This document shows positions 1-64,000 of a stretch of 64,000 bases of DNA, in pieces. Position 1 is the stretch's first letter, and each line of letters begins with the position of its first letter. The notes beneath the pieces are model-generated. The model saw only the letters and a list, made by a program, of their open reading frames with translations. It ran no database searches and was not told the origin of the DNA. The stretch comes from Azolla caroliniana (lineage: Eukaryota; Plantae; Polypodiophyta), in the NCBI GenBank assembly GCA_043228905.1, contig JBHGNT010000017.1, forward strand, positions 3,038,001-3,102,000. Reading direction: 5' to 3'. The translations under genes were made by a program, and so were the position numbers.

Positions 1-360
1 ATCCTTGATTCTCATGAGATGAAATCAACAATGTTTGCCAAGGGCCATAAAGCCGATGCCGACATAGAACTATAGCACAAACGAATCGGTCACATCAATC
101 TCCAGAAGCTCAAAGGAATGTAGTCGACAGGAGTTGTCATCAAACTCCAGACTTTTACTGAGAAGGAGATTACGGGCATATGCAAAGCCTGTCAGTTCAG
201 TAAACAACATCGTCAACCGTTCTCGAAAGAGAGGAACGTGAGCAAAGGGATCTTGGATGTTGTACATTCATATGTATGGGAACTGGCCCAAACGACAACA
301 TTCGGTGGTTGGCGATACTATGTGACGTTCATCGATGACTTCTCCAGACACACCCGGATC
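1..360 (+). mobile_element. Ty1/Copia retrotransposon relic (GAG-pre-integrase and start of integrase), degenerate
   Basis: Manual translation gives GHINLQKL, CKACQFSKQHRQPF, LDVVHSYVW and GGWRYYVTFIDDFSRHT, matching Copia pre-integrase zinc-binding and rve motifs. Interrupted by a stop codon (TAG at 121) and truncated near 360. Confidence 0.85.
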
Positions 361-994
361 CTACCCTAACACAGGGGTGAGCCGGAACCAACTTTTCGGC
401 ATCCGGAAGTTGTGTGTTGAGAATCAAACTCAACTTCTCTAGTGTGGGAACACACCTTAGTATACTCAAGTGTGTGAACACCCCACCTCCTAATAGTGTG
501 CCATAGAACCTTAACGTTCTATGACACATATTTAGTGTAGTTAAGTCTCCACCTATCTTTAGTAAGTGGTGGTTGTATAGAGAGAAGGTGACTACATAGG
601 CACCTTTCTCTTCCTCTTATACAAAATTATATGCTATTTAGTTTAGGCACTTCCATATTTGCATTCATGTACATAAGAGAATTCCATTTTGCATCTCATC
701 TGTTTTTTCCTCCCAAAAAGTAGGACTCCTTCAACATTAATTGACCGTGAAGTGTGTTCCTACATTGTTTCTTGCAAGAACTCAACAAACATTAATGATG
801 TGATTGATAGGCTTGTTGAACCTTCAAAGACCAAAAACTTAATCCCCTTATGAATATGGCTTCATTATCTTGTGTATTTTATTGATGAGATGTGCATGTT
901 CTCTTGGATACAAAAGTAAAAGATTTGTACTTTTGCCGCCTTGTATCGGGATGGGGTATTATTGATTGCTATTTTCCCCAGGTAAGGATGTGAA

Positions 995-1066
995 GGTGGG
1001 CGGAAGGGAGTTGAACCCCTACATGTGATTTAGAGGGCAAGGGCCTTAACCACTACGCCAACTTCC
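995..1066 (-). pseudogene. tRNA-derived relic (tRNA pseudogene or SINE head)
   Basis: Reverse strand reads GGAAGTTGGCGTAGTGGTTAAGG...GGGGTTCAACTCCC...CCACC: A box (TGGCGTAGTGG) and B box (GGTTCAACTCC) at tRNA spacing. The acceptor stem does not pair. Confidence 0.55.
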
Positions 1067-1739
1067 ATATAACAGTTTGGTATGTTTTCTATTGTTGAGA
1101 GGTGCAAGGTCTCTCATATGCAAAGTTAAAAGAGTATTTCTTTTATTTTATTCTCTGAATGGAAGTTCAACTTAGAGGTAAACATGTGAGGAGCCATGTC
1201 TAAGGAGGAGAAACTAAACCTCTTTGTAATTGATAATGATTTTGCGAATATAAAGTGGAAAACAAATGTTTGGTTCGAGGAGAGTACCTAATGAAATGTT
1301 TTGTGGTGTATGAAGTATTTCTTGTTCGGGTTACACTTTTCAAGGCTACCTCCAAACTTTGTCCGCCTTGTTTATCCTTGCTCCAAAAGAACTTTGAAAT
1401 AATAGGTAGAATGTGCCTCAAGTCTTGCCACTTGATTACACATCATGATCCTCCATCTAACCATGTGTAACTATGCCATCTTGGTGTGTAGGAGTTAATT
1501 GTTTCTTATGAGGTTGGATTCTCATTAAGGTAGATGAACTAAGTTTATCTCTTAGCCATTACAAGGTGGAAGTAACTCTATTTAGTGTATGTTTCGCACT
1601 AGGTAACAATTGTGATGAAAAAGTGATATCGACACTACTAACTATAGTAGCCTTTCAGACTAGTTGCTTAAAGATGTTGGCTTACTTGTGACTATTATAT
1701 TATCACATCCCATTGTGGTTCCAAGCAAGTTTTTTTGCA

Positions 1740-2250
1740 TAGGGTTTAGGATGCCTAGCAATAGGCCTGATTTTGTTTGGTTTCTTTGCCTTGAAACCGA
1801 ACCGAACCATTCATATAAAACAAAAACCAAACCAAACCGATTATGAACATATGAAGTCATTTAAACTAAACCCTTCTACGAAAGGGAAGCCTAACCATGT
1901 AAACTAAAACCGTTTAGTGAAAATTGCTAGGAAGGCTCTAGAGTGCGAACCATTTATATAAAACAAAAACCAAACCAAGTCGTTTATGAATTCTTAGGGT
2001 TTAGGATGCCTAGCAATAGGCCTGATTTGGTTTGGTTTCTTTGCCTTGAAACCGAACCGAACCATTCATATAAAACAAAAACCAAACCAAACCAATTATG
2101 AACATATGAAGTCATTTAAACTAAACCCTTCTACGAAAGGGAAGCCTAACCATGTAAACTAAAACCGTTTAGTGAAAGTTGCTAGGAAGGCTCTAGAGTG
2201 CGAACCATTTGTATAAAACAAAAACCAAACCAAGTCGTTTATGAATTCTT
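1740..2250. repeat. ~255-bp tandem duplication of AAACC/GGTTT-rich MITE-derived sequence upstream of the kinase gene
   Basis: TAGGGTTTAGGATGCCTAGCAATAGG begins at 1740 and again at 1995. Both copies contain TTTGGTTTCTTTGCCTTGAAACCGAACCGAACCAT, identical to the right end of the MITE at 18394-18826. Confidence 0.9.
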
Positions 2251-2473
2251 AAGCCATTTAAACTAAACCATTCAAGGAAAGGTAAGACAAACGATTTAAA
2301 ACCAAAACCGTTTAGAGGAGGTTGCAATAGCAGGGTTCTAGAGGGTTCTAGAGCGTGAAACTAAGGGGGTTCCCAATTGAATGACCCAACCTTACCAAAA
2401 GACCCAGCCTTTAAGGATTGACCTTTTATTTTGGTTTTATTTTATAGATTACGCCAGTGATTCATAAATAAAA

Positions 2474-4439
2474 ATGGACTCTCTTCTCCATCGCCATAGC
2501 CAATTTCACTCACGCACTCTGTTTCCTTCGCCTTCGCCTTCTCCTCTTTCTCCTTCTTCTTGGCAGAGAATCAAAACGACCCGCAGAGTACCTTTTCCTA
2601 ATTCTCTGCGTTCAACTCGATCTAGCTGTGTTTGCAGGGCTAACCTTCCCGCCATGATTTCTGATAACCAGACTGTCCACGACCTCGCCATGGGCGTTGT
2701 CACCATGGCTGGAAGCTTAACGTCTCTCAAATTCTGGGATTTTCTCGCCAAAAGGAACGTCTTTTCTCAGGTAGCATAAGCTTTGAGACTGTTCAGTGAA
2801 ATGTACATCAGATCTGGACATGCAGATAGAATATGGCCGTATTAATGTCACTGATTGTATGAATATCTGTTTATATGGTAATACAAATTATGTAGCGATT
2901 TGGTTGGTAAAAATGTTGTGCCAATCTGGTTTCGTTTTTTCACAGAATGTAAGCAGAAAACTTGTGCACATAAGTATTGGTATGATTTTCATGCTGTTCT
3001 GGCCACTCTTTAGGTGAGTTTAAAGTGTTTATTTAGAGAGAGAGAGAGAGAGGGGTAGCTCGTTGTGTGGGTCATGCATTGTCTTCAAATTATTGTATTT
3101 GTCTTTCAGTGATGGTGATTTGGCACGTTACATCGCAGCATTTTCAGTCGTTATCAATGGATTACGGGTACTTGCATTAGGGTTTGGAGTCCTTAAAGAT
3201 GATGCTACTGTGAAGGCCATGACGCGAGATGGAAATCCAGAGTAAGTACTATAAAAAAAGCATGCTGTAATGATTATGATGTAAATTATAACACAATTTA
3301 AGCTTCCAAGTTTTAAATATGAACACTCTGTGTCATAGCACTTCACAATTATCACGTGTAGGGAGCTTTTAAAAGGGCCGTTCTATTATGCAATGACAAT
3401 TGCATTTGCAACAATATGTGTATGGCGATCATCCCCTCTTGCTCCTATCATGATTGCAAACTTGTGTGCTGGAGATGGTAAGGGAATGTGTCTCATATGT
3501 TTTTTCCAGTTCGAAACTCTAAAACCTGAAGTTAATGGTTTATATGTATGTTTTAGGGTTTGCTGATCTTATTGGAAGGCGTTTTGGTAGTGCAAAGCTT
3601 CCATATAATGAGAAGAAGTCATATATCGGCAGCCTTGCAATGCTAATGTTTGGATTCATCTTTTGTATCGGGTATTCAAACTCAAACCATCTTCATTCTA
3701 ATCCCTAAATTTTATCTTAAGGTTCTCTATTTAAACTCTGGGAAAACTATGTTTATACGTATCAGAATATGGGTGCTTCGAGCAAGTACTTTATAAATCT
3801 TTAATGAGTTTATGAGGCTACCTGTGCCCCCAAGTTCCGTCTTGCAAAACATAGCCAAACTTATGTACATCAGAATTTCGAAATACGTGCTTGCTTATTT
3901 TTGGAATTTCCTGAATATGCTTGGTCAAATGAGGGCTCCTATTTGCCAAAGTAGCAGATTAGAAGCAGTAGTAGCAAATTGTTCTTCTAATTACCTGGTT
4001 AGGATGTGCTCACTTTCTAGATATATCAGTCTTTCTAGCGTTAGGTCTGATTTGCTTCTGATTTAACTTAATTAAATCCTATAATTAGCAGTTCAAAGTA
4101 TAATGATATGCTCAATGTTAACTTTGATGTGATTAGGGGGCTCAAATTTGAGCAAGCATATATAAGCAATTTTGAAAAAAATAAGGAAGCATACTTTTGA
4201 AGTCCAGAGATAGATAAGCATTTCTACTAAGGCCTAATTATATCTTCTTGTGTGAATGCAGGTATGAATCTTATTTCGCTTATTTCGGCTTCTATACATT
4301 AAACACGAAGCTAGTGATCTCTACTTTTGTGATCTCGTTAGTTACAACATTTGTAGAGTCATTGCCAATAAGCACTAGGGTAGATGATAATTTTACTGTT
4401 CCACTGACTTCATTTATTGTTGGTAAGCTTCTGCTGTAG
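2474..4439 (+). CDS. FOLK: Farnesol kinase / phytol kinase family protein (CTP_transf_1), 6 exons, plastid transit-peptide-like N-terminus
   Basis: Exons approx 2474-2770, 2947-3012, 3110-3242, 3362-3477, 3557-3671 and 4262-4439 with GT-AG sites. Motifs SRKLVHISIGMIFMLFWPLF, ELLKGPFYY, CAGDGFADLIGRRFGSAKLPYN, KSYIGS and VESLPISTRVDDNFTVP. Closer to FOLK than to VTE5 from recalled sequences. Confidence 0.88.
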
Positions 4440-5782
4440 ATTGCAGAATGTAGCTGTAGAGTGACAATGGTTCATCATTATTCCAATTTTTTTGTTTTTG
4501 CGCCACTTCACAGATGTTCTTAATGTGGTAAGAAACAATACAAGCAATTGCAAGAGTGCACTTAAGGTTGAAATACCCCACCAGTCTGGTTGTATGCCGG
4601 TATTTTGGAATACTAACTAGATTTTTATGCGTAAAATTTCCCAAAGATGTAGTTAATTTTAGAAAAAACATATAAAAAATTCCACCAGTTTCGCTACGGG
4701 CGAAGATATTGGAATGCCGAAAATTTCAGTCCTTTTTAGCTGATGAAAATACGCTATGTAAGGCTGATTTTTATGAGCTGAAGTAGAAGGATCGGCTTTG
4801 TATGTGAGTAAGAAAACAACACCGATGGTCATGTCTAGGACATCAAGATGGAGTGTGAAAATTATATCATTATATCATGTGAAGAAGGTAGAAGAAGAAA
4901 CTGAGCAAGGAGATGATCATATCCATGACATCAAGATGGAGTGTGCAGAAACTATACCAGAGCACCACCATGTATCATGTGAAAGGTAGAGGAAGAATTT
5001 GATCAAAGAAGATAACATTTGCAGTATGGACAAAGGGAATGCAATGGTTGCACATTAAATGAAACCCTTTGAAATGGGAAATGAATCAAGATTGAGGACA
5101 TTGGATGAACAAACTTTCATGCTTTATGTTCCAAACACTACACAATGCACCACCATTGAATCAGCTCATCTTGTTGTATCCATTTCATGGCTAGCAACAT
5201 GTAATGGTTAGAATCCAAGTGATATTTCTATGAACGTTATTGATAACCATGCCGTTTGGTGACATAAATAATGAACGCCAAGATTGTACCCTAACACATG
5301 ATTACATTAAATACTTTTTTGCTAAACTTTTTGAATATTGTTAAAACAATGACTCATAGTTGTTTCCAATGAAAAGATTGGAATTGCATAATGGCATTTA
5401 GCATTAGTGACTTTTGGAACATCACTATTATAGATGGAGTTAAGCTTTAAGAAGTACATGTAAAGTTATGTTGTTTAATTTATAATAATTAGGAAAGAAA
5501 TTATGTGAATTAGAAAACGATCGTGTTGTAATATAATGTGTCCTATGTTGCTTATGAAATTTCTTAATAATGCTTTTTATCACAAAATTCATGGGGTGAG
5601 GATCTACAAATTTAAGCCAACATATTTTGATACACAAGCAAGTGTGCATTTTGAGCTTATGATCTATACAACCAACGTATCTTGGTTACTTTGCAACATT
5701 TTTTTGCATATTGTAGTGTAGCATACAATTGCAACACGTCAGACCATAATTGAATTCCTATTGGATATTTCTCTTGTATTGC

Positions 5783-6242
5783 TAACAATTGGCAACGGTT
5801 CAGTTTGAACTGAACCGAACCGCGAAACTGCGGTTTAACAGTTTCACCGGTTTGGTTTGGTTTAGGTTTAGGTTTTTTAACGGTTCGGTTCGGTTTCAAC
5901 AGTCAAAAACCGCGGTTTAAACGGTTAAATGGTTTTTATTTAAAGAAAATTTCTTAAAAATTTTAAAAATTGTTTTTAAACAATCTTTTCATTTTTACTC
6001 TTATTCTCACATTTTAGGAACATCTTAAAAATTTTAAAAATTCTAAATAATGAAATATTATAAATTAAAAAAAATAAATAAATAAAAATTTGACCTATGT
6101 GGAAAACTGAAACCGAACCACGAAATCGCGGTTTTTACGGTTTAAAGGTTTAACGGTTTGAAAAAGTTTAACGGTTCGGTTTAAAGGTTTCGCGGTTTGG
6201 TTTGGACCCTCTCAAACCGAACCGAACCGTTGCTGATTGTTA
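5783..6242. mobile_element. Non-autonomous hAT-type MITE
   Basis: TIRs TAACAATTGGCAACGGTTC / GAACCGTTGCTGATTGTTA, perfect 8-bp TSD TGTATTGC (5775-5782 and 6243-6250), subterminal AACCG/CGGTT arrays and an AT-rich core. Confidence 0.9.
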
Positions 6243-7287
6243 TGTATTGCTGCTAAAATTGAGTGGGTGCATCGTGTGTGGTTTGTGAAGTCGGAAGAAG
6301 GTGTGCCCGTTTTCATAAAATGTCGTTGAATATATTATTTATAAAGGGAATGGATCCAAATAGAATTAAACGAATATGGGAAAACTTTATAAAGGAATAA
6401 GTGTCTAAGGAAAATTGGTTTTGTGTTTTCCTTTTCTTGTACATGCATGAAATCATAGAACGTAATATTCGCATCCTTATGCTCAAATATTCGTTTTCAT
6501 ATGTTTGCAAACAAGTGTGTAATAGTGCATGTTATGAAAACATACTTCAGGTTTTTTTTTTTGACATTTTTTATTTTTTATTTTCTCACTTTTTGACCTT
6601 TAAAAAAAGCTTTACCTGATAGTAATTACTAATCATGAATACAAAAGTATGGTATTTACCATACTTCGAGGGTGTTTTCCATACTCGAGGGATTGAAACA
6701 TACTCGAATGCGAATGCACGTATGGTTCATACTATGCATGAAATTATGGAGGGCTCAACACCTTAGAAACCTTGTATAATTGTTTAGGATGTCATTCAAA
6801 CATTAGAGTACAAATTTAAAGGAGAGTAAGACTGAGAGCCTATTTGGTCCACCTCGGGTGCACACTTCATACCTATACCTCCTTTTTTTTCTCGCAAACA
6901 GTTTCGACCTTCTTGGATTCAAAAACCAGAGGCAAGTCCTGTGTCTCGTGTGCGAGACACATTTGTGACACATCTGTTTTGGGATCGAGAGGCTAGAAGC
7001 CGGGCGGCCGGACATGAGAGAGCGTACATTTAGTACATTAGAAAGTGGGGTAGGGTTTCTTAAGTCATTAGAAATAACCAACCGATTGATTGACTCCTCA
7101 GGCCAAAAGGACGGGGGTGGCCGTCTCTCATTACGAATGGAAATGTTTTCCGTGGAGAACAGAATAATGGAATCCTGCAGGATACATATGTATGTACATA
7201 TGTGAAATAATAGAGAGACAATTATCGAAGAGAATTCCGGGAGGGGGTGATGGTTCAGATGGAAGCGTCGTGTTCCTTCACGACTCT

Positions 7288-7401
7288 CAGACAGACACAG
7301 ACAGACAGACAGAGAACAACAGCCCCAAGACACAGTCAGTCAGTCATACGCACAGACAGAGACAGAGACAGAGACAGACGGCAGTTATTGGTGGTGGTAG
7401 T

Positions 7402-7434
<33 letters not shown>

Positions 7435-7524
7435 GAGAGAGCAAAGCAAGACGAGAACGTACACAACACACCATTCTTAGCTAGCTGCCTCCTGCTCTTT
7501 TTGCTTCTTCTTCTTCTTCTTCTT
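7288..7524. repeat. Microsatellite cluster (CAGA/GAGACA, GA, CTT) in the promoter/5' leader of iPGAM
   Basis: Directly visible simple repeats. Confidence 0.85.
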
Positions 7525-8731
7525 TTCTTTTTGTTGTTCTTGTCGCAGTTTATTCTCTGTGTTTCTGTCGTGGTGGTGGAGGTGATCGTGTTAGAAGAAG
7601 AAAAAAACAACAAAGGAAGCTTCTTTTTTTTTTGGTTTGGTTTGATCTTTATTTATCCATCACGACAATAATGGCGCCGAAGAAGAAGGGGTCATCGAGC
7701 CTCCTCTGCAAATGGGTCAGCAGTTGTCTCAATCGCTCTGGGTTCGAATCCTGCCTCTCCCTTTTCTCTCCATACAAAATCATTGCAACACGTACTCGAA
7801 TGCTTTCTCTTTTTAACTGTCTATGTATATACGTATTCCCCCCCTATACATACGTATATCCGCGTATACATATGTGTATGTATATCCATCCATTCATACA
7901 CTTGTCAGTGCTTCTTTTATCAATTTTTATTTTATTTTTTACTGTAATAAAGAAACAAGCCTTCATCTTTTTTCTCTCTTCGTCGATTCTGTCTACATAC
8001 TGATTCCTTACTCTTTATCATCTTCATCTTTGTCTCTCTGCGTATTTATCCTAAGAAAGTTATCTCTAATTAGGGCTCTGTCTCTTTCTTTCTCTCTCGC
8101 ACGCACACAGGAAGGTACGACCTTTGATTAGAGCTTCTTCTCGCATCAACCCATTGAGAAATAATGATCATGCAGATCAGTCGCATATCATCCTTACCTG
8201 TATTAGAACCCAACATCCTGCCTTCAACCCTAGGGTTTCAGATTTCGAGACTTACTATTGTTATTTGTATAGTGGGTTGCTAGGGTTTTGTTTTTTTCCT
8301 TCTTATATGCAAATTTGTACACTTAGGTTTCTTTAATTAGTTGATAACGTTATGCATTAGACTTCTAGGGTTTTCTTTACCTGCTGTATGAATCAATAAC
8401 CCCTCGCATGAATTCGAGGCTTTTCTCATATACCCCAGAACCCTAGGAATTTTTCTTTAAAATCCGCACTAGATTGTATTGGATTTTTTCATATATATGC
8501 ACGTGAAAATCTCCAGATTTTTTTTTCTTAATCACTAGATATATAGGTTATTTTCTTATATGCAACAGATTTTTCCTCATTTTATGCACGGAATTTCTAG
8601 TTCTTTTCATTCTCTGTTTCCTTTATACACCTTATAGGCAAATTTGTAGGGTTAATGTTTCACTAACTACTGTGCATGGGATATATTGAATCTAAGGTTC
8701 GCAACTGATGGTGTGCTTATTTTTTTGCAGA

Positions 8732-11700
8732 ATGTCGAGTAGCACTGAAGAGAGTTCCATGATATTACCTTCACACCGGAAGCTTCAGAAAGGGAAGACC
8801 CTCGCTGTGATTGTACTGGATGGATGGGGCGAACAGATTGCTGACCAATACAATGCAATCCACGTAGCTAACACCCCGACCATGGATGCCCTCAAGAAGG
8901 TGTTATCTCTCTGTATAAAACACATACACAAATCTCAATGTGCTCTTTTTCACTCCCTCTCTTCTATGTCTTTATTAGTAGGGTTATTATTATATCTGTC
9001 AATTTGTTTTTTTTCTATGTTCGCATTGCAAGCCTTAATACCAGACTCTAGTGCCGCTGTATATGCCAGTTTTTCGTTGTTATCTTCTCTTTGTTTTTTG
9101 TCCGGGTCTGAATTGATTCATAGGGTTAATGTATGCATGATATGTATGTTGTATTACTTCTACTAGGGAGCTCCAGAGCGGTGGAGATTAGTGAGGGCAC
9201 ATGGCCCTGCTGTGGGCTTGCCTACAGAGGAGGATATGGGGAACAGTGAAGTTGGGCACAATGCTTTGGGTGCAGGGAGAATATTTGAGCAAGGGTAATT
9301 GCTAAACAACTTAAAAATTCTTCCTTTATTTTAGAGCCCATATTTTTCTCGTTAATTCCTACAATAATCACCTTCCTATATAGCTTTCTGCGTCGACAAC
9401 CTTATGTACTTTCTGTGGTTACTTTCCTCCTTCCCTTTTGCTAGTTCTTGAGTACAATGTTTCTAATTTGCTGAGAGTATATTAAAACAATTCTCTTTGT
9501 TTTTCACTTCTTGTGATTTGACCATTTACTGATTGGAAAAAGTATAAACTAAAAATCATCCGGGTTTTGATGGAATATTATTATACAGGGCAAAGCTAGT
9601 TGATGCAGCATTGGCCACTGGCAAGCTTTTCAAGGGTGAGGGTTTCCATTATATAAAGGAATGCTTTCCCAATGGGACACTTCACTTGATTGGCCTATTA
9701 AGTGATGGTGGTGTACACTCTCGGTATGATCAATTAGAGGTATGTAGCTCACATATTAACTCATGCGAGCATGTGTCATGTGAATCAGGGGAAAAAATGT
9801 TTTTAGAAAGCTAGTTAGTTTTCCTTATCATGCAAGAAATTATTTTTGGAAGTTTATGAAAAAAATCTGGAATTCATACAAGTGTATATGTAGTGTGTGT
9901 ATGTATGTATACGTGTTCGATATTATTTGGATAGGGCTTGTAAACGAGGTACAGTGTGTGTATGTATGTATATGTCTGTGTGTGTACATGTATATATTTT
10001 GAAATAGTTTGTGTACATTTACAAAAAAATCCAATGGGGAAGTTTGAAATTTGAACCACCTCTTTATTAAACGAGGCCATCTTTTTCCAAACACTGACAT
10101 TAGTGACAAATACAATTGTCGTCGCTCACAATATGTAGTTGATCTTATTGGCAGGGTCTTTTGAGAGGTTCTGCCGCCAATGGTGCTAAGAGGATTCGTG
10201 TGCATATCCTCACTGATGGTAGAGATGTCTTGGATGGATCCAGTTTTGGGTTTGTGGAACAATTAGAGAAAGAATTAGAAAAGCTTCGAGCACAAGGTGT
10301 TGATGCTTTGATTGCTTCTGGAGGTGGCCGCATGCATGTGACCATGGATCGATATGAGGTATAATGCATGATGGTATAGAACAAACTATCTATATCTAAT
10401 TCTGGTAGTATGAAAGCAAAACACTGCAATATATTTGGGTGTTATGTTTTTCATATAATATTTTATAGCTGAGAGAACCTAAACCTTTATCATTATGTTT
10501 CAACTTTATAGAACATTATGAGAAACCCTAAATCTTAAAAACTTTATTTGAATAGTATTTTACAAACTGTATGCTAGAGAAAAATACATGCATTTCAGTT
10601 TTCCTTTGATCCAACAACTAAGCTTAGCAAAGACACTAAAACTTCTCTAACTATACTTGAACTCACTAGATCCCATTTCTTAGACGAATGTACACATAAA
10701 CCTCAAGAATATGAACTTGAATGCTTTTCCAACATCTATGGCAGATAGTAAATAATGATGTTTGCCTGCTCTTGTTTCCTCTTTTTCCTTTTAGAATGAT
10801 TGGAATGTGGTGAAAAGAGGATGGGATGCTCAAGTGTTGGGAGAAGCTCCAAATAAATATAAGAGTGCTTTAGAAGCCCTCAAACACCTGAAAGAAGTGA
10901 CTCCTAATTTTAATGATCAATATTGCCCTGAATTTGTGATTGTTGGTGAAGATGGTAAACCCGTTGGTCCCATCGTTGATGGAGATGCAGTTGTCACCTT
11001 TAACTTTCGGGCAGATCGAATGATAATGTTGGCGAAAGCCCTGGAGTATGAGAAATTTGATAAATTTGATCGTGTTCGAGTACCTAAGATTCATTATGCT
11101 GGCATGCTCCAATATGATGGTGAATTGAAGCTCCCTAGTAAATACTTGGTGAGCCCTCCGGAGATTGATCGAACTTCAGGTGAATATTTTGCAAGGAATG
11201 GGGTTCGAACCTTTGCATGCAGGTAATTTTTTTGATTTCTTATTATCGAGCATTCTGTTTGGTTTTACTCAGTGTTATAATATATGACGATGTGTGAGTC
11301 TTGCTGTGCAGTGAGACAGTCAAATTTGGTCACGTTACCTTCTTTTGGAATGGAAATAGATCAGGCTTATTTGATGAAGCATTGGAAACATACGTGGAGA
11401 TTCCAAGTGATCAGGGCATTACATTCAATGAGAAACCCAAGATGAAAGCCATTGAAATTGGTGAAAAAGCAAGAGATGCAATTTTGAGTGGCAAATATGA
11501 TCAGGTACATGTGTATATATATTTATAGGAATTAAGCATAGCTCTTGTTTTGGATATAATCAGTTCGCTTATAATCAGTGTGACCTTAACTCTTGATAAA
11601 TATCATGATACAGGTACGCGTAAACCTGCCAAATGGTGATATGGTTGGTCATACAGGAGACTTGGATGCTACAATTGTTGCTTGTGAATCAGCTGATAAG

Positions 11701-12908
11701 GCTGTTAAGGTACTGTTTATGGATCATGACCGAAATATTACACATGCATAAACAATTCCAATATCCTATTAATTTTACGTGCACATGTAGCTAATCATCA
11801 TGAGTCAGTGAGGATAACATAATAATTATTCTTAATTGTAAACAAGCTAGTTAATCTATTCTCTCTTAGTAATAAACAGCTAGCGGTATGTCCTACATCA
11901 ATTTAATTTTGATAGCTTATGTTTCTTGCATAGTTTGGTGTTAGCACGCATAAGCTTATCATCTCAGTCATGTCAACAGATGATGCTTGATGCTGTGGAA
12001 GAGGTTGGAGGTATATATCTTGTAACTGCTGATCATGGGAATGCTGAAGACATGGTGAAAAGGAACCCTAAGACTACCCAACCCTTGCTAGACAAAAGTG
12101 GAAACATCCAAATTCTCACATCGCATACATGCTCTCCGGTAATTGTTTTAAATAGCTTCATGACATTGCTCCATCTGTGGAACTCAGTTATTTGCATACT
12201 CATGTTCTTTGAAACTTTCGATTGAAAACATCTCTTTGTGTTCTTTTTTCTTGGCCCTTCCTCTCGAGAAACTATATATATATATAATTCATGTATAAAA
12301 CTATGTAGTATCTGCCTCTCTATGTTCTCAATGTTGATAGGTAATTCATAGGCTGGCTATCTATGCAGCAAATTGTGGGAGCAAGCTATTACTTGCCCTT
12401 GGTATTACATTATACGTCCTCTATTAGGTTGCTGGGTTCATAGCCAGAATCACCATCATGGTTAATTAAGCTTTGATGATATAAGTTTGTTTTATGGTTA
12501 ATTTCTCTAGATAATTCCTGGGTGATTTGTTTCTCTAGAAAAATGTGGAATGGAGGCACTTCTCTTTCCAGCTTTGAATCCCTCCCTACCACCACAAATT
12601 TCTGGCATTAATTGCAAAAAATACTGAAACATAAGTTGTATTGTAGCAAGGCGTAGTTAACCAGCTTAAAAAGTTGGTGCAGTGCTTCATCACAAATAAC
12701 AGAATGGAGAAAATGTTTTATAATGTGATTTGTGTTGTTCCAGGTACCTATTGCCATTGGTGGGCCTGGTTTATCACCTGGAGTTCGGTTTCGCACTGAT
12801 CTTCCTCAAGCTGGCCTTGCCAATGTGGCTGCCACTATGATGAATCTGTTGGGATTCGAAGCTCCTAGTGACTATGAGCCTTCCTTGATTGAAGTTGTAG
12901 ACGTTTGA
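8732..12908 (+). CDS. iPGAM: 2,3-bisphosphoglycerate-independent phosphoglycerate mutase, 9 coding exons
   Basis: Motifs [25 protein letters not shown] (catalytic Ser), [67 protein letters not shown] and [11 protein letters not shown] at 8732, TGA at 12906-12908, canonical splice sites. Confidence 0.97.
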
Positions 12909-14558
12909 AGAGGGTTTTTGATCAGTTTCCTATACCGAACTATTCACTCCAAAAATTGCTCATTGGATTTTTTATGTATGGAGCTACAACTCCAGTAGAG
13001 AACTGCATTAATAACAATATTATTTGTTTTGTGGACGTTTGAAGTCCATTAATAATTCATCTGGATGACCCTGAAGTTCTTTGTAACAAAAAACAATTGT
13101 CAAGCATGAGGATGAGAGATTATCATGAATAAGCAATGTGTTCCTAGTAAGAGAAGTAATGTAAAGATTAGTGCATATCGTTTACATCGAATGATACTAT
13201 GCCAGGACATATACGCATGTGTTTTAATGTCTAGTCCATGAAATCTTTGAGTGGTTTATAAAACCTGCATCTCTTGAGATGGAACTGGATGAAGGTTTGA
13301 TCTGCTTTTGATAGTCTTTGTTCTGTTAAAGGGAAATTATCCCCTAAAGTTGATGGAAATCACTGTGTTCCACAAGTTCTTTGCCAACATTGAGGGTTTA
13401 TATGGGTTGTTGTACTTGTAACTTGTAGCATAAAGTTTTGATGTCATAGAAAAACAAAATTGTTGGATGGTTATAACTATAAGCAAAGTTGACAAATTAT
13501 GTTGAAAAAGGGTGTATGTGAGACAAATAGGAGAGAAACCAGGATTCAACCCATAAATTTGATGAATTTGTCACTTAGTGAGGAGCAGCTTTTATATGGA
13601 TTTGTCCAAAGTATCTTGCTGAAAATGTGAATTCCATTCGAGGGTGGTGGATAGTGAGTATCTTGTTCTCATTCAATTAGTGTTTAGTGTTTTCATGAAA
13701 GCCCAAAATTTCTGACCATATATAGTGTTTTATGAATATTTGAATTAAAAACGTGCATTTCCATTTGAACTAAAAGACAAGCATTAGACATGGAGCATAT
13801 ATTTTGCTGATTAACATTAGAAACTAGGATGTACACAAAGAAGCGTCGACTATTTTTTGCATGAATTATAAGCTTTGTGGTAGCTATTGGCATTGGCTAT
13901 TTCTCATATTGGATTATAAGCTTTATAGTATCCATGCTTTGAAAAAATGATATAAGCTTTAAACAACCAAGGTGATGTCAAATGATAGTCAACCCTCTCC
14001 TAGCAAGTTCAATAAGTGCAATGAATAGAAATGGCCCTGGAATTTGCCATTGGATGTACATATGTGTAGACATACACTCTCAAAACACTTGGGCAAAGGA
14101 ACGGAGAGGAGAGCAATATAGGCAACATTTTGTGTCTATATGTATGGTTTCATTTAACGTACTCTCGTGGGAGTGAGCCTCCTATTATTTTATTAGAAAA
14201 GGTGAGTAAAGAACATACCTCTTTGTTACATGAGCAATAATTGTGCAAACGACATCACCCCTCTCCTTGCAATAGCCCACATTTGGCACCGGTGGCTACA
14301 TATGAGCAAACATCATTTATCATAATATCCACTTGACAACGAGCAGGGAGTAGTTTTTCAGCTTCTTGAGGCCGACGCGCTCGAGAATGCGTACAATTGG
14401 GCAGGTTCCCGAGCCTTCACACGTTATGCGCATGTTTTTGGACTTTGATGCATTATTTAATCGCCACTCCTATGGCTCCGCAGGTTTTCGTTCAAGATCG
14501 GCAGATCGGGAGGACGACGAGCTACGGATTTGATCATAAATTCATTGATCGATCGTTA

Positions 14559-14957
14559 GTATGTGTGGGAGTGATGGCTCTTTGTGGATCGGTTAACGAG
14601 CCTCATTGAAAATGAATAATTCATTGGCCATCGCCATACATACATACATACATTCATTCATCGATTGATATGTATATAATATATATGTATTATGTACATT
14701 GTATATGTGCAGTGAAACCCCAATATTTGTTGAGTGTTAGCATGATAGCCTATAGCCTAGCCTGGGTGGGTTGGATTAATGAAGGCAATGAGCATATAAT
14801 AATAACTGTGTGTGTGTGATGATGATTGATCTTCTTCCTCATGAATGAATTGAATGAATGAACTGAATGAATGTATGGCGATGGCCCATGAATTATTATT
14901 CCATTTCAATGGGGCTCGTTAACGGTTCCGCAGAGAGCCGTCACGCCCACACAGACC
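14559..14957. repeat. Imperfect inverted repeat (~100-bp arms, ~180-bp spacer) immediately upstream of the hydrolase ATG; MITE-like or hairpin
   Basis: Left arm TGTGTGGGAGTGATGGCTCTTTGTGGATCGGTTAACGAGCCTCATTGAAA...GGCCATCGCCATACA. Reverse complement of right arm TGTGTGGGCGTGACGGCTCTCTGCGGAACCGTTAACGAGCCCCATTGAAA...GGCCATCGCCATACA. Confidence 0.85.
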
Positions 14958-14988
14958 TGACACACTGAAGCAGCCTGCGAGGGAGACG

Positions 14989-17900
14989 ATGTTCTCCACG
15001 CTTTCACGTTCACTGCGATCAGCTCATCGGGACCAAGGTATTTCATCATGTCTTCTGTCACCACGTCTCTGATTCCTTCACCCTCCTATCCGTTCTTCTC
15101 TTTGGATTCGTATTTCTTTTTTCTGTTTTTTTTTTTCCTGCGTTTCTCCAACCCCTTCTTTCCATCTATCCTCCTCCTTGTTATTTCCACGCTCTTGGAT
15201 TTTGTTCACAATGCTTCTGCTCCTGTCGCATTTGTCTCGTCTCCCTTTTCTTCCTTCCTTCATTCTTCATCTTCTGTTTCTCATGTCTCGAATTTTTCAT
15301 GTTTTTTTTTTCTCCTGTTTTGTAGTGTTCTCTCATTGTGTCACCTGTTTGTATCCTGCCATCCTGTAGACATTCTTTTCTGAAATTTGGATGCTTTTTT
15401 TCTGTCCGAATGCTTATCGGTTCTGTGTGAATTTTGAATCATTCCCTCCATTTTCTGGTTTTCTTGTTGATGCTTCAAGTCTTAAATTCTCTTTCCGAGT
15501 TTGGATTGATCCGTTGTTTTCTAATGTTTATCCTGCGTATTTGGTATCACGATTCTCCTTCTGTTTCAAGTGATCACCTTCTTCTGAATTGAAGCCTCGG
15601 ATCCTTCCTTCAATTTTCGCTTTTGTTTCTTGCTTCTGGAAGTTCCCAATTCCGTTTCTTGCACCTTCTATTAGAATGTTGCTGATTCTATCAAACTTCG
15701 TTTTTTTCACTTGCTTCTTCTGCTACAATGTTTTTGATTCTGGCAAGTACTTTTTCGTTTCTTTTTCCTGTCTTGAATTCTCACTTTCATGGCAGCCTCA
15801 GGTTTTAAGTCTGAAAGATTATTTGAAAGGTCAAGGAAAATTATGGCCTTTGCATTCTCTACTGAGCATACACCTACTGAAATGGAAAAACAGGTACATT
15901 AAGCTTCTCTTTTAATTATTTTTTCTAGATCTTGCAATATTAGTAATCTTAATGTATCCTGGTACATCAGCTTCAATTGATCAGCTGAAATGCCAGGAAA
16001 GAGAGAAGATCTCCAATAGACTTGTTCAGTATGGTGACTTGTGCTGCCTTCAGCCGCATAATTGACGATTGCATTTCCTCAAAGCCACACTGCTTCTCTG
16101 TTTAATGTTAGCCCTGGATTCAATAATTGGAATTAAACCTGATAAATGCCTGCAAATGGAGACTTTCTCTTTGCTAATTATAGATGTACTCAATTTCTTA
16201 AATTTTGATTTTTGGCAACATAGCTTCTTTGAGTGCATGGACTTTATCATTAAGCCATCATTAATCATTCCTGAGATTCTGGTGAAGATTCTGCTCCTTA
16301 ACATCTATGCTTATGTACCCATTGACATCAAGGATCTAGAGTGCTATTTATAAATTTTAGTTTCATAGACACTATACTTTTTCATTTAAGTTGGTATTTG
16401 AAGTATGTTCAGGATTAATGCCTCACAAGAAACCATTGTGTAAAATGGCTTTCGTAATTGCTTTGGATTTAATAATCTACATAGGCACCTAGTTGGATTT
16501 TTTGTTTTATGTTTATGAGCATTAGGATTGGCAGATGAAATCCTGCCTGCCGTTATCAATATTTCTGTAATGTCAAAATCCTCATTTCCGGTTTAAATTG
16601 ACAGCCCTTCGATAATGACGATCACCTTTCCGCATGCAGAAAATGAATATATTTATTAAGTTGATCTCAAATCCTCTAGTTTGAAGCAACTGTGTTTTTA
16701 TGCAATGATCTGCATATAAGAATGCACCCAAATGAGATCTATTTAAACACTAATGGAAGAAAAAGTTAAATTTGCAAGTATAACTATCAAGCCAACTTCA
16801 TGATGTTGACACCTTTCTGGCACTTGAATTCGTAATGGCAGGTGTTAATTGAAGAGACTAGTCATTCAAGGACGATAGTACTCAATCGTCCACGTCAGTT
16901 GAATGCTATTTCCTATTGGATGGTGAGGCCTCTTCTGATCCGCATAAGCAGAACCATGGTCATGCACTATGGCTGCATGGATGCATCTATAAGCATTATC
17001 AGTGTTTAGGGATTTTTTATTTTTACAAAATGATAAATTTCTGTAGCTGTTTCCACTCATTCTGCATCTCTTTGTATGATAAATTTAAGAAGAATAGGAT
17101 CAAGAAAACTGAACCTTGTGGTAACTGCAAAAACATGAAAACATAAAATGAAAAATTAGTACCATTCAAGCTCATACATGAATCTAAATGCAAAAGGAAC
17201 ATAGTAATAAATTCTTTTCTTGATTATCTAAAGGTTGCATGTCTTGCACAGACTGGATATTTGAAAGATATATATGAACAGTGGGAGAAGAATGAGGAGA
17301 TTCAGTTGATCCTTGTTAAAGTATGTGTCCATCTTCGCTTTTCCTTGATCTGAACATATTTAAATGGATATTGAACATTGAAAACCTGATTATGGTAGGG
17401 AACTGGAAGAGCCTTCAGTGCTGGTGGTGATGTTGCAGAGGTCTATCGCTTCTGGAAGGAAGGTAAAATTAGACTGATAGTAATTTTCCTTTTCTTCATG
17501 CAATATCAGATGTGCCTGGTTCTTGGTCTTGAAAATATGTGACATTGTTGTAGGGCGCCATGACAAGTCAATGCATTTCTTTTCTCAAGAATATAATGTG
17601 AACTACCTAGTTGGAACCTATAAGAAATCTCATGTGAGTGGCTACGCTGAGAGCACATCAATGTGTATACACCTCGGATATAATTGTAGGTTTTTCATGC
17701 GGTGATCATTAAACATTAATCTCTATCTTGGCAGGTTGCTTTAATTGATGGCATTGTTATGGGAGGAGGTGCGGGTATATCAATAAATGGAAGCTTTAGG
17801 GTGGTCACAGCAAAAACTGTATGCAGTCCTTGTCATTTACGTTATAAGAAAACCATATTTTGATGTTTTGCTTCTGGCTCACACTATATATCCAGTTAGT

Positions 17901-20900
17901 GTTGTATGTTCCTTGCAAAAAATCAGTTATTACAAATTATATTTCAGAATATTTCTCTTTGGCATTGTTGGAATGGAACTTTTTACAAGCTCCATTAGTG
18001 GTTTGATAAATAATTGAAATTTGGTAGTACTAGGCCCATATAATCCTAACTCCCTGAAATTCCATGAATAACCAATTCCCCATGTACTTCTATGTGGTAA
18101 CATAGAAACCCTGAACTTATCTTCCATATTGAATGTGAAATCTGATTTGTTTAGACATCTAAATCCTTGTAGTTGCATCAGCTCTTAGCGTCTACTTTTG
18201 GTGGGGCTAAAAGATGAAAGACGAACAATTTTCTTATCTCAATGAATTAAAATTTCATTTCCTCCACCAGTCTGATCGGGTGAAGCTTCAGTTGGTAAAA
18301 ATCTGTGTAACAAAAACCAAGGAATGGCGAAGTATTGCAATTGATGTCTGTAAGTGCGAAATTAGTTATGGCTGTGTAGGTTTCATTTATGACTAGCAAT
18401 GGGTATGGTTTCGGCTCGAACTGAACCAAACCAAACCGTTAGCCATGGTTTAATGGTTTAATGGTTTATTGGTTCCCCCAAAAAATAATGGTTTGGATTT
18501 TCAATAAACGGTTTGTTTTGGTTCTAAAACTCGGGTTTATAGGTTTATAGGTTTTTGGTTAAATTTATTTTTACATTAATAGTTTATTAATTTAATGGTT
18601 TTTTATTGATTTAATTAATTTAACTCAAATGTTTATTTAATTTAATGGTTCAATTAAAGTTTCTTTTATTGATTTAAAAAATAAAACTTAAATGCTTATT
18701 TAATTTAATGTATTTTTGTTTATTTAGATGTTTAATTAGTTTGATTTAAATGGTTAGGTTAAAAAAGAAGTATTAAATGGTTTGGTTTCTTTGCCTTGAA
18801 ACCGAACCGAACCATGCCCATCGCTATTTATGACTATGATTCAACCAAATGGAACCAAACATGGTATTAGGCTTGATCCTTTTGTTACACTCCTATTTCA
18901 TGGGGGTCCGTAAAACCACAAGAAAACACAATTGGGACACAAAACATGCTCATATATCAATACAAAGAGAAAAGCTCACAAATGTCCCAAATTGGGACAA
19001 ACCAAAACCAAAACTCGGAGTTGGGACAAGTCGGGACTGAGTCGGGATGAGTCGGGACAACTCCCAAGTAAGCTAATAGAGAGAGGGAGATATGTATGTG
19101 TGTATAGATTAGCTACGCTCCTTAGAGCCAAAATGGTGAATGGAGAGAGGCGAATCAGAGAATGCTCAGAAATGAGGAGTAAGCCTCATTATATAGGGCA
19201 AAGATGGCCGATGGACTAGCGGTTGGGTTGTCCCTTGGGACTGACTGGGACTGGGCCCCTTGGTGAGTCCCAGTTTGGATTGGGACTGTGTCCCAGTTGG
19301 GACAGCCTAGTGGCACCACACTTTAGTGTCTAATTCTATCACGAAGATAGATGAACTCATGGAAAATCTTAAAATCCATTGAAAAATTAAGGATTTGTGA
19401 CTAAGAAACTTGAATTAAGGCTTCCATCGGAGGCACATAATGTTTCATAATTTTTGTTCTTGATTGCCGTTAACTGATTCTGTCAAAATGATAGCAACAT
19501 ACACAGGGATATTCACCTAAGAAATGATTCTAGATAGCAGTAGTGAGATTTGCAGAGCTACCTATAAATACTTGAGAGATATGATATAGGCACATAGGCG
19601 AGCTATTATGGCTTGCCTTAGCGAGTATTCCAGTGGGGAGTTAGTACATGAGTGTAAGGCAGATGTGTTTGTCGTGTTGCAGCAGCAAATGGCATTTTCT
19701 TATTGTCCAGTCTCCATAATCTCATGTTAACTTGATACCTAGAATTCTTTCTTTTTCTGAATTTCCAACCTCAATCCTTAACCTCTTTTAAGCTTGTGTG
19801 TGGGAATAATGTACCGCAATGAAATATTGAATATTTGTCGAAAGAACTTCTACAACGAAATATTGAATATTTATCTTATTCAAGGTGGAAAACAAAAGCC
19901 TATACTGAGTATACATTTGAATAGATAAAATATGTGCCTTTTTATGTTTAGGTATTTGCTATGCCAGAGACAGGGCTGGGACTTCATCCAGATGTTGGCG
20001 CTTCCTACTTTTTGTCACGATTACCTGGTTTTCTAGGCATGTTTGAATCATACATTGTCTTGTCAATTTAAATATTCTGCATAGAATTGATTTGCATGAA
20101 TATGCTGTGCAGGGGAATACATTGGTCTTACTGGTGCACGCTTAGATGGAGCTGAGCTACTTGCAGTTGGTCTTGCAACCCATTATGTACCTTCAGAGGT
20201 GTTTTCTCTTCCCATTTGCTTTCTCCTATTACATATTGTTAAACCACCAATTTTGTAGAATTCTTACTCAAAATGTGGACATTTTTGGACTAAAGGAAAA
20301 ACAAACACTTCCAAGAAAACATAATTTTTTAAATTTGTGTTGATGATGTCGTGTTACCATCAACATGAACAGTTAACATAGGATTGAACAATTCTGTCGA
20401 CTTTCCTGAGTTGGTAGAAATATGTTTTGAACATGACTCAGCTTTTGATCATGAAGATTGATGTGTTCCCTTGCTGTTTTGGTCCAGGCTGGCTCCTCTA
20501 CAGAGCTGGCCCATCTCATGTAGAGAAATGAGTGAAGTTATAGCTAGAATCTGCAATGCTAAATAACACAAATCCTTTGTTTATATAGGAGCTTTGGTGC
20601 CTGTTTAAGTCTTGGCTGCATCCTATTAGAAGACCCTGATATAATAAAGGTGATACTGTTGTCCAACTATGTCAAGGTGTTATCCTGCCAATGATGTATT
20701 GTGCTCTATATTTATTTCATAGGATGTCTTTTGAAGTACACATTTGAAAGCCTTGGGCAAAAGAGGTTGGCAGTAAGGCTACTATCTCTAATTTCTTGTT
20801 TTGTGGCAAAAGAAAAAACCATGCTTTCTTGATCTGAAACAGTATAAAACAATTAATTGGAAACATAGGAGGGCATTATCAAGAAGGGGCACACCAAGTA

Positions 20901-22907
20901 CTTTTTATAGGAATGTCTACGTAATTATGTTTTGATTGATACGAAATAATACAAAAGAATTGCTATGAATATGACAGAATCAGCACAACGTCATGACCTC
21001 TATTTTACACTTCCATGCATCTAATGTTTCAAACGTTTCATGTAACATACATTCTTGTGACATAGTTATGGTGACACTCCTAACCTTCATGATTGCCACT
21101 TGACCGTGATGCATGTTTTCTTAATATGATGATGATTCCTATTGTAAACTACTGTTTTAAAGAAGACTGAAGAGAACTGTTTGTAATATGGAGTGTGATG
21201 CCTTGAAAAATGGCTTAACTCTTACTTCTGTAATGGAATATAACCATAATTTTAATGGATGTCCAGTATCAAAATTGATTAATGCTCTTTTTTCTAATCA
21301 CAGAGGATCATCGAACTTGAAGCAAGACTAAAACATTTGAGTTCAGGAAATCATGCTGCTGTTAATGAAACCATAAACAGTTTTTCTGAAAATGTGGACT
21401 GTAAGCCTGATAGCTTCATGCATAGGTGGCTTTCTTGAGATTGTCTTATTACCTGAAACTGAAATTTCTTCTGTTCTTTTTACCTTTGATCATGTTGCTA
21501 TTTCTCACAGAGTGGACAAAATAAATTTGTGCTTTTCTAAACCCTCTTTGGAAGATATCCTTGAAGCCCTAGTAAGTTTCAACTATTCAAGTCATTCTTG
21601 TACTTTATTAGGTTAATTTTCACTAATATTTTTAATCTATCATCTTTTGAAAATGCACGGCAATGATGTGGAACTATACTAATACAATTATCCAAAGTCT
21701 TTGATTGAGTTCTTGATTTTTGAGTGACTCACATTAATAGGAACAATGTAAGGCAGAAACGGGAGATAATTGGTACACAATAACTGTTGCAACTTTGAGA
21801 AAAGCATCACCAATGAGTTTAAAACTAACTTTAAGATCAGTAAGTAATGCTGCTTTGGCAGACATTGTCACTATGGAAACTATGGTAAAAATTGTAGTCC
21901 AATTGTCTCTCAGTGTTTGCTTCTGTTTCTTTGAAGATACGGGAAGGGCGGAATCAGACATTTCATGAGTGCCTAACTCGTGAATATAGGTTAACAGCGA
22001 GGTGTTTACTTGGAAAATTCTCAAATGATTTTTATGAGGTAAAAAACAAAATTCACCTTGGACCCTGTTTGCCTGTCCTGTATGCACTTTTCTAGATTTT
22101 GACAGTTGCATGTTTTGTACTAATGCAGGGTTGCCGATCAATCTTAATTGAAAAAGATAAGAATCCGAAGGTATATTCAACGCTAAATTGAAAGTCCATT
22201 TTTTCAATAGTTTAATTGAAGTTGTATAATTTTCATGTTTCAAACAGACCATGTGATTCATTATTAATTGCCTTTTAGTTATTTAGAATGAAAATATATA
22301 CTCCATGGAATCAACGATTTCAATAGGTTTACTATAGGATTGTTCTGTAGAATAGAAGAAAGTCATTGCCTTAAAAACATAAAGATGTCTATGTAGTGAA
22401 ATGTAAGACATGTGAGGGCAATGTCTGTGATACATAATACAGATGGAAGCTTAAATCAAGTGGAAAATGAGTAATGGCAAAATAAGCATAAATACATAAC
22501 AGTTATGATACTCGACCTCAATTAACGTCTGTGATACATAATACAGATGGAAGCTTAAATCAAGTGGAAAATGAGTAATGGCAAAATAAACATAAATACA
22601 TAACAGTTATGATACTCAGCCTCAATTAACAAAGAATAATATGAAACCGTGAACATTCATATGCTTATTTAGTTGCTTAACTGTCTTCGGAATCTGTGAT
22701 TTAATTAGATGCTGACATTTGTTATGATTTGTAATAAGGAGTCTGTGATTGCTTTTGATGCAGTGGAATCCTGGAAGTCTCGTATCTGTGACCAAAGAAA
22801 TGGTAGATCACTACTTCTCACCATTTGAAAAAGCAGATGATGAACTACAGCTCCCTGGAGTTGATAGGCTGTTAAGAGCCACAAATATTGTACATCCAAA
22901 GCTCTGA
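14989..22907 (+). CDS. CHY1: 3-hydroxyisobutyryl-CoA hydrolase (CHY1/HIBCH, crotonase family), many exons
   Basis: Exon translations [102 protein letters not shown] and WNP...VHPKL* (TGA 22905-22907). The first two exons (14989-15037, 15796-15893) are inferred from frame and splice sites. Confidence 0.92.
18394..18826. mobile_element. Non-autonomous hAT-type MITE in a hydrolase intron
   Basis: TIRs TAGCAATGGGTATGGTT / AACCATGCCCATCGCTA and perfect 8-bp TSD TTTATGAC (18386-18393 and 18827-18834). Confidence 0.92.
18925..19310. repeat. TE relic with repeated TTGGGAC/GTCCCA motifs in the same intron
   Basis: About a dozen GGGAC/GTCCC motifs in both orientations. No clear termini or TSD found. 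Confidence 0.4.
22423..22630. repeat. ~104-bp tandem duplication in the last hydrolase intron
   Basis: GTCTGTGATACATAATACAGATGGAAGC...CTCAATTAAC occurs twice head to tail. Confidence 0.9.
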
Positions 22908-23549
22908 ACCATTAAATTTGGTAATAAATGTGTACAGAACATTTTGTACGTTGAGGGATTACCATCTTCCGGAGCAAGACTTGCTACTGAATCGGTTTTC
23001 CTAGTGCCAAGTGCATTTTGTGCTGATATGATGCGTTATTATTATTAGGATTTTGAATGAAATTACTGTGTGACTGCAGAATTCCAATTTCAAGACTACG
23101 TATGTTATTGGGGGTACCTGGTGAAATGAAAACATATAATCTTGTTGTGGATGATTTTTCCATCCAGCTGTCAACATTGTCTTTGACCAGAAAGTACCTG
23201 GCAAATAATGTAACTCTATTAGAAGAGTCACCAAAGGCATCTGTTTGGGAATACAAGGCTCTGATAAAAAAAATGAGAATTAATCGCATCAATAATAAGA
23301 ATAAATTCGAATAGTAAGGCCATTGCATGCCTACGACTAGTACTTTTAAGTCCAAATAGTAAGCCATAACCATAGCTATATGTATATATTAGACACCTTA
23401 GCGACACGAATGAATGTAAAATATCTATGATGTAATCTGTAATACCAAACAATCTGCCAAATATCAAGGCATGGATAGTTCAATCATGGTATATTTCTGT
23501 GTCAATATTGTTCTCTAATGATTAAATCGTCACATGGTCAATCATGCAT

Positions 23550-23950
23550 ATCCCAATGGGCACGGTTTCGGCTCGAACCAAACCGAACTGTTAAGCCATG
23601 GTTTAACTTTGGATTTTCAATAAACGGTTTGGTTTGGTTTTAAAACTCGGGTTTATAGGTTTAAAGGTTTATAGGATTTTGGTTAACTTTTTTTTTACTT
23701 TAATAGTTTATTGATTTAATAAATTCAACTTGAATGCTTATTTAATTTAATGTATTTTTGTTTATTTAGATGTTTAATTAGTTTGATTTAAGTAGTTAGG
23801 TTTAAATTTTTTATTAAATGGTTTTGTTTGGTTTCAACTTTTCCCTAAACGGTTTAGTTTTAAATGGTTTGGTTTCAACTCTTTCTTAAGTGGTTTGGTT
23901 TATATACTAAGTGTTCATAAACGGTTTGGTTCAGTTGCTAACATTGGTAT
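23550..23950. mobile_element. Degenerate copy of the 18394-18826 MITE family
   Basis: CAATGGGCACGGTTTCGGCTCGAAC...TTGGATTTTCAATAAACGGTTT...AAAACTCGGGTTTATAGG aligns with 18397-18780. Right end and TSD unclear. Confidence 0.8.
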
Positions 23951-23969
23951 ATATAACTGTCAAAATTGT

Positions 23970-24625
23970 TGGGGTGATATGTCATTAGTCACAATTTTGA
24001 GGTGATATGTGTCATTGGTCACTTTATTAATCATTCCTGTAATGATTCTATATAATGAAATGTTGTATTGCTTCGTTCATGTACAAACAGTCTCGACTCT
24101 CAATGAAGAGGATTGCATCATTCATGTACAAACAATCTCAATGTTTATTGGATGATGTGTCATAGTTCACTTCATTAATCATTTCTGTAATGATTCTATA
24201 ATGAAACGTCGTATTGCTTCATTCATGTACAAACAATCCAAATGAAGAAGATTGCTTGCTTCGTTCATGTACAAGCAATCTGAATGAAGAGGGATTTTAC
24301 TCGAGAAATAGCATTAAAGTATGGTATTTCCACGGAAAACCAAACATATTTAACTACAAAAATAATAGGATGGGTGCTACCTTCCGTCATAGTAAATGAC
24401 ATTATTATGGCATCTAATTATTATATATTATTAGAATTCACCGTCTAACTTCTCAAGGTTGGCTGTGTTTGTCTGATTGCTCGCATGCTTATAACAAAGC
24501 AGATTACCGGTAACCAACAGCTGTCGATTTTCCATTAACTTCTCAAGGTTGTCTGTGTTGTCTGTCTGATTGCTCGTATACTTATGAAGCAGATGGTAAC
24601 CCACAGCTGTGGAATTCCCATTACT
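23970..24625. repeat. Local duplications in the 3' region of the minus-strand gene
   Basis: ATTGCTTCGTTCATGTACAA-like unit four times (24065-24285) and a ~90-bp unit TAACTTCTCAAGGTTG...CAGCTGT twice (24446-24625). Confidence 0.75.
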
Positions 24626-24638
24626 ATCTTCCTGAAAG

Positions 24639-27335
24639 TCATGGGATTACATCTTGATCAGCAGGCTTTTCAGACCTTGCGACACCCTTGGCATCATAGG
24701 AGCCTGGGATTGAGTTCTCTTGCCCAGACAAATCTCTTACAATACACAGATCTGTTGACTTCGTGAATGGATATATATTGAAATCGACATCACTCTTTGC
24801 CTGCAGGACCATAGGATTCTCTAATTCTTCGCTATCCAGGATCTTTAAATGCCTGGGTGATCCTCGCAAGTTCAATGATGGCCTTGTCGTTGATGTTTCC
24901 TGTAATGCACCTGACAGTGGTGAAATCTCTGCGTTGCTCACATTATGAAGAGATCCAGGCACAATTAATGTCCCAGCCTTTTCAGCTGAAGGTTCTTTGA
25001 CCTGTTGTCTTGATTTATTAAGCAATGGAGCAGGAATCTTTGATCCATTCTTCTGTTTGCTAACATCTAACCTGTTCATCGTCGACACATTCTTCTGACC
25101 TGCTCCACTTTCTGGAGTACTTGTTGCAACTTGAGCTGCCAATCTACTCTGCTAACAGAATTATTACTTCATATGAACGGATGTTTATATCATTTAATCT
25201 TTCACACTGTGTATACCAAAGTTCTGAAATTATTATAACCACATACCATATCAAAGAAGCCTAGTTTTGGAGATGGCATACGCAAACCAGATGGCCTATC
25301 AGTGTTCATCATATCAGGCTTTTCTAGAGTTACTGGTTTGGCAGTAGGAGAGACATGTTGAGGATGATATGTAGTTGTGAAAGGAAATATTGCTTTCTGG
25401 CTTTTATTAACTTCAGTTTTCCCAGATACTTTAGCAAATCTTTTGTTTACTCCTGCAGGTTTAGGCTGAGCAGACCCCTTGGTGGAAATAGATTGAAATG
25501 TGAAAGGGACGGATGTTTCATTTGGTTCCAGCTTTATTGCTCCATTTGCATCTTGGGGAAACATTGCAGATAAACACATTTTTGAGATGATACCATTGCT
25601 GTTGTTGTATGTCTAGAAAAGGAGAGTTGAGAAATACCTGATGTTAATAATAACCCAGGTCTAAAGTTTCGCTTATCAGTTCCATTCTTTCTTTGCAGAG
25701 CCACTGCCTCAGCAACACCTATTTGAGATGATGTGGTTGGCTTTTGCTGAAATACCGTTTTGGTTAGTCTCAAGCAAGAAATTACATGTTGAAGCATAGA
25801 GTGATATATCACGTGGATTGACAATGAGAACACGATAAGTGCAGAGAAGGCTATGCACATTGATAACCTCAACAATGAAAGACTGTTTTAAGCTAGTTAT
25901 AAGCCTTACATATCATGTATGCCTCTCCGAGAGGCAATGCCAACATAAATTATTAGAATATATGCCAAAAAACAAATTATGAATATATACCAGCTTAATA
26001 TGATCAAATTGTACCTTTGACGCCAACAGTTGCTTAGGTACTCCAGGTCTAAGTCCAGATGGTCCTATGAGCCTTAGACAGGTAAGTTTGTATAGAATTT
26101 ATAGAGGAAAACACCCTTATATCACAAAATTATTCAGTCTTACCATGACCATTGCTAATCCGATGCTCAGGGCACTCAAGTCCACTACCAATCAGGCTAC
26201 CCACGCTGCTGCTTGGACTACTTTTTGTTGGCGTAGCCCGAAATGTCTGCTCACTCACAGTTCGTAAGGAAACTTTCTGGGATGGGATAGACGAGAAACT
26301 GACTTTAGGAATCATGACTGGCTTTAAAAGTTTAGAAATCTGTTTGGACTGGCCATGGCCACCTGTTTTTTCTCGTTCATGAAGCTTATGAAAAGCCGTA
26401 TTTACTAGTGACAACTCTTCACAGTCAAGCACTCCTGAGAAAGATATGCAGAGAAATAAGTTTCCCAATTCAATGCTTTCATATCCCAATACCAAATCTT
26501 TCATAATCAGTAACTGATGTTGAAGAAAGTTAAAATGCACCATCTTCAGTCAAAAACGCGTTGTTCCATGCTATGCTTTTGCGCATATTGAATCCAGTTT
26601 TCTTCTTTTTGTTCTTCGAAAGAGGGTCTTCACTCAGTGTAGCGGATTCAATAGCCACCGACTTCTCAGACATAGCAGAAAATGTTTCTTCTTGTCTGCT
26701 CCTTGATAGGCTTTCTTGAACAGAAGAAGTATCAAGCTTTATGCTGAACGACTTAGGCACTGTTCAAAGATTTGAAGAATGGAACAATCAGAAACATATA
26801 CGTAGCTTTCTAATAGACTGAGATACAAGTTGGAAACAAGATAATAAGCACAAATGAGTTTCTTTTTCAGCGTTGTGTGTGCCTATAATTCTTTCTGAGC
26901 TAGAAACACACAACAATAAGTACGGCAAAACCCATTCAAAAACATAGATACAACTTGTATAAGCTACATTGCTCAATTATGTTAGGAATGAGGCAGGATG
27001 TATCGTTTAGATCATTCCCACAGAACGACTATCTTATCAATGGAAGGAAAACTAGTTTCAGAACAAATCTTGAGGAGCATCAAATATCTGTAAGATACAA
27101 GGAGGCGCAACTTTTCCACATCGAATTTCATAAACACTGCTATAGAGAGCGGAGATTGCATAAATCTGATCTCCGTTTCCAAAAGAAAGATCAAGTTATG
27201 ACATTTACCTGAAGGAGGAGGAAGCAAGCTGTCATCTTCAAGAGATACGTCGATAAAAGAGAACTGATCTGCCAAATCGAGAGGTGACTCACTGCCGAAT
27301 AGGTCGAGAGGTTGATCCGACGTGGAGGTAGTCAT
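24639..27335 (-). CDS. Ser/Lys-rich plant protein resembling the GPT1/GPT2 (At2g37070/At3g53320) microtubule plus-end tracking family
   Basis: Conserved blocks FSFIDVSLEDDSLL, FNMRKSIAWNNAFLTEDG/VLDCEEL and RPSGLRMPSPKLGFFD, plus SxIP motifs (SSIP, SKIP). Exons overlap ORFs 27012-27335, 26530-26760, 26130-26543, 25202-25579 and 24639-25142. The family assignment is from memory. Confidence 0.7.
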
Positions 27336-27514
27336 CTTGTTGATGAAACGTGTTCACGATCAGAGGGATTGAACAGGAATTAACAAGAATCCATGAAAAG
27401 AAAAAGGCAGTAGAGGGATGACGGGGGCGGAGATTAGCAGGGACTAATGATGATCGATCCTACAGGGTGTGGAGTGAAGGCAACGGATATGGAAACAATC
27501 CATGAGGCATGGAA

Positions 27515-27547
<33 letters not shown>

Positions 27548-27820
27548 AGAGCTCTCTCTCTCTCTCTCAGAGTGTATACGTAAACCCTATCTATCTCTCC
27601 CCCTCTGTTTCTGCGTATATAAACCCTAGCAATAGCTGTAGCGTCTTGCCTTAGTGATCGCCATCACCATCGCCTGTCTTCCTTTCTTTCTTCAATGTCT
27701 TTTATTTTTGGAAATGGCAGTCAGCGGGCCGTTTGAACTTCTGCATTTTTGTTGTTTTCATTGAAAAAATGGATAAGGAATGGCCTCTTCTATTTTCTTC
27801 CAAATCCTAAAACTAGCCTC

Positions 27821-27835
27821 ATGTATGTATGTATG

Positions 27836-27866
<31 letters not shown>

Positions 27867-27889
27867 CAATGTATGTATGTATGTATGTA
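27821..27889. repeat. (ATGT)n microsatellite, left flank of the composite MULE
   Basis: Directly visible; one ATGTAACAATGT interruption. Confidence 0.95.
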
Positions 27890-28401
27890 CGTGGTGTCTA
27901 ACGCTCGTGACTAACTGCTACCAAATATTAAAGAGGGCAAGTGAGGGAATCGCGGAGACGGTGCAGGTCACATCGCTGATGGCGCGTTCGATCTCCACCA
28001 TCCAAGATGGATAAAAAGCTGACAACGTCTGTCAGAAAGAGCCCGACTCTGCGAAAAGGAGCCCGACTCTGCCACAGGGAGCCCGACTCTGTCAAAAAGG
28101 AGCCCCGCTGTCAGACAGCCTATGCAAGAGGGAGCCCGACTCTGTCAGAAGGAGCCCCGCTGTCAGATCACATCAGTAAGAAGGAGCCCGACTCTGTCAA
28201 AAGGAGCCCGACTCTGTAGCAACAAACATCAAAAACTCCACAAAATTGTAAGTGTACAACAAATATTTTCCCATGGTCAACCAATGGCAATCTCCTCCTA
28301 GCCCGACTAGCACCTCTTTGTAATTTTCCGGAGTGGGATTTGGAAGTGTTTGGGGAGCTGCCAATAAGTTCTTGCGAGATGTCTATTGTTGCACGAGATG
28401 T

Positions 28402-29266
28402 CTATTGTTGCTGCCAATAAGTTCTTGCGAGATGTCTATTTTCGACATACCTTTCCAATATTCTCTCTGCTTCTTTAAGTCGAGACCTTTGATCCCTACA
28501 ATTCGCACGAGGTGCAAACCGACCACTCTCACATATTTCTTGTCGTTGCTTGTACCACTCTATTACCGTTCCTCCTATGCAAGTGCCAGTTTCACTGTCC
28601 CCGATTAAGACATGTAGAAGGTCGGTAATTGATCGGTTTATTCTTCCCCTCAAGGCAGTATACTTGATAAACTGCCAATGTCTTTCCACAATATTGGTAG
28701 TGTCAACATGTCCATAGTTGAACATTCTACCAAACTTGGGCCAGAGTTTCCTCCACACACATGTCAAACCACAAATGTGTTTGGGACCGTTGCCCATTTA
28801 CAACAATCCAAGATTGACGGTCTGTTGCAACCACATTAGTTATGGCATTATATGACGTCCAACATTTATCGATCACTATCGCATTTGGCCTCACCGTGGG
28901 CATCCTTGCGAATATGACTCTCAAACAAGTTTCTAATGCCACTTGCTCATGGTTTGACCCCTTATCAGAACTACAAAGCATGTACCATAATGGGATCCCA
29001 ATTCCCATGGCATTGGGGGCAACTGCGGCATATAATGGTAGCCCAAATTGGTTTGTTTTAAATGTCGAGTCGATTGCCCAAGAGTTGTTTAGGGTCAACC
29101 GCTCACACATTTCCAACATCCATTGATCTTGAAGTATCAAGATAAATGGTTGTATGGCGGGAGATCCTGGTTCACCATGCAGGTAGGGTTGAACATGTGC
29201 CACTTTCCCAAGATCTCGGAGTGCATAGGCATGATGCAAGATCAAAGCCCAATCAACCTTAGTCAT
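28402..29266 (-). pseudogene. MULE DDE transposase remnant (5'-truncated, internally deleted, frameshifted)
   Basis: WAIDSTFKTNQFGLPLY (first D), PNAIVIDK (second D) and, in another frame, VDTTNIVERHWQFIKY (E). The CxxH and insertion domain normally between them is missing. A local duplication at 28357-28440 disrupts the 3' end. Confidence 0.85.
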
Positions 29267-29296
29267 GGCACTCCCGATTTTTAACCTTAGTCATAA

Positions 29297-29490
29297 GATT
29301 GACATTGAGTCTTATTATGTCTTTGAAATGGATTGACATTGAGTCTTATTTATGTCTTTGAAATGGATTGACATTGAGTCTTATTTATGTCTTTGAAATG
29401 GAATGACATTGAGTCTTATTATGTCTTATTATGTCTTTGAATTGGATTGACATTGAGTCTTATTATGTCTTTGAAATGGATTGACATTAT
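29297..29490. repeat. Tandem array, ~35-bp unit GATTGACATTGAGTCTTATTATGTCTTTGAAATG x ~5.5
   Basis: Directly visible inside the MULE. Confidence 0.92.
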
Positions 29491-29634
29491 GTCTTACTAT
29501 GTATTCTTTACGTAAGGACCGAAGCACTCTTTCTATATACTTACTCTTTATTGGCCTTTCTCAAAAACCATTGCCTTCACTACTTGTCAATAAGCTATTA
29601 GTCTTATTCTTTTGACACCCAAAACAATTCCAAT

Positions 29635-29962
29635 ATACAACCAAAATGATTTTCATATACAACCAAAATGAGATTCATACACAACCAAAATGAGATTCAT
29701 ATACAACCAAAATGCGATTCAAAAATTGATTCATATTCAACCAAGATGAGATTCATATACAACCAAAATGAGATTCAAAAATTGATTCATATTCAACCAA
29801 GATGAGATTCATAGACAACCAAAATGATTTACATTGAGTCATATACAACCAAAATGATTTACATTGAGTCATCTACAACCAAAATGATTTACATTGAGTC
29901 ATCTACAACCAAAATGAGATTCATATACAACCAAAATGATTTACATTGAGTCATATACAACC
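29635..29962. repeat. Tandem array, 22-39-bp units built on ATACAACCAAAATGA x ~12
   Basis: Directly visible. The 30-bp variants include ACATTGAGTC, shared with the neighbouring array. Confidence 0.92.
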
Positions 29963-29984
29963 ATTGCAAAATGACTCCACGTAG

Positions 29985-32002
29985 TCATATGCCCAAAGTC
30001 CTTCGTGCCCATTTTGCCATGATTTTCCGAAGGAGCTCCACGTCTTCGAATCCAAACCATTGCTCCTTACCCTACAATTGAAGATGCCATCAACAAAAAC
30101 AAAAACAAATGCTCAAATTCAAATCTCATAAATACTTACAAATTGATCGGACTCAAATCCTTGAATCAACTCCTCGACCAACATGCGAATAGTTTGCATC
30201 ACGTAATACCCACAATCGGTCCCATTAGGTTGGGTTGGGATACGCAATTCATGGATTTGCCTGTTGTTGATGATGCAATGGTCATGTGTCCGACTCGAGA
30301 TATGTCGTATAGCCAAATCACCCAATGTCCGCACCCTGGTAGTCGGATAAATATTTAGTGGATCACAAAATATAATTGGGCTCCTCACCTTGGCATCGAG
30401 ACCCGTAGGAGTTTGTCGCATCTTCAACCAAAGCACCCAATGCCCTGCGTTCAATATTGGAATGAAGACATAATCCCTTTCAGGAACACGAGTGAGTACG
30501 TCTTTGACCTTACCGCCTTGGCCTTCTAGTTGTACCCATAGCAGATCCACAATATGAAACCGCTTGTTGATCTCGGGGGGCAGCGAGTACTCCATCCATA
30601 AATGGAAGAGGGTTATCATCCATGTGGATGCCATCTCCCCTACTGTGATCAACGAACATAGTTGTATCTCCGACAAGAAGACCGCTACATCCAGTCGTCG
30701 GCATGCCACCTGATACCTGTTTATTAGGCTAGATTAGTAACTACTAAACAAACATGATGTTAACTATTGATATCATGCCCCCAGCATAACAACATACCTG
30801 GTGAACTTATTTCTTGCAGAGTTATCCCATGTTTTCGAGATTGTCCCTGGACCAACAAAGACAATCCCAATGTCTGCATCCTCATCTGTGTCAGATGATG
30901 TAATGAACTCCGAATTACATGGGTCCACTTCTTTCCTGCGGATTTGGATTTTCGGCCTCCTTGCTTGTTGCATTGTCGATTCTGACAGTTGGTCTTGACC
31001 ACCATCGATCTCGACATGTGCCTCATCCTTTGGTATGGGAATTCCATGACTCTTACACTACAATTCATACATAAGATTCACACATAATCATAAGTTTTAA
31101 ACTCACATAAGATGCACACAAAATCATAAACCATACTTACATAATCTTTAGACGCATCCGCAATCTTCAACCTCACTTTTGCCATCCTATGCTCCTTTCC
31201 CTCGTCATACCTGGCCATTTGTTGGCTAACGAATTGAGCAATGAAATCAGCCTCCTTGCATGTTCGAAGTGAGTCCGGAGTGGCTTTGAAGATTTTTATT
31301 GCTCTTGTCCTCAACTTCCTCATGTGTGATTGGCGTGATCTATTATACTTGAGCTCCGGATCCAAAAAACGATTTATTGATCGTTGTCTTTCGACATCGC
31401 TGAAGAATGATGTGGCTGTACTCCTCATGGAAGTCGATTGCTCTTCTTCGTCTATCTTTAGCCCTCGAGGCAGTATTACATGGATGCCATGTGCCTTCTG
31501 TAAATGGGCCTCCATGTCCGCTTTTTTTCGAAACCATCTCCCCTCTTTTCTACACGAATCTCCCACAATACAGGTGCGACATTTGATACCTGTTGAGTCT
31601 CTTCCACACTTGAAGAGGGACATAGGGTCCACTACAACAATGGTGTCACATTTGCATTAGAAAAACCCAAAATATGCTTACATCAATAATGATTATAAGA
31701 ATGGACATAAACTCACCATTTACTTTGATATCTTCAACACCTGGACCCACGTCATGCATGGGGTTCGTATCCATGCTCGAGTCTTGAGTAATGATGTTTT
31801 CAGCCTCCGTATCATTGGATTTGGGGCACCTAACACCCTTTCTTACATAAACCCTAAACCAACATTCAAGTTAGCACACAAACATTATTATTTATACACA
31901 ATATAAAGTAGAGAAATGATTCATGCCATACTTCCCTTCATAGGGTATTGTTTCACCCCAATCTGCATCAAAGTCTATGAAGATCTTGGACCGACTAGCC
32001 AT
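29985..32002 (-). CDS. MULE-encoded spliced gene: C2H2-like zinc finger plus Ulp1/C48 SUMO-protease domain
   Basis: Start MASRSKIFIDFDADW (ATG 32002), CRTC...F...HLQKAH finger, protease motifs FIPILNAGHWVL, IIFCDPL and QPNGTDCGYYV (His-Asp-Cys triad plus oxyanion Gln). Last exon GKEQWFGFEDVELLRK...GI* (stop 29985-29987). Central splice junctions not all verified. Confidence 0.75.
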
Positions 32003-32179
32003 CTGTACAAAACATTTTTAGAAAGGCATTCATTACATTACTATTATTTAGGGAGAAAAAACGCAAAGAATGTATACAAGATTTTAGATTTGACATTCAA
32101 ATGTGGGCATAAAAAAGAGCCCAATAATGCATGAATCACATGGGCAAATTCAAGCATTCAAATGTTGGCAAAATCAAAG

Positions 32180-32930
32180 TCATACATGTATTCAATCATA
32201 CACAGCCCATGGGAGATCTTAAATGCACACATACATGTATTAAATCACAGCCTATAGAAGATCTTAAATACACACAAACATGTATTCAATCATACACATG
32301 CACACACATTCGCAGCCCATGGAAGATCTAAAATACACAAATACATGTATTCAATCATACACATGTATACACACACATTCTCAAATAAATGTATTCATCA
32401 TACAACAAACACACACATTCACAGCCCAATGGGAGATCTTAAATGCACACATACATGTATTCAACCATCACACACACAAATGTATTCAATCATACACACA
32501 CAGAAATGTATTCAATCATACACATGTATACACACACATTCCCAAATAAATGTATTCAATCATACAACAAACACACACATTCACAGCCCAAAGAAGATCT
32601 TAAGTACACACATACATGTATTCAACCATCACACACACAAATGTATTCAATCATACACACATACATGTATTCAATCATACACACACAGAAATGTATTCAA
32701 TCATACACATGTATACACGCACATTCCCAAATAAATGTATTCAATCATACAACAAACACACATTCACAGCCCAAAGAAGATCTTAAATACACACATACAT
32801 GTAACCCTAAACCCATCACACACATAAAAGTATTCAATCATACACACACATACATGTATTTAATCATACACATACACACACAAATATATTGAATCATACA
32901 CACATACATGTATTTAATCATACACACATT
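32180..32930. repeat. Complex minisatellite built on CATGTATTCAATCATACAC and CACAGCCCA...AGATCTTAA units (mirror copy at 33650-34400)
   Basis: Directly visible; the source of the spurious His/Thr-rich ORFs. Confidence 0.92.
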
Positions 32931-33051
32931 TATGGTACCTATTAGAAGCAACCCTAAACCTAATAGAAAGAATATGATACCTAATAAAAACCAAAACCTA
33001 ATAGAAGGAATATGATGCCTACCTCTGGACTGCAGGTGCATGCAGTGCGTC

Positions 33052-33151
33052 NNNNNNNNNNNNNNNNNNNNNNNNNNNNNNNNNNNNNNNNNNNNNNNNN
33101 NNNNNNNNNNNNNNNNNNNNNNNNNNNNNNNNNNNNNNNNNNNNNNNNNNN
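33052..33151. other. Assembly gap (100 N)
   Basis: Run of N. Confidence 1.
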
Positions 33152-33390
33152 ACACAAAGTGGAGCCCTTCTTTAATGAGTCGGGCTCCATTTTGTATGAG
33201 CCGGGCTCCCTTTTTACGTGCCGCGCTTTTTCGCGCCTATTCCACATCCATCTTGGACGGTGGAGATCGAACGCGCCATCAGCGGTGCGACCTGCACCGT
33301 CCCTCTCCGCGATTCCCTCATTAAAGAAGGGCTCCCTTGGAGCCCGACTCATTAAAGAATGGCTCCATTTTGTCAAAAGGGAGCCCTTCT
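33152..33390. repeat. Truncated right TIR of the MULE and fold-back junction
   Basis: 33247-33320 is an inverted copy of 27942-28011. It is followed by CTCATTAAAGAAGGGCTCC, the reverse complement of 33161-33179. Confidence 0.75.
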
Positions 33391-34919
33391 CATTCATGTT
33401 CAAGGAAGTATAAAAACCCATTTTCTGTCATTTTCTGTCATTTTCTGTCATTCGTGGGTTTGAGGGTTTAGGGTTTTTGAGCGAGGCGCACCACCTGTCT
33501 GCGAGCACTCGTTGCAAACATCTCCGGTGACGCACTGCATGCACCTGCAGTCCAGAGGTAGGCATCATATTCCTTCTATTAGGTTTTGGTTTTTATTAGG
33601 TATCATATTCTTTCTATTAGGTTTAGGGTTGCTTCTAATAGGTACCATAAATGTGTGTATGATTAAATACATGTATGTGTGTATGATTCAATATATTTGT
33701 GTGTGTATGTGTATGATTAAATACATGTATGTGTGTGTATGATTGAATACTTTTATGTGTGTGATGGGTTTAGGGTTACATGTATGTGTGTATTTAAGAT
33801 CTTCTTTGGGCTGTGAATGTGTGTTTGTTGTATGATTGAATACATTTATTTGGGAATGTGCGTGTATACATGTGTATGATTGAATACATTTCTGTGTGTG
33901 TATGATTGAATACATGTATGTGTGTATGATTGAATACATTTGTGTGTGTGATGGTTGAATACATGTATGTGTGTACTTAAGATCTTCTTTGGGCTGTGAA
34001 TGTGTGTGTTTGTTGTATGATTGAATACATTTATTTGGGAATGTGTGTGTATACATGTGTATGATTGAATACATTTCTGTGTGTGTATGATTGAATACAT
34101 TTGTGTGTGTGATGGTTGAATACATGTATGTGTGCATTTAAGATCTCCCATTGGGCTGTGAATGTGTGTGTTTGTTGTATGATGAATACATTTATTTGAG
34201 AATGTGTGTGTATACATGTGTATGATTGAATACATGTATTTGTGTATTTTAGATCTTCCATGGGCTGCGAATGTGTGTGCATGTGTATGATTGAATACAT
34301 GTTTGTGTGTATTTAAGATCTTCTATAGGCTGTGATTTAATACATGTATGTGTGCATTTAAGATCTCCCATGGGCTGTGTATGATTGAATACATGTATGA
34401 CTTTGATTTTGCCAACATTTGAATGCTTGAATTTGCCCATGTGATTCATGCATTATTGGGCTCTTTTTTATGCCCACATTTGAATGTCAAATCTAAAATC
34501 TTGTATACATTCTTTGCGTTTTTTCTCCCTAAATAATAGTAATGTAATGAATGCCTTTCTAAAAATGTTTTGTACAGATGGCTAGTCGGTCCAAGATCTT
34601 CATAGACTTTGATGCAGATTGGGGTGAAACAATACCCTATGAAGGGAAGTATGGCATGAATCATTTCTCTACTTTATATTGTGTATAAATAATAATGTTT
34701 GTGTGCTAACTTGAATGTTGGTTTAGGGTTTATGTAAGAAAGGGTGTTAGGTGCCCCAAATCCAATGATACGGAGGCTGAAAACATCATTACTCAAGACT
34801 CGAGCATGGATACGAACCCCATGCATGACGTGGGTCCAGGTGTTGAAGATATCAAAGTAAATGGTGAGTTTATGTCCATTCTTATAATCATTATTGATGT
34901 AAGCATATTTTGGGTTTTT

Positions 34920-37622
34920 CTAATGCAAATGTGACACCATTGTTGTAGTGGACCCTATGTCCCTCTTCAAGTGTGGAAGAGACTCAACAGGTATCAAATG
35001 TCGCACCTGTATTGTGGGAGATTCGTGTAGAAAAGAGGGGAGATGGTTTCGAAAAAAAGCGGACATGGAGGCCCATTTACAGAAGGCACATGGCATCCAT
35101 GTAATACTGCCTCGAGGGCTAAAGATAGACGAAGAAGAGCAATCGACTTCCATGAGGAGTACAGCCACATCATTCTTCAGCGATGTGAATTCTGATTCCG
35201 AGGTACCACATATCTCTATTAAGCGTATCTTGTCAACTTTCAGCTGTCAAAATTATCGGATGACAAGCAAATAATCCAGCACCTTATAAAATTTCTCTTC
35301 AACAAAATCTAAAAATAATTTGCAATAATAGCATCCATGCTTAATCATGAAGCTATTCCACTATTTTAAACTCATAACATCTCCACAGTTATGGTGATTT
35401 ACGATCTCAAACTTACACTTCAGATGGAGTGCAGAGGCCTCTAATTTTTTTCATCCTTCAGTGAATGTTTTGTTACCTTCCTTCAATGGGCTTTGAATAA
35501 AACACCATATTAATTTTTTATAGGATAATGTCCAGCTGAGGCCACACATCAACATCTCTCTGTTTTCAGGCTCTCATCTTCTATTAAAGAATATTTTGCA
35601 CAAACAACACAAACGTAATGTTTGCCATCTTCCAAAGGTTGAATTTAATCATTAAATGATGCAGTTGATTCATCAGCATGGCACGCAATTGACTGATACA
35701 TCTATAAATCCATCCTCTATAACTATATATCCCAAATCCAAATAAAAATGCAGTGATACCTTATTTCTTCCTATGAAGACATGAACACATAAAGAAAGTG
35801 CTACCCCTTTAAGCATACCTTATTCTTTTTGGCACAGAGAAAAAATGCAACAGCTGTGAACACAGGACGCCCAAAATCAGCATGCCCTTTGCGTGATTCT
35901 GGCAAAGCAGCTATAAACCTCTTTTTGTACCTTCAATCAAAAATCTATCCATGAGAAGCCAAGCATATATAAAGAGTTGGTTTTTATTCTGACCAAACAA
36001 CCAATACTGAAAAACATACTCCGCCAAAGTCTTATGAACAGAACCTATGAGTCTCACGCAGCCAAACTGAATGGCTAACTCCCGCACATTCAAATCTGGC
36101 CTGAAAAGATGCAATTGAAATTTACTCTATTATTTATATTGGATGCTTTAAAACGTTAAACTGTCCACTCATATATGAAAAACCAACCTTAAACCAAGAG
36201 CATTCTGCAGGTTTGTTAAAGATCTTATGTAAGCCTTTTCTGATAATCCACTTACTCGTACAGCTTTTTGTCGATCAAAATCAACATGCAACCTTACAAA
36301 AAACAATCAATAAGTACGAGAACCAAAGATCAATCCATCTTGTTCTTTCACCATTGCCAGAATATGATATTAGAAATGTGCACTAGTTGCTTATTCACAT
36401 CAATGTTATTCTTGCATCATGCAAGGGCTATAATCACAGCAGAATACAAGTAAAACCTGGTTGAGATGATGTAGAGGATACTGATGCATTACATTCATAG
36501 TGACCATGCCCCTCGTCCTTTATTTGAAATAGAGTAAATTACCTTAATTGAGTAGCAAAGGCCTCTCAAATTTGATTACCTTTTTGACAACTTGCTTTGT
36601 GTCATAAAGTTATCCTAAGCAGCAATATAAATTTTTATATTCTTCCAACATTACTTCCATCATATATTATCAGTTATATACTTCACTAATGATAAGCATT
36701 GCTTCCACTTTACGGGCCTAAGTTCCAATCAATCCACATAAATTATTTTGCAACATTGTAAGAGATGAGAAGTAAATAGCAATTAGAATCATCTATGGCG
36801 TTCATTAAGTTATTTGAAATCAGCAATTTCAAAGGTCATATGCTATCTTTTCCGATTTTTGGCAAACACAACTGCAGTATTCCTATAGACACGCCATAAT
36901 ACCATAGGGTTTCCAAAAAAATATCTTGCACGTTACAAGATATCATTAACTATCCGCAATATCTCAAAATTTCTATTTCACGTGTCTTTAGACCATTCTA
37001 AACGATAGCATAAAGCATGTTAGCGTGTTTAAATGGGAGATTTCATTGATAAGTCTGGGTGACTATATCTTATACCAAGCTTTAAGAATAATTCTAAACA
37101 ATACTATATAAGTCATTCCGGATTAATTATATAGAAAAGTATCACTATGTTAGGACCGCAGACACATTGATCGCCTTTTGGTCGTTTCTAAACGAAATCA
37201 TAAACCGTGTTGGCACGAAAGAATACACTGCATCATTAAGGTCAAGACTGAAAGCTACCTTTTATTCATATGTTTTGTCACTATACACAAAATCGTAAAT
37301 GTACGTTCATATGCGCAAATAGAAGCTTTATAAAGAAAAGCAAGAAAAATAGGTGTGTATGAAGACGAAAAACACTTACAGAGAACACGCGATCTCGAAA
37401 CATAAGACGGCCTTGCAGACCTCCCCCTTTGTGAAAGAAAAAACCAGAAATAGCAGAGTGAGATTTTAAAGATCGAGATGGATAAAGAAGAGAGACGCAA
37501 AAGATACTAACCAAACCAAAGGCAGATGAGTCGAACTGTAGTTTACTGAGGCGTTCGAGCTCCTGCGCTTTTCTGATCACGGCAGGAAATCCAGACATGC
37601 CGAGCCTGTCGCGCAAATCCAT
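34920..37622 (-). pseudogene. ORC6: Truncated ORC6 copy (exons 1-6, 173 aa) fused in frame to 86 codons of antisense MULE sequence
   Basis: ATG at 37622 with exons and splice sites preserved. Exon 6 reads LKVDKIRLIEICGTSESEFTS, then continues LKNDVAVLLMEVDC...SHLH* to the stop at 34920-34922. Confidence 0.8.
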
Positions 37623-40600
37623 TGCCAAAGAGAGAAGAAGAAGCAGAAGGAGAAGACGATGACTGCGTCGACGCCCCACCGAATATTGCAAGAAGGAATC
37701 GCCATAGCTGTGTTACGTGTATGTGAAAATCTGGCGGGAAAACAAGGGAAAGGAAAGATTTCAGACTCGAGTTTCTCTCCTTTGTGTTTGTGTGTGTTTG
37801 GGGCCAGGGGAGAAGGGGCGGGGGCCAAAGGGGGAGGGAGAGAAGAGAGTTGTGGCAAGAACTTTGTTGAAGGTGCTCGAAAGTCCCGAGATAGAATGGC
37901 ATAACTATTCGCCTTGCAAGCTAGATATTCAGTGTAGACTTTGACAAAGATGAGGATGGTTGATTGAATTTTGGCGTAGGGCATACAGTATAGTAACTGT
38001 CATAACCAAGTTCCAACAACTATGCGGTCGATTCGGTGTAGAGCATGCTTGTATTAATTATTGCATACCATCTACAGTTGAAGGGGTTTTAGGACAGTTG
38101 ATTCTTTAGACATCTACCTTTTTTGTACATGTTGCTTATTAAGATATGCAAGCATGTATAAATGATAAAGGAGTGTGTATTTATTCATATTTAAATATAA
38201 CCATTTTAGTTTGTAAAACCTCGTAGATGTCTAAAGAATTTTATTAGATACATGACATCGAATCACATTTTCCCGTAGGGATTAACATAATTGATGCCTT
38301 GGAGTGTTGCACTTCCTTAGCTCACTACCACGTCCCAAAGGGTTGCCTTCCTCTCAATGGGCTAACTAGATTATTGGGGAACGTCACTCCCCAATGGGTA
38401 CGATTATGTCATACATCAACTTATAAAAGCACTTAACTTGTTACGGGCATGACCATATAATATCCCGTGATGAGAATTTACCGTAGTATTCTATGCATGT
38501 GGATAAGTGCGAGGGCTAAACGAGAGTGTAAAGAAGGGGAGGATTACTTTTAATCCTCGAGATTAAGACAACCTGTTAGGCCAAGTGTGAACTTGCTTGG
38601 GACCCTTGGGTCTTGTTATAAATATGAGGCCTAGCTACCCTCATTTGATCATCACTTGACTACATCGAGACTCTGTTTTGTGGTGGGTCAGCTCCTATAG
38701 TGAGCATGCCAGCACCATGTACGACTTGACGCCACGACGGTGGTATGGGACGCTGATCGAGGCTCGAGTCTGTCTCGATCCCTTCACTCAGGGATAGTCG
38801 GGTGGATTGATACCCTTCTTTCTCTCTCTCCTTTCTTGTTTCATATATCTTTTATCCTTATCAAATGCTTATGTTAGACCATCGCTCTAACATACGCCAT
38901 CAACCACTTAAGTTAATACAAATTAAGACACACTTAATCACGTGTTAGTCTCGATTAAATGGACAATCATTGTATATGAAACATAAGAGGTGTCTCAATT
39001 AAATAGATATTTATTAAAAAGAAATAACATATATATCTCAAATAATTAGGTGAAAACACTATACTAATGGCGCTTACTGGATGTAGAGGTTAGAGAATAA
39101 GGACCAAAAGGTAACCCCAAAGTTATGGCTCACGATGGCCCCTTTGATGTTACGGCTATTGCCCTTCCTTTTATACAAATTGGAAACCCCAGAAGTTCCC
39201 TTTCACATAACAAGCCCATTGGTCATTGATGTTCATACAACCAATAGTTGAAATTGCAATTTTTAGAGCCTTGTATAGTTTATTACAACTAAAAAAACAT
39301 GACATTATTTTCCTTGATAGACATGTGCATCCAATTTATGGTATGCATTATTATTTTTTCGCAATGACAAACCTTAATATCTTGCTCCATGTTGTTATCT
39401 GGATAAGACATTGTTGAGTTAAAATATATATGATATTCTTGAAGTCTGTTATCACGACATAACAATTCAGAGTCATATACCATACACTTTTCAAGCATTA
39501 GAAGAAACAAATCGCACTTTTCTAACAAGAAGGAGAATGTTTAGTTCTACTTGGTCGTGGATGTCAACTTTTGACACGACATTGGTTTGACCTTGGTATG
39601 AACCATGTGCTTTCCAAGTGGACATGGCTTGCCTGGTTAGTGGTTAATTCATTATTGGGAGAAGTGCTAAAAGTCGGGGTTAGTTTGCCATTTTATTGAT
39701 CGAATAACACATATTTATATTCGAGTTTGGGTTGATCATTTGGAAAATAATATTAACTTTGACACGTTTGGGGAAATAGATAAGACTTAGGGGAAATTTC
39801 AAAGTTTTTCCTTTTTCTCAATATGCTAATTTTATTTTGTGTTTGATATTCTTAACATTATATTATGTCCATCAATGTCGTGGACCGTGGTTGTTCGATC
39901 TTTCTCATTAGCCAAAATTATTGGAGAATTTCCCTATTGCTAAAATGTTATCAATTCGAATGTAAAATTTCATCTATAATTGTTTCTTGAACTTCTTTTC
40001 CAACGTTTTCATAAGTATGTATTCTTACAAATCCCACAGAAGCAATGGATTCCCATGGACTTTCTATCTATTTATTTTTCTTAGTCTTGTAGTATCAAAT
40101 AAGAACAATTTGGCCGTTGCAACTATAAAAGGTATCCATGGCACACTATATCTTAGTTTTTTTGTACCCAATTTTCTGCATCACTTGCATGATGTGCATT
40201 TTATGATTGATGCAATGGATACTTTCAATTTAGAATGCATTGGTCATACTATCCTAATTATAGGCCTCGAGAATCTCTTAATCTCTAATGCACATCTAAC
40301 TCAACAACATACAATGCGTAACAATATAAGCTAGTCTTTGGTCGTCAATAAAGGAGTTTACACATGTTTTATATGGAAGTATAAATATAAAATTGTCATT
40401 GATTATTTATAATGTTTTGGATAACACACTAATTGCATACTTGTGCAAATTGGAACTTTGTTTGTATAAACATTCAAAATGTGAGTAAATTTGTTTTGAT
40501 TATTGTCCAGTTTGACTATAGTCAAAATAAATTGCTATCTTATTTCATTGTTGGTTTGGGGGTTATATATAAGTTGTTAGCTACAACTCATTTGGAATTT

Positions 40601-41526
40601 AGTTAGCAACCATGGTGTTTCACAGATACTTCCTAATTATTGCCACATGCATTCACCGTGACAATTCTAATCGAGTAATAAGAGTAATTCATTTATTAGT
40701 TCTAGGTGTGAATGCAATAGATGGTTAATTAATTTGCATGAAGAACATTGTAGATGAAGGGAAAGCCATATTCAACGAAAAGAACCATCAACAATGAGAT
40801 TAACAAAATCATGTCTAATGAGAATATGATAAATTTTATAATGTGATGTTAATCTTCTTTAGTGAGAAAATGATTTAACTATGGAATGTAATTCTAACAT
40901 GCCATTGACAAATGAGTGAAAAAAAAAGCTCATGGATGGTGCACTCTCCAAATCTAAATTTAAGTCCCCCTTATTGCAAAAACATTTGGTAGTAACAAAA
41001 AGGCATCAAAAGCTACGAAGAATAATGTGATTTCTACAAGCTCTAATGGAACATATATGTTGTTAATAATATAAAGCAACATGTTTGTTTAATTATAAGG
41101 GAGAAACATGTAATTCATGTTCTAAGGTTCAAAACAGTAATACAACTTTGTCATGGGTATTGGATATATCTAAATAATCATATATCATGCACTCAACCTC
41201 ATGACACTCATGGAGAGAGTTGGAACTTCTCTATTTGAAAACAACATATGAATCAAATGTGCAATAGCAATAGACGATAGACAAACAAACACATGTCAGC
41301 AAACATTGAATTGAATTGATCTATAATGATTTACATACATTTTCATCTTTGGGTGCATGGTGGTTGACATGTGTTGGTATGTATATCTATGACTAGATCC
41401 TCGAATCCTTGAGAGTACTTGCTTATATTATGGTACATAGCACGCCAAGTTCCAACCATCCATGGGAATAATGTCTCACAAATTGAGTAACTCCAAAACA
41501 ATCACACTATACAAGAAAGTTCATCA
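35181..41526 (-). repeat. 6.3-kb inverted duplicate of 53677-60028 (ORC6 upstream region plus exons 1-6)
   Basis: Paired ORFs (37281-37691/57527-57937, 35911-36114/59095-59298, 39289-39528/55654-55893, 39987-40334/54854-55207) are near-identical. Scattered substitutions and several indels show the copies are not identical. Confidence 0.97.
37734..37741 (-). promoter_or_regulatory. E2F site retained in the duplicated ORC6 promoter
   Basis: GCGGGAAA, which is TTTCCCGC on the minus strand, ~115 bp upstream of the ATG. Confidence 0.7.
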
Positions 41527-41806
41527 CACTATACAAGAATGACAGCGGGGCTCCTTCTGACAGAGTCGGGCTCCCTCTTGCATAGGCTGTCTGACAGCGG
41601 GGCTCCTTTTTGACAGAGTCGGGCTCCCTGTGGCAGAGTCGGGCTCCTTTTCGCAGAGTCGGGCTCCTTCTGACAGACGTTGTCAGCTTTTTATCCATCT
41701 TGGACGGTGGAGATCGAACGCGCCATCAGCGATGTGACCTGCACCGTCCCTCTCCGCGATTCCCTCACTTGCCCTCTTTAATATTTGGGAGCAGTTAGTC
41801 ACGAGC

Positions 41807-41946
41807 ATGTATGGATGGATGGATGGATGGATGGATGTATGTATGTATCATGTATGTATGTAATAATGTATGTATGTATGTATGTATGTATGCATCATGT
41901 ATGTATGTATGTGTGCATCATGTATGTATGTATGTATGTATGTATG
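41807..41946. repeat. (ATGG)n/(ATGT)n microsatellite, right flank of the composite MULE
   Basis: Directly visible; same strand orientation as the left flank, with an ATGTAATAATGT interruption. Confidence 0.95.
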
Positions 41947-43979
41947 CACCCAAGTCATTTGTCGTCTTAACCTATGAATGCATGCATTGATGTTGTATTT
42001 CACATCTACATAATCAAGGATGTATGACGTGTTGCGGTCACGTTTCCATGATTTAGGGTGTACCCACCGTGTTCACATGCTCCCTATTTAGGATGTGTCC
42101 ATCAAGGTCAGCAACCATTTTTGACTCAGGATGTACATGTTGAGCTCAGAACCTTGTGTTTCCCTTATGGTTCTCTCGAAACATAGCCCAAAAAGAGAGA
42201 GTTGTATTTATCAGACAAGCCCATCATGTTTTCACTCTCGAGATACCTTGTCGACACATACTCACACCTTGATGACTTTCTAAAACAAGAGCACTCATCT
42301 TCATACTCAACTTTGAGACATCCTCGGTATACTAAAACATTGGGTGTATTACATACATATAAGCACCCTAATTCCTTGAGTATTTTTATTTTTGATAAGA
42401 TATAGCCTTACAAACAAATAAACTTTAGTCTGTGTGTGCATGTTGAATATCTATATAGGTTGCAGTTTGTGGAAGTGTGATTCCTAAACACCTATTTTTA
42501 GAAATGTGAAGCTAAACATCATATCAAAAACATGAAGGTAAATACAACATCAAACTTGTATTAATTTTCAATCTATGAGGTGTAGAAAGCGAGAGGATCA
42601 AACTCTTAATGTGCATTATATCAAACATAAAATATGCATAATATTATAATGAGTTGGAACCCTCAATATAGGGTTGCAAAGCACAAGATTCACCTCCACA
42701 AACCATCATGTTTAAGTGGTTAAACTTAAGTTTTTTAAATGACATGAGCTCGTGAATTTATATTCTGATGTATCATTGTGGATTATAACAAAACTCTCAT
42801 AATGTGTAAACGCCTATGATTCAGTGCATAATCTCATTGCCAATTGCCATTGCCTCCCATGACAGGTTTCCTTGTCTGAAGGCAATGCTTTCGTATTAAA
42901 CTTCCACATGTAATGTTCATCGGTATGAAAGTGATCGCAGATCCAATGGTGTCATTTCGAACCCCTAAGAGCCACGAATGCAGCTAGATCATAATAGAGT
43001 TCTGAAAGTGGATTTTGGTACACGTTCCCAAACATCATTTTGAAAAGCTCGCGTATACAAAAGCATAGTCATGTTACACAAAATACTTATTAGTCAAGTA
43101 GAAAAGTTTGGCTTGTTCTTATTAATCAACTAGCTAAGGTATAGATTAATTTGTTGCTTCTTATTATGACAGCATATAGTATCAATGCCATGTGTCAAGG
43201 TTCTTTATCGATTTGCTTTAGTTCAGCTTGTGAATATCCAGATAAACATTCTTTGATTTCAGTAACGTTTTTCACAAAAACATTGACTCCCTAATCTAGA
43301 AGCAAATAAATTAGGAGCTGTTATCTCATATATTTTCAATACTTTGGGTATGTTACATGTAGCTCAACAAACACCTTCAACCTCTCGAATTTTATCCAAA
43401 CTCAGATAAAATTCATCTATCTTCATTCAAGGTTAATATTTCTGCATACCAGCTACAATATATGAGAAGATAAAATGCAGTGTAAAACATTTTCATGATT
43501 CTAAACATAATCGCAGATGTACAAGTCAGTGACCAGACTTTATCACAACAATTGAATGCTACTATAATCTTAGTAATTAGTAATTTGCCAGCCAATTCAT
43601 ATGCATTTCATTTCGCATTAAATTAAACTAAGATCTAGATGCACAGTTAGTATATACTGCTGTAGAACAAAAATAGGTTGAGTGCATATTGTGAATCTCA
43701 TCAATAAATAAAAAACTGACATTCATTTGGGTCCAATTAATAATTTGCAAAAGTTAATAAATTAGCAGGCAGTAGTTGTACATATGTTACATCATTTTTC
43801 TATGCATTATTGGCATACAGCCTCAAAAATATGCAAGAAAAGTTCATATAATTCATATTGAACACCTTGTGGTGTAACTTGTTATAATAGTAATAAACCA
43901 TGATGTTCCTGCAAACAAAATATGTGCCATCCCATGCACTTTCTGAAACATATATGTTAGGAATACCTCATCAGTTCCT

Positions 43980-44701
43980 TTACTCTTCAAGCTCTATGAT
44001 CTTTACAACAGATGAATCTCCTACTTTCTGGCACACAACTATACGATCATGCGGCTTGATAATTCCTGCAGCTTTCCCATGATCCAACGCAACCTTCAAC
44101 ACAGACTCGTTGGTAGCATTGGTTGCTTCTGCCTGTAATCCAAGTGATGTACCATGCAATGTGTGAAACAAAACAATACCATATAATTCAATCTAGTGAT
44201 GCATATGAAACAGAACTTACAGGATGCCTAGGGTCTGCCAGCATTGGAAATATACCACGGATAACTAAGCATTGCCTTGCCTGCAGATAGTTAGAAAGAC
44301 GAATACTGAGCAACTGACGATGAAATATTAAGTACTCATGAACATGAAATTTGTTGATTCGTCAAAAAATATAATATCAAAGATACCAAATGTCCAGAAA
44401 GACGTTTAAGAGTGATTACTGAAGCAATAATGGCTAAGACTACAACAGAAAGAACGAGTACAGAGCACCAAATGTCCAGAAAGGCGTTTAAGAGTGAATA
44501 TTAAAGCCATAAGGGCTAAGACTACAACAAAAAGAATGAGTACAGAGCACCAGCAGCGAAATGGAGTTCTCATTCATCTCTGTTCATTACAATATCCAAT
44601 TTCGATCTGCTAACTGAAATCTGAGGGCTTATCACACTATCTACCTATTAGATTTATGCACAGAGAAAGAATAGAAGAAACAGCAATACAATCAGTCCTT
44701 A

Positions 44702-44747
<46 letters not shown>

Positions 44748-47700
44748 GCAAATTAAAACTTAAAAATATGGTTAATCTGTGGCATATGTATCAATTGTTC
44801 CAAGTAATATACTACAATATTCATATTAGAAAACATAACATCATACAGAACCAGAAATAAGCAAAACTATAACGCAAAAAACAAGAGCCAGTGAATTAAA
44901 ATAAATTCAGAAGAAACATGGAACCACAATCAAAAGAGAAAACTGAAGGTATCCATGGGTAAAACACAGTATTCTAACCCACAGGCCACTATCATAAAAA
45001 AATGAGTCAGAAAGATTCAAACTAGATCTTATCCTCATATGTAAGGATATAAACAATAGCTACAACCAAGAGAAGAAATTGCATCATGCCATACAAGACA
45101 GAATTGAAAGAGATTTGGTAGAAATCCTTCATATTCATGAGATGGGAAAAGCTGTAGCATATTCTCTCACCTGAAATGCGCCAGTGAAACTCCAACGTAA
45201 TTGATTGGTGGTCAACCTAGGAATTACCACCGATAGAACAGGCATTGTTGGCCTATATTTTGCAATCAATCTGGTTATATCAAGATAAATAACATTATAT
45301 CCATACTGCATATTATAGAATTGTCCTATCCAGAATAAATCCAACAAATTATGGAACATCACAGATAAACTATTAACCATCACTATTATAAAGGTGGGAA
45401 TGATTTTGCACTGATGAAAACATTTTGTAAGATTTATAGTGAAATAACTAAATGTACATGGCTTATGTCCCTGCATGATGAACAAACCTCATGATACAAG
45501 TAATACATTCAAATACAAACATTATTTCTTGGCTTGAGAGAGCCACTTGTTAAATTCATGTTTTAATATATACCTGGCAGCTCTCCCAGATGACGTGAAT
45601 ACCACAATTACCGATGCTTTCACCTTAATAGCAGCTCGAACCTGCATGAACATCACATAAGCATTAATAGTACCATTGAGTAAGTAATTATTCTAAATAA
45701 AGACTTAATGAGAATGAACTTACAGCAGATGAAGCTATTGACTCAAGATGTGTCATTGGCTCACCAATGTATTTCACTGTTTTCTTAAAATACACAGCTT
45801 GATTGTAAACCTTCTCGGCCTGCAAAGCAACAAAACACATTTATTGCTTCTCTAGTTTCATGCATCCATGTAGAGGATAGGCTCTAACATTCAAAAGCAA
45901 ATGAGTTCCCACCTCAGCACATATCTTCCCGACCGTTGAAATAGTATCAACAGGATATAGACCACGAAGTGTCTCTGCTCCTAGAAGGATGGCATCAGTC
46001 CCTACAGGTAGCACATGGAGCAATGAATCATGAGGCACAGAAATGTGCATCTTTTGTCTATAATAAGATCATAAAATACACCAAGAATGAAATTGCTATT
46101 AGGCTGGACTTGTTATAATTACAATCAAAAACAGCGTTTGCAAGGCATACAGATTTTGGAAATAGAGAATGATCTTCCTTTATTTATAATAAGATCACAA
46201 TTATAGGGTTGAAATGAATAAAATTTACCATCTAGAACAGCATTTGCAACATCTGTTGCTTCTGCACGAGTAGGTCGAGGAGTATCAGTCATACTATCAA
46301 CAACACGTGTAACTACCGCAGGTTTACCAGCCATGTTGCATTTGTGCACTGCAGCCTTTTGGAACAAAAAGACCTGAAACCACACAACATGAACAGATTA
46401 GGTATGGATCACAATATGTTTCCAATGCCATGTAATGGATTTCCACTGACCTTCTCTGGTGGAAGATCAATCCCCAAGTTTCCACGTGAAAGGATGATTC
46501 CATCTGCTTCTTGTAATATCTCATCAAAATGTTTGAGCCCCTAGAGAAACATCAGCAACCATTCATAATCAAATCAAGGAACTTTGTCAGGTTATATAGA
46601 ATTACTAATATAAACTGCTATGGTTACACCATAAAGCTTAATTCCTGTCAGATTTTGAAAATATTGTTAACTTGAGTATTATCCCATACCTCTACATTCT
46701 CAATTTTTGCAAATATTTGTGTTTGATTTAAGTCTCCAAATTTCGCAAGATGAGCCCGAGCCTGAGACAGCCATGCATTGCATGATCCATCAGCATCAAA
46801 TACAGTGCACACCACACATGATAGAGTGCAAATTTTCTACCCAATACAATAAATCAATCCCCTCGACAACAGACATACCGCACGAACATCCTCCGCATGG
46901 CGAGTATAAGACAGAGAAAGGAAGTCAATGCTATTGCGTACTCCCCATGTTGCAATTGCCTAATTTGATTTCAAAATGGTGTTAGCCAAATCTCCACAAC
47001 ATGAATGCAACAGCAAAAATCCATGAAAGTAATGTGCAGTTTAAGACCCAGAAAAGGAGACGCCACGCAAAGCCACAAGAACAGCAGTAAGGTAGCAAAA
47101 AACATACCTCCTTGTCTGCTTCTGTCAAGGTGGGAAGATCAATATGAACCTGCGAAGCATGTGCAGTGAAGAGTGAACCTGCCAGAGTTGCACTGTTTTT
47201 CACGAGACAGAGGACATCTTTGCCTTTGATTTCCTTCACCTGGAGTAAAGTAAGTTATCAGAACTCTGCAGAGTAAACATATGGAACCAAATGGAAAAGA
47301 TTGCAAAACAAAAGCATGATCTGTGTTGATAGAGACAAATAACTAAACCTCAAGCCAAACTGAAGTGGTCTCACTTCCAGTGAACAGATATTGACCAACA
47401 AAAATGGTATTCCCTGGTTTAACAGCCTGTCACAAAAGAAATCCCACAAATGTTGCTCAACACCACTGAAAAACCATAGAGAGGAACATACAATTTTTGG
47501 GCTCAGGACACCTACACTAGCAAAATCAGCATAATTGATTGGAAGAATTTCAGATGAGGCATCTAGTGATGTATCTGATGATATAGTCACGAGTGCATCA
47601 GCTTCAAGTGCGATTGGTTTTTCACTCTTGTTGAAAACTTGTAGCTCAGGCCCCACAGTATCCAGCATAACCTGTGTAAAGGAGAAGAGTTACATGTAGC

Positions 47701-48616
47701 CAAAATCTTGCTGTTAAAAGCTGGTTTAACAGTCTTTAGAACTTCCCAGCGCCATTTCTTACTCAGAATGTGTACCCTTTCTTACTCAAAAATGAGCCTA
47801 CTTTAAACAGTAAAGAAATAGTCAGCTTACAGCACACAGCTTTTTAGTACTCTTGACTGCCTTCTTCAGATTCTCCAAGGTAACTTGATGATATTCGTCA
47901 TCACCCCATGAAAAGTCGAAGCGAGCCACTGGAGAATCACAAAAAAATTTGAATAAATTACATGTGAAGTAATAAAAAATCTTCTAACTAATCAGGATCT
48001 CATTCTAATTCCTAGAGAGGAGGTTTAAAAGTATCAGTATTTCAGTCCTATTCCAAGATTGAGCTTCATAACTATCAAAACTTCACTCCTTTGACTGAAT
48101 ATATGCATTTACGCTTAATAGAGAGAATCAAAAATAAGAAAGGGCAGAAAACGACCTGACATTCCAGCCTTTAAGCATGCCTCTATCACTTCAATAGACC
48201 GGGATTTTGACCCCAACGTTCCAATGATCTTGGTCATTGCTGGAAAGAACGACTGCAAAAGAGATCATAGGGGTAATAAGAGCTAGGATGTTACGTGAAT
48301 AGATGTAAAGGAACAAGGAAAGATTATTAAAGAGTGAGTTGTGATGCAAACATTCATATGTAATAAAGAAAAAGTGGATTTTTATGGAAATAATAAGTTA
48401 TTTCACCACATAAAGAGCGGATTTTGTTGAAATATGTTAATATAGAATGGAATTTTATGGGAATAACAGCATATCCCAGAAAAAGAGTAGCTTCATTTCG
48501 GTGCAAAAACAGCTTATGAAAGAGTGGGATTTCTTCTCAACGCTTACAGGTTTAGATGGCTCCAGGATGGAAGCCAGACGGATGGGCTCCTCGAGCAAAA
48601 GATGAGAAGACTGCAT
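43980..48616 (-). CDS. PK: Cytosolic pyruvate kinase, many exons
   Basis: [109 protein letters not shown] and [17 protein letters not shown]. Confidence 0.97.
44385..44551. repeat. ~82-bp tandem duplication in a PK intron, followed by (TA)n at 44706-44743
   Basis: ACCAAATGTCCAGAAAG...GAGTACAGAGC occurs twice. Confidence 0.85.
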
Positions 48617-49897
48617 TTTTTTCCTTTGATTTAGAAGCACCAAAACCCACTTGAAACAGGAAGACGCGGAGAAGGTGAGCCGATCCTTTGTCTAACAAGC
48701 TTGAAGAAGAAGAGCTGGGAAAGCGAAAACAATTTCAAGGAATTTGATTGAAAGCGGAAACGAGAAAGAACGGCAAAGAAGAAGAACAGGAAAATGGCGT
48801 TCGTGGTATGGTACCTGAGAAGAAGAAGAAGAAGAACCTGCTATGGAGAAGAAGAAGGAGAAAAAGACGAAAAAGAAGAAGAACCTGGTATGTAGTAGAA
48901 GACTGTGTGAGAGCACGCACACCGCACACTGAGAAAGAAAAAGCGTTTGGTAGCCCTAGAGAGAGAATAATTGTTCCTGGACTGTCTGAAAACGCAAAAT
49001 GTGAACATTTGAGGGAAAAAAACATTTGTGATTTACATTAAAGTTGATGAGTAAAATATTAAAGTTGGAACTCACGTTACTTACTCGCACTAAACTTCGA
49101 TCTTAAGAGAGACAATGCACACATGAAACAACCCGAGCCCAAGACACTTGGGCGTCCATTCCGAACAGGATAATGCTGCATTTTTAACTACCCCAGAGGC
49201 AACTTGGCCTTGAGTGTGTGTCTTGTGGACATGGATTTCTATTCATGGAGGCATTCGATCTAGCCTATGTGCGTTTTATTGTACTAAGTGTTTGTGGGGA
49301 AGATAATGTTTGAAAATATCGAAGGAAGATTAAATATCAATCTATTAGATGGTTATGTGGTCTATGATAATCACGTGATTGTTATCTATGTCGTTGTATA
49401 AAAGATGTGCATCGTTTAGACTTGTCAAACTGTGGGAAGGAAAGCCTTGAGGTGCATAGTACTTGCTCAAAGGGCCTTACTCTTTCACCTTGAATAACCT
49501 AATAAGCATGAACTTTTATTTGGAAGGTCTTTTAAGACAATTTTAGTAGAATTATGCATGTGGTTCCTCTAGAATATTCTTGCCTCTTGCCACACAAGAT
49601 AAGCATGTGAATATTTTGGCCTTCATTGTGCATTTACTTCTCTCCCCAATATAAAACATGTGTATGTGCACTTGGCACAAGGATACTCCATGTGCTCGTC
49701 CTACATGAATAAAACTTGGAGAAAATGAGGTGTATGTATAGTGTTTTTTGGTAGTCCTAATATATGATATAATGCATTTGCTCTCTTATGCCAAAATGAA
49801 TTAAGTCTATGCACCAACTCTACTGCAATCCTTATATCTTGTGTGTAACATCCCTCCGCTAATATTGCATTGGTTGTACTTGATGCTCTCTCTCAGT

Positions 49898-49912
49898 GTA
49901 TATGTATATATG

Positions 49913-49957
<45 letters not shown>

Positions 49958-50013
49958 ATGTATACAGTATATGTATATAGGTATATAGGTATATCTATAT
50001 CTATATCTATATA
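49898..50013. repeat. Compound (TA)n/(TATG)n/(TATATC)n microsatellite
   Basis: Directly visible. Confidence 0.9.
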
Positions 50014-50587
50014 TCACAAATGGTCTTCCATAGATGTTAAAAATAAAATTGTGTGCCTCCACACTTCCAAAAGGATGATAACAAAATTTATCTACCCCCA
50101 ACACTTTCCTTGGTTTGCAAACATCGCCATCTTGGACGAGTCTACAATAAATATCATAGCCTATGAGGTTGTCAATTGTAATCTAATCGAGTTGATAAAT
50201 ATCCTTATTTCCACCTAGCATATACCATGTGAATATTGCAATGACTTGATGCATTTTTTATTTATTTCAATTAAGTCATCCTTCTATCATATAGATGAGA
50301 TAACATTGCCATTCATGATTTCTTGCTAGATCTCATGGGCCGTTTCGGAGATTAATGACAACTATATAGTTCTTTCTATTCCATTATCTCTTGACATATA
50401 AGTGTATCATATCCTTTTTCCATATTTTGAAGTTCTGTTTGGATACTTATTTTTGCACTCTTCTCATACCTATGCATATAAGTAAGCATCCAAAGAGGAC
50501 TTCAAAAATAGGCTACCATTATTGAGATCTCAAATGTCTGACATTGGCCTCCCCATTGATCAATGTATAATTCTCCATTTGGTATTT

Positions 50588-50835
50588 GCAAATTTCCAAC
50601 ATTGCAAGAAGTTGTTTTTAAAAAAGTGGCATTTCCCTTATTGTCATTGGTTTTATCGTTGGTCTCTCGTGGCAAATTTCCAACATTGCACGAGATCAAA
50701 AAGTGGCATTTCCCTTTTTGCCTTTGGTTTTATCGTTGGTCTCTTGTGGCAAATTTCCAACACTGCACGAGATCAACAAAGTGGCATTTCCCTTTTTGCC
50801 TTTGGTTTTATCGTTGGTCTCTCGTGGCTAATTTT
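50588..50835. repeat. Minisatellite, ~76-82-bp unit x ~3.2
   Basis: GCAAATTTCCAACATTGCA...AAAGTGGCATTTCCCTT...TTGGTTTTATCGTTGGTCTCT repeated three times. Confidence 0.9.
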
Positions 50836-51690
50836 CTAGTTGGAAGTCCCCAGTTTTAACGCTCATCTCTTTCGACTTGGCTAAGACTTGGTCATTAAAG
50901 TGTGCGTTCCACTTCTCACAAATTTTTAAACAAAATTGGATAACCTTTTCTCACAAAAAAAGGTGGATACGAAGATAATGACAAATAAGTGGAAGGACGA
51001 AGTCAATGAAGAATAGGTGATAAAAGCTTGAGTGGGGAAGGTTGAAGAATGATAAGGATTAACGAGAACAAGGTTGATAAATGCTAAGAATCAATCAAAA
51101 TAGATTAGTGAATGATAAGGAGATGATATAGATTAATCAACATAGATTAGTTGATGGTATAGATTATAATCAAGATGATTCGTTGATGATAGGTTCAGTC
51201 GTTGATATATACGAGAAAGGTTTATCGATGACTATGAAAAGATTAATCAAAGAAATACTTATTGATCTTATTGATAATAGTAACGATTATTGAAGAGTTT
51301 TGACCAGTCTGCAAGGATTATTTACATTGACAGATTTCATATGTGATGACGATTCAAGGATTTAACACGTGAGCTTTTACGAAACCATCAGGATTTATGG
51401 CACGACCTTAGCCACGAATTGGATAGAAGAATTTCAGCAAGCATCAATCCTGTAAGTTATACATGCATAAATGATACAATCGTAGACGAGAGCAATACTT
51501 ATACGCAGGTTCAAAATTAGATTTACACAGATTTCTTTCTATCTACGTTTTGCATTAGTATATTGCACACCTATTGTTATAAAAAAAGATCCAAAATAAA
51601 CAGGTTCGTTTAGACGGCTACTTTCTGCAACTCTTTGAGGTTCGTTCAGTAAAACCATTTGTGTAATTCTGGATGCAGCTTCATCGTGAC

Positions 51691-53124
51691 CTAACTATTT
51701 AAATAACTGCCGAGGAGCTCCTGAGCATTTTTTAGGCGGAGTTTCGTCTCTTCATTCTCGCAGTCAACAATTGCCATTTGACGTATTTCCTCCTCCCAGC
51801 TTTCTATTTGAGATTGATGAAGTCTGCAGGAAATAGTTAAGCAAACTTTGACGTCGTTATATGGACCTATGCATGCAAATGTGACCAACAGGAATTAGAG
51901 ATTTAAACGTAAGTAGGTTTTGTTTTAAATTGAATGCGCTAACACTTCACAATATGTGGATTTCTCTATGCTAATATTCTTGCCATTCATGAGTATACAT
52001 TATCTGTAATGCATCTGCAAATTATCAAAGGATACTCAACAAGGCGGTCTTCAAAAGCATTTACTGTTTCGGTGAAGAAGTTTTTCACCTCCTCCAGAAG
52101 TCCAGAAACCTGTCATGATGGTCAGACAGAAGGTATTATAACGCTAAGCGGAGATTTCAAATTTCAAGCAATTTACCATGGAGGTAGGGGCCAAGACAGT
52201 AAAGCCGTCAGCTTCAAAATAGTGGAGGCAAACAGCGTATATTTCAACAGTAATAGATCATAATTACTACGTGACATACAGAGCTGGAAAGAAAATAGCA
52301 ACGTAAGGGGTCTGGAGATATTGACGCCGGAGAAAGAAAATATCTGGAGATACTGACGAGGGAAAGAGTGAGAGAAAGTCAGAGACAGAGAAGAATAGAA
52401 GACAGTATTGTTCTATTAAAGGATTATTTTCGTCTGTTCAGTTGATGTTATCGGTCTACTTAATCCTGCTCTCGCATAACATTAATGGGAGATTTTAGCC
52501 ATGATCCAAGATGTTGATTGTGCTTATTTATTCTAATTACGATTCGAGCTGTCTTTTTGTCTTTCAGTGTGTAGTCTGTATTTATTTGTTTTCTATTCCG
52601 AATGACACAGTATAGAATACGACATAAAAAAAGACAATGGTCGACACAAAAAAGGGAAGGGATTAGAAGCAAATTTTCATACCTGGTGCGTGAAGTTGTC
52701 CATTCTCTGACGAATCTCCTGTATTCCAGACTCCATTTCTACTGACATGTTGATTCTTTCCTGACATTTATCCTCAGAAATTTCCATTTCAACCACAATA
52801 TTATCCTTCTGTGTACTGTTCTCGCTAGCTGTTCGCTGAGCAACGTCAACGCTAGTGTGTACTTCAACGTTCTCTTCCACGACATCAGTATTGAGATGTC
52901 CTTCACGGCCACGATCAAAGCTAGATTCCCCCGCTACAACCTGGTCTGACCTCACCTGATCAAAATAGTGGCAAAGTATTGCAATTATATAATGCATTTA
53001 CAGAAAACTATGGCTCTGATCTAGAATGCAAATTCTCGTTCTTTGTAAATGGAATCCAAATTATGCGGACTTGTCGTGGTTGTCTTTGTCGCTTAGCTGG
53101 TCTCTTCTGAGATATGAACTCCAT
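51691..53124 (-). CDS. Small acidic coiled-coil plant protein, 4 coding exons; resembles the KNOTTED1-binding protein 36 (At5g03050-like) family
   Basis: Spliced product MEFISQKRPAKRQRQPRQ / VRSDQ...IQEIRQRMDNFTHQ / VSGLLEEVKNFFTETVNAFEDRLVE / LHQSQIESWEEEIRQMAIVDCENEE...NS*, with GT-AG sites and a 5'UTR exon ending near 53427. The family match is from memory. Confidence 0.7.
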
Positions 53125-56100
53125 CTTGCGCAGGGAATTCAAACTGTCCGCTGGGAAACAAAATGAAGTAAACGATCATGTGACTGGGTCAAGAATTCAT
53201 GGAATTTAGACAATAACATGTGATTACCGTTGCTGTTATTGAAATTAAAGTGAGGAACATGGAACATGAAACAAAATTTTGCTTTTAGCAGCGTTAATTA
53301 AGCTGAAATATTGGATCAACTGCTCTCAAGGTGTGAAAGAAGGGAATGTTGTAAATGAAAAGTGAGGAATGGATGAATGAAAGTTTTTCTGGGTGAAGGC
53401 GATATGATGGAAAGAGAACTGGTTACCTGTGGTGGAGCTCGGCATGTAGATCGATCTGCCACTGTGGAGCTTGGAGAAGAGAAACGGGAACACGCGATAG
53501 GATCGATGTAGCCCCTAATATTCTTCCGCACTTTCTTCAGGCTGTGTCTATGTGTGCATGTTTTTCTGCTTTTAAACTTTTAACTCTGCAAAATAAAGAC
53601 ATAGAGACAAAATATAATCCCATATACTTTGCCTATAGTTATAAATATGTACATACATAGCCTTCTAACGATAAGTTGATGAACTTTCTTGTATAGTGTG
53701 ATTGTTTTGGAGTTACTCAATTTGTGAGACATTATTCCCATGGATGGTTGGAACTTGGCGTGCTATGTACCATAATATAAGCAAGTACTCTCAAGGATTC
53801 GAGGATCTAGTCATAGATATACATACCAACACATGTCAACCACCATGCACCCAAAGATGAAAATGTATGTAAATCATTATAGATCAATTCAATTCAATGT
53901 TTGTTGACATGTGTTTGTTTGTCTATCGTCTATTGCTATTGCACATTTGATTCATATGTTGTTTTCAAATAGAGAAGTTCCAACTCTCTCCATGAGTGTC
54001 ATGAGGTTAAGTGCATGATATATGATTATTTAGATATATCCAATACCCATGACAAAGTTGTATTACTGTTTTGAACCTTAGAACATGAATTACATGTTTC
54101 TCCCTTATAATTAAACAAACATGTTGCTTTATATTATTAACAACATATATGTTCCATTAGAGCTTGTAGAAATCACATTATTCTTCGTAGCTTTTGATGC
54201 CTTTTTGTTACTACCAAATGTTTTTGCAATAAGGGGGACTTAAATTTAGATTTGGAGAGTGCACCATCCATGAGCTTTTTTTTTCACTCATTTGTCAATG
54301 GCATGTTAGAATTACATTCCATAGTTAAATCATTTTCTCACTAAACAATATTAACATTACATTATGCAATTTATCATATTCTCATTAGACATGATTTTGT
54401 TAATCTCATTGTTGATGTTCCTTTTCGTTGAACATGGCTTTCCCTTCATCTACAATGTTCTTCATGCAAATTAATTAACCATCTATTGCATTCACACCTA
54501 GAACTAAGAAATGAATTACTCTTATTACTCGATTAGAATTGTCACGGTGAATGCATGTGGCAATAATTAGGAAGTATATGTGAAACACCATGGTTGCTAA
54601 CTAAAATCCAAATGAGTTGTAGCTAACAACTTATATATAACCCCCAAACCAACAATGAAATAAGATAGCAATTTATTTTGACTATAGTCAAACTGGACAA
54701 TAATCAAAACAAAAATGTTTATACAAACAAAGTTCCAATTTGCACAAGTATGCAATTAGTGTGTTATCCAAAACATTATAAATAATCAATGACAATTTTA
54801 TATTTATACTTCCATATAAAACATGTGTGAACTCCTTTATTGACGACCAAAGACTAGCTTATATTGTTACGCATTGTATGTTGCTGAGTTAGATGTGCAT
54901 CAGAGATTAAGAGATTCTCGTGGCCTATAATTAGGATAGTATGACCAATGCATTCTAAATCAAAAGTATCCATTGCATCAATCATAAAATGCACATCATG
55001 CAAGTGATGCAGAAAATTGGGTACAAAAAAACTAAGATATAGTGTGCCATGGATACCTTTTATAGTTGCAACGGCCAAATTGTTCTTATATGATATTACA
55101 AGACTAAGAAAAATAAATAGATAGAAAGTCCATGGGAATCCATTGCTCTGTGGGATTTGTAAGAATACATAATTATGACAACGTTGGAAAAGAAGTTCAA
55201 GAAACAATTATAGATGAAATTTTACATTCGAATTGATAACATTTTAGCAATAGGGAAATTCTCCAATAATTTTGGCTAATGAGAAAGATCGAACAACCAC
55301 GACATTGATGGACATAATATAATGTTAAGAATATCAAACACAAAATAAAATTAGCATATTGAGAAAAAGGAAAAACTTTGAAATTTCCCCTAAGTCTTAT
55401 CTATTTCCCCAAACGTGTCAAAGTTAATATTATTTTCCAAATGATCAACCCAAACTCGAATATAAATATGTGTTATTCGATCAATAAAATGGTAAACTAA
55501 CCCCGACTTTTAGCACTTCTCCCAATATAATGAATTAACCACTAACCAGGCAAGCCATGTCCACTTGGAAAGCACATGGTTCATACCAAGGTCAAACCAA
55601 TGTCGTGTCAAAAGTTGACATCCACGACCAAGCAGAACTAAACATTCTCCTTCTTGTTAGAAAAGTGCGATTTGTTTCTTCTAATGCTTGAAAAGTGTAT
55701 GGTATATGACTCTGAATTGTTGTGTCGTGATAACAGACTTCAAGAATATCATATATATTTTAACTCAATAATGTCTTATCCAGATAACAACATGGAGCAA
55801 GATATTAAGGTTTGTCGTTGCAAAATAATAATAATGCATACCATAAATTGGATGCACATGTCTATCAAGGAAAATAATGTCATGTTTTTTTAGTTGTAAT
55901 AAACTATACAAGGCTCTGAAAATTGCAATTTCAACTATTGGTTGTATGAACGTCAATGACCAATGGGCTTGTTATGTGAAAGGGAACTTTTGGGGTTTCC
56001 AATTTGTATAAAAGGAAGGGCAATAGCCGTAACATCAAAGGGGCCATCGTGAGCCATAACTTTGGGGTTACCTTTTGGTCCTTATTCTCTAACCTCTACA

Positions 56101-57476
56101 TCTAGTAAGCGCCATCAGTATAGTGTTTTCACCTAATTATTTGAGATATATATGTTATTTCTTTTTAATAAATATCTATTTAATTGAGACACCTCTTATG
56201 TTTCATATACAATGATTGTCCATTTAATCGAGACTAACACGTGATTAAGTGTGTCTTAATTTGTATTAACTTAAGAAGTCTTTGAGGCTTAAGTGGTTGA
56301 TGGGGTATGTTAGAGCGATGGTCTAACGTAAGCATTTGATAAGGATAAAAGATATATGAAACAAGAAAGGAGAGAGAGAAAGAAGGGTGCCGATCCACCC
56401 AACTATCCCTGATGAAGGGATTGAGATAGACTCGAGCCTCGATCAACGTCCCATACCACTGTCGTGGCGTCAAGTCGTACATGGTGCTAGCATGTTCACT
56501 ACAAGAGTTGACCCACCGCGAAACAGAGTCTCGACGTAGTAGTCAAGTGATGATCAAATGAGGGTAGCTAGGCCTCATATTTATAACAAGACCCAAGGGT
56601 CCCAGGCAAGTTCACACTTGGCCTAACGGGTTGTCTTAATCCCAAGGATTAAAAGTAATCCTCCCCTTCTTTACACTCTCGTTTAGCCCTCGCACTTATC
56701 CACATGCATAGAATACTACGGTAAATTCTCATCACGGGATATTGTATGGTCATGCCCGTAACAAGGTAAGTGCTTTTATAAGTTGATGTATGACATAATC
56801 ATACCCATCGGGGAGTGACGTTCCCCAATAATCTAGTTAGCCCATTGAGAGGAAGGCAATCCACTAGGACGTGGCAGTGAGCTAAGGAAGTGCAACACTC
56901 CAAGGCATCAATTATGTTAATCCCTACGGGAAAATGTGATTCGATGTCATGTATCTAATAAAATTCTTTAGACATCTACGAGGTTTTACAAACTAAAATG
57001 GTTATATTTAAATATGAATAAATACACACTCCTTTATCATTTATACATGCTTGCATATCTTAATAAGCAACATGTACAAAAAAGGTAGATGTCTAAAGAA
57101 TCAACTGTCCTAAAACCCCTTCAACTGTAGATGGTATGCAATAATTAATACAAGCATGCTCTACACCGAATCGACCGCATAATTGTTGGAACTTGGTTAT
57201 GACAGTTACTATACTGTATGCCCTACGCCAAAATTCAATCAACGATCCTCGTCTTTGTCAAAGTCTACACTGAATATCTAGCTTGCAAGGCGAATAGTTA
57301 TGCCATTCTATCTCGGGACTTTCGAGCACCTTCAACAAAGTTCTTGCCACAACTCTCTTCTCTCCCTCCCCTCCCCCCCCCCCGCCCCTTTGGTCCCTGC
57401 CCCTTCTCCCCTGGCCCCAAACACACACAAACACAAAGGAGAGAAACTCGAGTCTGAAATCTTTCCTTTCCCTTGT

Positions 57477-57484
57477 TTTCCCGC
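57477..57484 (+). promoter_or_regulatory. Canonical E2F binding site in the ORC6 promoter/5' leader
   Basis: TTTCCCGC (consensus TTTSSCGS) ~115 bp upstream of the ATG of a replication-licensing gene. A second E2F-like TACGCCAAAA lies at ~57224. Confidence 0.75.
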
Positions 57485-57595
57485 CAGATTTTCACATACA
57501 CGTAACACAGCTATGGCGATTCCTTCTTGCAATATTCGGTGGGGCGTCGACGCAGTCATCGTCTTCTCCTTCTGCTTCTTCTTCTCTCTTTGGCA

Positions 57596-60500
57596 ATGGA
57601 TTTGCGCGACAGGCTCGGCATGTCTGGATTTCCTGCCGTGATCAGAAAAGCGCAGGAGCTCGAACGCCTCAGTAAACTACAGTTCGACTCATCTGCCTTT
57701 GGTTTGGTTAGTATTTTTTGCGTCTCTCTTCTTTATCCATCTCGATCTTTAAAATCTCACTCTGCTATTTCTGGTTTTTTCTTTCACAAAGGGGGAGGTC
57801 TGCAAGGCCGTCTTATGTTTCGAGATCGCGTGTTCTCTGTAAGTGTTTTTCGTCTTCATACACACCTATTTTTCTTGCTTTTCTTTATAAAGCTTCTATT
57901 TGCGCATATGAACGTACATTTACGATTTTGTGTATAGTGACAAAACATATGAATAAAAGGTAGCTTTCAGTCTTGACCTTAATGATGCAGTGTATTCTTT
58001 CGTGCCAACACGGTTTATGATTTCGTTTAGAAACGACCAAAAGGCGATCAATGTGTCTGCGGTCCTAACATAGTGATACTTTTCTATATAATTAATCCGG
58101 TATGACTTATATAGTATTGTTTAGAATTATTCTTAAAGCTTGGTATAAGATATAGTCACCCAGACTTATCAATGAAATCTCCCATTTAAACACGCTAACA
58201 TGCTTTATGCTATCGTTTAGAATGGTCTAAAGACACGTGAAATAGAAATTTTGAGATATTGCGGATAGTTAATGATATCTTGTAACGTGCAAGATATTTT
58301 TTTGGAAACCCTATGGTATTATGGCGTGTCTATAGGAATACTGCAGTTGTGTTTGCCAATAATTGGAAAAGATAGCATATGACCTTTGAAATTGCTGATT
58401 TCAATGGACGCCATAGATGATTCTAATTGCTATTTACTTCTCATCTCTTACAATGTTGCAAAATAATTTATGTGGATTGATTGGAACTTAGGCCCGTAAA
58501 GTGGAAGCAGTGCTTATCATTAGTGAAGTATATAACTGATAATATATGATGGAAGTAATGTTGGAAGAATATGAAAATTTATATTGCTGCTTAGGATAAC
58601 TTTATGACACAAAGCAAGTTGTCAAAAAGGTAATCAAATTTGAGAGGCCTTTGCTACTCAATTAAGGTAATTTACTCTATTTCAAATAAAGGACGAGGGG
58701 CATGGTCACTATGAATGTAATGCATCAGTATCCTCTACATCATCTCAACCAGGTTTTACTTGTATTCTGCTGTGATTATAGCCCTTGCATGATGCAAGAA
58801 TAACATTGATGTGAATAAGCAACTAGTGCACATTTCTAATATCATATTCTGGCAATGGTGAAAGAACGAGATGGATTGATCTTTGGTTCTCATACTTATT
58901 GATTGTTTTTTGTAAGGTTGCATGTTGATTTTGATCGACAAAAAGCTGTACGAGTAAGTGGATTATCAGAAAAGGCTTACATAAGATCTTTAACAAACCT
59001 GCAGAATGCTCTTGGTTTAAGGTTGGTTTTTCATATATGAGTGGACAGTTTAACGTTTTAAAGCATCCAATATAAATAATAGAGTAAATTTCAATTGCAT
59101 CTTTTCAGGCCAGATTTGAATGTGCGGGAGTTAGCCATTCAGTTTGGCTGCGTGAGACTCATAGGTTCTGTTCATAAGACTTTGGCGGAGTATGTTTTTC
59201 AGTATTGGTTGTTTGGTCAGAATAAAAACCAACTCTTTATATATGCTTGGCTTCTCATGGATAGATTTTTGATTGAAGGTACAAAAAGAGGTTTATAGCT
59301 GCTTTGCCAGAATCACGCAAAGGCCATGCTGATTTTGGGCGTCCTGTGTTCACAGCTGTTGCATTTTTTCTCTGTGCCAAAAAGAATAAGGTATGCTTAA
59401 AGGGGTAGCACTTTCTTTATGTGTTCATGTCTTCATAGGAAGAAATAAGGTATCACTGCATTTTTATTTGGATTTGGGATATATAGTTATAGAGGATGGA
59501 TTTATAGATGTATCATTCAATTGCGTGCCATGCTGATGAATCAACTGCATCATTTAATGATTAAATTCAACCTTTGGAAGATGGCAAACATTACGTTTGT
59601 GTTGTTTGTGCAAAATATTCTTTAATAGAAGATGAGAGCCTGAAAACAGAGAGATGTTGATGTGTGGCCTCAGCTGGACATTATCCTATAAAAAATTAAT
59701 ATGGTGTTTTATTCAAAGCCCATTGAAGGAAGGTAACAAAACATTCACTGAAGGATGAAAAAAATCAGAGGCCTCTGCACTCCATCTGAAGTGTAAGTTT
59801 GAGATCGTAAATCACCATAACTGTGGAGATGTTATGAGTTTAAAATAGTGGAATAGCTTCATGATTAAGCATGGATGCTATTATTGCAAATTATTTTTAG
59901 ATTTTGTTGAAGAGAAATTTTATAAGGTGCTGGATTGTTTGCTTGTCATCCGATAATTTTGACAGCTGAAAGTCGACAAGATACGCTTAATGGAGATATG
60001 TGGTACCTCGGAATCGGAATTCACATCGGTTTGTCTCTTGTACTTGATAATTCTTTTGCCCACATGATTATGTCGAAGAGACATTTGAGCAAGCATTTTT
60101 TTTGCAGGTAGCAACATCTATGATAGATCTTTGTTTGGACATGCTAGGTGTTCAGAAGGAAAAGAAAGACTCAAAGTCTGTGAAATGTAATAGAGGTAGA
60201 CTTTCTCATATGTTCCAAAACTTATTTAACTATGATATATGCTTACATGCTACATAACCTTTAATGTGAGGGAAAACTTGAAAATGTTCCGCCATATTTT
60301 CTTTGTTTTCCTCCAATGTCTCTGAGTTTCTTTATTTTTTTATACCCACACTTGCATATAACACAATTCTCACTTCATAGATTTGCTAGATGCTTTGCCA
60401 AACAAGAGGAAGCATGAAGATGACTATTCAGATAGTGATATTGATTCAGCTGATGAAGATGGGCCTGAGGTATGTTGGTTATCCAAACATCTTTGCAACC

Positions 60501-60913
60501 TTTCATTTTTTCTGGTGGTACATCTTCATTATATATCATGGAATTTATTTTCTTTACCAGGTCCCAGGAATGGACCCTTCAAAGAAGAAATCCAAGGCTT
60601 CATATGAAGCGTGGAAATCATCGATTATGACAGCCAAGGGAACAACAAAATTAGCTGCAGGTAAAAAATGAATAATTGCGGTGTTAAGATTAATCGTGAG
60701 GTTGCATCCACAAAATATAATATTAGTAAGCAGAACATTTGTATATATGTACATAATTATAGTCTGCATTTGTTCTTGAAGATGGTTATAAATGTGTGAC
60801 TGCTGTTAAAGTAAAGATGCTAAATTTCAAACTTGCTTGCAGAATTGACCAAGAAAACCAAGCAATCCACTTTATGTTTCTTGAAAGCCCCAAGTACATC
60901 AGCATGTGCATGA
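57596..60913 (+). CDS. ORC6: Origin recognition complex subunit 6, 10 exons, ~288 aa
   Basis: Exons 57596-57706, 57792-57838, 58917-59021, 59109-59189, 59279-59390, 59966-60028, 60108-60195, 60381-60469, 60561-60660 and 60843-60913 join in frame. Plant ORC6 motifs QFDSSAFGLGEVCKAVLCFEIA, LNVRELAIQFGCVR, ADFGRPVFTA, LKVDKIRL and YEAWK. Confidence 0.95.
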
Positions 60914-62923
60914 GGAATGCAAACTCGTCTAATAATATCTAATGTTAGAGCCATCCTTGTGAGAGTATATCATGATTAATCTGAGCATGATAAAATAGAA
61001 CCGTTGTTAGTAGTAATCATTTCTTGATAGTTAGGTGAATACTTCTCTAAGAGTAAATGGAAGTATTTCCGTCTTTCTTGTTTTCAATGGTAGGAAAGGA
61101 GACTGTACTCCAATGAGTGTATTTCATGTTCTAGCATGTATTTTAATGAAAAGGGGACGACTTTGTGTATCATAAGGGATAAAAGGTAAACCGTTCATGG
61201 GACATGAGTTGCCTACAATGTGTTCAATGTTGCATAGAGTTTGATAACTATTAACAGCAATGTAAGGTAACATTACATGTATGAGGATGAAAACTTTAAT
61301 ATTTCAAAGGTGAGTTGAAATAGTGGTTCATTTTATACAAGTAGACTACAAATTCACAATGCCACCCTTCATAACTTTTTCCAATTATTGAGTGCATTAT
61401 TATTATGATTATGAATTGTGACAAGTATATGGGCAAAACGTATTCTTAATGAAAAGACGAGGATTAATCTGTGAGGTCACACCTTCGTGCTTGATCTGCA
61501 TCCAAAATGGCGTGGACACTGAAATACACATTTGATGGCCTCAAAATTTTGATGTTGAAGCAACTTCAAAAGTTTTGAAATTTTGTGGCTAAGGAGAGAA
61601 TTAAGCTAATAAGTAATTTTTGTTCAAAGTAAATATGCCAAAATATGTAATAATGATGAAATTGGTGAATGCTTGAGGAAAGCTGTCATCACAAGATTAA
61701 TAAATTCAGGAAATGGCAACCATCACCTTGCAGGATAAAATGATATCATACCATTCTCCTATCACTATTGGATATGACTAGTGTAAGAGCATCTTGTATT
61801 GTTAATAAAAAGACAATGATCAAATTGTAAGGTCACATGTTTGTATGGTTGCTACATCCAAAATGGCTTGTCAGAATTGAGGGGCAAAATACTACGGAAA
61901 ACTTGGGCAAGGAAGAACTTAATCTACTAATTCTTTGTGTCCTATAAAGGAACTAGCTACTAAATCTTCATAAATGTTTATATTCAAAGGAAAGATGCCA
62001 ATGTATATGCCAGCAGCCACATACTAATGAAATAAATGCCAAAATCTGTAACTTACTCATGATAATTGATAAATGATATATGAAAAAAGCAAGTAAATTA
62101 TAGAAAAGGCAATCATTCAAAAAATATAAATATAAATATAATTAGAGTGGAAGTTACGTCCAACATATTATATTATACTAGTCTAGATGTTGGGTACATG
62201 GGGACTACATTGATGAGAGTGCACTTGTATTAGAATTTCAAAAAGCAGAAGTTAATTGGATTGGAGGTTAGTTCCAAGGTATTGTACTAGTTTAGATGTC
62301 AAGTACATGGGAGAAACAATAATAAGGGTACATTTGTAATAGAATTTACACAAAGATAAAAAGTGTAGTGGTTACAATTAATTATTTAAATAGTTTAGGG
62401 AATGTACATTTTGTATGCATACCTGGGTGAAGAGGACCAAGTAGATTAATAAATTATGGAAGTCCTAATTAATTACATTGTGAGAAATTGATGGAAGGAA
62501 GAAATCACTCAAGACGAGAATCATTTGGGAAAACTAAAAAAATAATTATAATGCCCACTGGATGGTTATCTGCTAGCAATAAGTTGAAAATTCGGTTCAT
62601 ATTATAAAAACACCCCCCCAAATATCGATTTTCTAGATTGGTAATGTCAATTGATTTGGAAGAGGATGTGCAAATAATTACTATAAATAGGTATTTTGAT
62701 TGATGGCATTTGGACTACCTACATTAATAAATGAATGCATCTTGTAGATGACAAGAGTATAAATGCACTTATAACTGAAGACACCAATGAAACGGAAGGG
62801 ATTTTAACCAAACCTTGATTATAAATTGGCAAGGAATCTAGATATCAAAGTCAACAAATATAATCATAAATAACTAATAAGAGATGATGGAATTGGAGAA
62901 TAATGGGCTATATGACTGCATGT

Positions 62924-62931
62924 ATATAAAT
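62924..62931 (+). promoter_or_regulatory. TATA box of the Cys-rich peptide gene
   Basis: TATATAAATA ~100 bp upstream of the ATG at 63028. Confidence 0.6.
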
Positions 62932-63027
62932 AGTACCAAAGGGAGGCCAAGAAAGTATAGTGAAAGAATTTTAGCGCTTGAAATTATACAAGAAACAATA
63001 TATAGATAGAGAGAGAGAGGTAGAGAG

Positions 63028-63339
63028 ATGACAACAAAACAAGAGAGGGCAATAATGATGGTGGTGATGGTGTTGGTGTCATTGGTGTATGTTATCCAAC
63101 TAGAAATGAAGGCAGCGGACGCGGTGTGTGGCCCGGCCATAGTTACAGGCCTATGCGATGAACTAGGGACCGACTCAACTAAATGCAATGAATATTGTGA
63201 ATCATGCCACCCTACATCCCCAGCCACATGTGGCACCACTGCAACTGATTGTTCATTGTGCACCAATTGCACTGCAGGTGTTTGCGCCGGACCTGTTTGT
63301 GGTTGTGTGGCTCCATGTAGTACCGCTTGCTCTAATTAA
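63028..63339 (+). CDS. Intronless secreted cysteine-rich peptide (103 aa, 14 Cys in the mature part)
   Basis: Hydrophobic signal peptide ending in AADA, mature ~71 aa with 14 Cys including CxxxC and CxC, GC-richer than its flanks, TATA box and GA-rich leader upstream. Confidence 0.8.
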   Translation: MTTKQERAIMMVVMVLVSLVYVIQLEMKAADAVCGPAIVTGLCDELGTDSTKCNEYCESCHPTSPATCGTTATDCSLCTNCTAGVCAGPVCGCVAPCSTACSN

Positions 63340-63475
63340 TGAATGGATGGGTGAAAAATGAATGTCTCTGTGACCACGGTGACAAACTTGAGGGTACTTA
63401 CTTGTAATAATAAATCTCATGCAAACAATGTGTTTGGTATGATGATCAATAATTCCATCAAGTTAGTTTTTCTTG

Positions 63476-63479
<4 letters not shown>

Positions 63480-63518
<39 letters not shown>

Positions 63519-63552
63519 GTCTCGAATAACTCTGTCACCCCCCCCCCCCCCC
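63480..63552. repeat. (CT)n and poly-C tract
   Basis: Directly visible. Confidence 0.85.
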
Positions 63553-64000
63553 TCTCATGTTAGGGTTGTACTTCACGACAATACCTTTTTGTTTGTTAAC
63601 CTATGCACTTGTGTTCTCAAACTAGTAGGTTTTAATGACTAAAAGCTAACGTAGATTGTAGGAGGTTATATTAACACAAACTTCATTACACAATGAAGCC
63701 TAACATCCAATGTTCGCATAATTAAATACTCACATAAATCATCCCAAAATTGATTTGTGAGATTACATTATAGGGTAATAATCTACAACACATAGAGCCG
63801 TAATGTTGAGTATGAGCATTTACTAGACTTTGGACAACACACTCTTATATTGGCGGAACTTGATGAATCTTGTTGTCTTTCAGTAGTACACAACGTGCAT
63901 GATTATTGACATGTTGATCACACGTGCTACTAAATGATTATTCTATTAAAAAAAGTGTACGTTCAAATCATGCATCATTTACAAAACTAACATTTAATGG

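Follow-up and report, generated by a model that had tools for sequence, protein, structure and literature searches.

A MULE-centred rearrangement enclosing part of a nearby ORC6 locus: a candidate plant example of gap-filling capture

How plant Pack-MULEs acquire host genes is still argued. Classical plant Pack-MULEs possess matched ends and a 9-bp duplication, carry mostly short fragments from unlinked parents, and are multicopy in one third of cases (PMC8277862). In animals, gap-filling Pack-TIRs with microhomology were described, 57% of them no more than 15 kb from the parental copy; systematic support for the gap-filling, template-switch model comes from animal transposons only, and the same study asks whether the model extends to plant MULEs (Tan et al. 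2021, PMC8277862). The statement in a preliminary description of the present locus, that the donor is rarely adjacent, therefore applies to plant Pack-MULEs and fails for animals, given that 57%. In Mu killer of maize, the duplicated part is the 5′ region of the transposase gene with TIRA, and silencing has been demonstrated (PMC3440606). Here, a structure at 27890-41806 of a 64-kb window (the whole stretch of Azolla caroliniana DNA that was analysed) is read, with a probability of about 0.55, as a transposon-centred complex rearrangement made in place, and not as a unit that transposed in. The samples compared were Logan contigs of four public runs from three organisms, none of them the source individual, over positions 33152-39151 of the window (6 kb).

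A MULE-type transposase domain (PF10551) was matched in the minus-strand ORF 28727-29266, and a Ulp1 protease (Peptidase_C48) domain in the minus-strand ORF 30119-30709, which belongs to a group of accessory gene ORFs on the same strand (30119-31632). One family copy, L009, retains an intact 999-aa ORF with the MULE transposase domain. The transposase gene remnants in the window (28264-29287, minus strand) correspond to residues 403-579, 645-756 and 929-971 of that ORF, and since only 332 of the 999 residues are left, the left MULE is considered non-autonomous. In encoding a MULE transposase together with a Ulp1 protease gene, the family resembles Kaonashi-type (Ulp1-carrying) MULEs, a likeness that concerns the family background only.

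Fourteen related family copies, which carry the long terminal inverted repeats of the MULE class, were used to type the ends. Left and right ends were found to have the tip and core (~120 nt) in common, and to differ in their subterminal arrays. The left-type end of the left MULE (27903-28275, plus strand) consists of a 40-nt tip, an ~80-nt core and left-type subterminal motif arrays, with the tip at 27903 intact down to the final base. The opposite border (41540-41806, minus strand) is a second, inverted left-type end with its tip at 41806, and is 98.9% identical to family copy L011. Together the two form a terminal repeat (27903-28165 against inverted 41806-41540) that is 97.4% identical over 267 nt, with differences at four places, namely three substitutions and one 4-nt indel. 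No target-site duplication was found at 27903/41806 (GTGTCTAAC versus ATGTATGGA). The layout first described, with terminal repeats, a MULE body, an inverted MULE end and an inverted ORC6 piece, is present in the assembled sequence in all its parts. The notion of one composite MULE with its own TIR pair had to be abandoned, because both outer terminal repeats (~265 nt) are left-type and not a left/right pair, differ at those four places and lack a duplication, and the left outer boundary, once placed at 27903, was corrected to 27890.

This correction concerns 13 nt (CGTGGTGTCTAAC; 27890-27902, plus strand) between the left tip and the (ATGT)n microsatellite of the left flank (27821-27889). They equal the outermost 13 nt of the right tips of four family copies (L002, L004, L005 and L015), occur once within the window, and adjoin the microsatellite just as canonical right tips do. 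Judged by this match, they are most probably the residue of an older resident element. A right-tip remnant outside the left tip argues that the structure was built inside that older element, and was not moved in as a unit. The right flank (41807-41950) is likewise an (ATGT)n-type microsatellite. Positions 27881-27889 (ATGTATGTA) and 41807-41815 agree at eight of nine nucleotides, a weak match as both lie inside microsatellite, and are a possible target-site duplication pair of the older element. Elsewhere, too, the family inserts beside (ATGT)n.

The right-side interior of the left MULE forms the left arm of a palindrome (31394-33051 in its sequenced part, plus strand), and its inverted copy forms the right arm (33321-35186, minus strand). 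The arms are ~1.87 kb long, contain motif arrays and the first exon of a Ulp1-type gene, and show no mismatch over the 1658 nt readable in both (31394-33051 against 35186-33529). Most of the ~230-nt spacer consists of a canonical right-type subterminal region and TIR core without the outer 40-nt tip (33152-33320, plus strand), 98-99% identical to L004, L005, L013 and L015. It ends in the fold-back junction J1 (33317-33320), which has a 4-bp microhomology, CTCA; family contigs from the public runs depart from the window on either side exactly at this junction (loose ends at 33320). The window's only assembly gap (100 N, 33052-33151) is inside the left arm. Its content is expected to be ~270 nt, comprising the remainder of the arm and ~66 nt, as estimated from five canonical family copies with which the sequences flanking the gap are collinear. 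Since the gap interrupts the left arm, it is the scaffolder, together with this collinearity, that places the two contigs side by side; continuity across the gap in the window's copy appears plausible.

Private variants that are missing from the five family copies are common to both arms, which suggests that the right arm arose by copying in place. Those at 33531, 33539 and 33540 do not occur in the run contigs, and at 35115 runs X1 and X4 have the window letter. Two other accounts were tried and weakened. The right arm is difficult to regard as the resident element's own interior, because the arms are identical and the left ends are not (0/1658 versus 4/267 differences; binomial p ~4e-4 by our own calculation). 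A misjoin of two separate elements at the gap conflicts with the collinearity of both gap sides with canonical copies, and with the right-hand contig running through J1 and the spacer into the left arm.

Beyond the right arm lies an inverted ORC6 copy (35187-41526, minus strand, corresponding to 53677-60022); taken over 35181-41530, it is the reverse complement of 53674-60028 with 97.5% identity, 87 substitutions and 10 indels. The copy takes in DNA upstream of ORC6, its promoter region and the 5′ portion of the gene, within which it ends. At the parental locus itself (53677-60028, plus strand; ORC6 domains at 58903-59298), the gene extends beyond 60028. The parental locus starts 11.9 kb from the right tip at 41806, and MULE sequence is absent at its borders. 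The copy is entered through J2 (35181-35186), where MULE position 31394 is joined to ORC6 locus position 60028 on a 6-bp microhomology, CGATGT, and where the first accessory ORF of the MULE (31078-31632) is truncated in its inverted copy. Microhomology of at least 6 bp is expected at ~0.2% of random joins, by our own estimate. The copy is left through J3 (41527-41539), a 13-nt locally templated insertion followed by the left-type end. This insert was re-copied from 41505-41517, 23 nt upstream, after re-annealing on ATCA; a 17-mer at J3 is found at 41501 and 41523 in the copy, and once in the donor. All three junctions fall within 8.4 kb of a single contig, the one right of the gap. Their coordinates make them all compatible with one strand extended in one direction, and by their sequence they look like microhomology-guided template switching or end joining in break repair.

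Contigs of other samples bear on the template. At copy-specific sites, run X4 is copy-like at 18 of 25 and at both indels; run X1 is copy-like at 19 of 30, yet its contig continues as the donor locus; run X2 has the donor letter at every site listed. Contigs of X1 and X2 extend 2.6-3.5 kb past the J2-equivalent position, as the donor locus, and one sample free of J1 and J2 has a donor haplotype identical to that of the window over 3.3 kb. Most of the 87 copy-versus-donor substitutions are alleles that other samples carry at their single ORC6 locus. Since X4 and X1 have copy-specific letters there, the neighbouring allele as assembled was not the template of the copy. The preliminary description was thus right about a parental locus 12-18 kb away, and wrong in so far as the assembled allele was taken as the template. 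Its junctions (~33320, 35181-35186 and 41526-41540) were recovered at the positions given above, and its proposal of template switching in break repair is supported by CTCA, CGATGT and the 13-nt templated insertion.

As in gap-filling Pack-TIRs (PMC8277862), host DNA is enclosed between TIR transposon remnants, the parent is in cis and less than 15 kb away (the assembled allele differing from the template haplotype), the breakpoints show microhomology (4 bp at J1, 6 bp at J2, and 4 bp plus 13 templated nt at J3), and the unit appears to be single-copy, with nothing to suggest that it transposed afterwards. Unlike in the animal cases, a plant MULE is involved, the filler amounts to 6.35 kb with a promoter and the ORC6 5′ part, and a 1.87-kb fold-back copy of the MULE forms a further stretch of the repair track. 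With the Pack-MULEs of rice, maize and Arabidopsis, the locus shares a host gene fragment within MULE termini, a parental copy elsewhere with no transposon around it, and the lack of a working transposase. It departs from them in its two left-type ends from different elements, where Pack-MULEs have a matched pair with its own target-site duplication, in having no clean duplication, and in a parent only 12 kb away; and, unlike multicopy Pack-MULEs, no further copy was found in the runs and collections of other samples. Like Mu killer (PMC3440606), the structure repeats part of a Mutator-family element in inverted orientation and has two same-type TIRs, from which a long hairpin RNA is predicted to be possible in principle; unlike in Mu killer, the arms derive from the right-side interior. 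Ac/Ds composite insertions (10.1101/2020.01.07.897926) also combine transposon-terminus borders, inverted fractured copies, nearby host DNA and end joining. In contrast to these Ac-type composites, no perfect flanking target-site duplication is present, and 11.9 kb separate the element from the start of the ORC6 piece.

The gap-filling model is favoured because under it the breakpoints should show microhomology and the parental copy should lie nearby in cis (PMC8277862). On this model, an older family MULE would have resided in the (ATGT)n microsatellite, its right tip lying leftmost and its left end rightmost. Integration of another, non-autonomous copy (27903-33320) the opposite way, 13 nt inside the older right tip, would have brought two right ends face to face. 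These facing ends may then have suffered a break, and error-prone synthesis starting at the 3′ end at 33320 may have repaired it. The strand would first fold back on CTCA, ~230 nt behind, and copy 1.87 kb of the same MULE in reverse; it would then jump on CGATGT to ORC6, ~25 kb away, and copy 6.35 kb back towards the break; slippage would copy 13 nt again; and a join to the remainder of the older element's left end (41540) would complete the repair. The ORC6 template would have been a haplotype other than the assembled neighbour, either on the homologous chromosome or as the true cis allele masked by an assembly phase switch. What we infer from the observed anatomy, junction signatures, end types, allele sharing and absence from other samples is in what order the steps took place, that they made up one event and not several, and where the template lay.

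The most serious rival, although we consider it unlikely, is an assembly artefact, in which a copy-type ORC6 haplotype from a heterozygous individual or mixed data was misplaced as an inverted duplication, or chimeric long reads occurred at the start of the right-hand contig, or a misjoin was made at the gap. The copy matches the single haplotype of X4 and the donor that of X2, the two occurring together in no run, and a perfect palindrome adjoins the window's only gap. The junctions also went unseen in the runs and collections searched. The contig support sought for them did not materialise: no contig of the four runs, all from other samples, shows J1 or J2, and in X1 and X2, two runs of one organism, the position of J2 is crossed unbroken as the donor locus. 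Exact look-ups gave no record of the ORFs that span J2 (34948-35274) and J3 (41507-41698), and a homology search with the J2 ORF returned only family ORFs of 62-83% identity, which follow the canonical MULE past the junction. A 30-nt J2 pattern had no match among metagenome contigs, and a second copy of J2, which a transposed unit should have, was not found in the four runs, the protein-collection search or the metagenome contigs. A false duplication, however, leaves unexplained the borders with MULE interior and MULE tip, the microhomology and the templated insertion, and would have to accommodate three junctions within 8.4 kb of one contig. To our knowledge, assemblers do not make joins on 4-6 bp, nor do they generate templated insertions. 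The ~230-nt spacer and the CTCA join are unlike a missed-adapter palindrome, and the gap sides are collinear with canonical copies. The structure would then be private or polymorphic, an artefact being less likely.

A stepwise, older history is improbable as well. A sibling MULE would have nested in the resident tip, the palindrome centre would later have been deleted (J1), a separate abortive gap repair would have placed ORC6 in the resident interior (J2 and J3), and gene conversion would have kept the arms identical. The precise left tip at 27903 suggests normal integration, the left-end divergence (1.5%) is close to that between ORC6 copy and donor (1.4%), and palindrome arms lying close together are known to be homogenised. 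Against this history, the copy-versus-donor differences are mostly shared polymorphisms and not new mutations, two samples lack J1 and J2, one of them with the window's donor haplotype over 3.3 kb, and the left end of a sibling resident should match as closely as the arms do. That a finished Pack-MULE, or an Ac-style composite insertion produced by alternative transposition and re-replication, formed elsewhere and inserted here is very improbable, since the two inverted same-type termini (compare the maize composite insertions, 10.1101/2020.01.07.897926, and Mu killer, PMC3440606) and the family's insertion next to (ATGT)n are outweighed by the missing target-site duplication at 27903/41806, an ORC6 piece that, at the parental locus, adjoins neither transposon end, the lack of a second J2 copy in four runs, and a parental locus just 12 kb off.

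Capture that is cis-proximal and guided by microhomology during gap filling is already published for animal transposons; the rearrangement made in place would exemplify it for a plant MULE. Provided that the structure is real, the gap-filling model is seen at work on a plant MULE, with every junction and the parental locus readable within one 64-kb window, and the same event also made an inverted repeat similar in kind to the one by which Mutator is silenced in maize. A bolder version is speculative, and we hold it doubtful: a single repair event at two facing MULE ends, with three template switches, one of them onto the homologue's ORC6 allele, would have caught a plant Pack-MULE at birth. 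The 13.9-kb product, both of its left ends being good, would be potentially mobile, and would bear the promoter and 5′ exons of ORC6 as well as a Mu killer-like hairpin directed at the family to which it belongs, so that capture and self-silencing would have come about in the same event. Rfam families had no match in the window.

ORC6 is an essential replication gene, and the capture is big enough to include its promoter along with several exons. Dating it by the 1.4% copy-versus-donor divergence was rejected, because the differences are mostly shared polymorphisms; what separates copy from parent here is mostly a matter of standing polymorphism or of phasing in the assembly, and not of age. 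An ORF from the ORC6 upstream region, used as query in a homology search, returned one short contig.

Repeat finding and self-BLAST of the window confirmed the repeat structures of the preliminary description. The inverted terminal pair (27903-28165 and 41806-41540) is 97.4% identical over 267 nt, the palindrome is perfect (31394-33051 versus 35186-33529, no mismatches in 1658 nt), and 35181-41530 is an inverted copy of 53674-60028 with 97.5% identity. MAFFT alignment of the copy with this donor gave 87 substitutions and 10 indels. On its minus strand, the body encodes MULE transposase and Ulp1 protease domains, and the ORC6 domains of the donor lie at 58903-59298 on the plus strand. The palindrome arms are ~1.87 kb each, with a spacer of ~230 nt. 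The only N run of the window is at 33052-33151; since both sides of this gap are collinear in five canonical family copies, with ~270 nt between them, it plausibly marks left-arm sequence that is truly missing, and the palindrome is the probable cause.

Metagenome contigs were scanned with a 37-nt TIR-core pattern, which yielded 14 plant contigs with ends of the window MULE family. These ends are of two kinds, which share a 40-nt tip and a ~80-nt core: left-type ends terminate in ...GTCACGAGC and have one motif array inward of them, and right-type ends terminate in ...GACACCACG, with a different array inward. One contig from a plant-associated metagenome assembly (L009:1748-4747, minus strand) contains an intact, intronless ORF for a 999-aa MULE transposase, an indication that some members of the family are autonomous. 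The left MULE (27903-33320) keeps only transposase residues 403-579, 645-756, and 929-971, and is thus non-autonomous. By family comparison, 33152-33320 is its canonical right end minus the tip.

The right terminus of the structure (41540-41806) is not the partner right end but a left-type end, 98.9% identical to that of contig L011, and the 13 nt at 27890-27902, which separate the left tip from the microsatellite, are exactly the outer end of a right-type tip. The outermost landmarks, a right-tip remnant at the left and a left tip at the right, are the trace of an older, oppositely oriented element. The single composite MULE proposed previously is not supported, given the two left-type outer ends, the right-tip remnant outside the left tip, and the lack of a target-site duplication at 27903/41806. 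A candidate 9-bp duplication of the older element (ATGTATGTA / ATGTATGGA) lies inside the microsatellite and is therefore uninformative. Of the 14 family ends, which come from unrelated contigs, at least 8 directly abut (ATGT)n/(ATAC)n, as do the window flanks 27821-27889 and 41807-41950; the family seems to target the (ATGT)n microsatellite, or to sit chained within it.

Three inner junctions, all inside the contig right of the gap, record the rearrangement. At J1 (33317-33320), the TIR core, 40 nt short of the tip, is joined to the inverted interior via a common CTCA. At J2 (35181-35186), MULE position 31394 and ORC6-locus position 60028 have CGATGT in common. At J3 (41527-41539), donor homology stops at ...TCATCA and is followed by 13 nt re-copied from 23 nt upstream, and then by the MULE end; the 17-mer ATCACACTATACAAGAA is found at 41501 and 41523, and once in the donor. 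Microhomology and locally templated insertions are signs of cellular end joining and template switching, and assemblers are not known to make joins on 4-6 bp matches. On this internal evidence, the structure is likely present in the source genome; it is missing from at least two other samples. The J2 junction keeps a frame open (34948-35274, plus strand), consisting of 79 codons of the first ORF of the MULE accessory gene and 29 codons antisense to ORC6, for which no matching protein was found in the collection searched.

The stretch 33152-39151 was compared with Logan contigs of other samples from four public runs, of which X1 and X2 represent one organism in two studies, and X4 another organism. 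None of the contigs listed in the four runs spans J1 or J2, and further searches beyond these runs, for J2 and J3 sequences, were also negative. In X1, X2, and X11, family contigs diverge from the window on both sides precisely at J1. In X1 and X2, one long contig covers the ORC6 part; its match ends exactly at 35181 and it continues for 2.6-3.5 kb, being the parental locus that crosses the J2 position unforked. The part of the MULE motif-array region at 34152-34351 had no contig of ≥95% identity in X1 and X2, and high depth in X4 and X11; this array variant seems sample- or species-specific. Within the captured segment, ~600 nt (38352-38951; parental 56250-56850) have a summed contig depth of 1e4-3e5 in all four runs, compared with 25-45 for adjoining single-copy sequence, and are thus either a repeat of very high copy number or an organelle-like insert.

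At all 19 listed sites and both indels, X2 has the window's donor letter; it shows 30 differences, the same number as the copy-versus-donor substitutions in that interval. X4 resembles the copy at 18 of 25 sites and both indels, and X1 does so at 19 of 30 sites, with 13 private differences. Since X4 and X1 are copy-like and X2 is donor-like, the apparent copy/donor divergence is, judging from these contigs, mostly standing variation at the ORC6 locus, and the 1.4% copy-donor figure is uninformative on age. The alleles indicate that the template was a haplotype other than the neighbour in the assembly, which fits two readings: repair off the homologous chromosome, or a phase switch in the assembly somewhere from 41807 to 53673. 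The earlier interpretation is thus partly supported: template-switch repair is backed by the J1/J2 microhomology and the J3 templated insertion, a single composite MULE is not supported, and the assembled ORC6 neighbour is not the template.

Arm variants at 33531, 33539, 33540, and 35115, and a 26-nt deletion, are absent from five family copies. At 33531, 33539, and 33540, only the other letter occurs in the contigs of the four runs; at 35115, some of the X1 and X4 depth has the window's letter. These private variants indicate that one arm is an in-place copy of the other. Between the two left-type ends there are three substitutions and one 4-nt indel in 267 nt, and four such events versus none in 1658 nt are unlikely under equal divergence (binomial p ~4e-4, our calculation). 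The two ends derive from different elements, and the fold-back is young.

All junctions fit a single 3′ end extended in one direction. The left tip at 27903 lies flush with the 13-nt remnant, as if integration of the left MULE into the right tip of the older element had come first, a nesting made plausible by the family's habit of adjoining (ATGT)n. Two right ends would thereby have come face to face, a likely breakage site. Synthesis would have begun at 33320, folded back on CTCA, and copied the MULE in reverse as far as 31394. A switch at CGATGT would have taken it into the ORC6 locus, copied from 60028 down to 53677. Slippage would then have copied 13 nt again, and the end would have been joined to the 267 nt remaining of the older element's left end. 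The structures and signatures are observed; from them we infer in what order the steps occurred, that they formed a single event, and what triggered it.

Tan et al. (2021) described 281 single-copy Pack-TIRs in animals; microhomology is present in 68% of them, and 57% lie ≤15 kb from the parental copy. Their origin was put down to gap filling via template switching, and whether plant Pack-MULEs arise likewise was posed as a question (PMC8277862). The window locus would be such an example from plants, distinguished by its large filler and the additional fold-back. It differs from a classical Pack-MULE in lacking a matched end pair and target-site duplication, and, unlike Ac composite insertions, it has neither a perfect duplication nor host DNA that is contiguous. 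Its inverted repeat is similar in form to that of Mu killer (PMC3440606). No Rfam matches were found anywhere in the window, and exons of a cofactor-independent phosphoglycerate mutase (Pfam Metalloenzyme and iPGM_N matches) lie at 8708-11226 on the plus strand.

Follow-up and report, generated by a model that had tools for sequence, protein, structure and literature searches.

The window analysed here, a stretch of 64,000 nucleotides from contig JBHGNT010000017.1 of Azolla caroliniana, has a plant-like composition (33-43% G+C) and contains two versions of the replication gene ORC6: a complete native gene, and an inverted, truncated copy of it that is housed in a 13.9-kb composite Mutator-like element (MULE; 27903-41806). 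The native gene is the parent locus of the copy, and its splicing, including that of exon 6 to exon 7, is visible in RNA contigs. ORF inspection of the native counterpart of the captured upstream block revealed no notable ORF.

57477-57484, plus strand: native E2F consensus TTTCCCGC, by motif match
57596-60913, plus strand: native ORC6, 10 exons encoding 288 aa, with canonical splice sites

An inverted copy of the ORC6 promoter and first six exons

The copy (35181-41526, minus strand) matches native positions 60028-53677 over 6.3 kb, with 97.5% identity including gaps, and can be divided into the following parts:

37623-41526, minus strand: captured ORC6 upstream DNA, 3904 nt, homologous to native 53677-57595
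37734-37741, minus strand: E2F consensus TTTCCCGC, 112 nt upstream of the ATG and identical to the native one, as a motif match only
37512-37622, minus strand: exon 1, with the ATG at 37622; the intron-1 joint matches a native RNA contig
37380-37426, minus strand: exon 2; joints match native RNA contigs
36188-36292, minus strand: exon 3, ORC6 N-terminal domain PF05460 (E 5.2e-5, 23.9 bits, cut-off 22.2)
36020-36100, minus strand: exon 4, positions 1-23 of the second cyclin-like domain PF21913 (Pfam)
35819-35930, minus strand: exon 5, PF21913 positions 24-58 (Pfam); GGC>GGG at 35885
35181-35243, minus strand: exon 6, PF21913 positions 59 to ~79 of 87; intron-6 donor lost

All AG/GT sites of introns 1-5 are preserved in the copy, and its five introns correspond to joints in spliced native-gene RNA contigs from two public runs. 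A preliminary description of this locus, made from the letters alone, had stated that the copy keeps 3.9 kb of upstream DNA, the E2F site, exons 1-6 and their splice sites, and alignment, motif match and splice-site reading agree with it on each of these points. It had further placed the break precisely at the last base of exon 6; the GT donor of intron 6 is indeed gone, its place being taken by CT, but the position is exact only within a 6-bp microhomology. Likewise borne out is the loss of the ORC3-binding tail, as exons 7-10 are absent from the copy and hence also the helix carrying the YEAWK motif, which is encoded by exon 9 of the native gene.

Pfam searches were run exon by exon, and the joined coding sequence was used for translation and for substitution counts. 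The PF05460 domain by which an ORC6 is recognized is recovered from copy exon 3 on its own. PF21913 is incomplete, with the copy ending at about position 79 of the 87 in the profile and the last ~8 positions gone. The break thus clips the end of this domain and removes the linker and the C-terminal helix.

A composite Mutator-like element with an internal palindrome

27903-28165, plus strand: left terminal inverted repeat (TIR), from inverted-repeat alignment
28402-30709, minus strand: ORFs with a MULE transposase domain (PF10551, E 2.1e-9) and a Ulp1-protease domain (PF02902, E 1.2e-8)
31394-33051: left arm of an internal inverted repeat, ending exactly at the scaffold gap, from self-alignment
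33052-33151: scaffold gap of 100 N at the palindrome centre, 2 kb from the junction with ORC6
33529-35186: right arm, 1658 nt from the MULE interior, 100% complementary to 31394-33051 (perfect inverted repeat)
41540-41806, minus strand: right TIR, 267 bp, 97.4% identical to 27903-28165

The transposase and ULP ORFs of the left half are fragmentary. By Pfam only, the element presumably resembles the ULP-carrying MULEs of the KI-MULE or Kaonashi type, in which an ORF for a Ulp1 protease (C48) stands beside the transposase. Judging from read depth in the public runs, the family is present at roughly 5-50x single-copy level. The right arm of the palindrome abuts exon 6 of the copy directly; between the arms there is a TIR-core-like segment (33244-33326), with imperfect local symmetry around it. 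The arms lie on two contigs joined by the 100-N gap, and the palindrome accordingly rests on the scaffolding.

The outer flanks of the element are both (ATGT)n-type microsatellite on the same strand, which fits one single insertion. A search for a target-site duplication, which in Pack-MULEs measures 9-11 bp, found no identical 9-mer at the TIR ends, in flanks whose microsatellite character makes them uninformative in this regard; the best candidate, itself in microsatellite sequence, matches at 8/9 positions and does so only if the left end is taken to include 13 extra nt. As in Pack-MULEs, long Mutator-type TIRs enclose sequence from a cellular gene whose parent copy lies elsewhere. Pack-MULEs are typically, though not by strict definition, non-autonomous; here transposase and ULP ORFs are present, and we therefore speak of Pack-MULE-type capture in a composite MULE and not of a classic Pack-MULE.

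The hybrid reading frame and its 86-codon tail

34920-35180, minus strand: read-through of 86 codons and a stop codon, on the strand opposite to the first coding exon of the zinc-finger-like ORF of the MULE
34948-35274, plus strand: reciprocal chimera, the MULE ORF cut after ~80 aa and continued into antisense ORC6 exon 6 and intron 5
31078-31632, minus strand: intact 184-aa version of that MULE ORF

The preliminary description had predicted a protein of 259 aa, in which the ORC6 frame runs for 86 codons into antisense MULE sequence, and had allowed for frameshifts overlooked in exons 1-6. Translation of the joined exons stays open through 173 codons and then through the 86 of the extension, giving the predicted 259 aa with the stop at 34920-34922; the remaining two frames of the MULE arm stop immediately. 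On the antisense strand of the intact MULE exon in the window there is a 139-codon ORF (31241-31660), and the tail of the chimera equals the last 86 aa of the antisense ORF, 139 aa long, of intact MULE copies. Such an ORF from another MULE copy (P0001) was the sole match to the chimeric last exon in a search of public proteins of 59-187 aa, a range that a 259-aa model would escape: 86/86 residues are identical, and the sequence preceding them is unrelated. The tail is a Ser/Leu/Cys-containing antisense product, and a Pfam search with it returned no family match. Given that the MULE antisense strand already held a 139-codon open frame, which was entered in the correct phase, the in-frame tail is a phase accident with 1-in-3 odds rather than a designed extension.

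Junction sequences and the probable course of the capture

35181-35186: 6-bp microhomology, ACATCG in ORC6 sense, common to the exon-6 end and the MULE sequence
41527-41539: 13-nt filler at the boundary between captured DNA and TIR, by direct reading

Within the 7.3-kb donor region ACATCG occurs once, at 60023-60028. As this unique string sits at the end of exon 6, the coincidence of the break with an exon border has a ready explanation, and RNA need not be invoked. At the opposite end, a 17-nt donor string that is present once in the native locus is found twice, its second occurrence being produced by the filler. Templated filler of this kind also points to repair by template switching or gap filling. 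For gap-filling capture by TIR transposons, cis bias and microhomology at the breakpoints have been reported as signatures (PMC8277862). We favour, as fairly probable, a young, DNA-level, Pack-MULE-type event in which a Mutator-like element acquired the 5' two-thirds of the ORC6 locus. Repair synthesis primed at the right TIR would have switched template to the ORC6 upstream region ~12 kb away, copying would have proceeded over 6.3 kb as far as the exon-6 end, and a switch back into the interior of the MULE would have occurred at the only ACATCG of the donor. We infer this course of events from the junction sequences.

The junction between exon 6 and the MULE comes from the assembly alone, and we examined what other samples say of it by comparing the copy with two DNA runs and two RNA-like public runs, all in the form of contigs. 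These runs differ from both copies at 37578 and are hence not from the assembled individual. The organism-B DNA run has one native-type ORC6, on a single 5.8-kb contig that runs into intron 6, and a second version is absent; the copy thus appears to be absent from this sample and hence not fixed. The organism-A DNA run has two ORC6 versions that divide the depth between them (8.8 and 11.1, against 19.4), and one of them has the 9-nt insertion and the promoter of the copy type; two of its contigs cease to fit at 35181, and both proceed into intron 6. Neither DNA run, from plants other than the one assembled, yielded a junction-spanning contig.

Some of these observations would suit an artefact, in which a second ORC6 haplotype was mis-assembled or a contig begins chimerically beside the gap. 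The 100-N gap lies close to the junction, and the first contig ends in a sequence whose reverse complement recurs exactly inside the second; the organism-A version that continues into intron 6 would be a native haplotype resembling the copy; the base given by the assembly at 35148, 33 nt from the junction, is on no contig of either DNA run; and the exact junction 25-mer, which is unique within the window, was not found in metagenome contigs. However, misassembly is expected at long repeats and not at joins of the kind seen here, where both ends of the captured block meet the MULE with repair-type signatures, microhomology at one and templated filler beside the TIR at the other. Moreover, one contig contains both the copy and native ORC6, an identically oriented microsatellite of one type borders the composite on either side, as a single insertion would leave it, and the runs that lack the junction are not from the assembled plant. 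Since two independent repair-type joins to a MULE are unlike misassembly, and the native gene is found on the contig of the copy, we consider the junction very probably real and an artefact highly improbable.

Divergence from the native gene and age of the capture

The copy differs from its parent by 87 SNPs and 10 indels, unevenly distributed: the upstream block has 71 SNPs in 3880 aligned nt (1.8%), and the 2.4-kb gene part has 16 differences (0.66%). Four of the latter fall in the 519 coding nt, three of them synonymous (GGC/GGG, GTC/GTT and TCG/TCA) and one exchanging Met for Ile (ATG/ATA). This is the list given earlier, with its predominance of synonymous changes, but the Ile at codon 161 is not a change of the copy, as native alleles carry it. 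The organism-B native contig agrees with the copy at 35217 (the Ile codon), at 35235 and, over the gene part, at about ten of the 16 SNPs, and the Ile codon is also found in an RNA contig in which exon 6 is joined to native exon 7. Thus, most copy/parent differences, including Met/Ile, stem from variation between native ORC6 alleles, and the more divergent haplotype is that of the native gene next door in the assembly.

Private to the copy are 3/16 of the gene-part changes (35443, 35693 and 35885), or ~0.12%, which indicates that the capture is recent. Just one of them is coding, the synonymous GGC>GGG at 35885, and none is nonsynonymous; with a single private coding change there is no power to detect selection on the copy. 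A comparison of dN/dS between the copies, proposed earlier as a check, does give a low ratio (0.10, nominal binomial P 0.04), but we rejected it as a sign of selection on the copy: at least two of the three exon-6 differences are common to native alleles elsewhere and so belong to the native lineage, and the synonymous excess reflects polymorphism of native alleles, not constraint on the copy. We also looked for a GC-to-AT excess in the copy as a footprint of methylation and found none (33 versus 30 in the upstream block).

Prospects of expression as an ORC6 variant

The fragment, with the promoter of a native haplotype, an E2F motif and intact splice sites, is structurally capable of being transcribed. 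The intact native promoter of 3.9 kb, more than most Pack-MULEs carry, favours transcription, and the location of the copy within a transposon, next to a perfect palindrome, makes transcription less likely. As the stop would lie in the last exon, nonsense-mediated decay is no obvious barrier. Contigs of the two RNA-like runs, probably from plants without the copy, contained no chimeric transcript, a result that we do not count against expression; in them ORC6 is spliced in the native way only, and MULE transcripts carry on within MULE sequence. In rice, ~40% of Pack-MULEs are transcribed and 9% have evidence of translation (PMC5861414).

The preliminary description took the chimera, if expressed, for an E2F-regulated ORC6 without the ORC3-binding tail, acting either as a DNA-binding competitor (a dominant negative) or as a new gene. 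In keeping with such a role the promoter and its E2F motif are intact, as are the five introns, both TFIIB-like domains are largely kept, and the copy has no nonsynonymous change of its own. Further, a C-terminal truncation deprives Drosophila Orc6 of binding to ORC1-5 but leaves it stable in insect cells (PMC3791464), and translation evidence does exist for the above 9% of rice Pack-MULEs (PMC5861414). By the same Drosophila precedent, a chimeric protein, if made, would be predicted not to join ORC1-5; 'uncoupled' would then describe it well, and it would not obviously be dominant negative, as a protein unable to enter ORC is no obvious poison of it. Also weighing against this role, the second cyclin-like domain lacks its last ~8 profile positions, and the 86-aa tail is an antisense product without a recognizable domain. 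The preliminary description also left out of account that the fragment is housed in a transposon beside a perfect MULE palindrome. No chimeric RNA was found in the RNA contigs, probably of copy-less plants, and no chimeric protein in the search of 59-187-aa proteins. The copy, apparently missing from at least one other sample, is not fixed, and its single private coding change leaves selection undetectable.

On priors, a functional ORC6 variant would seem unlikely, and with the present evidence we rate its expression in either of these roles as very unlikely. The copy is too young for selection to have tested it. We infer silence or weak transcription, with no functional protein made, as its most likely state, and nothing points to an effect on replication licensing. 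If it is transcribed, effects at the RNA level are more plausible than a protein role, through RNA antisense to the MULE gene or through read-through into the palindrome.

The palindrome downstream of the captured promoter

If the scaffold is right, a transcript from the captured ORC6 promoter would run antisense through the MULE gene and, should it not end earlier, into the palindrome, where it would fold back on the sense arm; it could thus form double-stranded or hairpin RNA and feed siRNA silencing of the high-copy MULE family. Conversely, convergent transcription from the MULE side could yield RNA antisense to ORC6 exons 5-6, and the reciprocal ORF on the plus strand does run into antisense ORC6. 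The geometry recalls maize Mu killer, which is described in PMC3440606 (where Slotkin et al. 2005 is cited) as a MuDR partly duplicated in inverted orientation, with a host promoter reading into it and a centre that could not be sequenced: here too, as scaffolded, MULE sequence is duplicated in inverted orientation, a host promoter points inward and the centre resists sequencing. The 1658-nt arms are 100% identical and lie immediately downstream of exon 6. Sense MULE transcripts over 34725-35183 occur in both RNA runs and would offer a target for an antisense partner, and the family stands at roughly 5-50x single-copy depth. Against this, no transcript of the copy was seen in the RNA contigs, which are probably from plants without it; the two arms are on different contigs across the gap; and AT-rich sequence past the stop may end transcription early. 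We regard such an RNA-level locus as rather unlikely.

In its most specific form, the E2F-controlled captured promoter would drive transcription in dividing cells through exon 6 and the antisense strand of the MULE gene into the palindrome, and the locus would act as a natural trigger of the Mu killer kind, shutting down the MULE family to which it belongs and perhaps lowering native ORC6 by way of the shared exons. We hold this to be quite unlikely; if true, the taking of a host promoter would have given the transposon a silencer of its own making. Should the copy be transcribed at all, it would be a very young and readable example of a transposon duplicating a whole promoter and most of an essential replication gene, in which one could ask whether captures begin as protein variants, as sources of antisense or hairpin RNA, or as nothing.

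Comparison with known systems

Pack-MULEs were reportedly described by Jiang et al. 2004. The locus shares with those of rice, maize and Arabidopsis (PMC5861414) a host gene fragment between Mutator-type TIRs, a parent elsewhere and a chimeric ORF; a sizeable minority of them are transcribed and few are translated. It differs from them in the unusual length of the captured block (6.3 kb), which includes a whole promoter and five introns, and, whereas Pack-MULEs are typically short and non-autonomous, this element has transposase and ULP ORFs, an internal perfect palindrome and no clear target-site duplication. With the Pack-TIRs of animals (PMC8277862) it has in common a cis parent within 15 kb, microhomology at the breakpoint and presence as a single copy; templated filler is an additional feature here, and the mechanism is read from the junctions.

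At the level of the protein, the nearest parallels are truncated Drosophila Orc6 and the Meier-Gorlin Y-to-S helix mutation (PMC3791464), in which the TFIIB-like domains are likewise kept and the conserved C-terminal helix that tethers Orc6 to Orc3 is lost. However, those alleles of the sole gene are engineered or come from patients, whereas here a full native ORC6 lies next door, the second domain is clipped and a foreign tail of 86 aa is appended.

With Mu killer, as portrayed in PMC3440606, the locus shares a rearranged Mutator element, a host promoter capable of reading inward, a centre resistant to sequencing and, as scaffolded, an inverted duplication of its own 5' gene region. In Mu killer the duplicated gene is mudrA, while the part duplicated here is the zinc-finger/ULP gene side; its host promoter is a flanking one, while here the promoter has been captured into the element; and a Mu killer-like silencer is marked by a transcript across the duplication, siRNAs and heritable silencing of the family, while the likeness seen here is one of sequence geometry. 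As a capture, the ORC6 copy joins the thousands of Pack-MULE chimeras already known. It merits attention for being large and young, with junctions that can still be read, and what is unusual about it is the Mu killer-like arrangement downstream.

Junctions of the captured ORC6 block

At its TIR-side junction the captured block, the inverted ORC6 fragment enclosed by the Mutator-like element (MULE), carries templated filler: comparison of positions 41527-41560 with native 53677-53710 showed that a 17-nt string found once at the native locus occurs twice in the copy. On the plus strand, the segment 34948-35274 forms a reciprocal chimera, in which a zinc-finger-like MULE ORF is cut after about 80 amino acids and then enters exon 6 and intron 5 of ORC6 in antisense orientation. 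Any transcript coming from the MULE side through this chimera would be antisense to ORC6.

The 5' UTR and proximal promoter of native ORC6 vary between samples (37623-37660 and 37795-37850 in the copy; native counterpart 57369-57595). The differences include a 6-nt AGAAGA insertion in one RNA contig and a C-rich 16-nt indel distinguishing copy from parent; one DNA run skips 53 nt.

Copy number and organization of the MULE

In the public DNA runs, depth over the MULE part (34700-35180) was 84-1445 as against about 19-25 over ORC6, so the MULE family comprises tens of copies. Spliced MULE transcripts from the same interval were recovered in both RNA runs.

The repeats in and outside the element are as follows:

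31394-35186, MULE internal sequence as a perfect inverted repeat of 1658 nt
32173-32930 and 33652-34407, tandem arrays, period about 170 nt (70-83% identity), one within each palindrome arm
33244-33326, TIR-core-like segment at the palindrome centre
1740-2249, two tandem copies of a 255-nt unit (98% identity), with a weaker, partial third copy

The left arm of the inverted repeat stops exactly where the 100-N scaffold gap (33052-33151) starts; either the palindrome is real and caused the assembly to break, or the scaffolding is at fault. Mechanical ORFs from the arrays of about 170 nt are rich in His, Thr and Tyr. The TIR-core-like segment matches the terminal repeats at about 95% identity but is missing roughly their outermost 45 nt; imperfect local inverted repeats lie on either side of it.
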